Assembly: GCA_963848295.1 (NCBI GenBank)
Contig: CAWKDB010000010.1
Coordinates: 4,608,001 to 4,672,000, forward strand
Source of the DNA: an uncultured delta proteobacterium
GTDB lineage: Bacteria; Myxococcota_A; Polyangia; Haliangiales; Haliangiaceae
Length of the DNA: 64,000 nucleotides
Reading direction: 5' to 3'
Below the pieces are notes generated by a model. That model was not told the DNA's origin and ran no database searches. It worked only from the letters and a program-made list of their open reading frames with translations. Below are positions 1 through 64,000 of this stretch, piece after piece. The stretch's first letter is position 1. Every line of letters begins with the position of its first letter. Position numbers and translations under genes: made by a program.

Positions 1-54
1 AGGATGGCGTTCCTTCGCTTCACGAAACGCCGAGGATCCTGCTCTAATTGCCGG

Positions 55-2979
55 ATGGGCGTTCGTCTGCCGGTCGTGGTCGGCTGCCTACTGGCCGCGG
101 CGTCGGCGCACGCTTTCGTGCCGAAGCACGGTCCCGCGATCGTCGCCGATACGCTGACCGCGTTGCCCGCGGCCGGGACCAGACCGCTGCGCACTCACCG
201 TTCGTTCCGCGTGCAGGCAACCCCGCCGATCGCCTGGCAAGAGTTCGCGGCAGTTGCCGGCCCGAGCTGGCAGGCGACGTGGGACGACGCGACCGGCGTG
301 CCGAGCCAGATGTGGGGCCCGGGCATTCCGGTGCCAGGCGCGAACGCCTCGCCGGTGATCGCGGCGGCGTTCGCGACCCAGATGCTCGCCGATCACATCG
401 CGCTGCTCGCCCCCGGCGCGGCGGCGAGCGACTTTCAGCTCGTGTCGAACTCGAGCGATGGCGCGATTCGCTCGATCGGCTTCGTACAACATGTCGGGGG
501 CACGCTCGTCGTCGGCGGCCAGCTCAGCTTTCGGTTCAAGCGCGATCGACTCTACGTGATCGCATCGGAGGCGCTGCCGAACGTCGCGGCGAAGTTGCCG
601 ATCACGCCGTACGTGGCTCGTGCGCCGGTGGCGACCGCGATCCAGACCGTTCGCACCGCGGTCAACTTGCCGCTCGCGCCGGTGACCGCGCTCGGTGACG
701 ATGTCGTGCTGCCGCTCGTCGGTGATGTCGCGGTGCTCGGCTACCGGGTCGTGACGCCGTATCAGATCGACGGCGGACGCGACGGCCGGTTCATCGCGTA
801 CACCGATCCGAGCAGCGCGGCGGTGATCGCGGTCCGCCAGCTCAACGACTACGTGACCGGCGACGTGCTCTATCACACCGTCGATCGCTATCCGGCGCGA
901 GGCTACAAAGACAATCCAGCGCCGCAGTGCTTCGTCCAGCTCGACGGCACCGCTCAGACGACCGCGCAAGACGGCAGCGTGACGTGGTCGGCCGGCACCG
1001 AGACCGTGACGACGTCGGCGAGCGGCAACCTCGTCGCGATGGTCAATGAAGCGGCCGACGGCCTCGCGGCCTCGACGCAGCTGACGCTCGTGCCGAGCGG
1101 TTCGGTCGTGTGGGACGCGTCGGCGACCGAAGAGGACGACGCGCAGCTCAGCGCGTTCATCGACGTCAACAACGTCAAGGAGTACGTCCGCGCGAACCTC
1201 GATCCGGGCATGCCGAACCTCGAGGCAGCGTTGACCGTGAAGGTCAACCTCGACATGGACTGCAACGCGTTCTTCGACGGAGCCGCGCTCAACTTCTTCC
1301 ACGCGACGACCGATTGCGAGAACACCGCGCTCGTCCAAGACGTCGGCTACCACGAGTTCGGCCACGACGTGCACTACAGCCGAGATCATCGCCGGCGTCG
1401 GTGCGTTCGACGGCGCGATGAGCGAAGGCGCCGCCGATTATCTCGCCGCGAGCGTCACCGAGCGACTCGGGCGTCGGCCGCGGCTTCTACTACAACGACA
1501 TGGCGCTGCGCGACATCGATCCGGTCGGCATGGAGTATCAGTGGCCGATCGATATCGGCGAGATCCACCACACCGGCCTGATCTTCAGCGGCGCGTTCTG
1601 GGATCTGCGCAAGGCGCTGATCGCGCAATACGGGCCGGTGTTCGGGGTCGCGCTCGTCAACCAGCTCTACCTCGGTGCTCTGAGGCGCTCGGTCGACATC
1701 CCGAGCAGCTTCATCGAGACGCTCGCGGCCGACGACGACGACGGCGATCTGTCGAACGGCACGCCGCACGAGTGCGAGATCCGGAAGGCGTTCGGCGCGC
1801 ACGGCCTGCGCGACGTCGGCGGTGACATCGAGGCGCCGGCGACGCTCGACGAAGCCGCGCAATCGATCGGCGTGATCATCGACGTCACCGGGCTGTCCGC
1901 GCGGTGTCCGAGCGATCAGGTCAGCAGCGCGACGTTCTCGTGGTCGCCAGACTTCTTCTTGCCGAAACCCGGATCGGTCGACGCCTCGCTCGCCGGCGTC
2001 GGCCGGTTCTTCGCGCAGCTCCCGCTCGCTCTCGACGACACGGTGTTCTATTCGGCCCGGATCGCGTTCTCTGACGGCAGTCAGATGAACCTTGCCGGAC
2101 AACCGCGCGGACTCGGACTATCAGCTCTACCAGGGTCACACGGTGCCGCTGTACTGCACCGACTTCGAGTCCGAGGACCCGCTCGCGAACGGCTGGACGA
2201 CCGGCGCGGTCGACAGCAGCGGCACGATCGCGTCGCCGTGGACGTGGGGGACGCCGACCTCCGGCGCGAGCAATCCACACGCCGCGTTCTCCGGCAGCCA
2301 CGCGCTGGTCGAGGATCTCGACACCGACTACGCGCCCGACTCGTACTCGTACGTCGCGACGCCGCCGATCGACGTCGGGCAATACACCGACGTGCGCCTG
2401 CAGTATCGCCGCTGGCTCGCGGTCGAAGACGGCAACTTCGATCAAGCGCGGATCACCGCGAACGGCAATCGCGCGTGGTTCAACTACGACTCCCAGATGG
2501 GTGGCTCGAGCACCGACGATCTGATCGACAAGGAGTGGCGGTTCCAGGACGTGCCGCTCACCCAGTTCTTCTCCGGCCACACGCTCACCGTCGGCTGGGA
2601 TCTGATGGCGAACTCCGGCCTCGAGCTCGCGGGCTGGGCGCTCGACGACGTGTGCGTGGTCGCGAACCCGAAATCGATCTGTGGCGACGGCGTGATGTCG
2701 GTCTACGAACAGTGCGACGACGGCTCGGCCAACGCGGACGAGCCCGACAAGTGCCGCACGTATTGCAAGACTCCGGCGTGCGGCGATGGCATCGTCGACA
2801 CCGGCGAGGACTGCGATGACGGTTCGGCGACCGAGACGTGCACCGACAAGTGCAAGGTCATCCCGACCGGCGGCGGGTGCTGCTCGACGAGCGGCGGCGG
2901 CGCCGGCTCGCTGGTGCTCGGCATGTTCGTGCTCGGCGTGGTGCGGCGGCGCGGTTCTAGGCACCCGCCAAGTCGCTAG
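55..2979 (+). CDS. Secreted M4/M36-like zinc metalloprotease with Cys-rich repeats and MYXO-CTERM tail (frameshifted in this sequence)
   Basis: Signal peptide, propeptide-like region, CNAFF..YHEFGHDVH (HExxH), then MSEGAADY in another frame, CGDG repeats and a GGGCCS-TM-RRR tail. The protein is continuous across ORFs 4..1581, 1418.., 1500.. and 2092..2979, with shifts near 1381, 1460 and 2090. Confidence 0.75.
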
Positions 2980-3557
2980 TCGTCAGCCTCGTCGCCGAAC
3001 AACTCGGAGACATCGAGCTCGATGGCTTCGAACGGTTCGGCTCGAACGCGATCTCCGGAGGTCGCGGTGACGATCACCGTGTAACCGGCGGTGGCCCACC
3101 GATGGACGAGCAAGATCTTCTCCTCCGGATGCAGCGCCCAGTAATGCGGCACCTCCGCTGCGTGCAAGATCCTTGGCTTGACCACCAGGTCCTGGCGCTC
3201 GTGCTTGGGCGAAATGATCTCGCACACCCAATCGGGCCGGAGTCGGACGGGCCAACCTGTCGGTCGCTCGGGGGTTCGATCGCGACGCCAGCCGGCTGCA
3301 TCGTGGCAATACACTTCGCCGGTCGCATACTCGACGTGGATCTCGGTCAAGATCCACCAGCCGCCCGGGCCGCGCTTCCCGGGGCGACGATTGAATCCGT
3401 GCAACACACCGCCGAGCCGGCTCTCTGCAAAACTGTGCTCGGGCGAAGGAGAGGCCTTTTCGACGATCGTCCCGCCGATGATCTCGAGTCGGTCGTTCGC
3501 AGAGATCGCACCGAGGTCCGCAGCCGTGGCGGGCTTGAGCTTGGAAGGTGCGGCCAT
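2976..3557 (-). CDS. Uma2 (DUF820) family endonuclease-like protein
   Basis: LEIIGG...PSPEH, PDWVCEIISP and VPHYW motifs; GGAGGG Shine-Dalgarno (SD). Confidence 0.85.
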   Translation of the reverse strand: MAAPSKLKPATAADLGAISANDRLEIIGGTIVEKASPSPEHSFAESRLGGVLHGFNRRPGKRGPGGWWILTEIHVEYATGEVYCHDAAGWRRDRTPERPTGWPVRLRPDWVCEIISPKHERQDLVVKPRILHAAEVPHYWALHPEEKILLVHRWATAGYTVIVTATSGDRVRAEPFEAIELDVSELFGDEADD

Positions 3558-3603
3558 CGCCCTCCTATGCTACCGCGAGTCGATGGCGCAGCCTCGGCGG
3601 ATC

Positions 3604-4101
3604 CTAGTCGAAGCGCAGACCGGCGATCTGCGCGGCGGCGTTAGCACCGTGGAGCGCGTCGCGCTTGAGTGCGGCGAGCTCGACGCGCAGTGGGTCGGCG
3701 TCGGCGAGGCTCGCGAGCTTGCCGGCGAGCGAGCGCGACCGCGACGCAAACGCGAAGCCGGTGCTGGTCACCGGAGGCGCGGTGATGACCTCGGTGGAAT
3801 GGTCGGTGATCGCAGCCCAGGGCGCGGACTCGTGTGCGGCGCGTGGCCACGCCAGCGTCGCGACCAACACGGCCGCCATCGCGGTCGCCGCGAGCGCCGG
3901 CCACACCATCGCCGGTCGACGCGCGTTCGGCCTCGGAGCCCTCGGCGCTGCCACCGTCAACCGGTCGTGCAACGCGTAGAGCCGAGTCGCGACGGTACGG
4001 CACCGCTCGCAGGTCTCGAGGTGACGCGCCACGGAAGGGCGACGCTCCCCATCGCCGTCGAGCTCCGACGACAGCTGCCAACGCACGATGAAGCAGGTCA
4101 T
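3604..4101 (-). CDS. Zinc-binding anti-sigma factor (zf-HC2)
   Basis: MTC..LSSELDG..HLETCERC (HxxxCxxC) followed by a TM helix; ATGA overlap with the ECF gene. Confidence 0.8.
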   Translation of the reverse strand: MTCFIVRWQLSSELDGDGERRPSVARHLETCERCRTVATRLYALHDRLTVAAPRAPRPNARRPAMVWPALAATAMAAVLVATLAWPRAAHESAPWAAITDHSTEVITAPPVTSTGFAFASRSRSLAGKLASLADADPLRVELAALKRDALHGANAAAQIAGLRFD

Positions 4102-4613
4102 GGCACCGTCTCCTTCATTAGCTTTCCACGAGCGCGGAACAAAAGCACCTTGGTTCCGACCACCGACTTGCCGAGCTCGCGCGCGACCTCGCGGACCTCG
4201 AGATCGCGGGCGTAGCGCAGCCACAGCGCGCGATACGCCTGCTCGGTCAGCACGCGGCGCGCGGTCTGCCAGACGGCATCGTCTCGGTCGGCGATCGGCG
4301 CCTCGCTGACCACCGGCTCGCCCTCGCTTTCGACGCGCTCGCGGCGCTGCTGGGCGATCCGGTAGTTGATCGCGGTGTTCTTGCCGATCGCGAACAACCA
4401 GGTCGAGAACTTGCGCGCGGGATCGTAGCTCGCGAGGTGCTGGTATGCGCGAGCGAGTGTCTCTTGCGCCACGTCGTCGGCATCCGACGGTGCCGCCACG
4501 CGACGCGCCAAGAACGCGACGAGCGGCGGCCTCACTCGCGTCACGAGCTCGTCGAAGCTCGCTCGATCACCGCGCTGGGCGCGGACCGCCAAGTCTTCCA
4601 ACGACACGTCCAT
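4098..4613 (-). CDS. ECF RNA polymerase sigma factor
   Basis: DADDVAQE, FSTWLFAIGKN (region 2); EVARELGKSVVGTKVLLFRAR (region 4). Confidence 0.9.
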   Translation of the reverse strand: MDVSLEDLAVRAQRGDRASFDELVTRVRPPLVAFLARRVAAPSDADDVAQETLARAYQHLASYDPARKFSTWLFAIGKNTAINYRIAQQRRERVESEGEPVVSEAPIADRDDAVWQTARRVLTEQAYRALWLRYARDLEVREVARELGKSVVGTKVLLFRARGKLMKETVP

Positions 4614-4618
4614 CGGGA

Positions 4619-5560
4619 TCAGTTGATCTTTGCATTTACCGCGTTGTTGCTGATCAGCAGCTTGACGAGATCCGCCGTCGGCATCGCGAACGCGACGTCG
4701 GTGGTCGTGCCGGAGATCGAGATCTTCACGTTCTTCGTGATCTGGGCGAACTGCTTGTTCTCGTCTGCGAGTGCGGCGAGCGCGAGCAGGCCGTCGAGCA
4801 CGCTCTTGACCTTCTGCGCGCCGTCGAGCGTCGCCATCGTCGCGGTGGCACGAGCGCGGAGCTCGCCGCCGAACTCCCCGATGTCGAGCGCCACCGCGGA
4901 CATCTCGGTCTGGAGCAGCGTCGAGCCGGCTGCCTTGCGGACGTCGTCGAGCATGCCCTTGCCGAGCACCACGAACAGGAACATGCCGCGGTCCATCGTC
5001 GCCGGCAGCTGCTTCGCGGTCAGGCTCGCCGCCTTGCCTTGGCTGACCGCGATCGTGCGGTCGAGGTCCGCGACGCGATCGGACACCCCGACGACGTTGC
5101 CGAACACCGCGACCGTGACCGGCTTGGCGTCGAGCGTGATCGTATAGCGACCGCCCTGCACCTTCTGGCCAGCGAGCATCGCGATCGAATTGGCAAAATC
5201 ATTCGCAGCGGCGACCCCGGGAAACTCGAACATCACGACGCCCTGGGTGTCGGCCTTGTCGTCGGGCTTCGCGCCCGCCGGGTGCGGCGAGTCTGCGAGC
5301 CACAGCGTGATCGCGGAGCAATTCTTCTCGAGCTGCGCGATGACGGGCTTGGCCTTGACCAGCTCGGCGTCGTCCTTATCGGCGGCGAGCGCCGCCTCCA
5401 GCATCTTCATCAGGCTGGACGCTCGGAACGCATCGACATCCAGGTGGCCGACGCCCGCGGCGTCCGCGGGGATCCGGTGCAGATCGAGCGGGGTCGCCTC
5501 CGCAGCCGGGACGAAGATCAAGGCGAGACCGAGTGCGAATCCGAGGAACATGTGGCGCAT
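4619..5560 (-). CDS. Secreted hypothetical protein upstream of the ECF/anti-sigma pair
   Basis: Signal peptide MRHMFLGFALGLALIFVPAAEA; protein-like composition; 5 nt gap to the sigma gene. Confidence 0.7.
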   Translation of the reverse strand: MRHMFLGFALGLALIFVPAAEATPLDLHRIPADAAGVGHLDVDAFRASSLMKMLEAALAADKDDAELVKAKPVIAQLEKNCSAITLWLADSPHPAGAKPDDKADTQGVVMFEFPGVAAANDFANSIAMLAGQKVQGGRYTITLDAKPVTVAVFGNVVGVSDRVADLDRTIAVSQGKAASLTAKQLPATMDRGMFLFVVLGKGMLDDVRKAAGSTLLQTEMSAVALDIGEFGGELRARATATMATLDGAQKVKSVLDGLLALAALADENKQFAQITKNVKISISGTTTDVAFAMPTADLVKLLISNNAVNAKIN

Positions 5561-5610
5561 ATGCCGCTGATACAACGGCCGGGTGCCCCGGGTTACACGG
5601 GCGGCCAAGA

Positions 5611-5997
5611 TCAGCGCAGATCGTTGCCGTCGACCCAGCCGTCGCCGTTGCGGTCGAGCCGGCGCAACCGGCGCTGTTCGCGCAGCGGCACTTCGCCCGG
5701 GCCCGCAACACCATCGCCGTTGCGATCGTAGCGCTGGACCGCGCCGTTGATCTCGCGGCGTTCGGCGCGGCGCTCTTGGCGGACGAGCCGCCGCTCGATT
5801 TGGTGCAGCGCGCGGATCGCGTGGCGCCGTTCGTTCGGCTCGAGCCGGCCGTCGTGGTTGCGATCGAACCGCTCGAGCAAGGCTTGGCGCAGCTCGCCGC
5901 GCTGCTGAGGCGGACCAACAAGACGATCCGCGCGTGCGGCCCCACCAAGTGCGGCGAGCGAGAGCACCGAGGCGGCGATCAAACTTACGAGCTTCAT
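5611..5997 (-). CDS. Secreted EF-hand protein
   Basis: Signal peptide; loops DRNHDGRLEPNE, DRNGDGVAGPGE and DRNGDGWVDGND. Confidence 0.8.
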   Translation of the reverse strand: MKLVSLIAASVLSLAALGGAARADRLVGPPQQRGELRQALLERFDRNHDGRLEPNERRHAIRALHQIERRLVRQERRAERREINGAVQRYDRNGDGVAGPGEVPLREQRRLRRLDRNGDGWVDGNDLR

Positions 5998-6003
5998 GCC
6001 CGG

Positions 6004-6030
6004 TTCGACTCACGTCGCCCGAGGAAGTTA
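6004..6030 (-). promoter_or_regulatory. Putative ECF-type promoter of the EF-hand gene
   Basis: Minus strand TAAC-N17-GTCGAA ending 6 nt before the ATG at 5997. Confidence 0.4.
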
Positions 6031-6056
6031 AGCAGGTCGCGATGTAGTCGCGTTGC

Positions 6057-8021
6057 CTACGGGCAGGGGTCGGTGAGTCCGCCGGGCGCTGGGATCGTCG
6101 GCACGCCATCGCGCAAATAGCTCTCGAGGAAGCAACCATACTGGTGCTTCACGCTGTCGAGCTGGCGATAGATGTAGTGCGGATCGATGATGCCGTCGCC
6201 GTTGAACTGCACGACCGCGCGCGTGTAGCCGTCGCGGTTGCCCTTGACCGGGTACGTCATCAGACCGCTGGTGCCGTCGAGCGCGAGTGCGTCCTGCATC
6301 GTCGGCCAGACCTCGTCTCCGGCTTCGGTGTTGCCGTACGACAGTGCGGCGGCGTCGTAGACGTCCGTCGGGAAGTACGTGTCGCCCTTGCCGACCGGCT
6401 CGTAGATATGGCGGATCGGCATGCCGGGCAACGGGCGGTCGCCGAGGCGCGACATCGCCGCGACCGGCTCGGCGATCTCCCAGCCAAGCGCGATCGTGTT
6501 CATCGCCGGATGCAGGAACGTCGCGCTGTCCTCGTCGATCCCGAGCGCCGCGGTCAGCAGGTCCCTCGCGCCGGGCACGCTCGCGGTCTCGAGGATCATC
6601 AGGTTCCAGAAGCCGCCGGCGCCGGTCGGCACGAGCGCGCCGAATCGCGGCTCGATCGAGCCCACCAGGTTCGTGTACATGCCGCCCATCGATTGGCCGC
6701 CGGCCATGCGATTGCTGGCATCGAACGAGTAGCTGCCGGTCGTCGTCGAGATCCCGGTGCAGCCGGCGAGCGTCGCCGCGGGAATCTGCAGCGTCTCGAG
6801 CGCGTCGGTGAGCAGCCGTTGCTCGAACACGCCCTGCTGGAACGTGAACGGCAGCGCCGCGACGTTGTTGATGCTGAGGTACTCGTAGTCGGTCGCACCG
6901 GGGAAGCGCTCGGGGTTGAGCGGCAACGCCGAGGACACCGCGGCGATGCCGTGCAGCGCGACGACATAGCCCGGACCTTTGCCCGGCTCGGGATCGTCGC
7001 TCGAGTCGGGCGAGCGGCCGAGATCGACGAGCCCGCTCGAGAGTCCGCCGGAGCCGTGGAAGAATTGATAGAGCGGAAAGCCGTTCGCGGGCATCGCGAG
7101 CTTCGGCAGCGTGATGACGACCGGGATGGTCATCATCGTCTGCATCTGCGGCACGTCGTTGCCATCGACGACGAAGATGCCATCGCTGTTGAACGGCGGC
7201 GTCCCGGTCTGGAACTGCGGCACGGTGAGCGTGCCGTCGAGTCGGCAGAAGCCGTCGTAGGTGTCGCCGCCGGTGAGCGCGAGGTTGTCGACCGTGACGT
7301 GATACGCGGCGCGGATCGCTTCCGAGCGCTTGAACAGTCGGCCGACCTCGTCGCCGGTCGTGAACACGGTCGCGATGAGCACGTCGTCGGTTGCGATCCC
7401 GGCGGACGCGAGCGCGGGCCACAGCGGCGCATACAGCGTTGCGGCAGCGGCCCCTCGGTCGCCACTCGGCGTCTTGCCGGCGGCGAGCTCGGCGAACGCG
7501 GCGGGTTGCGTGAAGCCCGGTGCGAACGACGTGCGCAGCACGTACGCGTACGTCGTCGCGGGGCGAAGCACGATGCCAGGACGCGGCGCGATGCCGACGA
7601 GGTTCGTCGGCGTATAGCCGTCGGGTACGAGCGTCTGAGCGACGGTGGCGTACTCGGTGCCGAGCTCGGGCGAGGTCGGATCGATGTCGATCAGCACGAC
7701 GTCGCCGCCCGGTGCGATCACATCGCCGATCGCGCGATCGGGAATCGTGGCGGTGAACCGGAAGTACGCCGCGGGCATCGACGTCCAGCCCGTGTGCGCG
7801 GGGACGTTCGACAGCACGTTCTCCACGAGCGGGACGTCGCGCGCGTTGAGGAACCCGGTCATGTCCGGCGCGCCATTCGCGTCGAGCCGGAGGTCCGACG
7901 GGAACGGCAGGTCATAGAACGATTGATCGGCGAGCGGGCTGCTCAGATCGAACACCGCGGTCGATGAGGTCGAATCACCGCCGCACGAGACCACGAGCGC
8001 GACTGCGAGAATCCGTTTCAT
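6057..8021 (-). CDS. Lipoprotein alpha/beta-hydrolase (secreted lipase-like, PFPSD N-terminal domain)
   Basis: Lipobox VVSC; LPFPSDL; FFHGSGG; nucleophile GQSMGG; C-terminal DPH. Confidence 0.7.
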   Translation of the reverse strand: MKRILAVALVVSCGGDSTSSTAVFDLSSPLADQSFYDLPFPSDLRLDANGAPDMTGFLNARDVPLVENVLSNVPAHTGWTSMPAAYFRFTATIPDRAIGDVIAPGGDVVLIDIDPTSPELGTEYATVAQTLVPDGYTPTNLVGIAPRPGIVLRPATTYAYVLRTSFAPGFTQPAAFAELAAGKTPSGDRGAAAATLYAPLWPALASAGIATDDVLIATVFTTGDEVGRLFKRSEAIRAAYHVTVDNLALTGGDTYDGFCRLDGTLTVPQFQTGTPPFNSDGIFVVDGNDVPQMQTMMTIPVVITLPKLAMPANGFPLYQFFHGSGGLSSGLVDLGRSPDSSDDPEPGKGPGYVVALHGIAAVSSALPLNPERFPGATDYEYLSINNVAALPFTFQQGVFEQRLLTDALETLQIPAATLAGCTGISTTTGSYSFDASNRMAGGQSMGGMYTNLVGSIEPRFGALVPTGAGGFWNLMILETASVPGARDLLTAALGIDEDSATFLHPAMNTIALGWEIAEPVAAMSRLGDRPLPGMPIRHIYEPVGKGDTYFPTDVYDAAALSYGNTEAGDEVWPTMQDALALDGTSGLMTYPVKGNRDGYTRAVVQFNGDGIIDPHYIYRQLDSVKHQYGCFLESYLRDGVPTIPAPGGLTDPCP

Positions 8022-8107
8022 GGCGCGTGAATATAGAGAGCCTGGCGTACGAAGCGACGAATAGTTACAGCCCGATGACCCGGGGTCTGCAACGAACGTG
8101 AGCCGGA

Positions 8108-9385
8108 TTACCCGGAGATCGTGCGGCGCGGGGCGCGATACCTCGGCGGGACCCTCGCGGCGGTCCTGACCTTGTCGAGGATCGCGTGCGCGAGCTCGGC
8201 GTCGTCGGGGATGAACGGCACGCCGACCGCATCGAACAGCGGGCGATCGCTGTCGGACACCTGGCCGATCAAGCAGACCTCGCCCTTGGGTCCGTCGGGC
8301 AAGCCGCGCGCGTACATGATCAGCTCGAGCGCGTTCATCACGCCGCGCAACGACGAATCGACGAGCACGAGATCCGGCTGATCGCGGTTGAGCTTGTGAG
8401 CCGCATCGGTGCCTTCGCTCGCGATCTCGACGTTGACCGATGCCTGAGCGCGGCGCGCCAGGCTCCACAACCAGCGTGCGCGTGCGGTGTCGTCATCCAC
8501 GATCAACACGCGTAGCGTGCGAGTCGCGGCGCCGAGGCGTTCGATGATCGCTTCGAGCTGGAGCAACACCTCGGCTGCGGAGCGCGGCCGCATGGCGGGA
8601 TGTTTGACGAGCAGCCACTCGACCAGATCCGACAGCTCGCTCGGTAGGTCGGGTCGCAGATCGGCGATGCGCGGTGGTGGCTCGTGCGCGTGCCCACGCA
8701 GCTCGTTGGCCGCATCCTCGTCGGCGAACGGCGGTAAGCCGCGCGCGAGCTCGATCGCGACGCAACCAAGGCCATAGAGATCGATCGCTTCGGCGGCGGC
8801 CGGATCGTGTGCGACCGCGGTGCCGAGCACGATCTCGGGCGCGAGCACCTGGCCGTGCGGGCCGAACGCAGGCACCTGAGACAGCGAGAGTCGACCGAGC
8901 ACCATCCGTCCATCGGCGCAGAGCAAGACGGTCGAGCCCGAGATGTCGCCGACCGCGATGCCACTCTCGTGCGAGCGCACGACCGCCGCGACCAGCGTGC
9001 GCAGCCGATCGAGATAGACGCCCGGAGGTGGAGGCGTGTCGAGCACGTCGCGCAGCAGCTGGCCGACGACGCGTTCGCCGACGACATACTCGGCTCCGTT
9101 GTGGTTGCCCATGCCGTGCATCTGGACCGAGCACGGGTCGCGGACCGCGGCGCAACGCCGTGCTTCGAGGATCAGCGACGGCGTGCCGGGGTCGCGCCAC
9201 GCGAGCTTGAACGCGACCGGGCGGTCGAGCAGCATGTCGCGGGCCTCGAACACGACGCCGGTATCGGTGCGCGCGATCTCGTCCTTGATCGCGTACGTCG
9301 AGTTGATCACCTCGCCCTGGGCGAGCGATCGCACCGGGCTTTCGCGAAATCCCGGCGGCGCACTGAACGATCCCGAGCGAGACAC
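8108..9385 (-). CDS. Degenerate Ser/Thr kinase (pseudokinase) fused to an atypical receiver domain
   Basis: VAFK, APE and DLYGLG retained; HRDLKPxN replaced by VGDISGST; DFG replaced by RLS; C-terminal LRVLIVDDD..PDLVLVD. Confidence 0.7.
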   Translation of the reverse strand: MSRSGSFSAPPGFRESPVRSLAQGEVINSTYAIKDEIARTDTGVVFEARDMLLDRPVAFKLAWRDPGTPSLILEARRCAAVRDPCSVQMHGMGNHNGAEYVVGERVVGQLLRDVLDTPPPPGVYLDRLRTLVAAVVRSHESGIAVGDISGSTVLLCADGRMVLGRLSLSQVPAFGPHGQVLAPEIVLGTAVAHDPAAAEAIDLYGLGCVAIELARGLPPFADEDAANELRGHAHEPPPRIADLRPDLPSELSDLVEWLLVKHPAMRPRSAAEVLLQLEAIIERLGAATRTLRVLIVDDDTARARWLWSLARRAQASVNVEIASEGTDAAHKLNRDQPDLVLVDSSLRGVMNALELIMYARGLPDGPKGEVCLIGQVSDSDRPLFDAVGVPFIPDDAELAHAILDKVRTAARVPPRYRAPRRTISG

Positions 9386-9398
9386 GACCTCGGGTGTA

Positions 9399-10247
9399 TC
9401 ACGGCCACGCCATCGCGACCGCGCCCGCCGCGACCAACGCGGCCCCGGCGATCTGCGGTGCGCGCGGCTTCTCGCCCATCGCTGCGGCGAGCATCGTCGC
9501 GAACAGGACCGAGGTATTGCGCGCGGTCAAAGCGAACCCCGCGCCGCTCGACGCGAGCGCCTGGATCAGCAGCAAGAACGAACCACCGCAGATCACGCCC
9601 ATCAACGCGACCCGCAGTGTACGCGTACGCAGCAACGCGATCGCGACGCGGCGGCCGGCGCGGCCGAGGCGCACGTAGTTGATCGCGGTCGCGAGCCCGA
9701 GCGCGAGCGCGAACACCGCCGACGAGCTGCCGCCCGCCTCCATCGCCGCCTTGTACGCGAGGTGATAGCCGGCGATCGCGCCCGCACAGGCGATCGTCCA
9801 GGGCAGCGCGCGCCGCGGCATCGACGCCGATCCGGACGTGCGGCCGGCCAGCGCGACACCGGCGAGCACCGCGACGCTGCCTGCGATCGCTCCGGGCGTC
9901 GCGACCTCGGAGAACCACGCGATCGACAGCGGCCAGATCACGAGGATCGCGCCGCCGCGCGACACGGTGTAGACCGGCCCGAGCGGGCCACGGTCGAGCG
10001 CGCGTGCGAGCGTGACGAAGTAGGCGAGCTCGAGCACGCCAGCCGACAGCGACCACGCGATCGACGCGGTCGTCGGCAGCGGCGGCACCCCGGTCGCGGC
10101 CCAGCGCGCCCCGGCGACGACGGCGGCGAGCACCGTCGCGACGGTCACCGCGGCGACGAGCGCGCGGTCTTTGTCGGCTTCGAGCCGGAGCAGCGCATTC
10201 CACAGCGCATGCAAGAACGCCGAGGCCAAGACCAGCGCGATGTCCAC
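9399..10247 (-). CDS. EamA/DMT family transporter
   Basis: SAFLHALWNALL, VYTVSRG and RNTSVLFA..GEK motifs; many TM helices. Confidence 0.85.
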   Translation of the reverse strand: MDIALVLASAFLHALWNALLRLEADKDRALVAAVTVATVLAAVVAGARWAATGVPPLPTTASIAWSLSAGVLELAYFVTLARALDRGPLGPVYTVSRGGAILVIWPLSIAWFSEVATPGAIAGSVAVLAGVALAGRTSGSASMPRRALPWTIACAGAIAGYHLAYKAAMEAGGSSSAVFALALGLATAINYVRLGRAGRRVAIALLRTRTLRVALMGVICGGSFLLLIQALASSGAGFALTARNTSVLFATMLAAAMGEKPRAPQIAGAALVAAGAVAMAWP

Positions 10248-10259
10248 GTCGGACCCAGC

Positions 10260-11351
10260 TTACGCGCGCCGGGCCGCGGATATTGCATCGCGCTCCGCCC
10301 AGAACGTCGCCATCGTCGGCCACACGCGCTCGGCTGCCTTGCGCGAGACGACCGCGCCGACGTGGCCGCCGCCGAGCGCGACGAGTTGCTTGTCGCGGCT
10401 CGCGACGCCGCCGAAGGTGCGGACTTGCCCCGCGCCGGCACCGGCGCCGAATGGCGGCGCGGTTCCACCGACGAGCGGCGCCGCGCTCGCGAGCGGCACG
10501 ATGTGGTCGTCGGTGAACGCGAGCGCGAGCACCGGGCACGTGATCTGTGCGAGGTCGGCTCGTCGGCCGGCGAGCGCGAAGCCGCCGCGCACGAGCGCGT
10601 TGCCGCGATACAGCTCGTCGATGTAGCGCGCGTAGCACGCGCCCGGGAACGCCACGTTGTCGTTGCCCCAGGTCTCGGTGGCGACGAAACCCTCGAGGAA
10701 CTCGTCGTCCCATGCACGATCGAGCACCGCGACCAGCTTGGAGGCGGCCAGCGTGGGCCTGAGCGCGTGAAAGCTCGCTTGCATCAACCGCCACGGCACG
10801 TTGCCGAACGCGTCGGTCAGTGCGCGGACGTCGAACGCGGCCGTGCGCGTCCACGTCGCCATGATGCCGGCGTGATCGAAATCGATCGGCGCGGCGAGCG
10901 CGACGAACGAGGCGACGTGCTCGGGGAACGCCGCGACATACGCCGCGGCGAGCGTGCCGCCGAGGCAGTAGCCGAGCACGTGGACGGGGCCCGCCGCGTA
11001 GCGCGCCGCGACTCGCACGGCGCGACCGAGGTAACGGCCGCCGATGTCATCCCAGGTCAGGAACCGATCCTCGTCGGTCGGCGTGCCCCAGTCGATGCAG
11101 AATACCTCGTGGCCGTGCGCGACGAGCCACTCGACGAACGAGCGCCCGGGCCCGAGGTCGAGCACGTACCACCGGTTGATCAGCGACGGCACGAGCACGA
11201 TCGGCGTGCGAAAGCGCCGGACGCTCGGCGAGAACCGCAGCAGCCGCCACTTGTTCTCGGTCCACACCACGGTGTGCGGTGTCGAGCCGACCGACGCCGG
11301 GCCCTTCGTCGAACGCTTCGCGAGGGCGAGGAGTGAGCGCAACGGTTTCAA
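10260..11351 (-). CDS. phaC: Class III-like PHA synthase PhaC (copy 1)
   Basis: VGSTP, PIVLVPSLINRWYVLDL, IDWG, GYCLGG (Cys), DDHIVP (Asp), GGHVG (His). Confidence 0.75.
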   Translation of the reverse strand: MKPLRSLLALAKRSTKGPASVGSTPHTVVWTENKWRLLRFSPSVRRFRTPIVLVPSLINRWYVLDLGPGRSFVEWLVAHGHEVFCIDWGTPTDEDRFLTWDDIGGRYLGRAVRVAARYAAGPVHVLGYCLGGTLAAAYVAAFPEHVASFVALAAPIDFDHAGIMATWTRTAAFDVRALTDAFGNVPWRLMQASFHALRPTLAASKLVAVLDRAWDDEFLEGFVATETWGNDNVAFPGACYARYIDELYRGNALVRGGFALAGRRADLAQITCPVLALAFTDDHIVPLASAAPLVGGTAPPFGAGAGAGQVRTFGGVASRDKQLVALGGGHVGAVVSRKAAERVWPTMATFWAERDAISAARRA

Positions 11352-11378
11352 GTCGCGGCCTCGCCGAGCCGACGAGCA

Positions 11379-13016
11379 TCACGCATAGAGCGCCTCGAAC
11401 TGGTCGCGCAGCCGCTCGTATACGATCTTGCGCCGCAGCTTGAGTGCCGCGGTCAGCGTCCCGTCTTCGACGGTGAGCGGCGCCTCGACCACGAAGTGGC
11501 GCTTGATCGTCTCGTGGCGCGCGAGCCCGCCGTTGATCGCGTCGATCCGCGCCGCGACCTGGCGCGCACGCTCCCCTTCCGGGACGTCGGCGCGACTCCA
11601 CACCGCGGCGACGAGGTAGGGCCGCGCGTCGCCGTAGACCACGACGCGCTCGATCACCGGGTCGCCTTCGAATCGCGCTTCGATGTTGACCGGTGGGATG
11701 TTCTTCCCGCCGGCGGTGACCAGGATGTCCTTCTTGCGATCGATGATCTGCAGGAACCCATCGGTCGTCCACCGGCCGATGTCGCCGGTGCGAAACCAGC
11801 CGTCGGCCGTGAACGCCGCGGCGGTCGCCTCCGGATCTTTGAAGTAACCGCCGAACACGTTCGGGCCGCGTGCGAGGATCTCACCGTCGGAGTCGAGCCT
11901 GAGCTCGAGCGATGCTAACGGCTTGCCGACGGAATCGAACCGAAACGCATCCGGCCGATTGAGGGTCAGCGTGGGCGACGTCTCGGTCAGGCCATAGCCT
12001 TCGATGATCAAGACGCCGGCGTCGTGCAGCAACTGCTTGATCTCGAGCTTCAGGCCGGCGCCGCCCGACAGGCAGAAGCGCAGTCGACCGCCGGTGACGC
12101 GGCGCAGCGCCTCCTCGCGCGCGACGCGCGAGCTCGTGGCGGCGTTCGCGCCCGGTGGCGCGAGCATCGCGCGCGCGATCTTCTCCCAGTATGCCGGGAC
12201 CGACATGAACACCTGGGGCGCCACCCCGGGCAACACGTCGAGCACGTCCGCTGGAGTCGCGAGATACGTCTCCCAGCCGAGCACGTTGCCGCAACACAGC
12301 TCGCCAAACCCGAAGATGTGGCTCATCGGCAGCCACAAGAGATCTCGGTCGCCCTCCGCGAGCAGCGGCGCGTTGCTGCGCAACCAGTCGGCTCCGTTAC
12401 TGCCGACATTGCGGTGCGTGAGCGGAACGCCTTTCGGATCGCCCGACGTGCCGCTCGTGTAGAGCATCTGCGCGGGGTGATCGAGCTCGAGTGCTCCGAG
12501 CCGGGCGTCGACCAAGGTCGGCGCGGCAGCGTCGCGATCCGACGCCGCGCGAATCGAGTCGTTGTCGTCCGCGAGCCAGGCGCAGGTCTCGAGATCGACG
12601 ACGGTCGGCGCGCGGGGCACGCAGCGTCGCGCTTGCTCGAGACGAGAGACTTGATCGGCTCCGGCCACGAACACGTAACGGATCTCGGCATGCTCGAGGA
12701 TGTAGGCCACTTGCTCGACCGTCGACGCCGGATAGATCGGCACGAACACCGCGCCCGCGGTCTGCGCGCCGAGCGCCGCACTCGCCCATGCCACCGAGTT
12801 CGGTGCAAAGATCGCGACGCGCTCGCCCGGGTCGAGCTCGCGCTCGACGAGCCAGCGCGCGACGCCGCGGATCTGTAACGCGAATTGCCCCCACGTCACC
12901 GGCCGCCATGCGCCACCATCGCGAACCTGAAACCGGGCGCGATGGCGATGAGTCGCCAGCCGATCGAACACCGCGCGCGGCGCCGGTTGGATCGTGAGCA
13001 GCGGCGTGACGTCCAT
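11379..13016 (-). CDS. Long-chain acyl-CoA synthetase (AMP-binding, FadD15-like)
   Basis: [52 protein letters not shown]. Confidence 0.9.
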
Positions 13017-13020
13017 GATG

Positions 13021-13317
13021 TTAGCTCCGCTTGCTCGTCTCGAGCCGCGCTTCGAGCTGCTCCGCCAAGTCGTAGAGCCGGCTCTCGAGCATGTTGAGCT
13101 TGTGCAGCGCGCGCTCCTGGTCGCGCCGAGTCGACAGCCCGAGCGCAGCCCACCACGCGGTCATCGCGCGATCGGTCGCCGCCTTCGTCTTCATCGCGGC
13201 GGTGAGCATCGCGCCCGCGGGGCCGAGCACCGCGGGATTGGTCATCACCTTCTCCATGTACTGCGCGGTCGCTTGTTCCCAGGCGTTGAAGCCTTGCTTC
13301 CACAGGTCCCAGATCAT
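13021..13317 (-). CDS. Small PhaE-like / granule-associated helical protein
   Basis: AGGAG SD; amphipathic helices; [23 protein letters not shown] resembles the PhaE C-terminus. Confidence 0.5.
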
Positions 13318-13368
13318 GTGCGTTCTCCTCGTTCTTCCTGTCGGTCGTTCTGTCATTCGTTTCGGTGG

Positions 13369-14177
13369 TCAGTCCTGGCCGAGCGCAAACCGCCTGAGCG
13401 TCGCCGCGGTCGTGAAGTCTGCGTTCGTCTCGTTCGGCTCGCTGTCCGCATGGGCGACCTCGCCGAAACACTCGAAGTAGAACCCGGTCGTGCGCTTGCC
13501 GATCGTCGTCGTGCCGGTCGAAGGCGCGCGCACGAGGTGGGTCCGGACGCGCAGCACCGGCGAGAAGTCGACATACGGCAACTCGAGCTCGCCAGCGCCC
13601 GAGACGTCGATCTCGAACTGATCACTCCCGACAAACGGCAGCCCGTCGATCGTCGCCGCCGCCAACGGCGCGGTCGTCGTGAACGTCTGGCCATCTTCGA
13701 TTGGAAACCGCAGCGCCGCGACCGGCTCGGCATACGCGACCAACGTCTTGCCGGCGCTCGGCATGGCCTCGTGCGACGCCGTGCCATCGAGCCACAGCGC
13801 ACTGGCATCTTGATGATAGATGCCGTCGATCCCGTCGCCAGCGTCGACCACGAATTGTCCGGCGGGAAAGCTCGCCGCATACCACTGGCCGGACAGCGCT
13901 ACGGGCCCGAGCGCGACGATCGTGTCGTCCGGCAACTGGGTCGACAGGTCCCAGACGTCGTCGGTCGCGACCAGGTCGACCGTTCTATTTTCACCTTGAT
14001 AATAGGACAGCGTCGCCCCGAGCGCGATCGGCAGCTCCTCGGCCGTGATCTCGCCATCGCGGTTCGGCACGCACGACGGCAACATCGGCACCGGCTGTGG
14101 TTGCGGGGTCTCGTTCGTCCCGCACCCTGAAGCGAGTACGAGCACGAGTAGCGAGACGGGTCGAGGTTGGTGAAGCA

Positions 14178-14178
<1 letters not shown>
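13369..14178 (-). CDS. Lipoprotein of unknown function (paralog of 16826..17728)
   Basis: Lipobox ASGC; CVPNRDGEI, PVLRV and ECFG motifs shared with the paralog; TGATG coupling. Confidence 0.75.
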
Positions 14179-16825
<2,647 letters not shown>

Positions 16826-16829
<4 letters not shown>

Positions 16830-17728
16830 GGGGCGAGCCTCTCGACTTCCGCGTCGTTCGAGAACTCGGTGCCGGACTCGAAGCTCTGCGACGTCACGGT
16901 CGCGACCGGTCCGAAGCATTCCGCGACCCACGCGAAGGTCTTGTTCGTCAGCAACGTCGCGACGCCTTCGGTGCGTTCGAGTGTCGTCGCGACGCGGAGC
17001 ACCGGGAACGCTCCGTACGGCGTGGTCATCGTGCCGACTTGGTCGACGCTCGAGTCGTATTCCTCGCTGTAGCCGGTGATCACGCCGTCGGCATAACCGG
17101 TGACGGTCGAAGTCGAGGTCCAGGTGTCGCCCGCTTTGAACGGGACCGCGAGGATCTTCGCCGGCGGGTCATAGGCCAGCTCGGTCTTCGTGCCGCCGCC
17201 GGTCGGCGACACGACGCCCAGCAAGGTCACGCCACTCGCGTTGACCTCGAACACGCCGAGCAGAGTCGACGAGGACGACAGCGGCGTCGCGTAGGTCGCC
17301 GCGGTGAAGTCCGCGGCCCACCACGCTCCGGTGGGCGAGGCGAGCGCGACGGTCGAGTCCGCGTCGCTCGAGAGCTGCCCGGACAAGTCCCACGTGCGCG
17401 AGCCGTCGCCGTTCGCGGTGCCCGCGGTGCTCCACGTCGCGTTCGTCGCGATCCGGAACTTCGCGCTCTGGCCGGCCGCGAGCGGGAGCTCGGAGCCGTC
17501 GATCGAGCCGTCGTGATTCGGCGTGCACACCCCAGTCGCGCCATCGCTGCCAGAGCCGTCGTTCGCGACGCCCGCGTCGAGGTCGGTCGGGCTGCACGTG
17601 TGGTCAGCGCGGCAAAACTTCGATGCACAATCGGCATCGACCGAGCAGGTCTCGCCGCCGCCGTTGCCGCAGCCCAGCATCAGTATGCTGCAATGCAGCG
17701 CAAAGATCGAAATCGGGCTGCGTGGCAT
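16826..17728 (-). CDS. Lipoprotein with Cys-rich N-terminus (paralog of 13369..14178)
   Basis: Lipobox MLGC; CSVDADCASKFC; CTPNHDGSI, PVLRV, ECFG. Confidence 0.75.
17686..17697 (-). promoter_or_regulatory. PhaR-type box within the start of the lipoprotein gene
   Basis: TGCATTGCAGCA on the minus strand fits TGCRNYGCASMA. Confidence 0.5.
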
Positions 17729-17736
17729 CGGCGGGC

Positions 17737-17826
17737 ACGCTACGACCCCGGTAACACGGCTGTCAAGTCGGTTTTTGCGCTGCAACAAAAAACGGTCTTG
17801 CAGTGCGGCAACCGGCCCCGTAAGGT
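17737..17826. promoter_or_regulatory. Divergent sigma70-like promoters with PhaR-type boxes
   Basis: Minus: TTGACA(17766-61)-N18-TAGCGT. Plus: TTGCAG(17798)-N17-TAAGGT. Boxes TGCGCTGCAACA (17776-87) and TGCAGTGCGGCA (17799-810). Confidence 0.6.
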
Positions 17827-17833
17827 GCCCGCG

Positions 17834-18433
17834 GTGGCGGTCCTGATCAAGAAGTACGGCAACCGCCGGCTCTACGACACCGGGGAGAGTCGCTACGTCA
17901 CGCTCGAGGAGCTCGCGACGAAGATCCGGAGCGGCGCGGATCTGCGCGTCGTCGATGCACAGAACGGCGAAGATCTGACGCAGGCCACGCTCACCCAGAT
18001 CGTGCTCGAGACCGGGAACGCCGCGAAATTCTTACCGGTGCAGCTGCTCACGCAGATGATCCGGCTATCCGACGATTCGCTCGCCGAGTTCTTCAGCCGC
18101 TATGTGACCGGTGCGCTCGATCTCTACTTGCAGGCGAAGCGCGGCGTGCAGACGCTCGCCTCGTACAACCCGTTGACGCAGATTCCGATGGCGGCGACCG
18201 ACGCGTTGACCCGGATGTGGATGGGCGGTCCGTTCGGAGGCGGCTATCAACAACCATACGCCGGCGGCTACGCTGCGCCGCCGCCTCCCGAGCCGATGCC
18301 GGTGGTCGCGACGCAACCATCGCCCGAGCCGGAGCGGGTGACCGAAGTCGCTGCGATGCGGCGCGAGCTCGACGAGCTCAAGCAAGCGATTCGCGAAGGC
18401 CTTCGGCCGAAACCTCGGAAGAAGAAAGCATAG
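17834..18433 (+). CDS. phaR: PHA synthesis regulator PhaR
   Basis: IKKYGNRRLYDT.ESRYVTL..VVDAQNGEDLT..TLTQIVLE signature. Confidence 0.9.
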   Translation: MAVLIKKYGNRRLYDTGESRYVTLEELATKIRSGADLRVVDAQNGEDLTQATLTQIVLETGNAAKFLPVQLLTQMIRLSDDSLAEFFSRYVTGALDLYLQAKRGVQTLASYNPLTQIPMAATDALTRMWMGGPFGGGYQQPYAGGYAAPPPPEPMPVVATQPSPEPERVTEVAAMRRELDELKQAIREGLRPKPRKKKA

Positions 18434-19679
18434 CCACCTCGGGCTTGGGTACGAGTCGCTTGCGCAGCGCGAGCACCGCGCCGGACATCCCCACAAGACC
18501 GGCGCCGACGACGATCTCGATCGTCGTTGCGAGCGAGAGCCCGGTCGCACGCGCGAGCGCCGGGACCAGGGTCGGTACGAACGCGGCGAGCAGCGCGCCA
18601 ACGTGATAGACGATGCCGATCGCGCGGGCGCGCACCGGCTCGGCGAACAAGCTCGTCGTCAACATCGGGGTCACGCCCGAATAGCCGACGCCGAGCGCGC
18701 CGCCGAGGAATGCCCCGAGCGTCGCAACGTGCGGCCACGCGCCGACGAACAGCGGCAGCGCCGGCACCATCAGCAACGCCGGCGTGACGAGCGCGGCGAT
18801 CATCCCGAACCGATTTGCGATCCAGCCCGCGGCGACCACCCCGACGAGCATGCCGACGTTGAAGTAGATGAGGCCGCTCCAGCCGATGGCCGCGGCGCCT
18901 GCGAGACACCGCCCATCCGACGTGGCGCATCCTGCTCGCTCGACCTGCATGCCGATGTACGAAGTCGTCATCCCGTAGTAGACGACAAACCCGAGCGCCA
19001 TCACGAGCGAGCCGAGCACGAGCATCGTTCGGACTTGTGGCACCGCGAGATCGCCGAGCGCACCACGCGACTTCTCTCGCGGTCTTGCGCGCGCGCCGTC
19101 GTCGGGAACGAGCATGCGGATCGGCAGCACCGCGAGCGCCGGCACCGCCGCGATCAAGAACATCGCGCGCCAGCCGTACGCGGGGACGATCCACGACGCG
19201 AGCGCGGCCGCGAGCAAGAAGCCGATCGGCCAACCTGCCTGCAGCAGCCCCGACGCGAAGCCTCGGCAGCGCGGCGGCAAGCTCTCCATCGCGAGCGCGG
19301 TGCCTGCGGTCCACTCCGCGCCCATGCCGAATCCGAACAGCGTGCGCAGCACGAGCAGCCACGCGAATGACGGCGCGAAGTAGATCGCAGCGTCGAACGC
19401 CGCGAACCACAGCAGTGACAACATCAGTGGCAGGCGCCGCCCCCAGCGATCCGCGATCCAACCAGCGATCACTCCGCCCGCGAGGCGGACGATCAACGTC
19501 AGCGTGAGCGAACCGGCGACCGCAGTCGTCGACACGCCGAACTCCTTGCTCACGCTCGTGGTGACACAGATGAAGATCGTGAAGTCGAACGCGTCGAGCA
19601 CCCAGCCGACCCACGCGGCTGCAAACGCTGCCCATTGAGCGCGCGTAGGCTCGCGCCACCATCGTGCGGTTCCATCCAT
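18378..19679 (-). CDS. MFS transporter, JEN1/NanT-like carboxylate:H+ symporter
   Basis: WVGWVLDAFDFTIF, ADRWGRR, GFGMGAEW, RGFASGLLQAGW; 3' end overlaps phaR. Confidence 0.8.
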   Translation of the reverse strand: MDGTARWWREPTRAQWAAFAAAWVGWVLDAFDFTIFICVTTSVSKEFGVSTTAVAGSLTLTLIVRLAGGVIAGWIADRWGRRLPLMLSLLWFAAFDAAIYFAPSFAWLLVLRTLFGFGMGAEWTAGTALAMESLPPRCRGFASGLLQAGWPIGFLLAAALASWIVPAYGWRAMFLIAAVPALAVLPIRMLVPDDGARARPREKSRGALGDLAVPQVRTMLVLGSLVMALGFVVYYGMTTSYIGMQVERAGCATSDGRCLAGAAAIGWSGLIYFNVGMLVGVVAAGWIANRFGMIAALVTPALLMVPALPLFVGAWPHVATLGAFLGGALGVGYSGVTPMLTTSLFAEPVRARAIGIVYHVGALLAAFVPTLVPALARATGLSLATTIEIVVGAGLVGMSGAVLALRKRLVPKPEVAMLSSSEVSAEGLRESLA

Positions 19680-19773
19680 GGGCGATCGGTATCGAAGGTG
19701 ATGATGCGACGCAATACAAAAATTGTTCACGTCACATAACATGCTAGTATAACAGGTATAATACCTAACATAA

Positions 19774-19826
19774 ATGCTGCGATGCAGCATCAACGCCTTG
19801 ACGTTCGCGATCACAGTCCTTAGGGT
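19774..19826 (+). promoter_or_regulatory. Palindromic PhaR-type operator plus sigma70 promoter of the phasin-phaC operon
   Basis: ATGCTGC-GAT-GCAGCAT (19774-90); TTGACG(19798)-N17-TAGGGT; AT-rich intergenic region. Confidence 0.65.
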
Positions 19827-19858
19827 GGCAGCACAACCGACTGACAAGGACTCTCACT

Positions 19859-20161
19859 ATGACGACTCAGAAGACCGAAACCGAAGCGAAGACCGACTCG
19901 AAGACCGCGGCGTTCGATCCGACCGCCGCGTGGGCCGCCTCCCAGCAGGCGTTCCACGAGATGATGACCGAGGCGTTCGAGCGTGCTCAGGCGCTGTCGG
20001 GCGAGTACGTCGCGCTGGAGGCGCAGATGATCGCGAAGGCGCGCGAAGCGATCGCGCACTGGGCGCAGCTCGCGCAAGACGCGATCACCTATAGCTCCCA
20101 GTTGGCGGCGCAGGCACGCAAGGTCGGCGCCGATGCGGCGCGCAAGATGGGCGTCGCCTGA
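19859..20161 (+). CDS. Phasin-like small helical protein
   Basis: AAGGA SD; 100-aa Ala-rich amphipathic protein; PhaR box upstream and phaC immediately downstream. Confidence 0.55.
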   Translation: MTTQKTETEAKTDSKTAAFDPTAAWAASQQAFHEMMTEAFERAQALSGEYVALEAQMIAKAREAIAHWAQLAQDAITYSSQLAAQARKVGADAARKMGVA

Positions 20162-21211
20162 ATGACCGAGGCGCTGCTCGGCTGGCCACGCGCGATGTCG
20201 GATGCATGGACCGACGTCGCGCTCGCGACCCTCGGCATCACGGCGCCGGCGCACGCACTGATGCCGACGCCGCGCGACGAGCTCGCGCTCCACGGCGGAT
20301 CGAAGCTCTATCACTTTCAACCGGCCGGGCCGGGCATCCCGCTGTTGCTCGTGCCGTCGCTGATCAATCGCTGGTACGTGCTCGATCTGCGAGCCGGCGC
20401 CAGCCTCGTCGAGGCGCTGGTCGGCGCCGGGTTCGACGTGTGGTGTCTCGACTGGGGCGTGCCCGAAGCCGAAGACCGCTATCTCGATTGGGAAGCGGTA
20501 CTAGAGCGGCTAGGGCGCGCGACCCGGCGGGTTCGGCGCGAGACCGGCGCGGCGCAGCTCGGTCTACTCGGCTACTGCATGGGGGGAACGCTCACCGCGA
20601 TCCACGCCGCACAGCATCCGAGCGAGCTCGCCGCGCTGGTCACGCTCGCGGCGCCGATCGACTTCGCGCGCGGTGGCATGCTGCGGGCGATGGTCGATCC
20701 GAGCTGGTTCGATCCCGCCGCGGTCGCCGATGCGGGCAACGTCGCGCCGTCGCAGATGCAAGCCGGCTTCGTCGCGTTGCGACCGACGCTGGATCTCGCC
20801 AAGCTCGTCTCGCAACCCGAGCTCGCGATCGATCCGGCGAGTCGCGCGAGCTTCGCGGCGCTCGACGCCTGGGCGAGCGATCAGATTCCGTTTCCCGGCG
20901 ACGCGTATCGCCGCTACATCCGCGATCTCTACCAACGCAACGAGCTCGTCGCCGGCAGCCATCGCGTCGGTGGCAAGCCCGTCGAGCTGTCGGCGATCGC
21001 GTGCCCGGTGCTCGCGATCACCGCGTCACGCGACGCGATCTGCCCTCCGCCAGCGGCTACCGCGTTGCTCGACCTCGTGGGCTCGACCGACACGGCGACG
21101 CTCGAGGTCGCGGGCGGTCACGTCGGTGCGGTGGTTGGCAGCCGCGCAGCGCGCGAGATGTATCCGGCGCTCGTCGCCTGGCTCGGGCCGCGGCTGTTCA
21201 CGTCGCGATGA
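20162..21211 (+). CDS. phaC: Class III-like PHA synthase PhaC (copy 2)
   Basis: PLLLVPSLINRWYVLDL, LDWG, GYCMGG, RDAICP, GGHVG. Confidence 0.75.
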   Translation: MTEALLGWPRAMSDAWTDVALATLGITAPAHALMPTPRDELALHGGSKLYHFQPAGPGIPLLLVPSLINRWYVLDLRAGASLVEALVGAGFDVWCLDWGVPEAEDRYLDWEAVLERLGRATRRVRRETGAAQLGLLGYCMGGTLTAIHAAQHPSELAALVTLAAPIDFARGGMLRAMVDPSWFDPAAVADAGNVAPSQMQAGFVALRPTLDLAKLVSQPELAIDPASRASFAALDAWASDQIPFPGDAYRRYIRDLYQRNELVAGSHRVGGKPVELSAIACPVLAITASRDAICPPPAATALLDLVGSTDTATLEVAGGHVGAVVGSRAAREMYPALVAWLGPRLFTSR

Positions 21212-21839
21212 GCTCGCGCATCGTCACGAGCTCGAACCCCGCCGCGCGCAACGCACCGACGATCGTGGGGAGCGCATCGAGCGTCCACTGTTGGCCCTCG
21301 TGAAATAGCAGCACGTCGCCGCCGTTGACTGCACTGGGTGCGCACCGCGCGGCGAGGGTGCTCGCATCCTTCTCGTGGTAGTCCTCTGGGTCGATCGACC
21401 ACAGAGCGACGACGTAGCCGGCCGCGCGCAGCGAGATCAGCGACCTCGCGTCGAGCGCACCGTACGGCGGGCGAACCCACGGTCGGCTGCCGCGACCCTC
21501 GCCGAGCACGCGTTCGGTGCGGGCGCATTGTTCGAGCAGCTGGACGCGCGACAGCTTCGTGAACCGGGTGTGATCGTAGCCGTGACCGGCGATCTGGTGG
21601 CCCCGGCGGACGTACTCGCCGACGAGCTCGGGATGAGCCTCGACGTGCCTGCCGACGACGAAGAACGTCGCTGGCGCGCCGAGCTTGTCGAGGAGGTCGA
21701 GGTACTCGTGGGTCATCGCGTCCGGGCCGTCGTCGAAGGTCAGGGCGACGCGCTTCGCGCTCGTCGGGCCGCGGCGGAGCAGGCCGGGCACGTGGTCGAA
21801 CAGCGCGTTCTTGACCAGCGAGCGCAGCGACCGAGCCAC
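21198..21839 (-). CDS. Polysaccharide deacetylase (NodB/CE4)
   Basis: ALTFDDGP, ATFFVVG, GHGYDH, RPPYG, LLFHE; start uncertain (ORF extends to 21899). Confidence 0.85.
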   Translation of the reverse strand: MARSLRSLVKNALFDHVPGLLRRGPTSAKRVALTFDDGPDAMTHEYLDLLDKLGAPATFFVVGRHVEAHPELVGEYVRRGHQIAGHGYDHTRFTKLSRVQLLEQCARTERVLGEGRGSRPWVRPPYGALDARSLISLRAAGYVVALWSIDPEDYHEKDASTLAARCAPSAVNGGDVLLFHEGQQWTLDALPTIVGALRAAGFELVTMRELIAT

Positions 21840-21904
21840 TCCCTTGCGTACCGGGTTTTCGCGATCGCGACAAGCACCGTGAACCCGCGATATCCTCACG
21901 GACG

Positions 21905-22447
21905 GTGAAGGAAGCCCTCAGCTACCTGCTCGTGTTCGCGGGCCTCGGTATGACCCTGTGGGCGTACTCCGCCACCGCGGGTCGGCTGCGTTATCTCGAG
22001 GCGCGCCCGATGATCATCCATCTGCTGCGCACGAACGGCAACCAGGCCGAGCTCATGGCGCGCGGTGGCAAGACCACGTTCCTCGAAGCGGTCGCCGCCG
22101 CGATCAAGACCGCCGCGATGATGAAGACGACCGACCTCGCGATCATCGCGAGCGCGACGAAGCCTGCCTACGACGCGTCGGTCGCGCCGATCGGGATGCA
22201 CTGGAAGGCGGTGCTCAAGCGCCTGCGCACCGGCGCGGTGCTCACGCTCGGCGGCGTCGTGACGGCGATCGCCGTCGGCGCGTTCCCGCTCCTCCATATT
22301 CTCATCGCGATCACCGTGTTCTTCTTCGCGGGCTATATCGTGATCTTCAAGCTCGACGTCGACCGCTCGTTGCTGCTCGCGCGTGCGGAGGTCCTGCCCG
22401 AGGTCGAGCTCTCGTTCGCGAACGGCCGCTACATGCTGCCGCCGTAG
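21905..22447 (+). CDS. Hypothetical membrane protein (about 3 TM)
   Basis: Hydrophobic segments; TATCCT lies 8 nt before the GTG. Confidence 0.65.
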   Translation: MKEALSYLLVFAGLGMTLWAYSATAGRLRYLEARPMIIHLLRTNGNQAELMARGGKTTFLEAVAAAIKTAAMMKTTDLAIIASATKPAYDASVAPIGMHWKAVLKRLRTGAVLTLGGVVTAIAVGAFPLLHILIAITVFFFAGYIVIFKLDVDRSLLLARAEVLPEVELSFANGRYMLPP

Positions 22448-22451
22448 ACGA

Positions 22452-22781
22452 TCAGCCGCCGGTGATGACGTTCGGCGAGCCACCACCTGGCTTCATATTG
22501 CCGACGCCGCCGCAGTGGGTGTCTTGATCGCCCTCGCGATGCGCTGCGAGGTTGTTGATCATCACGGTGCTGCTGCCCGCTTGCGCGATCCACGTGTTCG
22601 GGCCGCAGCAGGCGGCGTGCGTGCCGTTGTCGCTGACGCGGACTGCCGGCTTGCCATTGACGTTCACGTCGGGTGAGCCCTTGATCGCCGGACCCTGGAC
22701 GGAGTGCGGTGCACATCCCGGGCACCCGTGAACATCCGAAGGGCAGACAGAAATGTCTCCGAGCCGAGATTGCGGCGGCAT
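22452..22781 (-). CDS. PAAR domain protein
   Basis: QSRLGD, GSPDVNVNGKPAVRVSD, GSSTVMINNLAAHREGD, GSPNVITGG; Cys/His candidates for Zn binding. Confidence 0.85.
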   Translation of the reverse strand: MPPQSRLGDISVCPSDVHGCPGCAPHSVQGPAIKGSPDVNVNGKPAVRVSDNGTHAACCGPNTWIAQAGSSTVMINNLAAHREGDQDTHCGGVGNMKPGGGSPNVITGG

Positions 22782-23608
22782 CAGGTAAATCCTCCAGGCG
22801 ACATCATCGCGGTGCCGACCGCCGGAATCGGCGTGATCGGCGTGCCTCCGGTGGCGACCGCCATGACGTTGTTCACCATCGTCGACAACTTCCAGATGTT
22901 GTAGCACTGCTCGAACGCGAAGCTGATCGACTCGAACAGCTGCGACGAGAACGGCGCGGTCGGATCCCCGTGCTGCGCGACCATCTGCATCTTCAGCACG
23001 TCGGCGCTGATCGAGACCGGCACTTGAACGAACATTCCGAACGGGGTCGGGACATTCGGCATCGGCGGCGCGACCGGCGTCGGTACGGCTGCGTACGCCG
23101 GATACCACGGCAGCGCGGCGGCCTTGACCGTCCCGGTAAACGTCAGCCACGCATTGCTGATTACGGTCGCGATCGTCGTCGTGTATTTTATCTGCATTGG
23201 CGTACTCATTGGCGCGCCGCCGGACAGGATCAGCGGGATCAAGGGCACCCCGACGATCTGACCGCCCGATACGAGCGGACCGGATACGACGAAGCCGACC
23301 ATCGTCGACGTCGACTGCCAGTCGGACCACGCCGAGCAGATCGCCGAGCAGATGTTGTCGATGAAGCCACCGAACGTCGAGATCAGCATCTTCTGGGTAT
23401 CGGTGTGGTACTTGTTCAGCGTTGCCGGGACGAACAGCGGTGGACTGCCGGGTGACGTCGCCTTCTCGTCCGCTTTGAACGCGTTGCCGTATTGCTGAGC
23501 GTCAGGATCGCCGCTCGGGTCCTGCCAGTTGGTCGGCACGCGCAGCGCGAAGCTCATGAACTTCGCCCGCGCGAGCTGCTGCATTTCGGAGGCTTGGGGC
23601 GCCGGCAT
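22781..23608 (-). CDS. Hypothetical protein translationally coupled to PAAR, with three internal repeats
   Basis: 275-aa ORF; TGATG overlap with PAAR; no signal peptide. Confidence 0.7.
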   Translation of the reverse strand: MPAPQASEMQQLARAKFMSFALRVPTNWQDPSGDPDAQQYGNAFKADEKATSPGSPPLFVPATLNKYHTDTQKMLISTFGGFIDNICSAICSAWSDWQSTSTMVGFVVSGPLVSGGQIVGVPLIPLILSGGAPMSTPMQIKYTTTIATVISNAWLTFTGTVKAAALPWYPAYAAVPTPVAPPMPNVPTPFGMFVQVPVSISADVLKMQMVAQHGDPTAPFSSQLFESISFAFEQCYNIWKLSTMVNNVMAVATGGTPITPIPAVGTAMMSPGGFT

Positions 23609-23709
23609 GGTCTAGTGGTTACGAGCTTATACGGACGAAGCCCCCTGCGTGTTCCTACTCGCAAACCCTTAAGAGGGTCGCCCGGATCCATATGATAGCC
23701 TTTGCAAAG

Positions 23710-24093
23710 ATGTCGGGATCGCCAAAGCAAAAACTCCACCCCGAGACCGGCGAGGAGTTGACCGAAGACCGCGAGGTCTACCTGCGCGATGGCCGCAAGC
23801 TGGTGGTGTCCGAGGCCGGGATCGATCAGCTAGTCGAGATCCGCAACGGTGCCGGCCTGGTCGAGATTCGCATCCAGCTCACCGAGCAGGGGCCGGTCGT
23901 CCAAGTCGAGGCCGCCCGGCTGCAGCTCAAGGCCAGTGAGGCGATCGAGATCGCCTCGCCTCATGTCGCGATCGCCGGCAGCGAGAAGCTCGAGCTCACC
24001 GGCGGCAAGGTCGGCGTCCATGCCGAAGACGACCTCGACGTCGACTCCAAAGAAGAGATCCGGATCAACGGCAAGATGATCTGGCTGAACTGA
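23710..24093 (+). CDS. Small gp5/VgrG C-terminal-like beta-strand repeat protein (mini-spike)
   Basis: Short alternating strands LQLKA-IEIAS-VAIAG-LELTG-VGVHA-LDVDS ending IRINGKMIWLN. Confidence 0.5.
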   Translation: MSGSPKQKLHPETGEELTEDREVYLRDGRKLVVSEAGIDQLVEIRNGAGLVEIRIQLTEQGPVVQVEAARLQLKASEAIEIASPHVAIAGSEKLELTGGKVGVHAEDDLDVDSKEEIRINGKMIWLN

Positions 24094-24096
24094 CGT

Positions 24097-25674
24097 CTAC
24101 CCGCGATACCGCTTGCGCAGCTCGGTCTTCTGAAACTTACCGGTCGAGGTCCGCGGGATCGCGTCGATCACCTCGAACGCGTCGGGCAGCCAGAACTTCG
24201 GGAACCGCTCGGCGAGAAAGGCCCGCATCTCCTCGGGGCTCGCCGATGCGCCCGGCTTGAACGCGACGACCGCGAGCGGCCGTTCGCTCCACTTCGCGTC
24301 GGGCACGCCGATCACCGCCGCTTCGCGGACCGCCGGATGATCCATCAGCGCCGTCTCGATCGCCGCCGAGGCGATCCATTCACCGCCGCTCTTGATCAGA
24401 TCGGCGACGCGGTCGACGAGGCGAACGAACCCGTACTGATCGACGGTCGCGACATCGCCGGTGCGAAAGTAGCCATCGCTCGTCCACCGCTCCGGCGTTT
24501 GACCACCGGTGTACTCGTCGGCGATCCACGGGCCGCGGACGAGGACTTCGCCCGAGCTCTGATCGTCGTGCGCGACGTCGCCCTGGTCGCCGACCACTCG
24601 GAGATCGAGCAGCGGAGGCGGCACACCTTGCTTCGCGCGCAGCTTGTAGCCGATCGCCTCGTCGAGTGCGGCGAGCTCGGGCGACAGCCGTGACACCAGA
24701 CCGATCGGCGAGGTCTCGGTCATCCCCCACGCATGGACGAGACGCAGGCCGAGCCGATCGAAGTCGCGGATCAACTGCTCCGGGACCGCGGCACCACCGA
24801 CGATCATCTGCACGTTCGGCAACAGATGCCATTTGCCGGGCGCGGCGTCGAGCGCTTCGCGAATACCGATCCAGATCGTCGGGACGCCGGCGGCAAACGT
24901 GACGCGCTCGCTCGCCATGAGGTCCAACAGGCTCGGTGGGTCGAGGAACGGCCCGGGGAACACGAGCTTGGCGCCGACCATCGTCGCGATGAACGGCAGG
25001 CCCCAGGCGTTGACGTGAAACATCGGCACCACGGGCAACAGCGTGTCGGCGCGGACGAGTCCGAGTTGGTCGGGCAGCGCGGCGACCAGCGTGTGCAGCA
25101 CGGTCGAGCGATGCGTGTAGACGACGCCTTTGGGATCGCCGGTCGTGCCGCTCGTGTAGCAGGTGCCGAGCGGATCGCTCTCGGCGAGCACCGGCAACGC
25201 GATGTCGTCGCGCGCGGAAGCGAGCAGCGCTTCGTAGCTCTCGTGCTCGCCGGCGTTGCCGACCACGATGATCCGCTCGAACTTCGCGCCGGCGGCGATG
25301 ACCTTCGTGAGCAACGGCAGCAGCACGTCGTCGACGATCACGATGCGGTCGCGGCCGTGGGTCGCGATGAACGCGATCTCCGGCGGCGCCAGTCGTAGAT
25401 TGAGCGTGTGGGTCACGGCGCCGGCCAGCGGGATCGCGAAGTAGGCCTCGAGGTGCTCGACGTGGTTCCACATGAGCGACGCGACGCGATCGCCCTTGCG
25501 GATCCCGCCGGCGATCAGGGCGCGCGCGAGCTTGCGGGCGCGCGTGATCATCGCGCCGTAGGTCGAGCGATGCAGGCTTCGATCGGGGCGGCGCGAGACG
25601 ATCTCGACGTCGCCGAACTGCTCGGCGCGGCGCGCGATGTGATCGATCGTGAGCCCGACATCCATCATCGTCAT
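24097..25674 (-). CDS. Medium-chain fatty acid-CoA ligase (AlkK/DmdB-like)
   Basis: YTSGTTGDPKGVVYTHRS, VPMFHVNAWG, AWGMTETSP, IKSGGEWI, TGKFQK. Confidence 0.9.
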   Translation of the reverse strand: MTMMDVGLTIDHIARRAEQFGDVEIVSRRPDRSLHRSTYGAMITRARKLARALIAGGIRKGDRVASLMWNHVEHLEAYFAIPLAGAVTHTLNLRLAPPEIAFIATHGRDRIVIVDDVLLPLLTKVIAAGAKFERIIVVGNAGEHESYEALLASARDDIALPVLAESDPLGTCYTSGTTGDPKGVVYTHRSTVLHTLVAALPDQLGLVRADTLLPVVPMFHVNAWGLPFIATMVGAKLVFPGPFLDPPSLLDLMASERVTFAAGVPTIWIGIREALDAAPGKWHLLPNVQMIVGGAAVPEQLIRDFDRLGLRLVHAWGMTETSPIGLVSRLSPELAALDEAIGYKLRAKQGVPPPLLDLRVVGDQGDVAHDDQSSGEVLVRGPWIADEYTGGQTPERWTSDGYFRTGDVATVDQYGFVRLVDRVADLIKSGGEWIASAAIETALMDHPAVREAAVIGVPDAKWSERPLAVVAFKPGASASPEEMRAFLAERFPKFWLPDAFEVIDAIPRTSTGKFQKTELRKRYRG

Positions 25675-25763
25675 GGCGAGAACCTACCACCGGCTAACCG
25701 AGCAGCTGCGCAGGTTTGTGGGCTTGTTGCCCATCGCGCGGAGTTCCGGCTACGATCGCGGTG

Positions 25764-26939
25764 ATGAGGTTGTTTTGGCTCGTCGTACTCGCCGGGTGCG
25801 GTCGCATTGGCTTCGGCCTCGGTGGCGGGGGTGGAGGCGGGGCGGGTGGCGGCGGCGGTACGGGCGATGCGCCGCGAGCGGATGTCGCGATGACGACGGC
25901 GCCGCCATGCGGCTCGGGCATCTCCGCCCAGCACCTCGCGATCGATCCGGGCGGCGCGCCGATCGGCTCGTGGGTCGACGCGATCACGGCCACCGTGACC
26001 GGCGCCGGCGCCGCGGTCACGTATATCGCGCCCGATGGCGTCGGCTGGGCCGTGACCTATAACGGCGCGGCGGGCCACCTTGCGGTCGACAAGTCCGATA
26101 CGCAGATCGCCGCGTCGACAGTCACCGATATGCACGTCGTCACCTTCTCCGGCGCTCTCGTGGCGTCGATAGAGGCAGGGACGTTCTCGGAACAGTGGTT
26201 CAACCTGGGCACGCTCGCCCCGACCAATGCTCCGAGCAACGCCACGGCGATCGCGCCGATCACATCTCCACTCGCCGCGAGCTCGACCGAGGCCGTGTGG
26301 CTGGGCGTGAACGCAAGCGGTGCGGTCGTCGGCCAGACGATCTCTGCCACCGACGTCGTGTCGGCGAGCAAGCAGGTCCTTCCGGCTGTGGCCGCCGCGC
26401 AGCAGGCCTCGGTGATCGCGGCGAACAACGCGTTCCTCGTCACGTGGCTCGCGAGCACGGCAAATCCGGTCGGGGTCAACGCGCAGCTGTTCGATGGCAC
26501 CCTCGTCCCCACCGCGGTGACAGGCGCGTTCACCGGCAGCGTCGACTTCTTCGAGCCGCGTTCCGCGTGGGCCTCGACCCCGAACGTCTATGCCATCGCC
26601 TACCTCACCAGCACAGACGTGTGGGTGCAGCTCGCCGACAACAGTCTCGCGCCGCTCGGCTCGCCGATCGATCTCGGTTCCGGTACCGCGCCGACGATCG
26701 CGAGCGACGGCACCGGGTTCTGGCTCGCGTGGCACGACGTCGCGCAGGCGTCCGAGCTGTCCGCCGCGTACGTCGACGCCACCGGAGCGATCGCCAAGCT
26801 CTCGGTCGCCGGATCGGGCGGCACCGAGGTCGATCACGTGGTCGTCGACGTCGGCGGAACCGCGGTGCTGTTCTACGTCGAGCGCAACGGCGCGACGCCG
26901 AACCTGCCGCTGTGGGCGATCCCCATGTGCGCGCTGTGA
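25764..26939 (+). CDS. Lipoprotein of unknown function (CGRIGF N-terminus, Gly linker, beta-rich)
   Basis: LAGC lipobox, poly-Gly stretch, IASDGTGFWLAW repeat-like segments. Confidence 0.7.
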   Translation: MRLFWLVVLAGCGRIGFGLGGGGGGGAGGGGGTGDAPRADVAMTTAPPCGSGISAQHLAIDPGGAPIGSWVDAITATVTGAGAAVTYIAPDGVGWAVTYNGAAGHLAVDKSDTQIAASTVTDMHVVTFSGALVASIEAGTFSEQWFNLGTLAPTNAPSNATAIAPITSPLAASSTEAVWLGVNASGAVVGQTISATDVVSASKQVLPAVAAAQQASVIAANNAFLVTWLASTANPVGVNAQLFDGTLVPTAVTGAFTGSVDFFEPRSAWASTPNVYAIAYLTSTDVWVQLADNSLAPLGSPIDLGSGTAPTIASDGTGFWLAWHDVAQASELSAAYVDATGAIAKLSVAGSGGTEVDHVVVDVGGTAVLFYVERNGATPNLPLWAIPMCAL

Positions 26940-27767
26940 TCAGCCGAACAACCGCGACCACAGCGAACGACTGACCGGCAGCGGCGACACACGCGGCTCG
27001 GGCACCGCATCGAACCCGAGCGCATCGGCGACCCACGCGCGGTCGAGCTCGGCGAGCGTGGCGCGCGCGACCGCCGCTTGGTTCGCAGGCAGCTGCTTGG
27101 TCAGCCACCTCGCGGTCGCCGGGTCGTAACCGCGAACGACGAGCTGGGTCGCGAGCAAGAACGCCATCTCCTGCGCCGCGAGATAGCCCTGGCGCGCGTG
27201 GCTCCACGAGCTCCCGAGGTTGCCGTGGCTCTTCGTCACGAAGCGCTGCGCCGCCGCGGTCGTGAGCACGCCGAAGCCGAGGTAGATCGTCGTGACGTCG
27301 GTCAGCTTCTCTTCGAGATCGTGGTCGCGGAGCTCGAGCCGATGACTGCGGCGAAAGGCGTGACCGACCTCGTGGGCCATCGCCGCGACGAGGCCGAGCG
27401 CGTCGTCGAGCTTGCTGGTCTCGACCCCGAACCGACACGCGTTGCCCGAGATCCCCGCGAACCACGCCGCTGCACCTGCGTGCGACGATTTCGCGGCGTT
27501 GCCGTCGAGCCCGACCTCGTGAACCTCGGTCTCGTTCGTAAACAGCTCGAGCCGGACCCCGAGGTGCGGCAGGCCGGCGTAGTCGAGCAGCCGCCGCGCG
27601 AGCGCGCTGACCCCGCGTTCGTCGGGCGACCAGCGATCCGGAAAGTACGCGTCGGTCGGGAGCAGCAACGGCGCATCGAGGAAGGTTGCCTCGCCGCGCC
27701 GCTCGATCAACGTGGCGAGTGCCGCCCACAACCACTCGCGTTCGAGCGGGGGCGGGAGCGCCACCAT
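26940..27767 (-). CDS. Hypothetical HExxH metallopeptidase-like protein
   Basis: AMAHEVGHAF..EKLTD..YLGFG; starts 3 nt after the fusA stop. Confidence 0.6.
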   Translation of the reverse strand: MVALPPPLEREWLWAALATLIERRGEATFLDAPLLLPTDAYFPDRWSPDERGVSALARRLLDYAGLPHLGVRLELFTNETEVHEVGLDGNAAKSSHAGAAAWFAGISGNACRFGVETSKLDDALGLVAAMAHEVGHAFRRSHRLELRDHDLEEKLTDVTTIYLGFGVLTTAAAQRFVTKSHGNLGSSWSHARQGYLAAQEMAFLLATQLVVRGYDPATARWLTKQLPANQAAVARATLAELDRAWVADALGFDAVPEPRVSPLPVSRSLWSRLFG

Positions 27768-27769
27768 CG

Positions 27770-29911
27770 CTACTTCTTCGCGGCCTCGGCTTTGGCCTTC
27801 GCCGCTTTCTGCAGCAGCTCCTCGGTGATGTTCGACGGCGTCTCCGCGTACTTCGCGAACTCCATCGTGAACTCCGCCTTGCCTTGGGTCGCCGAGCGCA
27901 GCGGGGTCGAGAACCCGAACATCTCGGCGAGCGGGACCTCGGCGTCGACGCGGGCGTTGCCGTCTTCTTCGGTCGAACCCATGACGATGCCGCGGCGCTG
28001 CATGATCAAGCCGAGGATGTTGCCGGAGAACTCCGCCGGGCCTTCGATCGACAGCTTCATGATCGGCTCGAGGATCTTCGGCGACGCGCGCGGGAAGAAG
28101 TCGCGGAACGCACCGCGCGCCGCTTCCTGGAACGCGATGTCGCTCGAATCGACCGCGTGTGACGCACCGTCGTTGATGACGACGCGCAGCCCGACGACCG
28201 GCACCCCGAGGCGCGGTGACTTCATGATCATGCTCTTGAAGCCCTTCTCGCACGACGGGATGAACTCGCGCGGAATCGATCCGCCCTTGATCGCATCCTC
28301 GAACTCGAAGTCGCCCTCGAACGGCTCGCAATAGCCGCCGACCTTGCCGTACTGGCCCGAGCCGCCGGTCTGCTTCTTGTGGGTGTACGTGAACTCGGTC
28401 TTCCTGCTGATCGTCTCGCGATACGCGACCTGCGGCGGCGAGGTGACGACCTCGGCCTTGTACTCGCGCTTCATGCGCTCGATGTAGACCTCGAGGTGGA
28501 GCTCACCCATGCCCGCGATGATCGTCTCGGCCGATTCCGGATCGACCCAGCACTTGAACGTCGGGTCTTCGCGGGTGAACCGGTTGAGCGCCTTGGACAT
28601 GTTGATCTCGGCGCCGGAGTCCTTCGCTTTGATCGCGACGGAGATCACCGGCGTCGGCACGAACATCGAGGTCATCGCCAGGTTGACGGTGCCGTCGGTG
28701 AACGTGTCGCCCGAGTTGCAGTCGACGCCGAAGATCGCGCAGATGTCTCCCGCGCCGGCGTTCGTGATCTCTTCCTTGTCGTCGGAGTGCATCCGGACGA
28801 GCCGGCCGACCTTGACCTTCTTGTAGTTGCGCGAGTTGACGACGAAGTCGTCCTTGTTGATCTGGCCCTGGTAGATCCGGACGTACGTCAGCTGGCCGTA
28901 GCGACCATCCTCGAGCTTGAACGCGAGCATGACGAGCGGCTTGGTCGGATCCGAATCGAGGATGACCGGCGCCTCTTCCTTGCCGAGATCGAGCGCGACG
29001 TTCTCGACATCGCGCGGGTCGGGCAAGTAGTTGCAGACGCCGTCGAGCAGCAGCTGGACGCCCTTGTTGCCGAGCGCCGAGCCGAGCATGACCGGCGTGC
29101 ACTTGAGCGCGATCGTCGAATCGCGCAGGCACTTGCGGAGCAAGTCCGGCGTGACCTTGTCTTCGAGGATCGCCTCGGCGAGCTCGTCGTTGACGAGCGA
29201 CAGGTTGTCGAGCATCTCGTCGCGCAGCTTCTGCGCCTGGTCGGCGAGGTCGGCCTGGATCGGGCCGCGCTCGATTGTCTCGCCGTTGTCGCCGTAGAAC
29301 TTGAACGACTGCATCTCGATCAGATCGACGACGCCTTCGAGCTTGTCCTCGAGGCCGATCGGCATCTGGATCATCACCGGGTGCAGCTTGAGCTTGTCGC
29401 GCAGCTGGTCGCGGACGCGGAACGGGTTCGCGCCGGTGCGGTCGAGCTTGTTGACGAACGCGATGCGCGGCACCTTGTAGCGGCGCATCTGGCGATCGAC
29501 CGTGTAGCTCTGCGATTGCACGCCGGCGACGCCGCACAGCACCATGATCGCGCCGTCGAGCACGCGCAGCGAGCGCTCGACCTCGATCGTGAAGTCGACG
29601 TGGCCGGGGGTGTCGATGATGTTGATGTGGTGCTGCGCCTTGATCGGGCTGCCGGGCACGCCCATCACGCCCTTGGCCTTCTCGCCCGGGGGCCACTGGC
29701 AGAACGTCGCGGCCGATTGGATCGTGATGCCGCGCTCGCGCTCGAGCTCCATCGAGTCCATCTTCGCGCCGACACCGTCCTTGCCCTTGACCTCGTGGAT
29801 CGCGTGGATCCGCGCGGTGTAATAGAGGATTCGCTCGGTCAGCGTGGTCTTGCCACTATCGATGTGAGCCGAGATTCCGATGTTGCGGACTTTGGACAGG
29901 TCGGTAAGCAC
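27770..29911 (-). CDS. fusA: Elongation factor G
   Basis: [63 protein letters not shown] before GTG. Confidence 0.97.
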
Positions 29912-30106
29912 GAGACGTCTCCTAAAACCGGCTTCGAAAAAGCCGAAAAAGCGGATGGTGACTACCGTGTAAGCTCTCAAGAAGCAAGCGAAACCCGGCG
30001 ATTTGGGGAGTGTCATACCTCGGCGCCTCGGTGGCGACGATTGTCCCCGCATCCATGTCATAGCATTTCAAGCGGTTGGGCGAGCGGCCCTGCTAGCCTT
30101 GCGGAG

Positions 30107-31910
<1,804 letters not shown>

Positions 31911-31969
31911 AACCGGAACGTGTGACCGATCCCGCTGACGGTGCCGCCGCCTTGAAGTATCCCGTAGCT

Positions 31970-33526
31970 ATGTCGCGAGTCCTCGCCGCCGCCGCCGCAC
32001 TGGTCGTGGCGGTTGCCGGTCGCGCGATCGCCTCACCGAAGAACGCGGCGTCCGAGATCGTACCCGGATCGGCGCCGTTCGGCGTCGTGCGCATCGATCC
32101 GCCAGCGACCGCGGACACCGTGTCGCCGTACATCTATCTCAACCGGTGCACCGGCGGCTGCACGGTCACCGGGACCGGCGGCGGCGGCGGGAACGACGCG
32201 ACCGCACAGCCGATCTTGTCGAGCATCCCGGCGACCGGCACGTACACCGTCGGCGAGTATGCCGCGGCGACTGGCCAGTGCTCGATGACCACGTCGATGG
32301 CGTGCACCGGGGTCGGTCAATGCCCGGGCACCGAGACGTGCGTGCAGACCGGCGCGGTCGCCGATGCCGAGTGGGCGCAGGTCGTCCAGTGCGTCAAGGA
32401 GGTGTACTCGCCGTTCGCGGTGACCGTCACCGATCAACGGCCAACGGTCTCGTCGTTCACCGAGGCGATCGTTGCGGGGCAGCCCGGAGACGTCGGCCTC
32501 GATACCGACTTTCTCGGCGTGGCACCGTCGGCGTGCGTCGCGCACAACAACCTGCCGGTGTTCGCGTTCGCGAACCACCACCCGGCAATGGACCGCGTCA
32601 ACAACATCTGCTGGACCGCGGCGCAGGAGACCGCGCACGCCTTCGGGCTCGACCACGAATACAGCTTCGTCAGCGCGTATCCGGAGAATCAGAACTCGGC
32701 GTGCATGGATCCGATGACCTATCGCGTCGATTGCGGCGGCGAGAAGTTCTTCCGCAACGCGCTCGCGAACGACGGCCGCTACTCGACGACCGACTACAGC
32801 TGCTCGTTCTCGCAACAGAACTCGCATCAACAGCTGCTCGACGTGCTCGGCGCGGGCACGCCGATCACGGCGCCGCCGACCGTCGCGATCACCTATCCGA
32901 CCACCGACGCGGTGCCGCATGAAGTCGTATCGACCGCGAGCGCTCAGCGCGGCATCTTCGCGGTGGAGCTGTGGCTCAACGGGTTCCGCTGGAACTCGGT
33001 GCCGGGCGGGCCCTTCGGTCCCGAAGGGCAGACCTCGGAGTCGTATACGAATCCATGGCCGAACGGCGTCCCGAACGGCTACGTCGACATCGTCACGAAG
33101 GCCTACGATGACATCGGCGTCGAGACCGACTCGGCGATGATCACGGTGCTGCAAGGAGCGCCGTGTCAAGATGCCTCGACCGACTGCGCTACGGGGCAGA
33201 TGTGCGCGAACGGGCGTTGCTTCTGGAACCCGCCGACCGGCGAGCTCGGCGACGGGTGCACGTATCCGCAGGAGTGCGTCAGCGACGTTTGTCAGGGCGC
33301 CACCGGGGATGAGAAGTGCACGACGCAGTGCGACCCGACGAAGGACAACGTCTGTCCGACCGGCTACGAATGTATCGCAGCGAGCGCGACGGTCGGCTTC
33401 TGCTTCGTCGGAACCCCGGGCGGATGCTGTAGTGCAGCGCACGGTGGTGATGGCTGGGTACCCGCGGGCTTCGCGATCGCGATGTTCGGACTCGTCGGCC
33501 GACGCCGTCGTCGTCGCGAGACGTGA
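31970..33526 (+). CDS. Secreted metzincin-like protein (QExxHxxGxxH) with Ig-like domain, Cys-rich region and MYXO-CTERM (copy 1)
   Basis: Signal peptide; QETAHAFGLDH and DPMTY; GGCCS-TM-RRRRR tail. Confidence 0.75.
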   Translation: MSRVLAAAAALVVAVAGRAIASPKNAASEIVPGSAPFGVVRIDPPATADTVSPYIYLNRCTGGCTVTGTGGGGGNDATAQPILSSIPATGTYTVGEYAAATGQCSMTTSMACTGVGQCPGTETCVQTGAVADAEWAQVVQCVKEVYSPFAVTVTDQRPTVSSFTEAIVAGQPGDVGLDTDFLGVAPSACVAHNNLPVFAFANHHPAMDRVNNICWTAAQETAHAFGLDHEYSFVSAYPENQNSACMDPMTYRVDCGGEKFFRNALANDGRYSTTDYSCSFSQQNSHQQLLDVLGAGTPITAPPTVAITYPTTDAVPHEVVSTASAQRGIFAVELWLNGFRWNSVPGGPFGPEGQTSESYTNPWPNGVPNGYVDIVTKAYDDIGVETDSAMITVLQGAPCQDASTDCATGQMCANGRCFWNPPTGELGDGCTYPQECVSDVCQGATGDEKCTTQCDPTKDNVCPTGYECIAASATVGFCFVGTPGGCCSAAHGGDGWVPAGFAIAMFGLVGRRRRRRET

Positions 33527-33571
33527 CAAATCCTGCTGACCGAGCGGCACCACTTGTAGTATCTCGCAGCT

Positions 33572-35119
33572 ATGTCGCGTTCGTTCACGTGGATCATCGC
33601 GGCCGCGCTCGCGGTCGGCAGCACCGCCGCAGCCGCTCCGTACTATTCGATCAGCCCGGGCCCGCGCGCGGTGCAGCTCATTCCGCCGCCGGCGACGCCC
33701 GCCGAGGTGTCGCCGTTCATCTACCTGAACCGCTGCACCGGCGGCTGCACGATCACCGGCAGCCTGACCGACAACAGCGCTCGCGACAACATCTCGAGCA
33801 TCCCCGGTGCGACCGGCACGTTCACGCTCGGCGAGTACGCCACCGCGAACGGCCAGTGCTCGGTGACGACGACCACGGCGTGCAACGGGACGCCCGGCCA
33901 ATGCCCCGATACCGAGACCTGCGTGCAGACCGGCGCGGTCGCCGATGCCGAGTGGGCGCAGCTCGTGAAGTGCGTGCAAGAGGTCTACTCGCCGTTCGCG
34001 GTCACGGTCAGTGACTCGAAGCCGCCGGGCGGCCAGACGTATACCGAGGCGCTCGTCGCCGGGGTTCCGAGCGACGTCGGCTTGCCGGACAGCATCCTCG
34101 GCGTCTCGCCGTCGGCTTGCCAGCCGGTCGACAACCTGCCGGTGTACGCGTTCGCGAACCATCACGGCGACGTCGATCGGGTCAACAACATCTGCTGGAC
34201 CGCGGCCCAAGAGACCGCGCACGCGTTCGGCCTCGACCACGAGTACAGCTTCATCAGCGCGTATCCGGCAAACGACAACTCGGCGTGCATGGATCCGATG
34301 ACCTACCGCGTCGATTGCGGCGGCGAGAAGTTCTTCCGCAACGCGGTCGCGAACGACGGCCGCTATTCGACGACGGACTACAGCTGCTCGTTCGCGCAAC
34401 AGGACTCGCACACCCAGCTGCTCAACGTGCTCGGCCCGGGCACGCCGATCACCGCGCCGCCGACCGTGGCGGTGACGTTCCCGGCCGCGGGCCTGGCGAG
34501 CGCGCCGGCTGAAGTCGTCGCGACCGCCGCTGCGCAGCGCGGGGTGTTCAACGTCGACCTCTACCTCAACGGCTTCAAGTGGGGCACCGTCCCCGGCGCG
34601 GCGTTCGGCAACGAAGGTCAGCCCCAGAGCCAGTACACGATGATGTGGCCCTCGGGCGTGCCGAACGGCGTCATCGACATCGTCGCGAAGGCGTACGACG
34701 ACCTCGGGACCGAGACCGACTCGGCGCCGGTGACGATCACCGTCGGCCAGCCGTGCCAGGACGCGGCGACCGACTGCGCGCTCGGCCAGACCTGCTCGAC
34801 CGGCCGGTGCTCGTGGCCGCCGCCGAGCGGTCAGCTCGGCGACTCGTGCACGTATCCGCAGTTCTGCACGAGCCTCGAGTGCGAAGGCCCGGCGGGCGCG
34901 CAGACCTGCACGACCGATTGCGATCCGCGCGTGATGGACGGCTGCGAGACCGGCTACGACTGCGTCGCTGCGAGCGACACCGCCGGCTTCTGCTTGAAGT
35001 CGGACGGCGGCGGCGGCGGTTGCTGCAGCGCCGCGCACGGCGGCGGCAACGGCGACCTGTGGGTCCCGGGCGGCCTCGGGCTGCTCGTGCTCGGCCTCGT
35101 GTTCCGCAAGCGCAAGTAG
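33572..35119 (+). CDS. Tandem paralog of 31970..33526 (copy 2)
   Basis: Long identical blocks such as NNICWTAAQETAHAFGLDHEYSF; MYXO-CTERM tail. Confidence 0.8.
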   Translation: MSRSFTWIIAAALAVGSTAAAAPYYSISPGPRAVQLIPPPATPAEVSPFIYLNRCTGGCTITGSLTDNSARDNISSIPGATGTFTLGEYATANGQCSVTTTTACNGTPGQCPDTETCVQTGAVADAEWAQLVKCVQEVYSPFAVTVSDSKPPGGQTYTEALVAGVPSDVGLPDSILGVSPSACQPVDNLPVYAFANHHGDVDRVNNICWTAAQETAHAFGLDHEYSFISAYPANDNSACMDPMTYRVDCGGEKFFRNAVANDGRYSTTDYSCSFAQQDSHTQLLNVLGPGTPITAPPTVAVTFPAAGLASAPAEVVATAAAQRGVFNVDLYLNGFKWGTVPGAAFGNEGQPQSQYTMMWPSGVPNGVIDIVAKAYDDLGTETDSAPVTITVGQPCQDAATDCALGQTCSTGRCSWPPPSGQLGDSCTYPQFCTSLECEGPAGAQTCTTDCDPRVMDGCETGYDCVAASDTAGFCLKSDGGGGGCCSAAHGGGNGDLWVPGGLGLLVLGLVFRKRK

Positions 35120-35154
35120 CGCAAGCCGGCGCGATCCCGGAGTACGATACGGCG

Positions 35155-35505
35155 ATGATCCGCAGCTCTCTCGCCGGTGCCGCCCTCGCGGTCGCGCTGC
35201 TCGCCAAGCCGGTGATCGCCGATACGACGCCGGGCACCGCGATCGCCCAGCTCATGGTGCTCGAGCCCGGCGATTCCAGCTATCGGCTGTTCCACGGCGC
35301 GGTGTGGCTCGACGCCGACAAGGCGAGCTGGAATTACCGCTGGGGCGGCGCGCAGTGCAAGGGCCGCGAGGTGTCCGACAACAGCGTGCAGCTGTTGTTC
35401 GCCGCGTTTCGCAACGGCGATAACGTGAGCTTCGAGTACGTCGTGACCGACTACAAGGGCAAGCAGTACCGCTGCCTCACCGGCTTCACGATCTCGAAGG
35501 CCTAG
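35155..35505 (+). CDS. Small secreted hypothetical protein
   Basis: Signal peptide MIRSSLAGAALAVALLAKPVIA; two Cys. Confidence 0.65.
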   Translation: MIRSSLAGAALAVALLAKPVIADTTPGTAIAQLMVLEPGDSSYRLFHGAVWLDADKASWNYRWGGAQCKGREVSDNSVQLLFAAFRNGDNVSFEYVVTDYKGKQYRCLTGFTISKA

Positions 35506-36185
35506 GTCTTCGGGCCGGGCTTGATCTGGTTCGGGCCGATCAGATCGTGCGCCGCCTTCGCGCACTTCGCGATCAGATCGTTGTCGACGTTGCTCGGACC
35601 GCCGCCCGCTTGCAGGATGCACTTGGTATCGTCGTCGAACATCTTGAAGTTCTTGACGTCGTCGACGCCGGTCGCGACGATCTGGATGCACGCCGGGAAG
35701 CCCATCGACTCGTCGAGGTGGAGCGTCTTGTCGGCCTTGCACTTCTCGCGGAACCTGTCGGCGTCTTCGAGCGTCCAGCAGTACGCCGAGATCCGGCAGA
35801 TCTCGTCGCCGTTCATCACGCCGAGCCGGCCGACCGTCTTGAGCTGAGCTTGCTGCTCCGCTTCGGTCGGGCGCTTGCCGCCGCGCATGATCGAGCACGA
35901 ACCGGCTGCGTCGGGCTCGGTCTTCGACTCGACGATCGTGACCGGGTCCTTCTCGCCGAGCGCTTGCTGGACCAGCGTGGGGTCGAGCAGCGTGGTGCAC
36001 GGCACGTGACCGTGACCCGGCACCGGCGGCGACACCGCCTTCGCGGCGGTCGTGTCGGTCGCCGCGGCCTTCTGCTCTTTCTCCGCGAGCTTTCGAGACT
36101 CCTCGATCGCCGCCTGGTCGTTGCCGCACGCGCCGACAACAAGGGCGACGACGAGGCTCATCATGACAATACGCGAGCGCATCAC
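35502..36185 (-). CDS. Cys-containing lipoprotein of unknown function
   Basis: Lipobox VGAC; multiple Cys. Confidence 0.7.
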   Translation of the reverse strand: MMRSRIVMMSLVVALVVGACGNDQAAIEESRKLAEKEQKAAATDTTAAKAVSPPVPGHGHVPCTTLLDPTLVQQALGEKDPVTIVESKTEPDAAGSCSIMRGGKRPTEAEQQAQLKTVGRLGVMNGDEICRISAYCWTLEDADRFREKCKADKTLHLDESMGFPACIQIVATGVDDVKNFKMFDDDTKCILQAGGGPSNVDNDLIAKCAKAAHDLIGPNQIKPGPKT

Positions 36186-36246
36186 GGCGCGAACGCTAAC
36201 ACGACTCGGCGGTCCGTCACCGCGTATACTGCCGCGACTCCAACCC

Positions 36247-36321
36247 GACCCCTTAGCTCAGTTGGATTAGAGCAAAGCTCTTCTAAAGCTTAGGCCGCTG
36301 GTTCGAACCCAGCAGGGGTCG
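36247..36321 (+). tRNA. tRNA-Arg(TCT)
   Basis: Acceptor GACCCCT/AGGGGTC, D-arm GCTC..GAGC, anticodon arm AAGCT-CTTCTAA-AGCTT, T-loop GTTCGAAC; CCA not encoded. Confidence 0.95.
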
Positions 36322-36342
36322 CCCCGTGTCTATACTGCCGCC

Positions 36343-38613
36343 ATGCGCAGCACGTGGTTAGCTTGCACACTGGTCACGCTCACGGCGTGTCCGAGCATCA
36401 AGACCGATCCGGGCGAGGGCTCCGACCTGCCGGCGCTCGACGGACCGACCGTCGAGTTCGATCCGGCGAACGCGGTGATCCCGTTCCCGAACAACCTCGT
36501 CCTCGATCCGACGACGCACAAGGTCGCCCTTCCGGCGCAGGCGTGCGAGACGCCGGTCCAGACCGCGCTGCGGATGGGCACGCTCAACCAGCTCGACGGG
36601 TTCGGCACGTTCGAGGCCGGAGTACAGGTCACGTTCGCGAACGTCCCCGGTGCGAACGCCGAGCCCGATATGGCGACGTTCGCGAACCACATCGTGTTCT
36701 ACAAGATCGCGACCGGCGCGACCGCCGAGAACCCGGCCGGCGCGACCCAGGTGCCGTTCGTCGCGCAGAAGGCGACGACGTTGCGGTTCTCGGCGACCGA
36801 CTGCACGACGCCCGCGACGATCGACGCGGTCAATATCATCCCGATGGTGCCGCTCGACGAGCAGAGCACGTACGTCGTCGCGCTGCTCGACGGGGTCGCG
36901 ACGACCGACGCGGTGCCGTACCTACCGTCGTCGACCTGGGCGCTGATCCGCCAGGCGGTCGACCCGGTCACGGTCCAGGACGGGACGGTGATCGCCGAGC
37001 AGACGCCGCTCGATCCGAGCGACCCGGCTCAGCTCGCTCAGCTGATCGCGCTCGACGGCGTGTGGCAGCTCCACGCGCCGGCGCTGCAGTTCCTCGATCA
37101 GACCGGCGCCGTCACCGATCGTTCGCAGCTGCTCGTCGCCGCGACGTTCACGACCCAGACCACGACCGACCCGCTCGACCCGGGCGTCACCGGAAGTCTC
37201 GCCGCGGGCACGTCGGCGGCGCCGCCGTTGTTTCCACAGTCGGTCACCGGGGCCGCGACCGCTCCGCAGTTCATCCAGGCGGTGCTCGGCCAGCTCGGCG
37301 TCGCGGATCCGGCGACGTTCTGCGCGCAGATCGGGTGCGCGAACGTCGGCCAGGTCATGGGCGCAGGGATCGCATCGACGAACTACCAGGTGCTCGGCGC
37401 GAATCCACTCACCGGCGCCGCCGACGTGCCCGGTCAGTGGAGCGATCCGCTCAAGCCGTCGACCCAGGGCGCGACGATCTTGCAGACGTTGATCTTCGTC
37501 CCGAAAGGCACCGCGCCCGCCGGTGGCTGGCCCACCGTGGTGTTTGGCCACGGCCTCGGCTCGCAGAAAGAGAGCTTGTTCGTGTTCGCGCCGCAGCTCG
37601 CGACCCAAGGGTTCGCGTCGGTCGCGATCGACTTCGTCGACTCCGGTAGTCGCGCGGTGCGGATCACGAACGACCCGACGATCGGCTGCGCCGCGTCGTG
37701 CGCGATCGCGACGACGACCGCCTGCACGAGCGACGCAGACTGCACCGGCACCGGCGACTCGTGCGCGCCGTCGTACGCCCAGGCGATCCAGTGTTTCCAG
37801 CCGTTCCTGTCGACCGACCTCGGCGCCACGCGCGACACGATTCGCCAGACCGTGCTCGATCTTCAGCGGGTCGCAAAAGCGATCGGGTCGTGCGGGGCGA
37901 CCGGGTGTAACGGCACCGACGGCAGCTCGCTCCAGGTCGATCCCGCACACATCGTGTACGCCGGCATCTCGCTCGGCGGGATCATCGGCTCGACGACGAA
38001 CGCGGTCGATCCGATCTTCCAGTCGGCGGTGCTCAACGTGTCCGGCATGGGCCTGCTCGATATCCTCGAGAACACCCAGACCGAGGAGATCAGCTGCTCG
38101 CTCGTCGACGCGCTGATCGACGCCGGCATCCTCGTCGGCGACAAGTTCGATCCGGTCGCCGGCACCGGCCTGTGCACGTCGATGGCGTGGGAACAGCAGC
38201 CCGGCTATCAACAGTTCCGCTCGATCGCGCGCTGGGTGCTCGATCCCGCCGACGGCGCGAACTACGCGTCGAAGCTCGCGCTCAAGCGGTTCTTGCTGAT
38301 GGAGGTCGTCGGCGACATGGTCGTGCCGAACATCGCGACCGACGACGAAGGCGCGCTCACTGGCCTGACGCCGGCGGTCGCCGACGCGTGTGGAAACATC
38401 CCGTGCGCACCGTCGCTGGCGATCACGACCGACCCGCTGGCCACGAAGTGGGTGCGCTATCCGACGCTGCCTCCTGATGGCGCCAGCGGCTTCCCCGGCA
38501 ACACGTTCGTGCACGCATCGCTGCTCCAACCTGCCAACGGCGCCGCCGACGGCTTCCTCGGCACCGTGCGCGTCCAGACCGACGCGATCACCTTCCTCGT
38601 CGCCAACCACTGA
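36343..38613 (+). CDS. Lipoprotein lipase-like alpha/beta-hydrolase (Pla-1/cef-like)
   Basis: LTAC lipobox; IPFPNNL, LNQLDGFG, GWPTVVFGHGLG, RDTIRQTVLDL, GISLGG, DPADG, HASLL. Confidence 0.75.
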   Translation: MRSTWLACTLVTLTACPSIKTDPGEGSDLPALDGPTVEFDPANAVIPFPNNLVLDPTTHKVALPAQACETPVQTALRMGTLNQLDGFGTFEAGVQVTFANVPGANAEPDMATFANHIVFYKIATGATAENPAGATQVPFVAQKATTLRFSATDCTTPATIDAVNIIPMVPLDEQSTYVVALLDGVATTDAVPYLPSSTWALIRQAVDPVTVQDGTVIAEQTPLDPSDPAQLAQLIALDGVWQLHAPALQFLDQTGAVTDRSQLLVAATFTTQTTTDPLDPGVTGSLAAGTSAAPPLFPQSVTGAATAPQFIQAVLGQLGVADPATFCAQIGCANVGQVMGAGIASTNYQVLGANPLTGAADVPGQWSDPLKPSTQGATILQTLIFVPKGTAPAGGWPTVVFGHGLGSQKESLFVFAPQLATQGFASVAIDFVDSGSRAVRITNDPTIGCAASCAIATTTACTSDADCTGTGDSCAPSYAQAIQCFQPFLSTDLGATRDTIRQTVLDLQRVAKAIGSCGATGCNGTDGSSLQVDPAHIVYAGISLGGIIGSTTNAVDPIFQSAVLNVSGMGLLDILENTQTEEISCSLVDALIDAGILVGDKFDPVAGTGLCTSMAWEQQPGYQQFRSIARWVLDPADGANYASKLALKRFLLMEVVGDMVVPNIATDDEGALTGLTPAVADACGNIPCAPSLAITTDPLATKWVRYPTLPPDGASGFPGNTFVHASLLQPANGAADGFLGTVRVQTDAITFLVANH

Positions 38614-38625
38614 GCCAGGACGACC

Positions 38626-39870
38626 ATGCGCAAGCTAACTCTCCTCACGTCGTTCACGCTCTGCGGTCTCGCCACGACCGCGCTGGCCAACGGCTTCAAC
38701 CTCAACGAGTTCGACGGCAAGGCGACCGGTCGCGGTGACGCCGAAGCGGCGACCGACACCGACGCCTCGTCGATCTACTTCAACGTCGGTGGGCTCGCGG
38801 TCGATTCCGGCACCCAGGTCATGATCGGCGGCTCGCTGATCGCGCCGAGCGCGTCGTTCACCGACGCGACGACCGGCACGAAGACCGACTCGACCACGAG
38901 CCCCCAAGTCATCCCGGGCATCTTCGTCAGCTCGAAGCTGACCAAGCTCGTCGCGGTGGGCCTCGGGTTCTACACGCCGTTCGGGCTCGCGCTCTCCTGG
39001 CCGGCCGGCGCCGAAACCAACGACGTCGTCAGCAGCGAATCGCTGCGCTCGTACTTCATCACGCCGTCGGTCGGCCTCGATCTCGACAGCTACGTGCCGG
39101 GCTTGAGCGTCGGCGCGGGCGTCGATCTCGTACCGGCGACCGTCGAGCTCCATCAGGACATCGATTTCGGCACCGATCGCGGCAACGCGAGCCTCGGCGG
39201 TACCGCGTTCGGCGTCGGCGCGCGAGTCGGCGCGATGTATCGCCCGGCGAAGCTGCACCAGCTCTCGATCGGCGCGATGTGGCGGAGCGAGGTCAAAGAA
39301 GACTTCACCGGCACCGGCGACTTCAACGCGCCGCCGCCATATCGCGCGACGTTGCCCCCGGACGGCGACATCAAGACCTCGGTCACGCTGCCGCAGTCGG
39401 TGACGTTCGGCGCGGACTATGCGCCGACGCCGGCGTTCGATGTCGAAGCCGATCTCGTGTGGATGGGGTGGTCGACGTTCAAGTCGCTCGACATCATGAT
39501 GCCGACCCCGACCGGCGACATGACGATCTCGTCATCGCCGGAGAACTACAAGGACACGTTGACCGTGCGCGCCGGCGCCGAATACAAGTTCGCGAAGCAG
39601 GGCGCCGCGGTGCGCGCCGGGTTCATCTACGATCCGACGCCGGTCCCGGCGAGCACGCTCACCGTCCAGCTTCCCGACGTCGATCGCTACGATGTCACGG
39701 TCGGCGGCAGCATGCGGGTGTCGAGCTACGACATCCACCTCGGCTTGCTCTGGGTGCTGCCGACGAAGCGCACGACCGGCGCCGATCTCGACATGCCCGA
39801 GTACAAAGGCACGTTCGACATCCAAGCGTTCGTCGCGTCGCTGTCGCTCGCCGGTCGGTTCGGTCAGTAG
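38626..39870 (+). CDS. fadL: FadL/OMPP1 family outer-membrane long-chain fatty acid transporter
   Basis: Mature N-terminus NGFNLNE..ATGRG.A..A.DASSIYFN; TPFGL; LPDVDR. Confidence 0.85.
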   Translation: MRKLTLLTSFTLCGLATTALANGFNLNEFDGKATGRGDAEAATDTDASSIYFNVGGLAVDSGTQVMIGGSLIAPSASFTDATTGTKTDSTTSPQVIPGIFVSSKLTKLVAVGLGFYTPFGLALSWPAGAETNDVVSSESLRSYFITPSVGLDLDSYVPGLSVGAGVDLVPATVELHQDIDFGTDRGNASLGGTAFGVGARVGAMYRPAKLHQLSIGAMWRSEVKEDFTGTGDFNAPPPYRATLPPDGDIKTSVTLPQSVTFGADYAPTPAFDVEADLVWMGWSTFKSLDIMMPTPTGDMTISSSPENYKDTLTVRAGAEYKFAKQGAAVRAGFIYDPTPVPASTLTVQLPDVDRYDVTVGGSMRVSSYDIHLGLLWVLPTKRTTGADLDMPEYKGTFDIQAFVASLSLAGRFGQ

Positions 39871-39883
39871 CGGGGATCCCGTC

Positions 39884-41131
39884 ATGGCGAAGGCGAGAGG
39901 CGAGGTGCTGCACGTCGCCGGTCGCGACGTGACGGTGTCGAACCCCGACAAGCTGTACTTTCCGAAGGCGGGTATCACGAAGCTACAGCTCGTCCGCTAC
40001 TACCTCGCGGTCCAAGACGGTGCGCTGCGCGGCGTCGCGCGCCGGCCGATGATCTTGAAGCGCTATGTCAACGGCGTCGAGGCCGAGCCGTTCTATCAGA
40101 AGCGCGCGCCCGACAAGCGGCCGGACTGGCTGCACACCGCGACGTTCACGTTTCCCTCGGGCCGCACCGCGGTCGAGCTCGTGGTCGACGACGCCGCCGC
40201 GTTGGTCTACGTCGTCAACCTCGGCTGCGTCGATCTCAACCCGCACGCGGTGCGCGCCGAAGACATGGATCGGCCCGACGAGTTTCGCATCGACCTCGAT
40301 CCGGTGCCCGGCGTCGGCTGGAAACAGATCGTCGAGGTCGCGCGGGTCGCGAACAGCGTGCTCGACGATCACGGCCTCGTCGGTTGGCCGAAGACCAGCG
40401 GTTCGCGCGGCGTGCACATCTGGGCGCGGATCGTGCCCGAGTGGCCGTTCACCGAGGTGCGCCGCGCCGCGCTCGCGTTCGCGCGCGAGGTCGAAGCGCG
40501 TGCTCCCGAGATCGCGACAAGTCTGTGGTGGAAGGAGCAACGTCACGGCGTGTTCCTCGACTACAACCAGAACGCGCGCGACCGCACGACGTGCAGCGCA
40601 TACTCGGTGCGCCCGACGCCCGACGCGCGCGTGTCGATGCCGCTGTCGTGGCCCGACTTCTTCGACTGCGATCCCGCCGCGTTCACGCTCCGCACCGTGC
40701 CCGCGATGTTCGCAGCACATGGCGACGCGCATGCCGAGATCGATCACCACGTCGGCCGGCTCGATGCGCTGCTCGCGCTCGCCGACCGCCAGGGCATGGG
40801 GGACGCGCCGCTGCCGCCGCACTACGCGAAGGGGGCCGACGAGCCGCCTCGCGTCGCGCCATCTCGCGCGCGTAAGCCGCTCCCCGTGATCACGATCGCA
40901 CGAGCGAAGCTCAAGGTCGATGCGCTCGCGGGCCTCGAGCGCTGGAAGGCGCGCCATCCCGCGATCGCGGCGCAGCTCCACGCGGCCGACGTGCTCGTCG
41001 ATACGAACCGCGGGCGCGCGACCGCGTGGTACCGCGTGCGGATCAACCTGCAGCACGTCCCGGCCTCCGAGCATCCGCCCGCGGAGCCACCCGATCCCGA
41101 CTACGACCCGAAGTCGGAGTACGGACTGTGA
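39884..41131 (+). CDS. LigD-type primase-polymerase (Prim-PolC-like)
   Basis: SNPDKLYFP, FYQKRAP, IDLDP, PKTSGSRGVH, DYNQNARDRT..AYSVR. Confidence 0.85.
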   Translation: MAKARGEVLHVAGRDVTVSNPDKLYFPKAGITKLQLVRYYLAVQDGALRGVARRPMILKRYVNGVEAEPFYQKRAPDKRPDWLHTATFTFPSGRTAVELVVDDAAALVYVVNLGCVDLNPHAVRAEDMDRPDEFRIDLDPVPGVGWKQIVEVARVANSVLDDHGLVGWPKTSGSRGVHIWARIVPEWPFTEVRRAALAFAREVEARAPEIATSLWWKEQRHGVFLDYNQNARDRTTCSAYSVRPTPDARVSMPLSWPDFFDCDPAAFTLRTVPAMFAAHGDAHAEIDHHVGRLDALLALADRQGMGDAPLPPHYAKGADEPPRVAPSRARKPLPVITIARAKLKVDALAGLERWKARHPAIAAQLHAADVLVDTNRGRATAWYRVRINLQHVPASEHPPAEPPDPDYDPKSEYGL

Positions 41132-41201
41132 GGCGCTCTCCACGTATGCCAGCTTCGGCACGCGTCGCTCCGCGTATCGCGCCGCCGCGCGATCGATCCG
41201 G

Positions 41202-42299
41202 CTACTGATTCGCGGGCGGATCGAAGGAACCGTTAACCGCGCCGGCGGTGAACACGAGGATCGCGCCACCTCCGCCACCGCCACCACCGCCCCCACCGAT
41301 CGGCCCGTTGCTGATGCCACCGCCCGGGCCGCCGGGGAACGCTTCGATCTGCATCGCATAGCCATCGCCGCCGAAGCCGGCCGTCGCGTCGGCAGGCGTG
41401 CCGCCCTTGTCGCCGCTGCCCGTGGCGCCGCCGCCGTTTCCGCCGCCGCCGCCACCCCCGCCGCCGCCGAGCGCGCGCACCATGCCACCGGTGACGTCGA
41501 TCGTCGGAGCGTCGAGCGCGACCATCCCGCCACTACCTCCGCCGTAGCCGCCTCCGTTGCCCACCGCGCCGCCGGCCCCGGGCGCGCCGTTCGCTTCGAT
41601 CCCACCGGTAATGGTTATGGCCGAGGCCATGAGGTACACGGCTCCGCCGGCGTCGGTCGGCGGCAGGACGCCGAGGGCGCCGGTGCCGCCTTCGCAGCCT
41701 CCGTGCAACGACGCAAACGGCGGCGAGGTCGGGCGCATCGCGAGCGGGCCAGGGACCAGCGACTGCCCGCCGGCGCCACCCGAAACGTTCGAGTCGAGCG
41801 TACCGCCGGCGCCGCCGGCGCCGCCGCCGCCAGCGAGCATGAGCGTGGGACACGCCGTCCAATCGGCACCGGCGCCCCCACTATCTTCGGTACTCGACAC
41901 GATAAGCGATCCGTACACGTTGATCTGCCCGGTCGCGACGAGCACGAGCGGCAGCGGCCCGCTGACCTCGACCGTACCTTGGATGTCGATGTTGGTCGCG
42001 ATCAAGGCACAGACCGAGTTGTCGAGCGTTTCCCGGTCGCACATCGTGCTGGAGGTCGAGAACGGACCGTCGAGCGTGAGGTTCTTGCCGGGGTCGGACA
42101 GGCAGCGTCGGTAGAACCCCGAGACTGAAAGTCTGTCGAGGCCCGTGCCGTTCATCCCGACCGTGATGCAGCCGGTTGGACCGTCGAGCTCGGGTGGGCT
42201 GGCGTCGCCGTATGCGTCGGGCGGAGCGTCGACCACGTCGAACAAGCGCTGGCACCCCGCGAGCGCGATTACCACCATCGACGCGAACACCGATCGCAC
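41202..42299 (-). CDS. Gly-rich lipoprotein
   Basis: LAGC lipobox; GGGSGGMVAL and GGAILV glycine-rich repeats. Confidence 0.7.
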   Translation of the reverse strand: MRSVFASMVVIALAGCQRLFDVVDAPPDAYGDASPPELDGPTGCITVGMNGTGLDRLSVSGFYRRCLSDPGKNLTLDGPFSTSSTMCDRETLDNSVCALIATNIDIQGTVEVSGPLPLVLVATGQINVYGSLIVSSTEDSGGAGADWTACPTLMLAGGGGAGGAGGTLDSNVSGGAGGQSLVPGPLAMRPTSPPFASLHGGCEGGTGALGVLPPTDAGGAVYLMASAITITGGIEANGAPGAGGAVGNGGGYGGGSGGMVALDAPTIDVTGGMVRALGGGGGGGGGGNGGGATGSGDKGGTPADATAGFGGDGYAMQIEAFPGGPGGGISNGPIGGGGGGGGGGGAILVFTAGAVNGSFDPPANQ

Positions 42300-42313
42300 G
42301 CAGCGATCTTACC

Positions 42314-43411
42314 TCATCGCTTGGCGTCCACGCCGAAGATCGCGCGGACCTCGTACGCCGGTGTGACTTCTAGCTGATCGTAGCGGCACTCCGCCGGGGA
42401 CTTGTCCGGCCGCCAGCGCTTGAAGTGGGTCGCGTGGCGGAACCGCGTGCCTTCGAGATGATCGTAGGACACCTCGGCCACCAAGCCGAGCTTGATCGGC
42501 TCCCACGACAGGTCTTTGCCGCGATTCCATCGGCTGGTCGCGCCGGGCAGGCGGCGATCGGTCTCGGCTCCTTGCCACTCCGCCCAGTCTCTCCACGGAT
42601 GGCCGTCTTTCGCGCCGTCGCGCAGTGGCGCGAGCTGCTCGGCGAGTTGCGCCCGCACTTCCTGCTTGAACGCCGACGACACGCCGACGTGATGCAGCAC
42701 GCCGGTACTGTCGTAGAGGCCGAGCAACAGCGAGCCGACGAGCGTGCCCTTGCCGCCCTTGTACCAGCGGAACCCGGCGACCACGCACTCGGCGGTGCGC
42801 TGGTGCTTGATCTTGGTCATCGCGCGCTTGCCCGGCAGGTACGCGAGCTCGAGCGGCTTCGCGATCACGCCATCGAGCCCGGCACCCTCGAAGCGTTGAA
42901 ACCAGTCGGCCGCGACCGCGCGATCGCGCGTGACAGGCGTGACGTGGATCGGCGGCTGCGCACCCGCGAGCTCTCGCTCGAGCATCACCCGGCGATCGGC
43001 TTGCGGCAGCGCGCGCAGATCGGCGTCGCCGAGCGCGAGCAAGTCCCACGCGACGAACGACGCCGGGTGTTGCTCGGCGAGCATCTTGACGCGCGTCGCG
43101 GCGGGATGAATCCGCAGCAGCAGCGCTTCGAAGTCGAGCGCCTCGCCGTTCGCGATCACGATCTCGCCATCGAGCACGCAGCGCTCCGGCACGTTCGCGC
43201 GCAATGGCCCGGCGAGCTCGGGGAAGTAGCGGTCCAGCGGCTTGAGCTCGCGGCTCTGGATGAACAGCTCATCGCCGGAACGAAACACGATCGCGCGAAA
43301 GCCGTCCCACTTCGGCTCGTACTGCCAGGTCTCGCCTGCGGGGATCTCGCTCGCGGCCTTCGCGAGCATGGGCTCGAGCGGCGGTTGAAACGGTAGAGCG
43401 AGCTCGGCCAC
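42314..43411 (-). CDS. ligC: ATP-dependent DNA ligase (LigC-like)
   Basis: PMLAK, YEPKWDGFR, LDGE, DGVIAK, SRWNRGKDL, RFRH..RWRPDK. Confidence 0.85.
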   Translation of the reverse strand: MAELALPFQPPLEPMLAKAASEIPAGETWQYEPKWDGFRAIVFRSGDELFIQSRELKPLDRYFPELAGPLRANVPERCVLDGEIVIANGEALDFEALLLRIHPAATRVKMLAEQHPASFVAWDLLALGDADLRALPQADRRVMLERELAGAQPPIHVTPVTRDRAVAADWFQRFEGAGLDGVIAKPLELAYLPGKRAMTKIKHQRTAECVVAGFRWYKGGKGTLVGSLLLGLYDSTGVLHHVGVSSAFKQEVRAQLAEQLAPLRDGAKDGHPWRDWAEWQGAETDRRLPGATSRWNRGKDLSWEPIKLGLVAEVSYDHLEGTRFRHATHFKRWRPDKSPAECRYDQLEVTPAYEVRAIFGVDAKR

Positions 43412-43427
43412 GCCGCACCGTAACCGA

Positions 43428-44183
43428 CTACCTCGCCGGTTGCAGTACCCCGAGCGACGCGCCCTGCGGATCGATCAAGATCCCGAGCCGGCCGACCTCG
43501 GGCACGTCGTTACCCTCCATCATGATCTGGCTGCCGAGGCGCTTCGCCTTGGCGATCGCGTCGTCGGTGCTCGCGACCTGGACGTACGGCATCCAGTGCT
43601 GCGGGATGCCCGGCATCGGCGACTTCATCACGCCGGCGCGGCCTTTGCCGTCGGAGTTGAGGATGTGATAGTCGCCGTCCGGCATCGCCATCTTGTCCGA
43701 CGTGAACCCGCCGATCGCCGAGTAGAACTTGATCATCGCCTCGGGGTTCGCGGTGTACAGCTCGTTCCAGCACCACGTGCCGGCGCGGCCCTTGTAGTCG
43801 CCGGTGCCCTGCGCCTGCGCCGGTTGCCATAGCGCGAACGTGCCGTCGAGCGGATCGGCGACGATCGCCATCGTGCCGACCTCGCCGAGCTTGAACGCGG
43901 CCTTGCGGATCTTGCCACCTGCCGCGGTGATCTTCGCGGACGTCGCGGTCGCGTCGGCGACTTGCAGATGCGGCAGCCAATGGCCGCCCGGGGGCGCACC
44001 TTGCGGCGTGGTCATGTAGCCGCCGATGGTCTCGCCGCCCGAGGCGATCATCGTGTACGAGCCACCCGGCATCGGCACGTCTTGGGTCGTCCAGTTGAAC
44101 AGCTCGCCGAAAAAGCCCTGCGCCTTCTTCACGTCGGGCGCCACGTACTCGAACCACACGAACTTGCCGGTCGGGATCGTCAT
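43428..44183 (-). CDS. Two-domain VOC/glyoxalase family protein
   Basis: GKFVWFE / GTWCWNEL repeats; DPLDG/DPQGA; AGGAG SD. Confidence 0.85.
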   Translation of the reverse strand: MTIPTGKFVWFEYVAPDVKKAQGFFGELFNWTTQDVPMPGGSYTMIASGGETIGGYMTTPQGAPPGGHWLPHLQVADATATSAKITAAGGKIRKAAFKLGEVGTMAIVADPLDGTFALWQPAQAQGTGDYKGRAGTWCWNELYTANPEAMIKFYSAIGGFTSDKMAMPDGDYHILNSDGKGRAGVMKSPMPGIPQHWMPYVQVASTDDAIAKAKRLGSQIMMEGNDVPEVGRLGILIDPQGASLGVLQPAR

Positions 44184-44214
44184 TGCTTCGTTCTCCTGTT
44201 GGTTACGGCCTACA

Positions 44215-44241
44215 GTCGAACGAGGTGCTCGCCGATCGACA
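44215..44241 (-). promoter_or_regulatory. Putative ECF42-like promoter of the VOC gene
   Basis: Minus strand TGTCGA-N17-CGAC. Confidence 0.4.
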
Positions 44242-44280
44242 GCGGGAGTGCGAATTTGTTTTCGGCGGCGCGGCGCGAAG

Positions 44281-44727
44281 TTACGAGCGGAGTGCGAGCG
44301 GGCCGCCTTCCGGCACGAACTCCATCGACACCGAGTTGAGGCAGTAGCGCTGGTGGGTCGGCGGCGGACCGTCGTCGAACACGTGGCCGAGATGGGCATC
44401 GCACCGCGCGCACCGGATCTCGACCCGGCGCATGCCATGGCTCGAGTCGACGATCGTCGCGACATGAGCGGGATCGTACGGCTGGAAGAAGCTGGGCCAG
44501 CCGGTGCCCGATTCGAACTTCGCGTTCGAGCTGAACAGCGGCAAGCCGCACAACCGACACGCGTACGTGCCGGGTTGCTTGTTGTCGAGCAACAGCCCGC
44601 AGAACGGCCGCTCGGTACCTTGATGCAGGATGACGTGGCGCTCCTCGGGCGTGAACGCCGCGGCGAGGGCGTTGACGCGGTCATCGGACAGCCGGGTCAG
44701 GTCGTAACCGGACTTGGAGGTGGTCAT
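44281..44727 (-). CDS. msrB: Peptide-methionine (R)-S-oxide reductase
   Basis: GTERPF, Cxx[28 protein letters not shown]. Confidence 0.95.
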
Positions 44728-44846
44728 GGCCAATGCATACGTCAGAACCGGCGCCAGCGTTACCGCCGACCACATGTGTGCCCCGAGGCTGTGCCGAGGG
44801 TGTCCGGTGTCGCATGGCTGATCGCCGAGGTGTATCGTTGACGGAC

Positions 44847-46430
44847 GTGGCGGATACGCCGGAACAGGGGGGGCCGCCGCGTGCGGGCTCGGCCAGCGGC
44901 ATTGCGGCCGCGTCAGCCGAATCGCGAGCGGTAAGTCCGCACACACTGGACGGCGAAGGTGTTGATGCCGATCCGGAGCAGCTCGCGGTGGCGGAGCGCT
45001 ACACGTCGACGCCGAAACCAGCGACGTCGCGACCTTCGCTGAAGCGGCGCGTGACCCGGCCGAGCTTCTTGATCGATCTGACCGCAGGCAGCCCGGTCGG
45101 CGAGTACGAAGTGCAATCGCAGATCGGCGAAGGCGCGATGGGCACGGTGTTCTACGCGGTCCATCCGCTGATCGGCAAGAAGGCCGCGATCAAGGTGTTG
45201 AAGCCCGAGTTGTGCGCGAACCAAGCGCAGATCGATCGGTTCGTGCAGGAGGCCCAGGCGGTCAACAAGATCGGCCACCCGAACATCGTCGACGTGTTCT
45301 CGTTTGGCGAGCTCGCCGACGGCCGCGTTTACATGGTGATGGAGTGGCTGCGCGGCGAGGACCTCAAGGCGCGGCTCGCCCATGGCCCGATGCCGGTCGC
45401 CGATGCATGCACGATCCTCGAGGGCATCTCGCGCGCGCTCGAGGCAGCGCATGCGCAAGACATCATCCATCGCGACCTCAAGCCCGATAACGTATTCCTG
45501 CATCAGGTCGAGAACGGACCGCAGATCGTCAAGCTGCTCGACTTCGGCATCGCGAAGCTCGTCCGCGTCACGCCCGGGACCGAGCGCACGCAGACCGGCA
45601 ACATGCTCGGCACGCCGCGCTACATCGCGCCGGAGCAAGCGCGAGGCGTCAACGTCGATCCTCGCGCGGACATCTATTCGCTCGGCGTGATGGCGTTCGA
45701 GATGCTGGCAGGTCGAGCGCCGTTCGAAGGCGAGACCGCGATGGATCTCGTCGTCAAACACCTCAACGAGCCAGCGCCGAAGCTATCGGACTTCGCGCGG
45801 GTCCCGAAGGCGCTCGAAGCGTGCGTGATGAGCATGCTCGACAAGTCGGCTGACAAGCGGCCGACGCTCGCGCGCGTGCGTGCGGTGTTCGCCGATCCGT
45901 CGCAGCGTGGCACGCCCCTTCCGTTGCCAGCGCCGCGCAGGTTGCCGATCGCGGCTATCGCGGTGGTCGGGGCGATCGCGCTCGGTGGGCTGACATGGAA
46001 GCTCGTCGCTGGGGTGGAGCACGAGCAAACGACGGCGGGATCGGGATCGCCTCCGCCTGCGCCTGCGCCTGCGCCTACGCCTACGCCAGATCCGAGCCCC
46101 CCGAAGAAAGCGAACGTCGAGATCGACGTCTCGGGAGCGAAGGATGCGATCATCCTGATCGACGGCGTCGAGAAAGGGCGGGGCGAAGAGCTCAAAGCCG
46201 AGCTCGATCCCGGGCCGCACGACATCGAGGTCCGGGCGCCCGGGCGCGGGCAGATTCCCGCGCGCCACGTCGATCTCGCCCCGAACGAGACGAACACGTT
46301 ATCATTCTCGTTCAGCGCGGCGACCGCACCGGTCCCTCACCCGACCGGCGGCCGGCCGGCGCACCGCGCGAAGCCCGATTCGCGAGCCGAGCCTGATGAT
46401 GACGAGCTGCTCACGCCGCACAAGCACTGA
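44847..46430 (+). CDS. Ser/Thr protein kinase with TM and PEGA-like domain
   Basis: [30 protein letters not shown]; start uncertain. Confidence 0.9.
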
Positions 46431-47253
46431 CCGGATCCGCGCGGTGCTGTTCGTCGTGGTCGCGCTCGTCGTCGCGCCGAGCGGGGTCTCGCGCGCCGAC
46501 GGCACCGACACCGCGACGCAAGCCAAGGCCGGTGTGCTGTTCGAGAAGGGCCAAGCGCACTTCCAGGCCGGCGAATACCAGGCGGCGATCCAGCTGTTCC
46601 AGGACGCCTATGGGCTCGTCCACGATCCGGTCTACCTGTTCAACATCGCGCAGAGCTTCCGCAAGACGCTCGATTGCGTCGCGGCGTCCGACTACTACAA
46701 CCGCTACCTCGCGCAGGCGAAGAACGGTGACGCGAAGACGGCGGCGAAGGTGCAAGGCTGGCTGCGCGAATTGCAGCCATGCGTCGAGCAGCGCCGGCAG
46801 GAGCGCGAGGCGGTCGAGCACGCCGCGCAGATCGAGCGCGAGGAGAAGGCGCGCGAACAAGCCGAGCGCCAGCGCCAACTCGCGGCAACGACTCACCCGA
46901 TCACGCACGAGATCGATCGCGGTCGTGGCTGGCGGATCGGTGGGGTCGCCGCGGCGTCGGTTGGCGTGGTGGGCCTCGCGCTCGGCGTCACGTACTCGGT
47001 GATCGGCGGGAACAAGAAGACCGAAGCCGCGACCCAGCTCGCGATGACGCACGACCTGACCGATCCGACGTATGTCAGCCTCGACCAAGACGGCCGCGAC
47101 GCGAACACGCTAGCGACCGTCGGCTACATCGCCGGTGGAGTGCTCGCGCTCGGCGGCGTGGCGATGTACATCTACGGCCGGATCGACGTCGAGCGCGTCG
47201 TGATCACGCCGGCGCCGGGCGGTGCGGCGGTCGGCATCACCGGCTCGTTCTGA
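46396..47253 (+). CDS. Secreted TPR protein with C-terminal hydrophobic hairpin
   Basis: LFEKGQAHFQAGEYQAAIQLFQDAY..YLFNIAQ; kinase-PEGA/TPR gene pair. Confidence 0.8.
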   Translation: MMTSCSRRTSTDRIRAVLFVVVALVVAPSGVSRADGTDTATQAKAGVLFEKGQAHFQAGEYQAAIQLFQDAYGLVHDPVYLFNIAQSFRKTLDCVAASDYYNRYLAQAKNGDAKTAAKVQGWLRELQPCVEQRRQEREAVEHAAQIEREEKAREQAERQRQLAATTHPITHEIDRGRGWRIGGVAAASVGVVGLALGVTYSVIGGNKKTEAATQLAMTHDLTDPTYVSLDQDGRDANTLATVGYIAGGVLALGGVAMYIYGRIDVERVVITPAPGGAAVGITGSF

Positions 47254-47256
47254 GTG

Positions 47257-47418
47257 ATGCTGGATCTCGCACCACTCGTCGCGGAGCTCGTGACCGTGCA
47301 CGGCGTCCACACGGTCATCTTGTATGGCTCGTATGCGCGCGGCGATGCGACGGCGGCGGCCGATGCGACGATCGAGGCGATCGCGGCGTTGGTCGAGCAG
47401 GTCACAGCGGCGCGATGA
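47257..47418 (+). pseudogene. Internally deleted minimal nucleotidyltransferase remnant
   Basis: 53-aa ORF MLDLAPLVAELVTVHGVHTVILYGSYARGDATAAADATIEAIAALVEQVTAAR; GSxARG present, catalytic DxD missing. Confidence 0.6.
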
Positions 47419-48181
47419 ACAGCGAATCGGTCGGCTCGGAGATCGCGAGATCTTTGATCGTCGTCGTGACCGTGGGATCGCCGAGATCTTTTAGGGTGGT
47501 CGCGAACTTCATGCCGTCGACGACGGTCCAGCCATCGAGCGCATAGCCGGTGCGTTGCGCCGCACCCGGCTTCACGATCTCGACGCGCGAGATCAAGCTG
47601 GTCGCGCGGGCGACGAACACGTGGAGCTCGTCGGTGCGCATCGGATCGCCGAACGTCACCGCGAGCTCGTCGTCGTCGCCGGCCGGCCCGACGTACGCGA
47701 GCTTCGTGCCGGGCTCCAGCATGAGGAACGGCAGGGTCAACAGCGCGGTGTCGGTCTCGAACGCGGCTTTCGCGACCGCGATCGCGTGGGCGCGGCTGTC
47801 CGCGTCGAGGTTCATGTGATGCTCGCCGTGCTGCATGTAGCCCATCGCATGGCTGCCGTAGAGGTCGTAGCCGACGACGACATCGCCGCCCGGCTGCATG
47901 AGCCTGCCGTAGTGGCGCGCGTTGACGCGATCCCAGGCTTCTTCGCCATCGCGCGCGACCTTGTCGTTCTGCATGACCGTCTCGTGCCAGCGCAGCTGCT
48001 TCGCGTGATCCCAGTTCGGCCCACCGGCGGCGGCGAACGCTTTGTCGGCGATCGCGAGCGCCTTCGGATCGGCGGCGGCGCGATCGAACGTCGCGGGGGC
48101 GCCGGGATAGCGAGCCGGGGTCGAGCTCGACGGGGCGCACGCGGTGATCGCGATGACGAGGCTGAGCAGTGTCGGTTTCAT
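47402..48181 (-). CDS. Lipoprotein of unknown function (LolA-like beta fold possible)
   Basis: ITAC lipobox; AAAGG..W; DSLF C-terminus. Confidence 0.65.
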   Translation of the reverse strand: MKPTLLSLVIAITACAPSSSTPARYPGAPATFDRAAADPKALAIADKAFAAAGGPNWDHAKQLRWHETVMQNDKVARDGEEAWDRVNARHYGRLMQPGGDVVVGYDLYGSHAMGYMQHGEHHMNLDADSRAHAIAVAKAAFETDTALLTLPFLMLEPGTKLAYVGPAGDDDELAVTFGDPMRTDELHVFVARATSLISRVEIVKPGAAQRTGYALDGWTVVDGMKFATTLKDLGDPTVTTTIKDLAISEPTDSLFIAPL

Positions 48182-48280
48182 CACGCGTGTCGTGACCTGC
48201 CAGCGCGGCCCGCGGTTGCCTGTTGCCATCGGCTGTTACTCACGAGGCGCGATGAGAGCGGCGATGGTCGCAGTAGCGGG

Positions 48281-49627
48281 CTAGTCCACGCCGTACTTCT
48301 TGAGCCGGTCGTAGAGCGTGCGCTCGCCGATGTCGAGCAGCTCGGCCGCCTTGCGGCGGTTGCCGCCGACGACCTCGAGCGCATGGAGCACCGCCTCGCG
48401 CTCCAGCTCGGCGAGCGGCCGCACCGCGCCATCGGTCCGCGGCGCGCCACCGGCCGCAGCCGGCGCGGCGTCTTCGAGCCACAGGTGCTCGGCGTCGATC
48501 GTGTCGCCGTCGGCGAGGATCGCGGCGCGCTCGAGCGCGTTCGCGAGCTCGCGCACGTTGCCGCGCCACGCGGCAGCCGAGATTCGCTTTTCGGCGGCGG
48601 GCGATAGCTTCGGCACGCTGCGCTTGAGATCTGCGGCGATGCGCTGGAGCAATGCCTTCGCGATCGGCAGCACGTCGCCGCGCCGCTCGCGCAGCGCCGG
48701 CAGCTTGATCGGGAACACCGCGAGCCGGTGATAGAGATCCTCGCGAAACGCGCCGCGATCGATCATCACGCGCAGGTCGCGGTTCGTCGCGGCGATCCAG
48801 CGCACGTCGGCTTCGAGCGTGCGACTGCCGCCGACGCGCTCGAACCGGCGCTCTTGCAGCACGCGCAACAGCTTCGCTTGGAGCTCGGGCTTGAGCTCGC
48901 CGACCTCGTCGAGGAAGAACGTGCCACCCTCGGCGAGCTCGAGCCGGCCGCGCTTGCGCTCGGTCGCGCCGGTGAACGCGCCCTTCTCGTGACCGAACAG
49001 CTCGCTCTCGAGCAGCGTCTCGGACAGCGCGGCGCAGTTGATCGCCATGAACGGCTTCGTCGCGCGCGGGCTCTTCGCGTGGATCGCGTGCGCGGCGACC
49101 TCCTTGCCGGTGCCGCTCTCGCCAAGCAGCAGCACGGTCGCTGCGGTGCGCGCGACCTTGTCGATCGCTTCGACGACCGGCGCCATCGCGGGATCGCCGT
49201 AGGTCAACGGCGGCCCGACCGGCACGGTGCGGCGCTCGGCGCTGTCGGCGCGGTCGCGCAGGCCGCGATGCTCGGCGGCGCGCTGCACGAGCAAGCGCAG
49301 CTCGTCGGGTCCGGACAGCGGTTTCTGGAGGTACTCGAACGCGCCGAGCTTCATCGCCTCGACTGCGGTGTCGACCGTGCCGTGCGCGGTCATCACGACG
49401 ATCTCGATCTCCGGCTGCTCGGCGCGCACCTTGCGCAACAGCGCCATGCCGTCCATCCCCGGCATCTTCAGATCGGTGATCAGCACGTCGAACCCGCGCT
49501 CGTCGAGCAGCTTCGCGGCTTGTTTGCCGTCGGGCGCCGCGACGACCGAATGGTCGTCGAGCGCGAGCGCGTCGGTGATGAACTCGCGCAGCCCGGGCTC
49601 GTCGTCGGCAACAAGGATGCGGGCCAT
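48281..49627 (-). CDS. Sigma54-dependent response regulator (ZraR/AtoC/NtrC family)
   Basis: Receiver domain, GESGTGKE, GAFTGA, FLDEV, WRGNVREL, Fis-type HTH. Confidence 0.95.
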   Translation of the reverse strand: MARILVADDEPGLREFITDALALDDHSVVAAPDGKQAAKLLDERGFDVLITDLKMPGMDGMALLRKVRAEQPEIEIVVMTAHGTVDTAVEAMKLGAFEYLQKPLSGPDELRLLVQRAAEHRGLRDRADSAERRTVPVGPPLTYGDPAMAPVVEAIDKVARTAATVLLLGESGTGKEVAAHAIHAKSPRATKPFMAINCAALSETLLESELFGHEKGAFTGATERKRGRLELAEGGTFFLDEVGELKPELQAKLLRVLQERRFERVGGSRTLEADVRWIAATNRDLRVMIDRGAFREDLYHRLAVFPIKLPALRERRGDVLPIAKALLQRIAADLKRSVPKLSPAAEKRISAAAWRGNVRELANALERAAILADGDTIDAEHLWLEDAAPAAAGGAPRTDGAVRPLAELEREAVLHALEVVGGNRRKAAELLDIGERTLYDRLKKYGVD

Positions 49628-49635
49628 GGCTTCGT

Positions 49636-50856
49636 TTACCTCGGAATCTCGACGCGAAACACCGCGCCGCCTGCCGGATCGACCGACACGCCGATCGTTC
49701 CGCCGTGGAGCAGCACGATCCGGCGCGCGACCGACAGGCCCAAGCCCGTGCCGTGCGTCTTGTTCGTGTAGAACGGCTCGAAGATCTTGTCGCGATCGGC
49801 CTCGGGCACGCCGGGGCCGCGATCGGCGACCGCGACGACCAGCCGGCCGCGCTCGACCGTCGCGCACGCGCGCACCGGCGGTCCGGCGTGGACCGCGTTC
49901 GAGATCAGATTCGACACGACCTGGTGCATGCGCTCGCGGTCGATCGGCCAGCGGATCGCGCCCGGCGGCGTCTCGATCGTCACGCCATCTTGCGCGCAGC
50001 TCGCGAGCAGCTCGCCGATGTCGGTGACCTCGCGCTTGATCTCGCCGTGCTTCGCGAACGACAGTAGATCTTGGGTCAGCCGCTCGAGCCGTTGCGCCTC
50101 GTCGACGACGCGCTCGGCTTTGGCCCTCGGCTTCTCGCCTTCCGGCAACATCGACACCAGCAACTGAGCGTTGCCTTTGAGCGAGGCGAGTGGGTTCTTG
50201 ATCTCGTGCGCGAGCACCGCCGACATCTCGCCGAGGCTCGCGAGCCGGCGCTCGCGTTCGCGCGCGTTGTCTTCGGCGCGGCGGTTCAACTCGCGGCGCA
50301 CCATCGCGATCGCGACGCCGAGCAGGGTGAGCGCGGCGAGCGTCCCGATCTCGAGGTTGCGCGTCGCCGCGGTGCGCACCGCTTCCGCCTCGACCGGCTC
50401 GATCTCCATCACGACCCACAGCGCGTGGCCACCTTCACCCCACGCGCGGCGGAACGGCAAGCGCACCTCGACTCGCACCCGGTTGTCGACGAGCGCGACG
50501 TGCCGTGTCGGGCCGGTGCTGCCATGGCCGTGGAGCGACGGATCGAGCTCGCTGCCGAGCGCCTTGCCGGCTTCGTCCTCGATCCGGCCATGCTCGAGCG
50601 ACGCGACGTAGCGCAGACCCTCGGCGGCATGGTCGCGGAGGATCGCCGCGAGATCGTCGGCGGTGGGCGGGTGACCGACGTCCGCGAGATCGGCGCGCAC
50701 GCTCTGTTCGACCGCGAGCGCCTGTCCGGACTGTACCGCGGACGACGCCTCGACGACGGTCGACCGCGTCGACCACGCGGTCGCGAGCACCGCCGCGCCG
50801 ATCAGCGCGAACGCGACCACGATCGACCAGCCGGCGAGCGCGGGGCTTCGCCTCAT
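49636..50856 (-). CDS. Sensor histidine kinase
   Basis: 2 TM; AHEIKNPL; NLISNA; DRGPG; GTGLGL. Confidence 0.92.
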   Translation of the reverse strand: MRRSPALAGWSIVVAFALIGAAVLATAWSTRSTVVEASSAVQSGQALAVEQSVRADLADVGHPPTADDLAAILRDHAAEGLRYVASLEHGRIEDEAGKALGSELDPSLHGHGSTGPTRHVALVDNRVRVEVRLPFRRAWGEGGHALWVVMEIEPVEAEAVRTAATRNLEIGTLAALTLLGVAIAMVRRELNRRAEDNARERERRLASLGEMSAVLAHEIKNPLASLKGNAQLLVSMLPEGEKPRAKAERVVDEAQRLERLTQDLLSFAKHGEIKREVTDIGELLASCAQDGVTIETPPGAIRWPIDRERMHQVVSNLISNAVHAGPPVRACATVERGRLVVAVADRGPGVPEADRDKIFEPFYTNKTHGTGLGLSVARRIVLLHGGTIGVSVDPAGGAVFRVEIPR

Positions 50857-50862
50857 CGGCCG

Positions 50863-50908
50863 CCCTTCGCCCTGAGCGGACAGCCGTTCGATCGAAGGTC
50901 CTCAGGGC
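50863..50908. repeat. Intergenic REP-like imperfect palindrome
   Basis: GCCCTGAG...CTCAGGGC arms around TTCGATCGAA; single copy in the window. Confidence 0.35.
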
Positions 50909-50939
50909 TCATCGCCGGCAGCATACGTCACGCCACGCT

Positions 50940-51377
50940 CTACAGCGCGGGCGCGGGACCGGCGCCACCTTGGCCTCGGTTGCCCCAGCCGCCGTGATGA
51001 TGGCGATGACCGAACTTGCCCATGCGAGCTTGCGCGGCCTTGAACTCGGACAGGCTGATCTGGCCGTCCTTGTTCGTGTCCATCTTCTCGAAGCGCGCGG
51101 TCGCGCGCTCGTCGCGCATCACGGCCTTCTCGCTCGCATCGAGCTTGCCGTCCTTGTTCGTGTCGTACTTCGCGAGCATCTTCGCCTTGAAGTCGGCGCG
51201 CATGGCCGCGCGCTCCGACGCGTCGAGCTTGCCGTCGCCGTTGGCGTCGTATTTCTGGAGTAGCGCGGCCTTGTTCGGGCCGTCGGGACCGCCGCCGCCT
51301 TGAGCGGCGCAGATGGCGGCAGTGCCGCCGAGTAAAGAGGCCGAGAGAGCGAGAGCGATCTTCAACTTGGTCAGCAT
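50940..51377 (-). CDS. Secreted EF-hand protein
   Basis: AAGGAG SD; signal peptide; DANGDGKLDASE, DTNKDGKLDASE, DTNKDGQISLSE; His-rich tail. Confidence 0.85.
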   Translation of the reverse strand: MLTKLKIALALSASLLGGTAAICAAQGGGGPDGPNKAALLQKYDANGDGKLDASERAAMRADFKAKMLAKYDTNKDGKLDASEKAVMRDERATARFEKMDTNKDGQISLSEFKAAQARMGKFGHRHHHGGWGNRGQGGAGPAPAL

Positions 51378-51464
51378 GGGTTTCTCCTTGGTTCGATCCA
51401 GACCGCACCGCCATTCGGCGGTGCTGCCGGCGCGGGCAAGCCCGGCGCCGTCGAGCTGACCTAT

Positions 51465-51557
51465 CGCAACCGGCGTGCCGCGCCAAACCCGCGATTTCTC
51501 GTCGGCGCTCGCTCCGCGCTCTGCGCTTCTCGCAGGCGGTCGCTGCATGTTCTGCAG
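51465..51557 (-). promoter_or_regulatory. Sigma54 promoter with tandem enhancer palindromes
   Basis: CGGCACGCCGGTTGCG (GG-N10-GC, 51480-65); CTGCG-N5-CGCAG (51521-35) and CTGCA-N5-TGCAG (51543-57), 22 bp apart. Confidence 0.65.
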
Positions 51558-51565
51558 AAACCCGC

Positions 51566-51596
51566 TTGACCCTCACGCGGCGTGAGGCCGTAGCGT
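51566..51596 (+). promoter_or_regulatory. MerR/TipA-type promoter-operator
   Basis: TTGACC-N19-TAGCGT with palindrome CCTCACGC-G-GCGTGAGG in the spacer. Confidence 0.85.
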
Positions 51597-51603
51597 CCCG
51601 GTC

Positions 51604-52347
51604 ATGGCGTTCACTGTAGGCGATCTCGCGAAGCTGACCGGCGTGACGGTCCGTGCACTGCACCACTACGACGAGCTCGGCCTCGTCGTGCCGTCGCAGC
51701 GCAGCGCAGCCGGTTATCGCCTGTACGGCGACGCCGATATCTTGCGGTTACAGCAGGTCTTTCTGTTCCGCGAGCTCGGCTTGCCGCTCGACGAGATCGC
51801 CGCAGTGCTCGACGATCCCGACTACGACCCGATCGATGCGTTGCGCCGTCACCGCGAGGTGCTGGTCGCAAAGCGCGCGCGGCTCGACGCGATGCTCGTC
51901 GCACTCGACGCCGCGATCTCCACTCCGAACCAAGGCAAGACGATGAGACCCGACGACATCAAGAATCTGTTCGATGGCTTCGACCCCGACGACTACGCCG
52001 AACAAGCGCAGCAGCGCTGGGGCGAGACCGACTCGTTCCAGGAGTCGGCGCGGCGGACCAAGCGCTACGGCAAACCTGAATGGGAGCAGATCAAGCGCAA
52101 GGCCGACGCGATCTACACGCGACTCGCGGCGCTGATGGCCGCCGGCGCGGCGCCCGACGATCCGGCGGTCGCGGCGCAGGTCGAGGCGCACCGCCTGCAC
52201 ATCGATCGCTGGTTCTACCCGTGCTCGACTGCGATCCACGCCAAGCTCGGCGAGATGTACGTCGCCGATCCGAGATTCACCGCGAACCTCGATCGCCACC
52301 GCGCCGGCCTCGCGCAGTTCATGCGCGATGCGTTCGTCGCGGGGTGA
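51604..52347 (+). CDS. tipA: MerR family regulator with TipAS domain
   Basis: TVRALHHYDELGL..GYRLY; QRWGETDSFQESARRT; LGEMYVADPRF. Confidence 0.85.
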   Translation: MAFTVGDLAKLTGVTVRALHHYDELGLVVPSQRSAAGYRLYGDADILRLQQVFLFRELGLPLDEIAAVLDDPDYDPIDALRRHREVLVAKRARLDAMLVALDAAISTPNQGKTMRPDDIKNLFDGFDPDDYAEQAQQRWGETDSFQESARRTKRYGKPEWEQIKRKADAIYTRLAALMAAGAAPDDPAVAAQVEAHRLHIDRWFYPCSTAIHAKLGEMYVADPRFTANLDRHRAGLAQFMRDAFVAG

Positions 52348-52612
52348 GCGCGCGGGCCCATGGAATCAGCGTGCGGATGCGGCGCGCTCGCCCGAGCCGG
52401 GCGGCGAGCGCGCCGATCGCGACGTGGCAAGCGCTCGCGATCCCGATGAAGACGGCGAACACCGCGAACGGGTTCACCGTCGCCCCCCGGTGCCAGGTGT
52501 TGTCGCCCGGTAGCGCGATCAGGAGCCCGATCGCCCCACCGACACCGAGTGCGATCGCCGCCAGGATGTGCAGCGCTCGCCAGCCCAGGTTGCGCACGTC
52601 GAGGTCTTCCAT
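52319..52612 (-). CDS. Small 2-TM hypothetical protein
   Basis: Two hydrophobic helices; fills the gap between neighbouring genes. Confidence 0.45.
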   Translation of the reverse strand: MEDLDVRNLGWRALHILAAIALGVGGAIGLLIALPGDNTWHRGATVNPFAVFAVFIGIASACHVAIGALAARLGRARRIRTLIPWARALTPRRTHRA

Positions 52613-52665
52613 CGGTTCGATGACACGAGGCAGCTCGGCGAGTTGCGCGCTATGATGCTCGCGGA

Positions 52666-55600
52666 ATGGCCGACGGCACCGACGACCAGCTGGCGCGCAC
52701 CGCGACCGTGCCCGGCCGGGCCGCGTCGGTGGGCGATGGCACGCTGCCGTCGGCGGGCGAGGCGCTCGGTCGCTATCGGCTCGAACGCGAGCTCGGCGCC
52801 GGGGGCATGGGCGTCGTGTTCGCGGCGTTCGATTCGAAGCTCGAGCGCCGCGTCGCGCTCAAGGTCCTGCGCGGCGGAGGCGCCGGGAGCGATGCAAACC
52901 GCCGCTTGCTCAACGAAGCGCGCGCGATGGCGCGGCTGACCCACAGCAACGTCGTCACCGTGCACGAGGCCGACTCGGTCGGCGGTCGCGACTACGTGGC
53001 GATGGAGCTGATCGACGGCGGGACGCTCGCGGAATGGATGCGGACCGCGCCGCGGACGCCCGAGGCGATCGTCGCGGCGTTCGTCGCCGCCGGTCGCGGG
53101 CTCGCCGCCGCGCACGGCGCGGGCCTCGTCCACCGCGACTTCAAGCCGCACAACGTGCTGCGCCGCAGCGACGGGCGGATCGCGGTGACCGACTTCGGGC
53201 TCGCGCGCGAGGCGGGAGCCGATCCGATGGCGGTGACCGTCGACCTCGGGAGGGCGACCAGCGAGGGCGGCAACACCCCGAGCGCGCTGTCCGGGCTGAC
53301 CGTGACCGGCTCGTTGCTCGGCACGCCGGCGTACATGGCGCCGGAGCAGTGGAGCGGCGGCAAGATCGGCCCGGCCGCGGATCAGTTCGCGTTCTGCGTC
53401 GCGTTGTGGGAGGCGCTCGCCGGCGAGCGGCCGTATCGCGGCGACTCGTTCGAGGCGTTGAAAGACGCGATCGGGCGAGGACCGGCCGCGCTCGACGGCT
53501 CGAAGTTGCCAAAGGCGTTGCGCGCACCACTCGCCCGCGGGCTCGATCCCGATCCGGCGAAGCGGTGGCCGACGATGACCGCGCTGCTCGACGCGCTCGA
53601 CCGCACGATCGCGCCGCCAAAGCCGCGGCGGCTCGCGCTGCGCTGGAGGCTCGCGCTCATCGCGGTGGCCTTGCTGATCTCGTTTGGGATGGATCATTTT
53701 TGGAACCACGAGCCGGTGGTAGCCGCGTGCCGCGCACCGGCGCACGATCCGGCGACGATCTGGCCGCAGCCGCTCGAGGGCCACGCCATGCTCGGCAAGG
53801 TGCTCGGCCACGATCTCGCGGCGTGGAAGTCCTGGCGCGCCGAGGCGTGCAAGGCCGAGCCGGAGAAGCGCGACGCGATGCTGACGTGTCTCGATGGCGT
53901 GCTGTCGCGGCTCGATCTCGTGCGACGCGCGGCGGCGCTGGCCGGCGGCGCGGGTGATGCAAATCTCGACGATCTCGCGATCGGCTGGCTCGTCGAGCCG
54001 AGCGTCTGCGGTGCGATCTCGCCTCCGCCGCGGCTGGCACTCGAGCCGACTCCCGCGATCGTCGGCGCGCTCGTCGAGCGGTTCAAGCTGGTGCTCGGCG
54101 GCCACGCAGCGACCGGCGACGAGCCGAGCGAGCCGTGCGCGCAGGCGATCACGTTGTGGACCCGATCGATCGACGACCGCGAGCGCGAGCACCGCGACTT
54201 CATCCAGCGCGCATCGGGCGACGCCGATCGCTGCGGCGACGATCGCTTGCGCGCGGACCTCGCGCTCGCCGAAGCCTGGAAGCCCTACCAGCAACCACGC
54301 GGTGGATCCGAAGGCGAGGCTGCGATCGTTCGAGCCGACAGCGTCGCGCAACACGTGCTGCAGAGCGATCTGTCGGCTCAGATCGAAGGGCTGCGCTCTG
54401 TCGCTGCAGAACAACGCGGGCTGCTCGATGCTTCGCTCGCGCTTGCGCGACGATGCGAGCCGACGCTACGAGGAGCGCGGCCGGATCGCGTCGGCGCTCC
54501 AGTCGGTCGAGGGAGCCGATAGCCATCGGCTCGGGCGCGCGACCGCCGCCGATCTCGAGACCGTCACGAAAGACATCGCGACTTGGCGGCCCATCGCCAT
54601 CGCCGCCGGACTCGATGCGGCAGTCGCCGAGCTCGATGGCATCGCTGGTGCTCATGACGTTCATCAAGGGTGACGTCGATAGGCGCACAGAAGCAACTCG
54701 AAGCCGCCTGGCGCGCATACCGGCCTCATCACAAGCCGACCCACCGGACGACGATCGAGGTCAGACGGCACGGTCGTCGATAGCGCGGGGCGGCCGGTCG
54801 CCGGCGCGACCGTCGCGGTCGATGAAGTCCTGCAGTCGGTCTCGCCAGCATCATCTTCCCGCAGAACCTCGATAGTTTTCGCTCGGTCGTCACCGACGAG
54901 CACGGGAAGTTCTCGATCCCGGATGCGAGCCAGGACTCGATCGCGGTCGCGCAACATCGGCGATCAGCGCTCGTCGGCGGTGCTCGGTACGACCGCGACG
55001 CGTCTCGTGCTCGAGCCGACCCGCCGGCTAAGCGGACAGGATCGAGCTAGGCGCCGGCGCTCCGGCGAACCTCGTGATCACGGTCTCGACCGACAAGCTC
55101 CGAGGTCGCCGGTTATTACAGCGAGGTCGCGCCGGTCTCGCCCGATGGCTCGTTCGAGCTGGACGGCGTGCCGATCGAAGCGATTCGCATCGGCGCGGTC
55201 GGGGAGGGCAACATCGACGTGAGCGTGCAGATGGTGACCGTCCCTGCGGGTCGCGAGCCGGTGAAGGATGTGAAGATCACGGTGAACGGCAGCACGCGCG
55301 GGCTCGTCGTGATCGTTCGCAGCACGCATGTCGACGACATTGCAGCAAGCCGAGGTCATGGTGTTCACCGGGCACCTTCAGGCGAAGGTGTTTGGCGAGC
55401 TGCTCGGCCAGCGCAAGAGCGGGGCGACCTCGGTCGAGTTCGCGACGAGCGTGAGCCGGGAAAAAGCGCCCCCCGAGGTGATCGGCGTGCTCGAGCGTGG
55501 GGACCTGCTCGCGCAATTCAAGACCGCACCTCCCGGCGAGGTGACGGTGTGCGCCGTGCCTCTACCGGACGACGTCACGAGTCCGCGCATCAATCACCTG

Positions 55601-55702
55601 TTACAGACCCATCGCATGGATCTCGAGCTCAAGTGCGTGCCCGCCGCCGCCGATGCGAAGGTGGTCGTCGTCGAGACGCCGCCGCAAAAACGTCTCGATT
55701 AG
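52666..55702 (+). CDS. Ser/Thr protein kinase with long extracellular region (multiple frameshifts after ~54450)
   Basis: GAGGMG, HRDFKPHN, DFG, GTPAYMAPE, TM; downstream fragments GTVVDSAGRPVAGATV, DGSFELDGVP and GEVTVCAVP lie in shifting frames. Confidence 0.7.
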
Positions 55703-55707
55703 AGCTG

Positions 55708-56394
55708 TCAGCGCAGATCGGCGCCGTCGAACACGCGATCGTGCTCGTCGCCCTCGCCGATCCGGATCAGCGCGGAGCCGAGCACGTCGGGCGTCGTCGA
55801 TTTGTATTTCGCGCGCAGCTGCCGGCTGAACACGCCGGCGACCGCGAGCAACCCGTCGCCGATGATCGCGGCACTGCGCTCGCCGATCCGTGACTCGTCG
55901 CGGTCACCCGTGATGATCGCCGGGCGCGCGATCACCCACGGCAAGCCCGAGCCGCGCACCGCGTCTTCCGCTTTGCCGCGCGCTTTCATGTACGCACCGC
56001 GCGCGCTCGCGTCCGCGCCGAGGCCGGACAAGTAGACGAGGCGCGGCACGACCTCGGAGGCGCGCGCCGCGTCGACCGCGATCTTCGTGAGGCCGTAGTC
56101 GACGGTCTCGTAGATGTCGCCGGCGACGCCATCGGACTTCGCCTTGCCGCGCGTCGTGCCGATCAAGATGTAGATCTGCGCCGGCGCGAGCTCGCGCCAT
56201 CGCGCCGCCATCGCGGTCGCGTCCCACGGCGTCGTGTCGAGCTCTGCGCCGAGCTCGGTGAACGTCGCGCGCCAGTCGGCGAGCTTGCTCGAATCCGGGC
56301 GGACATGCGCGTACGGCTTGCCACCGCGCACGCACAGCTGGCGGACGACCTCGCGGCCGACAAAGCCGGTCGCGCCGAGGACGAACGCGGTCAT
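55708..56394 (-). CDS. NAD(P)H-binding atypical SDR/epimerase-like protein
   Basis: FVLGATGFVG; YMKARGKAE; IARPAII. Confidence 0.85.
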   Translation of the reverse strand: MTAFVLGATGFVGREVVRQLCVRGGKPYAHVRPDSSKLADWRATFTELGAELDTTPWDATAMAARWRELAPAQIYILIGTTRGKAKSDGVAGDIYETVDYGLTKIAVDAARASEVVPRLVYLSGLGADASARGAYMKARGKAEDAVRGSGLPWVIARPAIITGDRDESRIGERSAAIIGDGLLAVAGVFSRQLRAKYKSTTPDVLGSALIRIGEGDEHDRVFDGADLR

Positions 56395-56422
56395 GGTTGC
56401 CTTCGCTCGGCCTCGCGTGTGC

Positions 56423-57367
56423 TCATAGCTTCGCCAGCGCCGCCTGCATGCGGGCGCGCAACGGCTCGACGACCGCCGGATCCTTGATGTTGATCACCGG
56501 CTCGGTGTCGTATTGCTCGTAGAACACGCTGTCTTTCGCATCCGCGGGGACGCCGAGCGCTTCGCGGATCCGCTTGAAGTCCGGGATGAACCCGCGATCG
56601 ATCAGCGGGATCACGGTGCCGGTGATCGTGCCGGTCAGGCCGCAGATCAGCACGATCGCGTTGGCCGGCGTGAACCCGCCGGCCGGCAGCCCGAGGCGGT
56701 GCTCGAACTCCGCGAGCCGCGCGCCGTCGAAGAACGCCTCGACGCGACCGGTATCGCCGCGCCACGCCGGCGCCTCTTTCGGCCGGCTGACCGTGCCCCA
56801 GTAATGCAGCTTGTTGCGCTCGACCATCTGCATCAGCTCGTCGCGATAGCCGAGGTCGGCGGGATACGACGCACCGTGCAGCAGGACGTACTTCGACAGA
56901 TCCGCATTCGGATTCCGCCTCAGCTCGCTGCGCACCATGCTGAGAAACGGCGCCGAGCCGGTACCGGCGGCGACCATGACGCGGAGCCGCGGATCGTCGA
57001 CGCCGACCGTGTCCTTGACGGTGAACACGCCGGCGGCGACCGGGCGCATGTACATCCGATCGCCGGCCTTGAGCTTCCACAACAGGTGCGTGAGAGGGTT
57101 CTCCGACTCCGGCTTGGCCACCCAGCGGATGTAGAACTCGGTCGCGCCATCGTCTTCGGGTGCCGACGCGATCGACATCGAGCGCCGTACCGAGCCGAGC
57201 TCCGGCTTCGCCTCGTTGTTCATCCCGAGCACGCAGTACTGGCCGGGCACGAACCACGGCCGTTCCGCAGGCATCTGATCTGGCTTGACGCGAAACAGCG
57301 TCAGCGCGTCGGTGAGATCGACGCGCTCGCTCAGCGTTGCGTTGTACTCCAGTAGCTTGGGCGCCAT
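56423..57367 (-). CDS. Ferredoxin-NADP reductase (Fpr-like)
   Basis: FVPGQY, RRSMSIAS, AAGTGSAPFLSM, VSRP, ICG, FYEQY. Confidence 0.8.
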   Translation of the reverse strand: MAPKLLEYNATLSERVDLTDALTLFRVKPDQMPAERPWFVPGQYCVLGMNNEAKPELGSVRRSMSIASAPEDDGATEFYIRWVAKPESENPLTHLLWKLKAGDRMYMRPVAAGVFTVKDTVGVDDPRLRVMVAAGTGSAPFLSMVRSELRRNPNADLSKYVLLHGASYPADLGYRDELMQMVERNKLHYWGTVSRPKEAPAWRGDTGRVEAFFDGARLAEFEHRLGLPAGGFTPANAIVLICGLTGTITGTVIPLIDRGFIPDFKRIREALGVPADAKDSVFYEQYDTEPVINIKDPAVVEPLRARMQAALAKL

Positions 57368-57403
57368 CGCGGGGACGCTATCATGGCACCGCGCCGACGG
57401 TCA

Positions 57404-57916
57404 CTACGACTGGCTGGCGAGCCGTGGGGCGTTCTGTAGTGTCTGCCAGGCGTCGGCGCGCGCCTCATCGAGCTGCGTCATCGCGGTCGTGGTGACGTCG
57501 TCGCTCGTCCGCCAATCGTCTGGTTGGGCCGAGCGCAGCTCGTTCAGCTCGTTCGCCATGTCGTCGAGGCGGAGGTCGAGCGTTTGGACCTTCGCGTCCA
57601 CCGCCTCGCGCCCGGCGGTCGTCAGCGGTGCCGCGTCGGCCAAGGTCGAGATCAGCTCGGGTTGAGTCGCGATCACCGAGCGTTGCGCCGACAAGGCATC
57701 GACGCGAGCCGTGCGCCGAAGCTCGAACTGGTCGACCGCCGACACGATGTTGAACGACCTCGCGACCAAGCCGTGCGTGCCATGCGCGTCGTCGAAGTTG
57801 TTCATCGCGTGAATCGCGCGATCCGCGGCCCGATCCGCTTGGCGTTGATTCGCCGGCTTGCAGGCGGCGGTGGAGATCAGCGTGACGCCGAGAATGATGC
57901 TTCCGAGGGTGTGCAT
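57404..57916 (-). CDS. Helical lipoprotein of unknown function
   Basis: AAGGAG SD; TAAC lipobox; coiled-coil character. Confidence 0.65.
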   Translation of the reverse strand: MHTLGSIILGVTLISTAACKPANQRQADRAADRAIHAMNNFDDAHGTHGLVARSFNIVSAVDQFELRRTARVDALSAQRSVIATQPELISTLADAAPLTTAGREAVDAKVQTLDLRLDDMANELNELRSAQPDDWRTSDDVTTTAMTQLDEARADAWQTLQNAPRLASQS

Positions 57917-57940
57917 GACGAACTCCTTGCCCCACACACG

Positions 57941-57956
57941 AGCATCGCGCGTGCCA
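57941..57956 (-). promoter_or_regulatory. Sigma54 promoter
   Basis: TGGCACGCGCGATGCT (GG-N10-GC) about 25 nt upstream of the ATG at 57916. Confidence 0.6.
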
Positions 57957-58012
57957 GTGCAAGCGCGGCGATCGCGAAGCCCCACGTGTAGCGCTCGCGC
58001 TCGCGTGTGCGA

Positions 58013-59615
58013 TCAGGCCGGGCTGCGCAGGATCAGCGCCTTGAACTCGTGCGGCACGAGGCCCATCAGTCGATCCTCGATCTTGTCCCAGCGCAGATCG
58101 CCGACGGTGGCGAGGTCGAGCTTGCCCGCGAGCGCGGCCTCGAACAGCTCGGGCGTGTAGCCGATCTTCGGGAGATCGACCCCGGCATCGCTCGCGAGCG
58201 CGCGCAGCGCCCGCCACTGGCTGCGCGTCGTCGCGAGCCCGCGCTGCGTGCGATCGACGTCGAGCAGATCGATCACGAACTCGACGGTTGCTTCGAGCCC
58301 TCTGCCGCGCGCGATCTGTTGGAGGTGGCCGAAGTGCGTCGACAGCTCGGGATGGTCGAGCTGGGTCGACAGCCGCGGCCACTGGGCGGAGTCGCCGAAC
58401 TCGGTGACGATCGCGGTGCCACCCGGTGCGAGCCAGTCGGCGATTCGCTTCGTCAGGTCCCACGCGCCGGTCTGCAAGTAGAACGACTCGGGCGCATCGT
58501 CGATCGCGAGCCCGTACTCCGCGGCGATCGCGGTCGCGGTCTCGCCGCGCTCGAAGTGGCTCGCGGTCAGATCGCCGACCATCTCGTTCGCGATCACGAG
58601 ATCGAAGGTGCCTTCGACGGGCGCGGACAACGCGTCGCCGATCACCCAGGTCGCGGCGCTGCCGACCCGCGCGCGCTGAGCCTCGGCGAGCGCAGGGGCG
58701 AGCTCGAGGATCGTGTAGCTGACCGTGCGACCGGCGGCGCGCAACCGCGCGATCGCGTCGCGCGCGACGTAGCCCAGGCCGCCGCCGATCTCGAGCACGC
58801 GCACGCTGCCCTCCCGGATCGCGCCGCGTGCGGCCAGCGCGTCGACGAGCGCCTCGCCGTAGGTCCGGCCGCGCAGCGCCGGGTGCGGCACGCGCAACAG
58901 ATGCGACAGCGTCGTCTCGAGATGATCGAACTGCGCGTCGGCGTCACCGACCTCGTGGCGGTAATAGTCATCGAGCGCGATCGGCGCCGGCACCGGCGAG
59001 CCCGGGTGCCACGGCCGATAGGGCATCGTCGATGCGAGGTATGCCGGCGCGAGGCCCGGCCGCTTCGCGTAGGTCGAGGCCGGCATCATCGACAGCTTCA
59101 CCGCCTGGACGTCGCTGTGCGTCAGCCGGCGCACGAGCGCCGACGAGCTTGTCGGCCGGGAACTTCAGCCGCAGCTCGTTGAGCCGCTTGTCGCCGTCGA
59201 ACGCGTCCCACATCGCGGTCTCTTCGGCGTCGAGCATGACCTCGGTGACCGGACGATCGCCCCACGCGGTCCACAGCACCAGCCGATCGCCGCGCCGCTG
59301 CCACACGTTCCACTTGCCTTTGATCGCCGCGAACGGCCACACCGCATCGAGCTCGTCTTCATCCGGCTCGTTGAGCACCGAGTGCGCCATCAACACGTCG
59401 ATGAACTGCGCCGGGTCGGCGCCTTCAAATCGGCCGGTGAACCGCTCGATCACGCGCGCGGTCTCGGCGCCATCGGCAAAAGCCTCGATCAGGTCGGCGA
59501 TGTCGGCGCTCATCTCCATCAAGTAGCCGAACAGATCGTGGAACAAGTACACCGCGCCCATGTGGGCGAACCACGAGAGGTGGGTCGAGCGGCGCAGGCG
59601 AGCCGGCGTAGCCAT
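58013..59615 (-). CDS. SAM-dependent methyltransferase with N-terminal tandem RRE/PqqD-like domains (frameshift near 59135)
   Basis: VLEIGGGLG, ILELAPAL, GDAL, ANEMVGDL; N-terminus MATPARL.. in ORF 58968..59723 joins at DKLVA-LVRRL. Confidence 0.65.
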
Positions 59616-59648
59616 TTCTCCGTTCGTACCACGGTGTATGCTCGCGCC

Positions 59649-60795
59649 GTGGCGTACCTGTTCGAGACCGAGGAGCACGCCGCGATCCGCGCGACGGCGC
59701 GGCCGGTTCGCGCAACAGCACATCGCGCCGCATGGCGCCGAGTGGGAAGAGGCCGAGGAGTTCCCGGTCGAGCTCTATCGCACCGCCGCGCAAGCCGGCG
59801 TGACCGGCATCGGCTATCCCGAGGACGCTGGGCGGGCAGGGCGGCGATCTCGGCCACGTGCTGGTCGCGTGCGAGCGAGCTGATCCTCGCCGGTCGCTCG
59901 GTCGGCACGGTCGTCGGGCTCGGCACGCACGGCATCGCGCTGCCGCCGATCATCCGGTTCGGTACGCCGGAGCAGCAGCGAGCGGTTCGTGGCCCCGTGC
60001 CTGCGCGACGGCAAGATCGCCGCGCTCGCGATCACCGAGCCGGGCGGCGGCAGCGACGTCGCTTCGCTGACGACGCGCGCCGTGCGCGACGGCGATCACT
60101 ACGTCGTCTCCGGCGCGAAGACGTTCATCACATCGGGCACGCGCGCCGACTTCGTGACGACCGCGGTGCGCACCGGCGGCGACGGCCACGGCGGCGTGTC
60201 GCTGCTCGTGATCGAGCGCGGCACGCCGGGCTTCACCGTGTCGAAGAAGCTGAAGAAGACCGGCTGGTGGGCGAGCGACACCGCCGAGCTCCACTTCGAT
60301 GGCTGCCGCGTGCCGGTCGGCAATCGCATCGGCCCCGAGCACGGCGCGTTCCCGATGATCATGATGAACTTCGCGGGCGAGCGACTGGTCCTCGCCGGGC
60401 AGTGCGTCGCGATCGCCGAGCTCGCGTATCGCGAATCGATCGCCTACGTGAGAGAGCGCAAGGCGTTCGGCAAGACGCTCGCCGGGTTTCAGGTCACGCG
60501 CCACAAGCTCGCCGACATGGTGAGCCGCATCGCGGCGGCGCGCGCGCTCGTCGGCGAGGCGGTAACGCGCGTCTTGCGCGGCGAGCAACCGGCCGGGCTC
60601 GCCGCGATGGCGAAGAACGTCGCGACCGATATGTGCAGCTTCGTCTGCGACCAGGCGGTCCAGTTGCACGGCGGCTACGGCTATATGCGCGAGACGCTCG
60701 TCGAGCGGCTCTATCGCGACGCGCGGCTCTATCCGATCGGCGGCGGCACGCGCGAGATCATGAACGAGGTGATCGGCAAGCTCGAAGGGTACTGA
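59649..60795 (+). CDS. Acyl-CoA dehydrogenase (frameshifted 5' part)
   Basis: AITEPGGGSDV, GAKTFITSG, SDTAEL, RKAFG, QLHGGYGY, YRDARL.PIGGGT. Confidence 0.85.
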
Positions 60796-62030
60796 TGTGG
60801 CGGTCGGTCCCGCGCGCGCTGTATGTCGGCTATGCGATCCCGATTGCACTGGTCGTCGCGTCGATCCTCTCGTGGCTCGTGACCGAGCGTCAGACGTGGT
60901 TGCAGTTGTCGGTCGTTCAGGTTGCCACGTCCGCGACGGCCACACTGATGATCGCGATCGGTGCGTTTCAGGTTGCACGGGCTCATACCGGTTGGCGAGC
61001 GATCGCGGCGCAGGTCGCCGGCGCAGTGGCGTTATTCCAGCTCGTCGTGGGGGCCGCGGGGCTGGTGATCTTCACGTTCCTGAAACCGTTGGGGACCGCG
61101 TTCACGTCCATCGCGGTCGCCGCGATCGGCTACGGCAACTCGGCGGGGGTGATCATCGTCGCCGCGGCGTTGGCTGTGACATCGCGCCGGCTGACCCTCG
61201 GACTCGTGGCTGCAGCGGTCGGGCTTGCGTTCCTTCAGCATCCGCCACCGGCGCTTCAGTCGCTGTTCTACGGGCGAACAAGCTCGGATTGGCTCACGCT
61301 TGCGCTCGTGCTCTCGCCGCTCGCTGGTGCGCTCGTGCAGCTCGGCGCGGTCGGCGATGGGCTGCGTGGCAAGCGCCTCGGTCTGCGCCGGGTTCGGAGC
61401 GCGGTTCGAGGTAGCGGGCTCGCCGGCGTCGCGACCTGGGCGGCTGCGGTAGCCGCTGCGATCGCAGGCGTGGTCATGCAGCTGGTGAGCTGGGACTCGG
61501 GCGCGCTCGTGCTCGGTGTCGCCGGCGCGGTCATCTCGATCGTGCTCGTCGTTGCGGCGAGCGCGGTCGGGCGAGCGCACCACGAGGCGATTTCTAGTCT
61601 GCTTGTCAACATCGCGCTTGCCGGTGCGTGCGCCGCGGTGATCGCCTTGGCCTACTTGCTCGCGCTCTCCGTCGCGGTCGCGGGCAAGCTGCAGTCCGCG
61701 ATCGCGATGCGGGGCGTCAGCGAGTCGAGACCACTCGACGCCATGCCGTTCGCCGCCTTAGGCGGCGGGCTTGCGCTCGCGTGCTTGGGCTTCGCGTTGT
61801 GGCGCTACGCCCGGCATCGGCATGCGACTCGACTAGCGCACTCGCTCGCGAGCCGGCTCGCGGCGTTCGTCGTCGTGCCAGCGGTCGCGTTCGCGGTGGG
61901 CCGCGACGAGCCGGCGATCGTCATCGGGGCGATCGCACTCGCATCGGCGATGCTGGCCGGCGGATTCTTCGCCGCGGCGCGCGAGCTCGAGGGTGACATC
62001 GTCGATTCGACCGCCGCGGTCTTCGCGTAG
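60795..62030 (+). CDS. Multi-pass membrane protein of unknown function
   Basis: About 12 hydrophobic segments; TGATG coupling. Confidence 0.6.
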   Translation: MWRSVPRALYVGYAIPIALVVASILSWLVTERQTWLQLSVVQVATSATATLMIAIGAFQVARAHTGWRAIAAQVAGAVALFQLVVGAAGLVIFTFLKPLGTAFTSIAVAAIGYGNSAGVIIVAAALAVTSRRLTLGLVAAAVGLAFLQHPPPALQSLFYGRTSSDWLTLALVLSPLAGALVQLGAVGDGLRGKRLGLRRVRSAVRGSGLAGVATWAAAVAAAIAGVVMQLVSWDSGALVLGVAGAVISIVLVVAASAVGRAHHEAISSLLVNIALAGACAAVIALAYLLALSVAVAGKLQSAIAMRGVSESRPLDAMPFAALGGGLALACLGFALWRYARHRHATRLAHSLASRLAAFVVVPAVAFAVGRDEPAIVIGAIALASAMLAGGFFAAARELEGDIVDSTAAVFA

Positions 62031-62033
62031 CCG

Positions 62034-63929
62034 CTAAGCCGCGTCGTGCGCCGGGACGAGCTGGCGGAGATGCCACGCTTGAAGCTCGAACCGACGGCTC
62101 GCCTCGCGTTGCCGCTGCGCCATCATCCGCGACAGCACTGCCACCACAGCGAGGAGCGCGATGAGCAACACCGCGAACGCGACCTGCACCGGCGCGGAGT
62201 GGAAACTGACGATCGGCGAGTCGAGCACGAGCGTGCCGTCGACGAATTTGTAGGTCGGAGCCACCGCGCCGACCAGCTCGAGGCCCCAAGGCACGACCAC
62301 CGAAGAGGCGAGGATCATCGCGATGATCCCGATCCGACCGAACCGCGGATGCGCGGCGTACCCCATCAACGTCGTGGCGACGAGCGTCGGGGCGATGATG
62401 AACGGCCCGACCATCCGGCAGATCAGTCCGATCAGCAGCGCGTTGATACAGGCGTTGAAGTAGATGCCGCCCGACGTGATCCGGTCGCGGCGGGTCAGCC
62501 GATAGACCTGGAACGCACTCGCGAGCGCGAGCGCCGCAAACGCGACGACGAACGTCGTATCGCGAACTCCAGTCCACAACAACAGCGGAACGAACGCGAG
62601 GTAACCGAACAGCGACAGCGCGGCAAACCGTCCCTGCGATCGCGCCATCTCGGTGTCGACCTTCTCGAGCACGGCCTCGACTTCGGCGGGCATTTCGTTT
62701 GGCGGGCGCAGCACGAGCGTGGTGACGAGCTCGGCCGCCTCGGTCGCGGTCGGATCGAGCGCGAGCGCACGGCCGGCAGCTCGCATCGCGGTGCGGCGGT
62801 TCGCTTCGTCGTTGCCGCGGGCGATCGCGTCGCGGGCCTCGGCGATCTGGGCGATGGCGAGCTCGCGGCGCATCGCGACGTCGCGGTCTCCGTCGAGGAA
62901 TGCTTGGACCGCTTCGCCGAGCTTGCGCGCCGAGGGTCGCGCGGCGGGGTCGAGCTGGGTTGCGGCCACGCAGATCGCATCGAGCTCCGGCGGGGCGTCT
63001 GGGTTCGAGGCCGACGGCCGCGAGTCGACGGTCGGCATCGCGATGCTCGACAACGGCCGGTGGTCGCGGTGCAACGGCTGCCCGGCGACGATCTCGTAGA
63101 GAATGCAGCCAAGCGCGTAGATATCGGCCGGCGGGCCGGCGCGCTCGCCGGCGAGCTGCTCGGGCGCCATGTAGCCGAGAGTGCCGAGTACGGTGCCGGC
63201 TTGGGTGTCGCCGGTGTCGAGCTTGAGGTCGCCCTGACTCGGGCGCGCGATCGTGCCGGAGTCGTCGGCCTCGGTCACCGCGCGCGCGATGCCCCAATCG
63301 AGCACGTAGACCTCGCCGAAGTCGCCGAGCATGACGTTCGACGGCTTGAGATCGCGATGGACGATGCCCTTCGAGTGGGCGAGCTCGATCGCGAGGCAGA
63401 CGTCGGCGAACGCGCGCAGCAAGCGACGGCGCACGCCGGCATCGTCGGCGCCGCCGCGCAGGAGTGCGCTCATCACCGTTCCCTGCAAACGCTTCATCAC
63501 GAAGAATGGTTTGCCGTCGCGATCGACCGCGAGATCGTGGACTGGGACGACCGCCGGGTGCTCGAGTCGCCCTTGAACGCGAGCTTCGCGCACGAACCGT
63601 GCGAGCTCTTCGGCGCTCGGTGCGTCGGCGCGGATTCGCTTGATCGCGACCTCGCGACCGATCTGTTCGTCGAACGCGACGACGACCTCACCCATGCCGC
63701 CGCGGCCGAGCAGCTCGCCGAGCCGATAGCGCGATCCATCGGCCGCTGTGGAGAGCGGGTGCTCGCGCGAGCGAGCGCCGGTCAGCGGCGTGGTGCCGAC
63801 TCCGCTGTCGACCACCGCGGTGGCCGCGACCGCGGGATCGGTGCGCGCGCGATTGGGTGCGTGGCCGTCGAGCGTCGTCGCCGGCGGTTGTTGGAGCGTC
63901 TCGTCGGTGCTGCCGTCGTCGTCGACCAT
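62034..63929 (-). CDS. Ser/Thr protein kinase with C-terminal multi-TM domain
   Basis: GRGGMG, VAIK, HRDLKPSN, DWG, GTLGYMAPE; several TM helices. Confidence 0.9.
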   Translation of the reverse strand: MVDDDGSTDETLQQPPATTLDGHAPNRARTDPAVAATAVVDSGVGTTPLTGARSREHPLSTAADGSRYRLGELLGRGGMGEVVVAFDEQIGREVAIKRIRADAPSAEELARFVREARVQGRLEHPAVVPVHDLAVDRDGKPFFVMKRLQGTVMSALLRGGADDAGVRRRLLRAFADVCLAIELAHSKGIVHRDLKPSNVMLGDFGEVYVLDWGIARAVTEADDSGTIARPSQGDLKLDTGDTQAGTVLGTLGYMAPEQLAGERAGPPADIYALGCILYEIVAGQPLHRDHRPLSSIAMPTVDSRPSASNPDAPPELDAICVAATQLDPAARPSARKLGEAVQAFLDGDRDVAMRRELAIAQIAEARDAIARGNDEANRRTAMRAAGRALALDPTATEAAELVTTLVLRPPNEMPAEVEAVLEKVDTEMARSQGRFAALSLFGYLAFVPLLLWTGVRDTTFVVAFAALALASAFQVYRLTRRDRITSGGIYFNACINALLIGLICRMVGPFIIAPTLVATTLMGYAAHPRFGRIGIIAMILASSVVVPWGLELVGAVAPTYKFVDGTLVLDSPIVSFHSAPVQVAFAVLLIALLAVVAVLSRMMAQRQREASRRFELQAWHLRQLVPAHDAA

Positions 63930-64000
63930 CGCCGCAATAGTACGCTCCAGCCGCGGCTGTTCGCGCCGGCCGGCCGTGTTGCATGGGGGCTACCGAGCGC

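Follow-up and report, generated by a model that had tools for sequence, protein, structure and literature searches.

The closest described relatives of the locus analyzed here are the class III PhaE/PhaC systems that operate with PhaR and phasins (TIGR01836, TIGR01834, and TIGR01848). Like these systems, the locus encodes PhaC proteins of ~350 amino acids with a Cys-Asp-His triad, a PhaE-like protein, PhaR, and a phasin-like protein, and it contains PhaR-type operators. It differs from them in that its PhaE-like protein is only 98 amino acids long, two divergent PhaCs are present, and an acyl-CoA ligase and a block of cell-envelope genes belong to the operon. The locus also differs from canonical phaCAB in that PhaA and PhaB are absent from the window, the whole 64,000-nucleotide stretch of DNA that was analyzed (contig positions C10:4608001–4672000; coordinates below are in window numbering). 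We put at about even the chances that this operon takes up esters that are small, soluble, and built from short hydroxy acids, cleaves them, and stores the acids as polyester.

Extracellular degradation of PHB relies on a secreted depolymerase, an oligomer hydrolase, and Bdh, and Bdellovibrio uses the PHA of its prey. The proposed import shares with these processes the use of outside polyester carbon, ester hydrolysis, and monomer uptake, but the locus has a predicted channel, a tethered esterase, and a ligase tied to the synthase under PhaR, and Bdh and TIGR01840, a profile for secreted PHB depolymerases, were mostly not found. In the intracellular PHA cycle of Pseudomonas putida, a granule acyl-CoA synthetase re-activates released 3-hydroxy acids. 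The ligase of the locus is proposed to re-activate free hydroxy acids for PhaC in a similar manner, but that cycle is not known to include an envelope module. Systems for synthase-dependent export combine a barrel, a periplasmic hydrolase, a lipoprotein, and a synthase. The locus has a barrel in common with alginate-, cellulose-, and PNAG-type export, but no membrane-spanning synthase, TPR scaffold, or OPX partner was found in it, and Pfam profiles detected no TPR protein among its core genes. Literature searches turned up neither an account of an outer-membrane channel dedicated to esters of hydroxy acids nor one of an envelope uptake module within a PhaR regulon.

Organization of the locus and PhaR-type operators

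An ORF check of the window found every gene listed below intact, which confirms the gene list and order given by an earlier sequence-only reading of this DNA. The minus-strand operon begins with lipoA (17728–16826), which encodes a predicted outer-membrane lipoprotein, followed by a gene for an 883-amino acid hydrolase::barrel fusion (16829–14178) and by lipoB (14178–13369), which encodes a predicted lipoprotein paralogous to that of lipoA. These three ORFs overlap via GTGA and TGATG. Further along the same strand lie genes for the PhaE-like protein (13317–13021), which resembles the C-terminal part of class III PhaE; an AMP-forming acyl-CoA ligase (13016–11379; PF00501 and PF23562); the class III-like synthase PhaC1 (11351–10260; Cys129-Asp282-His330); and an EamA-like membrane protein (10247–9399; TIGR03340, 74 bits). 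Divergent from the operon is phaR on the plus strand (17834–18433; PF07879 and PF05233). A sialate:H+/JEN1-like symporter of the MFS type is encoded on the minus strand (19679–18378), whereas a phasin-like ORF of 100 amino acids (19859–20161) precedes the gene for a second class III-like synthase, PhaC2 (20162–21211; Cys139-Asp291-His320), on the plus strand. The arrangement is not due to chance: the same order recurs across dozens of genomes.

PhaC2 is 42% identical to PhaC1. The two proteins score 239 and 231, respectively, against TIGR01836, below the cut-off of 365, which is reached by no PhaC in the 251 Myxococcota genomes sampled. The triad is kept in 58 of 58 PhaC1 orthologues and 39 of 39 PhaC2 orthologues, and predicted features suggest that the PhaCs form a divergent, class III-like clade. 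The PhaE-like protein has weak matches confined to its C-terminal part (PF09712, E = 7.5e-4, below cut-off; TIGR01834, E 9e-4). The designation of the 100-amino acid ORF as a phasin, made in the sequence-only reading, agrees with its size, its position, and the PhaR-type site upstream, but no match to it was found in Pfam or NCBIfam. The ligase sits in a dedicated clade; the families it matches best comprise fatty-acid CoA ligases, with FadD11 the best in NCBIfam (below cut-off). No transmembrane segment is predicted in PhaC1, PhaC2, PhaE, or the ligase.

PhaR has both DNA- and PHB-binding domains: it scores 87 bits against PF07879 (cut-off 25), and its match to PF05233 is weak. Against TIGR01848 it scores 95 (cut-off 109). 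We trained a matrix for the operator exclusively on 50 regions preceding phasin genes in other genomes. Its best site in the whole 7.78-Mb genome (27.0 bits) is a palindrome between lipoA and phaR (17772–17788) that fits the PhaR motif published for S. meliloti (PMC12542648). On the minus strand, a TTGACA hexamer (17766–17761) follows this palindrome after 5 bp. A second PhaR-type operator (19774–19790; 18.5 bits) lies between the MFS gene and the phasin-like gene. Sites of at least 16 bits are found upstream of 43 of 62 lipoA genes, compared with 26 of 607 unlabelled neighbors, 0 of 57 ligases, and 0 of 69 phaC1 genes. The site travels with the first gene of the operon even where that gene lies away from phaR (L060, L062, L078, L079, L081, L082, L085, and L086). 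This de novo motif backs the earlier proposal that PhaR controls the locus, with PhaR binding predicted from the DNA itself. A simple scan for sigma-70 promoters and terminators yielded nothing above shuffled sequences.

Predicted structures of the envelope proteins

The lipoproteins encoded by lipoA (lipobox LMLGC) and lipoB (lipobox LASGC) are 32% identical, and family-profile searches assigned neither to a known family. The model of LipoA (pLDDT 89.7) is an all-beta fold in the form of an open β-sheet. Its fold matches are middling; the best is 4fvs (Z 10.4, rmsd 4.2, 171 aligned), YmcC (2in5) gives Z 7.6, and LolA-like matches are weak (Z about 5–6).

The fusion protein consists of an N-terminal α/β-hydrolase domain (15921–16829, minus strand; PF00561, 116 bits), a Gly/Ser- and Ala/Pro-rich linker of ~90 amino acids (15645–15920), and a barrel domain of the TIGR04551 family (14178–15644). 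The hydrolase contains a lipobox cysteine (Cys24) and a triad of Ser131 (GHSWG), Asp254, and His282 that is invariant in 67 of 67 aligned sequences. Its best PDB match is 6i8w; the best of its top 60 solved relatives are generic hydrolases, and no PHA depolymerase is among the 60. The domain also misses the cut-offs of HMMs for PHA depolymerases and 3HB-oligomer hydrolases (NF050089, 74.5 against 300; TIGR02240, 53 against 251). Most relatives encode hydrolase and barrel in two genes; 14 loci of this family have them fused. These loci, together with an independent 898-amino acid fused protein, rule out an artefactual fusion. The sequence-only reading had placed hydrolysis of external esters at the outer membrane. 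Because the hydrolase is fused to the N-terminus of the barrel, it is instead predicted to be periplasmic, and the substrate would be cut after crossing the pore rather than as polymer outside.

The barrel passes the TIGR04551 cut-off (305.8 bits against 300); literature searches found no paper naming this family. Its model (pLDDT 94.6) has 18 predicted strands, a polar, charged lumen, and a C-terminal Phe. As estimated from strand alternation, the mean number of inward-facing residues is 20.7 for K+R and 16.5 for D+E. The lumen charges are conserved, and the pore is not a hydrophobic channel of the FadL type. A separate FadL gene is located at 38626–39870 of the window. The top Foldseek match is AlgE (E 7.6e-16; Z 23.4, rmsd 4.9, 353 aligned), but the fold is nearly tied among MOMP, AlgE, and Occ uptake channels (Z 21–25). 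The barrel has 18 strands in common with the AlgE/EpsX export barrels, the OccD/OccK/OccAB uptake channels, and C. jejuni MOMP, yet it is only 9–13% identical to these proteins, and a search of its profile against PDB sequences gave no match under E 0.1. In contrast to other members of TIGR04551, which are uncharacterized Myxococcales proteins, the PHA-linked barrels are often fused to the esterase. They form one clade (local support 100, FastTree) and are shorter than, and separate from, the two other TIGR04551 proteins of the genome, which are a tandem pair.

Conservation across Myxococcota and monomer supply

We analyzed 251 Myxococcota genomes for a four-part envelope block consisting of a lipoprotein, an esterase, a TIGR04551 18-stranded barrel, and a second lipoprotein. 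The block is present in 59 of these genomes, at 68 loci. A class III-like PhaC is encoded in all 59 block-positive genomes, and none of the 149 PhaC-negative genomes contains the block; the envelope block appears to depend on PhaC. Conservation of the envelope genes with phaC and phaR was the first point on which the sequence-only reading could have failed, and the reading survived it: a PhaC-like gene adjoins the block in 68/68 loci, and phaR is present in 62/68. A PhaE-like gene is found in 59/68 loci and is fused to a PhaC-like gene in some distant ones. Ligases from two separate clades occur in 64/68 loci, which implies that a free acid must be activated. A phasin-like gene precedes phaC2 in 47 loci, a FabG-like SDR follows it in 31, and MaoC proteins flank three distant loci. 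At L066 the block lacks a ligase, and a thiolase adjoins the SDR. Conversely, L017, L018, and L026 retain phaR-phaE-phaC, and the whole block is absent. L053 seemed to lack phaC1 and L042 the block, but gene calling and contig placement accounted for these absences.

The MFS protein of the window best matches TIGR00891 (sialate:H+/JEN1) with 197 bits, below the cut-off of 553. JEN1-like MFS genes occur in 8/68 block loci and EamA-like genes in 6/68, a frequency that led us to reject EamA as a core exporter of the system. Both had been counted as parts of the system; both are variable passengers rather than core components, and EamA is lineage-specific. The transporter slot itself held up, being filled in 32/68 loci by any of four groups (three MFS and one sodium:solute), in several cases inside the operon (L028, L029, L062, L069, L071, L088, and L090). 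The other 36 loci have no recognized transporter within the stretch fetched.

No match to thiolase, acetoacetyl-CoA reductase, or MaoC/PhaJ falls within the window, as the sequence-only reading had noted in stating that the locus has no PhaAB. The statement does not extend to the genome, which encodes five thiolases over cut-off, an MFE-2-like protein combining SDR and MaoC (hydratase/dehydrogenase), and, unlinked to the locus, an SDR 85% identical to the one located after phaC2 in other genera. These genes rule out the argument that a lack of PhaAB means outside monomers; the absence is therefore not evidence for scavenging. A genome-wide search for PhaB (TIGR01829) gave no match over 302 bits, with the substitute SDR scoring 154–156. 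At loci having it, this FabG-like, PRK08217-type SDR occupies the place of PhaB. Because it is found in 74 of 81 genomes of the order, including some that lack this PhaC type, the SDR is a recruited housekeeping reductase that may act as PhaB.

Matches to Bdh were obtained in 4 of the 251 genomes. Genome G000 (85% complete) has no match to TIGR01849 (intracellular depolymerase) or PF10605 and none to Bdh over cut-off; no control genome matched PF10605 either. Prey PHA, suggested earlier as the source of monomers, receives weak support from TIGR01840, an HMM that misses other depolymerase types: it matched in 6 of 59 block-positive and 7 of 192 block-negative genomes. Given so few matches among block-positive genomes, the majority of them show no obvious outside supply of oligomers.

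Direction of transport and competing explanations

In the model of import, the polar pore, lined with Arg and Asp, would admit 3- or 4-hydroxy acids in the form of oligomers or esters, and the two lipoproteins would serve the barrel by capturing or relaying these substrates. The lipid-anchored esterase at the barrel's periplasmic N-terminus would free the acids, which would enter the cell through a symporter driven by protons or sodium, in this locus the JEN1-like MFS. The ligase may then convert them straight to acyl-CoA, with no need for 3-hydroxybutyrate dehydrogenase, an enzyme seldom encountered in the phylum sample. PhaE with PhaC1 or PhaC2 would polymerize the acyl-CoA, and new granules would titrate PhaR, raising uptake. 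The unlinked FabG-like SDR and the MFE-2-like enzyme probably supply monomer de novo as well, so import would be a supplement rather than the sole route. In favor of the model stand the link of the block to PhaC, the ligases of two clades, the four transporter groups, the polar pore with a fold close to that of uptake channels, the PhaR-type site that travels with the first gene, the analogous modules described below, and the rarity of Bdh. Several observations count against import of hydroxy-acid esters: the few TIGR01840 matches, the fatty-acid type of the ligase, the generic relatives of the hydrolase, the 36 transporter-less loci, the ligase-less L066, the first place of the exporter AlgE in Foldseek, and PhaC scores below the class III cut-off.

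In two near-identical genomes, G013 and G017, the block belongs to an operon headed by a TetR gene and shared with genes for a JEN1-like MFS, a ligase, and 4-hydroxybutyryl-CoA dehydratase (560 bits to 1u8v). Ser replaces Cys in their PhaC, and a search of this operon for a PhaR-type site found none. The arrangement, apparently catabolic, points to inward flow of a short hydroxy acid, with a weight limited to these two genomes. The dehydratase was rejected as a general partner, since it is unlinked or absent elsewhere.

An unlikely but serious alternative retains the logic of import and changes the substrate to fatty-acyl esters such as prey lysolipids and acylglycerols. The esterase would free the acids, the ligase would activate them, and β-oxidation with an SDR or MFE-2-like hydratase would supply (R)-3-hydroxyacyl-CoA to PhaEC. 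Consistent with this idea are the type of the ligase, the SDR after phaC2 in 31/68 loci, the MaoC proteins flanking three distant loci, the open β-sheet of the lipoproteins with its weak LolA-like matches, and the lipase-family protein in analogous modules (see below). Bradymonadales build up PHA while preying, and fatty-acid β-oxidation is proposed as its origin in one study (PMC7460792). However, the pore has conserved charges in place of a FadL-type hydrophobic lining, FadL is encoded by a separate gene, and the recruited solute symporters and the dehydratase variant better suit short hydrophilic acids.

It is improbable that the lipoproteins hand polyester or oligoester made by PhaC1/PhaE to the AlgE-like barrel, with the hydrolase trimming it, as in synthase-dependent polysaccharide export. 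The layout of the locus matches that of such export systems, two PhaC genes are present, and AlgE is the top Foldseek match. M. xanthus, according to a published account, exports polysaccharide through 18-stranded AlgE-like barrels (PMC9601211). However, uptake channels are tied with AlgE in fold; PhaC1, PhaE, and the ligase lack predicted transmembrane segments; the flanking genes scanned include no recurrent ABC exporter, flippase, or TPR scaffold; and the block persists beside a Ser-type PhaC and a catabolic dehydratase. Import is favored over export because of the catabolic operon with Ser-PhaC in G013 and G017 and because no polymer exporter is conserved; to this extent the import proposed by the sequence-only reading stands, with parts of it corrected.

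It is doubtful, too, that the module recaptures or finishes breakdown products of the cell's own or sibling PHA, with the ligase as the entry for mobilizing the store: the route of mobilization in G000 is unexplained, given its missing TIGR01849, PF10605, and Bdh matches, and the operon would be under a granule-sensing regulator, but granules are cytoplasmic whereas the esterase is a predicted exported lipoprotein, internal turnover needs no outer-membrane channel, and L017, L018, and L026 keep phaR-phaE-phaC without the block.

Returning to import of hydroxy-acid esters, it is tempting to speculate, though we hold this only tentatively, that the block forms a phylum-wide polyester utilization locus, in which channel, capture lipoproteins, and tethered esterase harvest PHA oligomers from prey or necromass, a new hydroxyacyl-CoA ligase activates the products, and they are re-polymerized in the predator's granules, a design built at least twice with unrelated barrels. 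If import of hydroxy-acid esters is the right reading, it would give a first function to a branch of TIGR04551 and to two unnamed lipoproteins, define a new clade of hydroxyacyl-CoA ligases, and reveal how predators abundant in soil and sea shift prey storage carbon to their own reserves. The channel, oligomer esterase, ligase, and synthase would be candidate parts for bioplastic upcycling. Even with fatty acids as the substrate, the genes would constitute an uptake-to-storage operon so far undescribed, carried by roughly a quarter of the Myxococcota genomes sampled. Of eight PhaC loci inspected that lack the block, three (L095, L097, and L098) hold an analogous module in which exported hydrolases accompany a barrel-like protein that is unrelated, and a lipase-family protein is among the members of these modules.

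Conservation of the envelope module

All eleven open reading frames that the sequence-only reading claimed in the window (68% GC) are intact, and the genes of the minus-strand run overlap or nearly touch at their ends. Family scans recognised PhaR, two class III-like PhaCs (both under the TIGR01836 cut-off), a PhaE-like protein weakly matching PhaE, an AMP-forming acyl-CoA ligase and an SHS/JEN1-like MFS transporter under its family cut-off; these scans found no family for the lipoproteins LipoA and LipoB or the phasin-like protein. One fused open reading frame encodes an alpha/beta-hydrolase and a TIGR04551 domain with a Gly/Ser linker between them.

The envelope block (lipoA, hydrolase, barrel and lipoB) is in place at 29 of 34 loci surrounding clear PhaC1 orthologues, which are among 40 stretches chosen from PhaC1 matches. 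Such matches occur in 60 of the 81 genomes of the order, a tally that takes in weaker paralogues and two unpublished genomes (G059 and G067). At two of the 34 loci (L061, L094) the block lies on another contig, and at three (L017, L018, L026) all four genes are missing from the locus, where alone they were sought. Across 251 genomes of the phylum, a lipoprotein profile had matches in 59. Forty of these were sampled at the lipoprotein match alone, PhaC playing no part in the choice; 38 stretches contain the full block, each with a PhaC-like gene, and two contain a single lipoprotein gene instead. A TIGR01836 match is present in 102 genomes, all 59 block-positive ones included, and the block occurs in none of the other 149; because related genomes are not independent, we regard this co-occurrence as a pattern rather than a statistic.

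The sequence-only reading would have been refuted had the envelope genes not been conserved with phaC/phaR; they are kept across Myxococcota with a PhaC-like gene (68 of 68 block loci) and PhaR (62). The same loci, scored with profiles built from them and thresholds that we set, carry a PhaE-like gene (59), a phasin-like gene (47), a FabG-like reductase (SDR; 31), any transporter (32), EamA (6) and a ligase (64; three misses are contig ends and one, L066, is real). In 14 loci of the window's family one gene encodes both hydrolase and barrel, which are separate elsewhere. The close LipoA homologues that have a named source belong to Kofleriaceae and Myxococcales. The operon is real and ancient, and in it divergent class III-like PHA synthesis is coupled with an envelope module that is uncharacterised. 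A literature search that covers subscription journals little found no title or abstract opening on such a cluster, and nothing on TIGR04551.

Among eight PhaC loci that we chose from block-negative genomes, three have a PHA operon in which a ligase is accompanied by a small secreted protein, exported hydrolases and a barrel-like protein of 520-560 aa (L095:6101-17601, L097:7643-17919 and L098:7867-18205); two of the three encode a 605-620-aa secreted lipase-family protein. The barrel-like family differs from TIGR04551: alignment of the L095 protein to it gave no significant match, and 17% of the Atlas look-alike cluster of the L098 protein is PF13372. At two further loci (L099, L100) a ligase adjoins PhaC, one with a sodium:solute (SSS) transporter.

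Several neighbours were also observed. A second acyl-CoA ligase (PRK06187, over cut-off; window 24097-25674) and a polysaccharide deacetylase (21198-21839) are repeatedly adjacent to the locus in this genus only. A predicted 654-aa lipoprotein (6057-8021), which contains the hydrolase-type motif GQSMGG and matches no Pfam family, lies near the locus in four relatives. A small PAAR-motif protein amid unannotated frames (21905-24093) resembles part of a contractile-injection/T6SS accessory cluster.

PhaR-type operator sites

A palindromic PhaR-type matrix trained solely on 50 upstream regions of phasin-like genes from other genomes yielded the consensus TTGTTGCAATGCAACAA, which agrees with the S. 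meliloti PhaR motif WNWD2NYGCRNYGCRNH2WNW, demonstrated by EMSA according to the available text of PMC12542648. The window contains sites at 17772-17788 (27.0 bits, the highest-scoring in the entire source genome) and 19774-19790 (18.5 bits), each with a TTGACA/TTGACG hexamer 5-7 bp downstream. Just 10 sites of at least 16 bits occur in this 7.78-Mb genome (85% complete; window on contig C10). At that threshold, sites lie upstream of lipoA (43/62), phaR (53/62), MFS (14/17) and SSS (3/7) genes, of none of the operon-internal ligase (0/57) and phaC1 (0/69) genes, and of 26 of 607 unlabelled neighbours; divergent genes share sites in these counts, and those for phasin-like genes are circular.

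In rearranged loci the site sits at the operon's first gene, including ligase-first loci (L062, L082, L085, L086), and lipoA has a site where it is parted from phaR (L060, L078, L079, L081). Because the site shifts with the first gene, it does not merely reflect phaR autoregulation; the operon is likely PhaR-regulated. The matrix scan found no site at L072 or L077.

A perfect GCTGCA-N-TGCAGC palindrome lies within the lipoA signal-peptide coding region (window 17687-17699). Similar sites recur in relatives and may be the reason why the 'LHCSI/LQCSM' residues are conserved. No obvious ribosome-binding site precedes lipoA, a possible -10 element stands immediately before its ATG, and its mRNA is possibly leaderless. 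Another protein whose N-terminal domain resembles that of PhaR (43% over 83 aa) is encoded at C10:4295465-4296061, with no PHA genes nearby.

Monomer supply and a dehydratase variant

Placement of genome-wide matches confirmed that matches to thiolase, acetoacetyl-CoA reductase and MaoC are all absent from the window. The source genome has no PhaB over cut-off, the two best matches being members of fatty-acid-synthesis clusters; it has five thiolase matches over cut-off. An MFE-2-like protein (peroxisomal-type SDR, hydratase 2 and three SCP2 domains) adjoins an SCPx-type thiolase and a TetR gene at L004:6906-11745 (C10, about 4312.9-4317.7 kb). MFE-2-like enzymes produce (R)-3-hydroxyacyl-CoA, and this one is a candidate source. 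The SDR (best family PRK08217, 283 bits versus 298) lies directly 3' of phaC2 in relatives, at 14 loci of the first-fetched set and 31 of the 68 block loci; a copy 85% identical to it lies 2.3 Mb from the locus in the source genome, with no PhaR-type site upstream in the matrix scan. The SDR occurs in 74 of 81 order genomes (G059 and G067 included), PhaC-less ones among them. Because thiolases, the MFE-2-like protein and the SDR copy exist elsewhere in the genome, the lack of PhaAB is merely local. The picture drawn by the sequence-only reading is broadly right, but its argument from missing PhaAB to scavenging fails.

At L066:6237-15793, a block without ligase, a thiolase directly follows the SDR as a phaB-phaA-like pair. 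In a relative, L050:4607-7765 encodes a protein of about 1050 aa in which a PhaC-like part is fused to an acyl-CoA ligase (PhaC-like::ligase); matches of such size occur in many relatives, and a similar, apparently fragmented region lies at C10 about 3513.5-3516.5 kb.

In related genome G013 (L034:1-10393) a variant operon runs TetR, long PhaC-like, JEN1-like MFS, ligase, 4-hydroxybutyryl-CoA dehydratase, lipoA, hydrolase, barrel, lipoB. Its sister G017 has the same order, interrupted by a contig break (L035:8528-13962 with L092:1-5437). The dehydratase, an enzyme that converts 4-hydroxybutyryl-CoA to crotonyl-CoA, scores 560 bits to 1u8v and retains the CFQRCVG motif. The PhaC-like protein has GYSMGG where others have GYCxGG (Ser for the catalytic Cys), and the matrix scan found no PhaR-type site. 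From its gene content, the operon reads as a catabolic one that would use the same envelope block to take up a short hydroxy acid or esters of such an acid, and is a candidate for catabolism of 4-hydroxybutyrate, lactone or oligomers. The variant, which bears on the direction of transport, represents one event in two sister genomes; elsewhere the dehydratase is unlinked.

Envelope proteins and direction of transport

The barrel was modelled with 18 strands (AlphaFold pLDDT 94.6). AlgE was the top Foldseek match, and a wide fold search returned MOMP (Z 24.6, rmsd 4.2, 347 aligned), AlgE (23.4, 4.9, 353), OccD2 (22.7, 3.8, 326), OpdQ and OccAB4 (22.4) and chitoporin (20.4). Because MOMP, AlgE, OccD2, OpdQ and OccAB4 score near each other, the fold does not give the direction of transport. 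Strand alternation, used to estimate the inward side in 64 sequences, places 16 conserved Arg/Lys (excluding His70 of the window protein, a further entry among basic positions) and 12 acidic residues inward; the pore is estimated to be polar. In a midpoint-rooted FastTree of 78 sequences that we picked, PHA-linked barrels form a single clade separate from generic TIGR04551 members, the source genome's tandem pair included (L008:7582-11421, full-length, 602 and 623 aa).

The hydrolase has a lipobox Cys and a Ser131/Asp254/His282 triad invariant in 67 of 67 sequences; its nearest solved relatives are generic hydrolases. Termini of outer-membrane barrels are periplasmic (available text of PMC9601211), and the N-terminally fused esterase is therefore predicted to be periplasmic. 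LipoA and LipoB are paralogous, with three tandem copies in some loci; the all-beta model (pLDDT 89.7) is closest in fold to a lipoprotein of Parabacteroides that is uncharacterised (Z 10.4) and next to YmcC (7.6); LolA-like matches are weak. In a quick tree with long branches flagged, the window-type ligase forms a dedicated clade akin to fatty-acid ligases, and PRK06187/PRK06839-like ligases from elsewhere in the tree replace it at 11 distant loci. PhaC1 and PhaC2 both retain Cys-Asp-His. At L062, L083, L085, L086 and L087, block-adjacent PhaC-like genes are extended at the N-terminus by long helical stretches and may be PhaE::PhaC fusions, and a second divergent Cys-type enzyme (GxCQGG) lies nearby with PhaR-type sites ahead.

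Import in some form is probable. We give an even chance to its specific version, in which short hydroxy-acid esters would enter, be hydrolysed in the periplasm, taken up by symport, ligated to CoA and stored. The leading rival, that imported fatty-acyl esters supply beta-oxidation, is unlikely at perhaps half that weight. Polyester export, for which the AlgE likeness is indecisive, is improbable. Recycling of the cell's own polymer is equally so. Some other explanation has a very small share.

Counting against the import reading, the TIGR01840 depolymerase family occurs in 6 of 59 block-positive versus 7 of 192 block-negative genomes. TIGR01849 PhaZ was not found in the source genome, and a Bdh match was found in 4 of 251 genomes (ten candidates scored per genome). 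The source genome's member (C8:13867-15012, 218 bits) is a secreted esterase with a hydrophobic/Arg-rich C-terminal tail, no evident substrate-binding domain and no PhaR-type site in the matrix scan. Bradymonas builds up PHA while preying, according to the available text of PMC7460792, whose main text does not contain 'phaC'. A separate candidate lipid-uptake pair consists of a 756-aa predicted lipoprotein that belongs to no Pfam family and the FadL-family channel after it (window 36343-39870).
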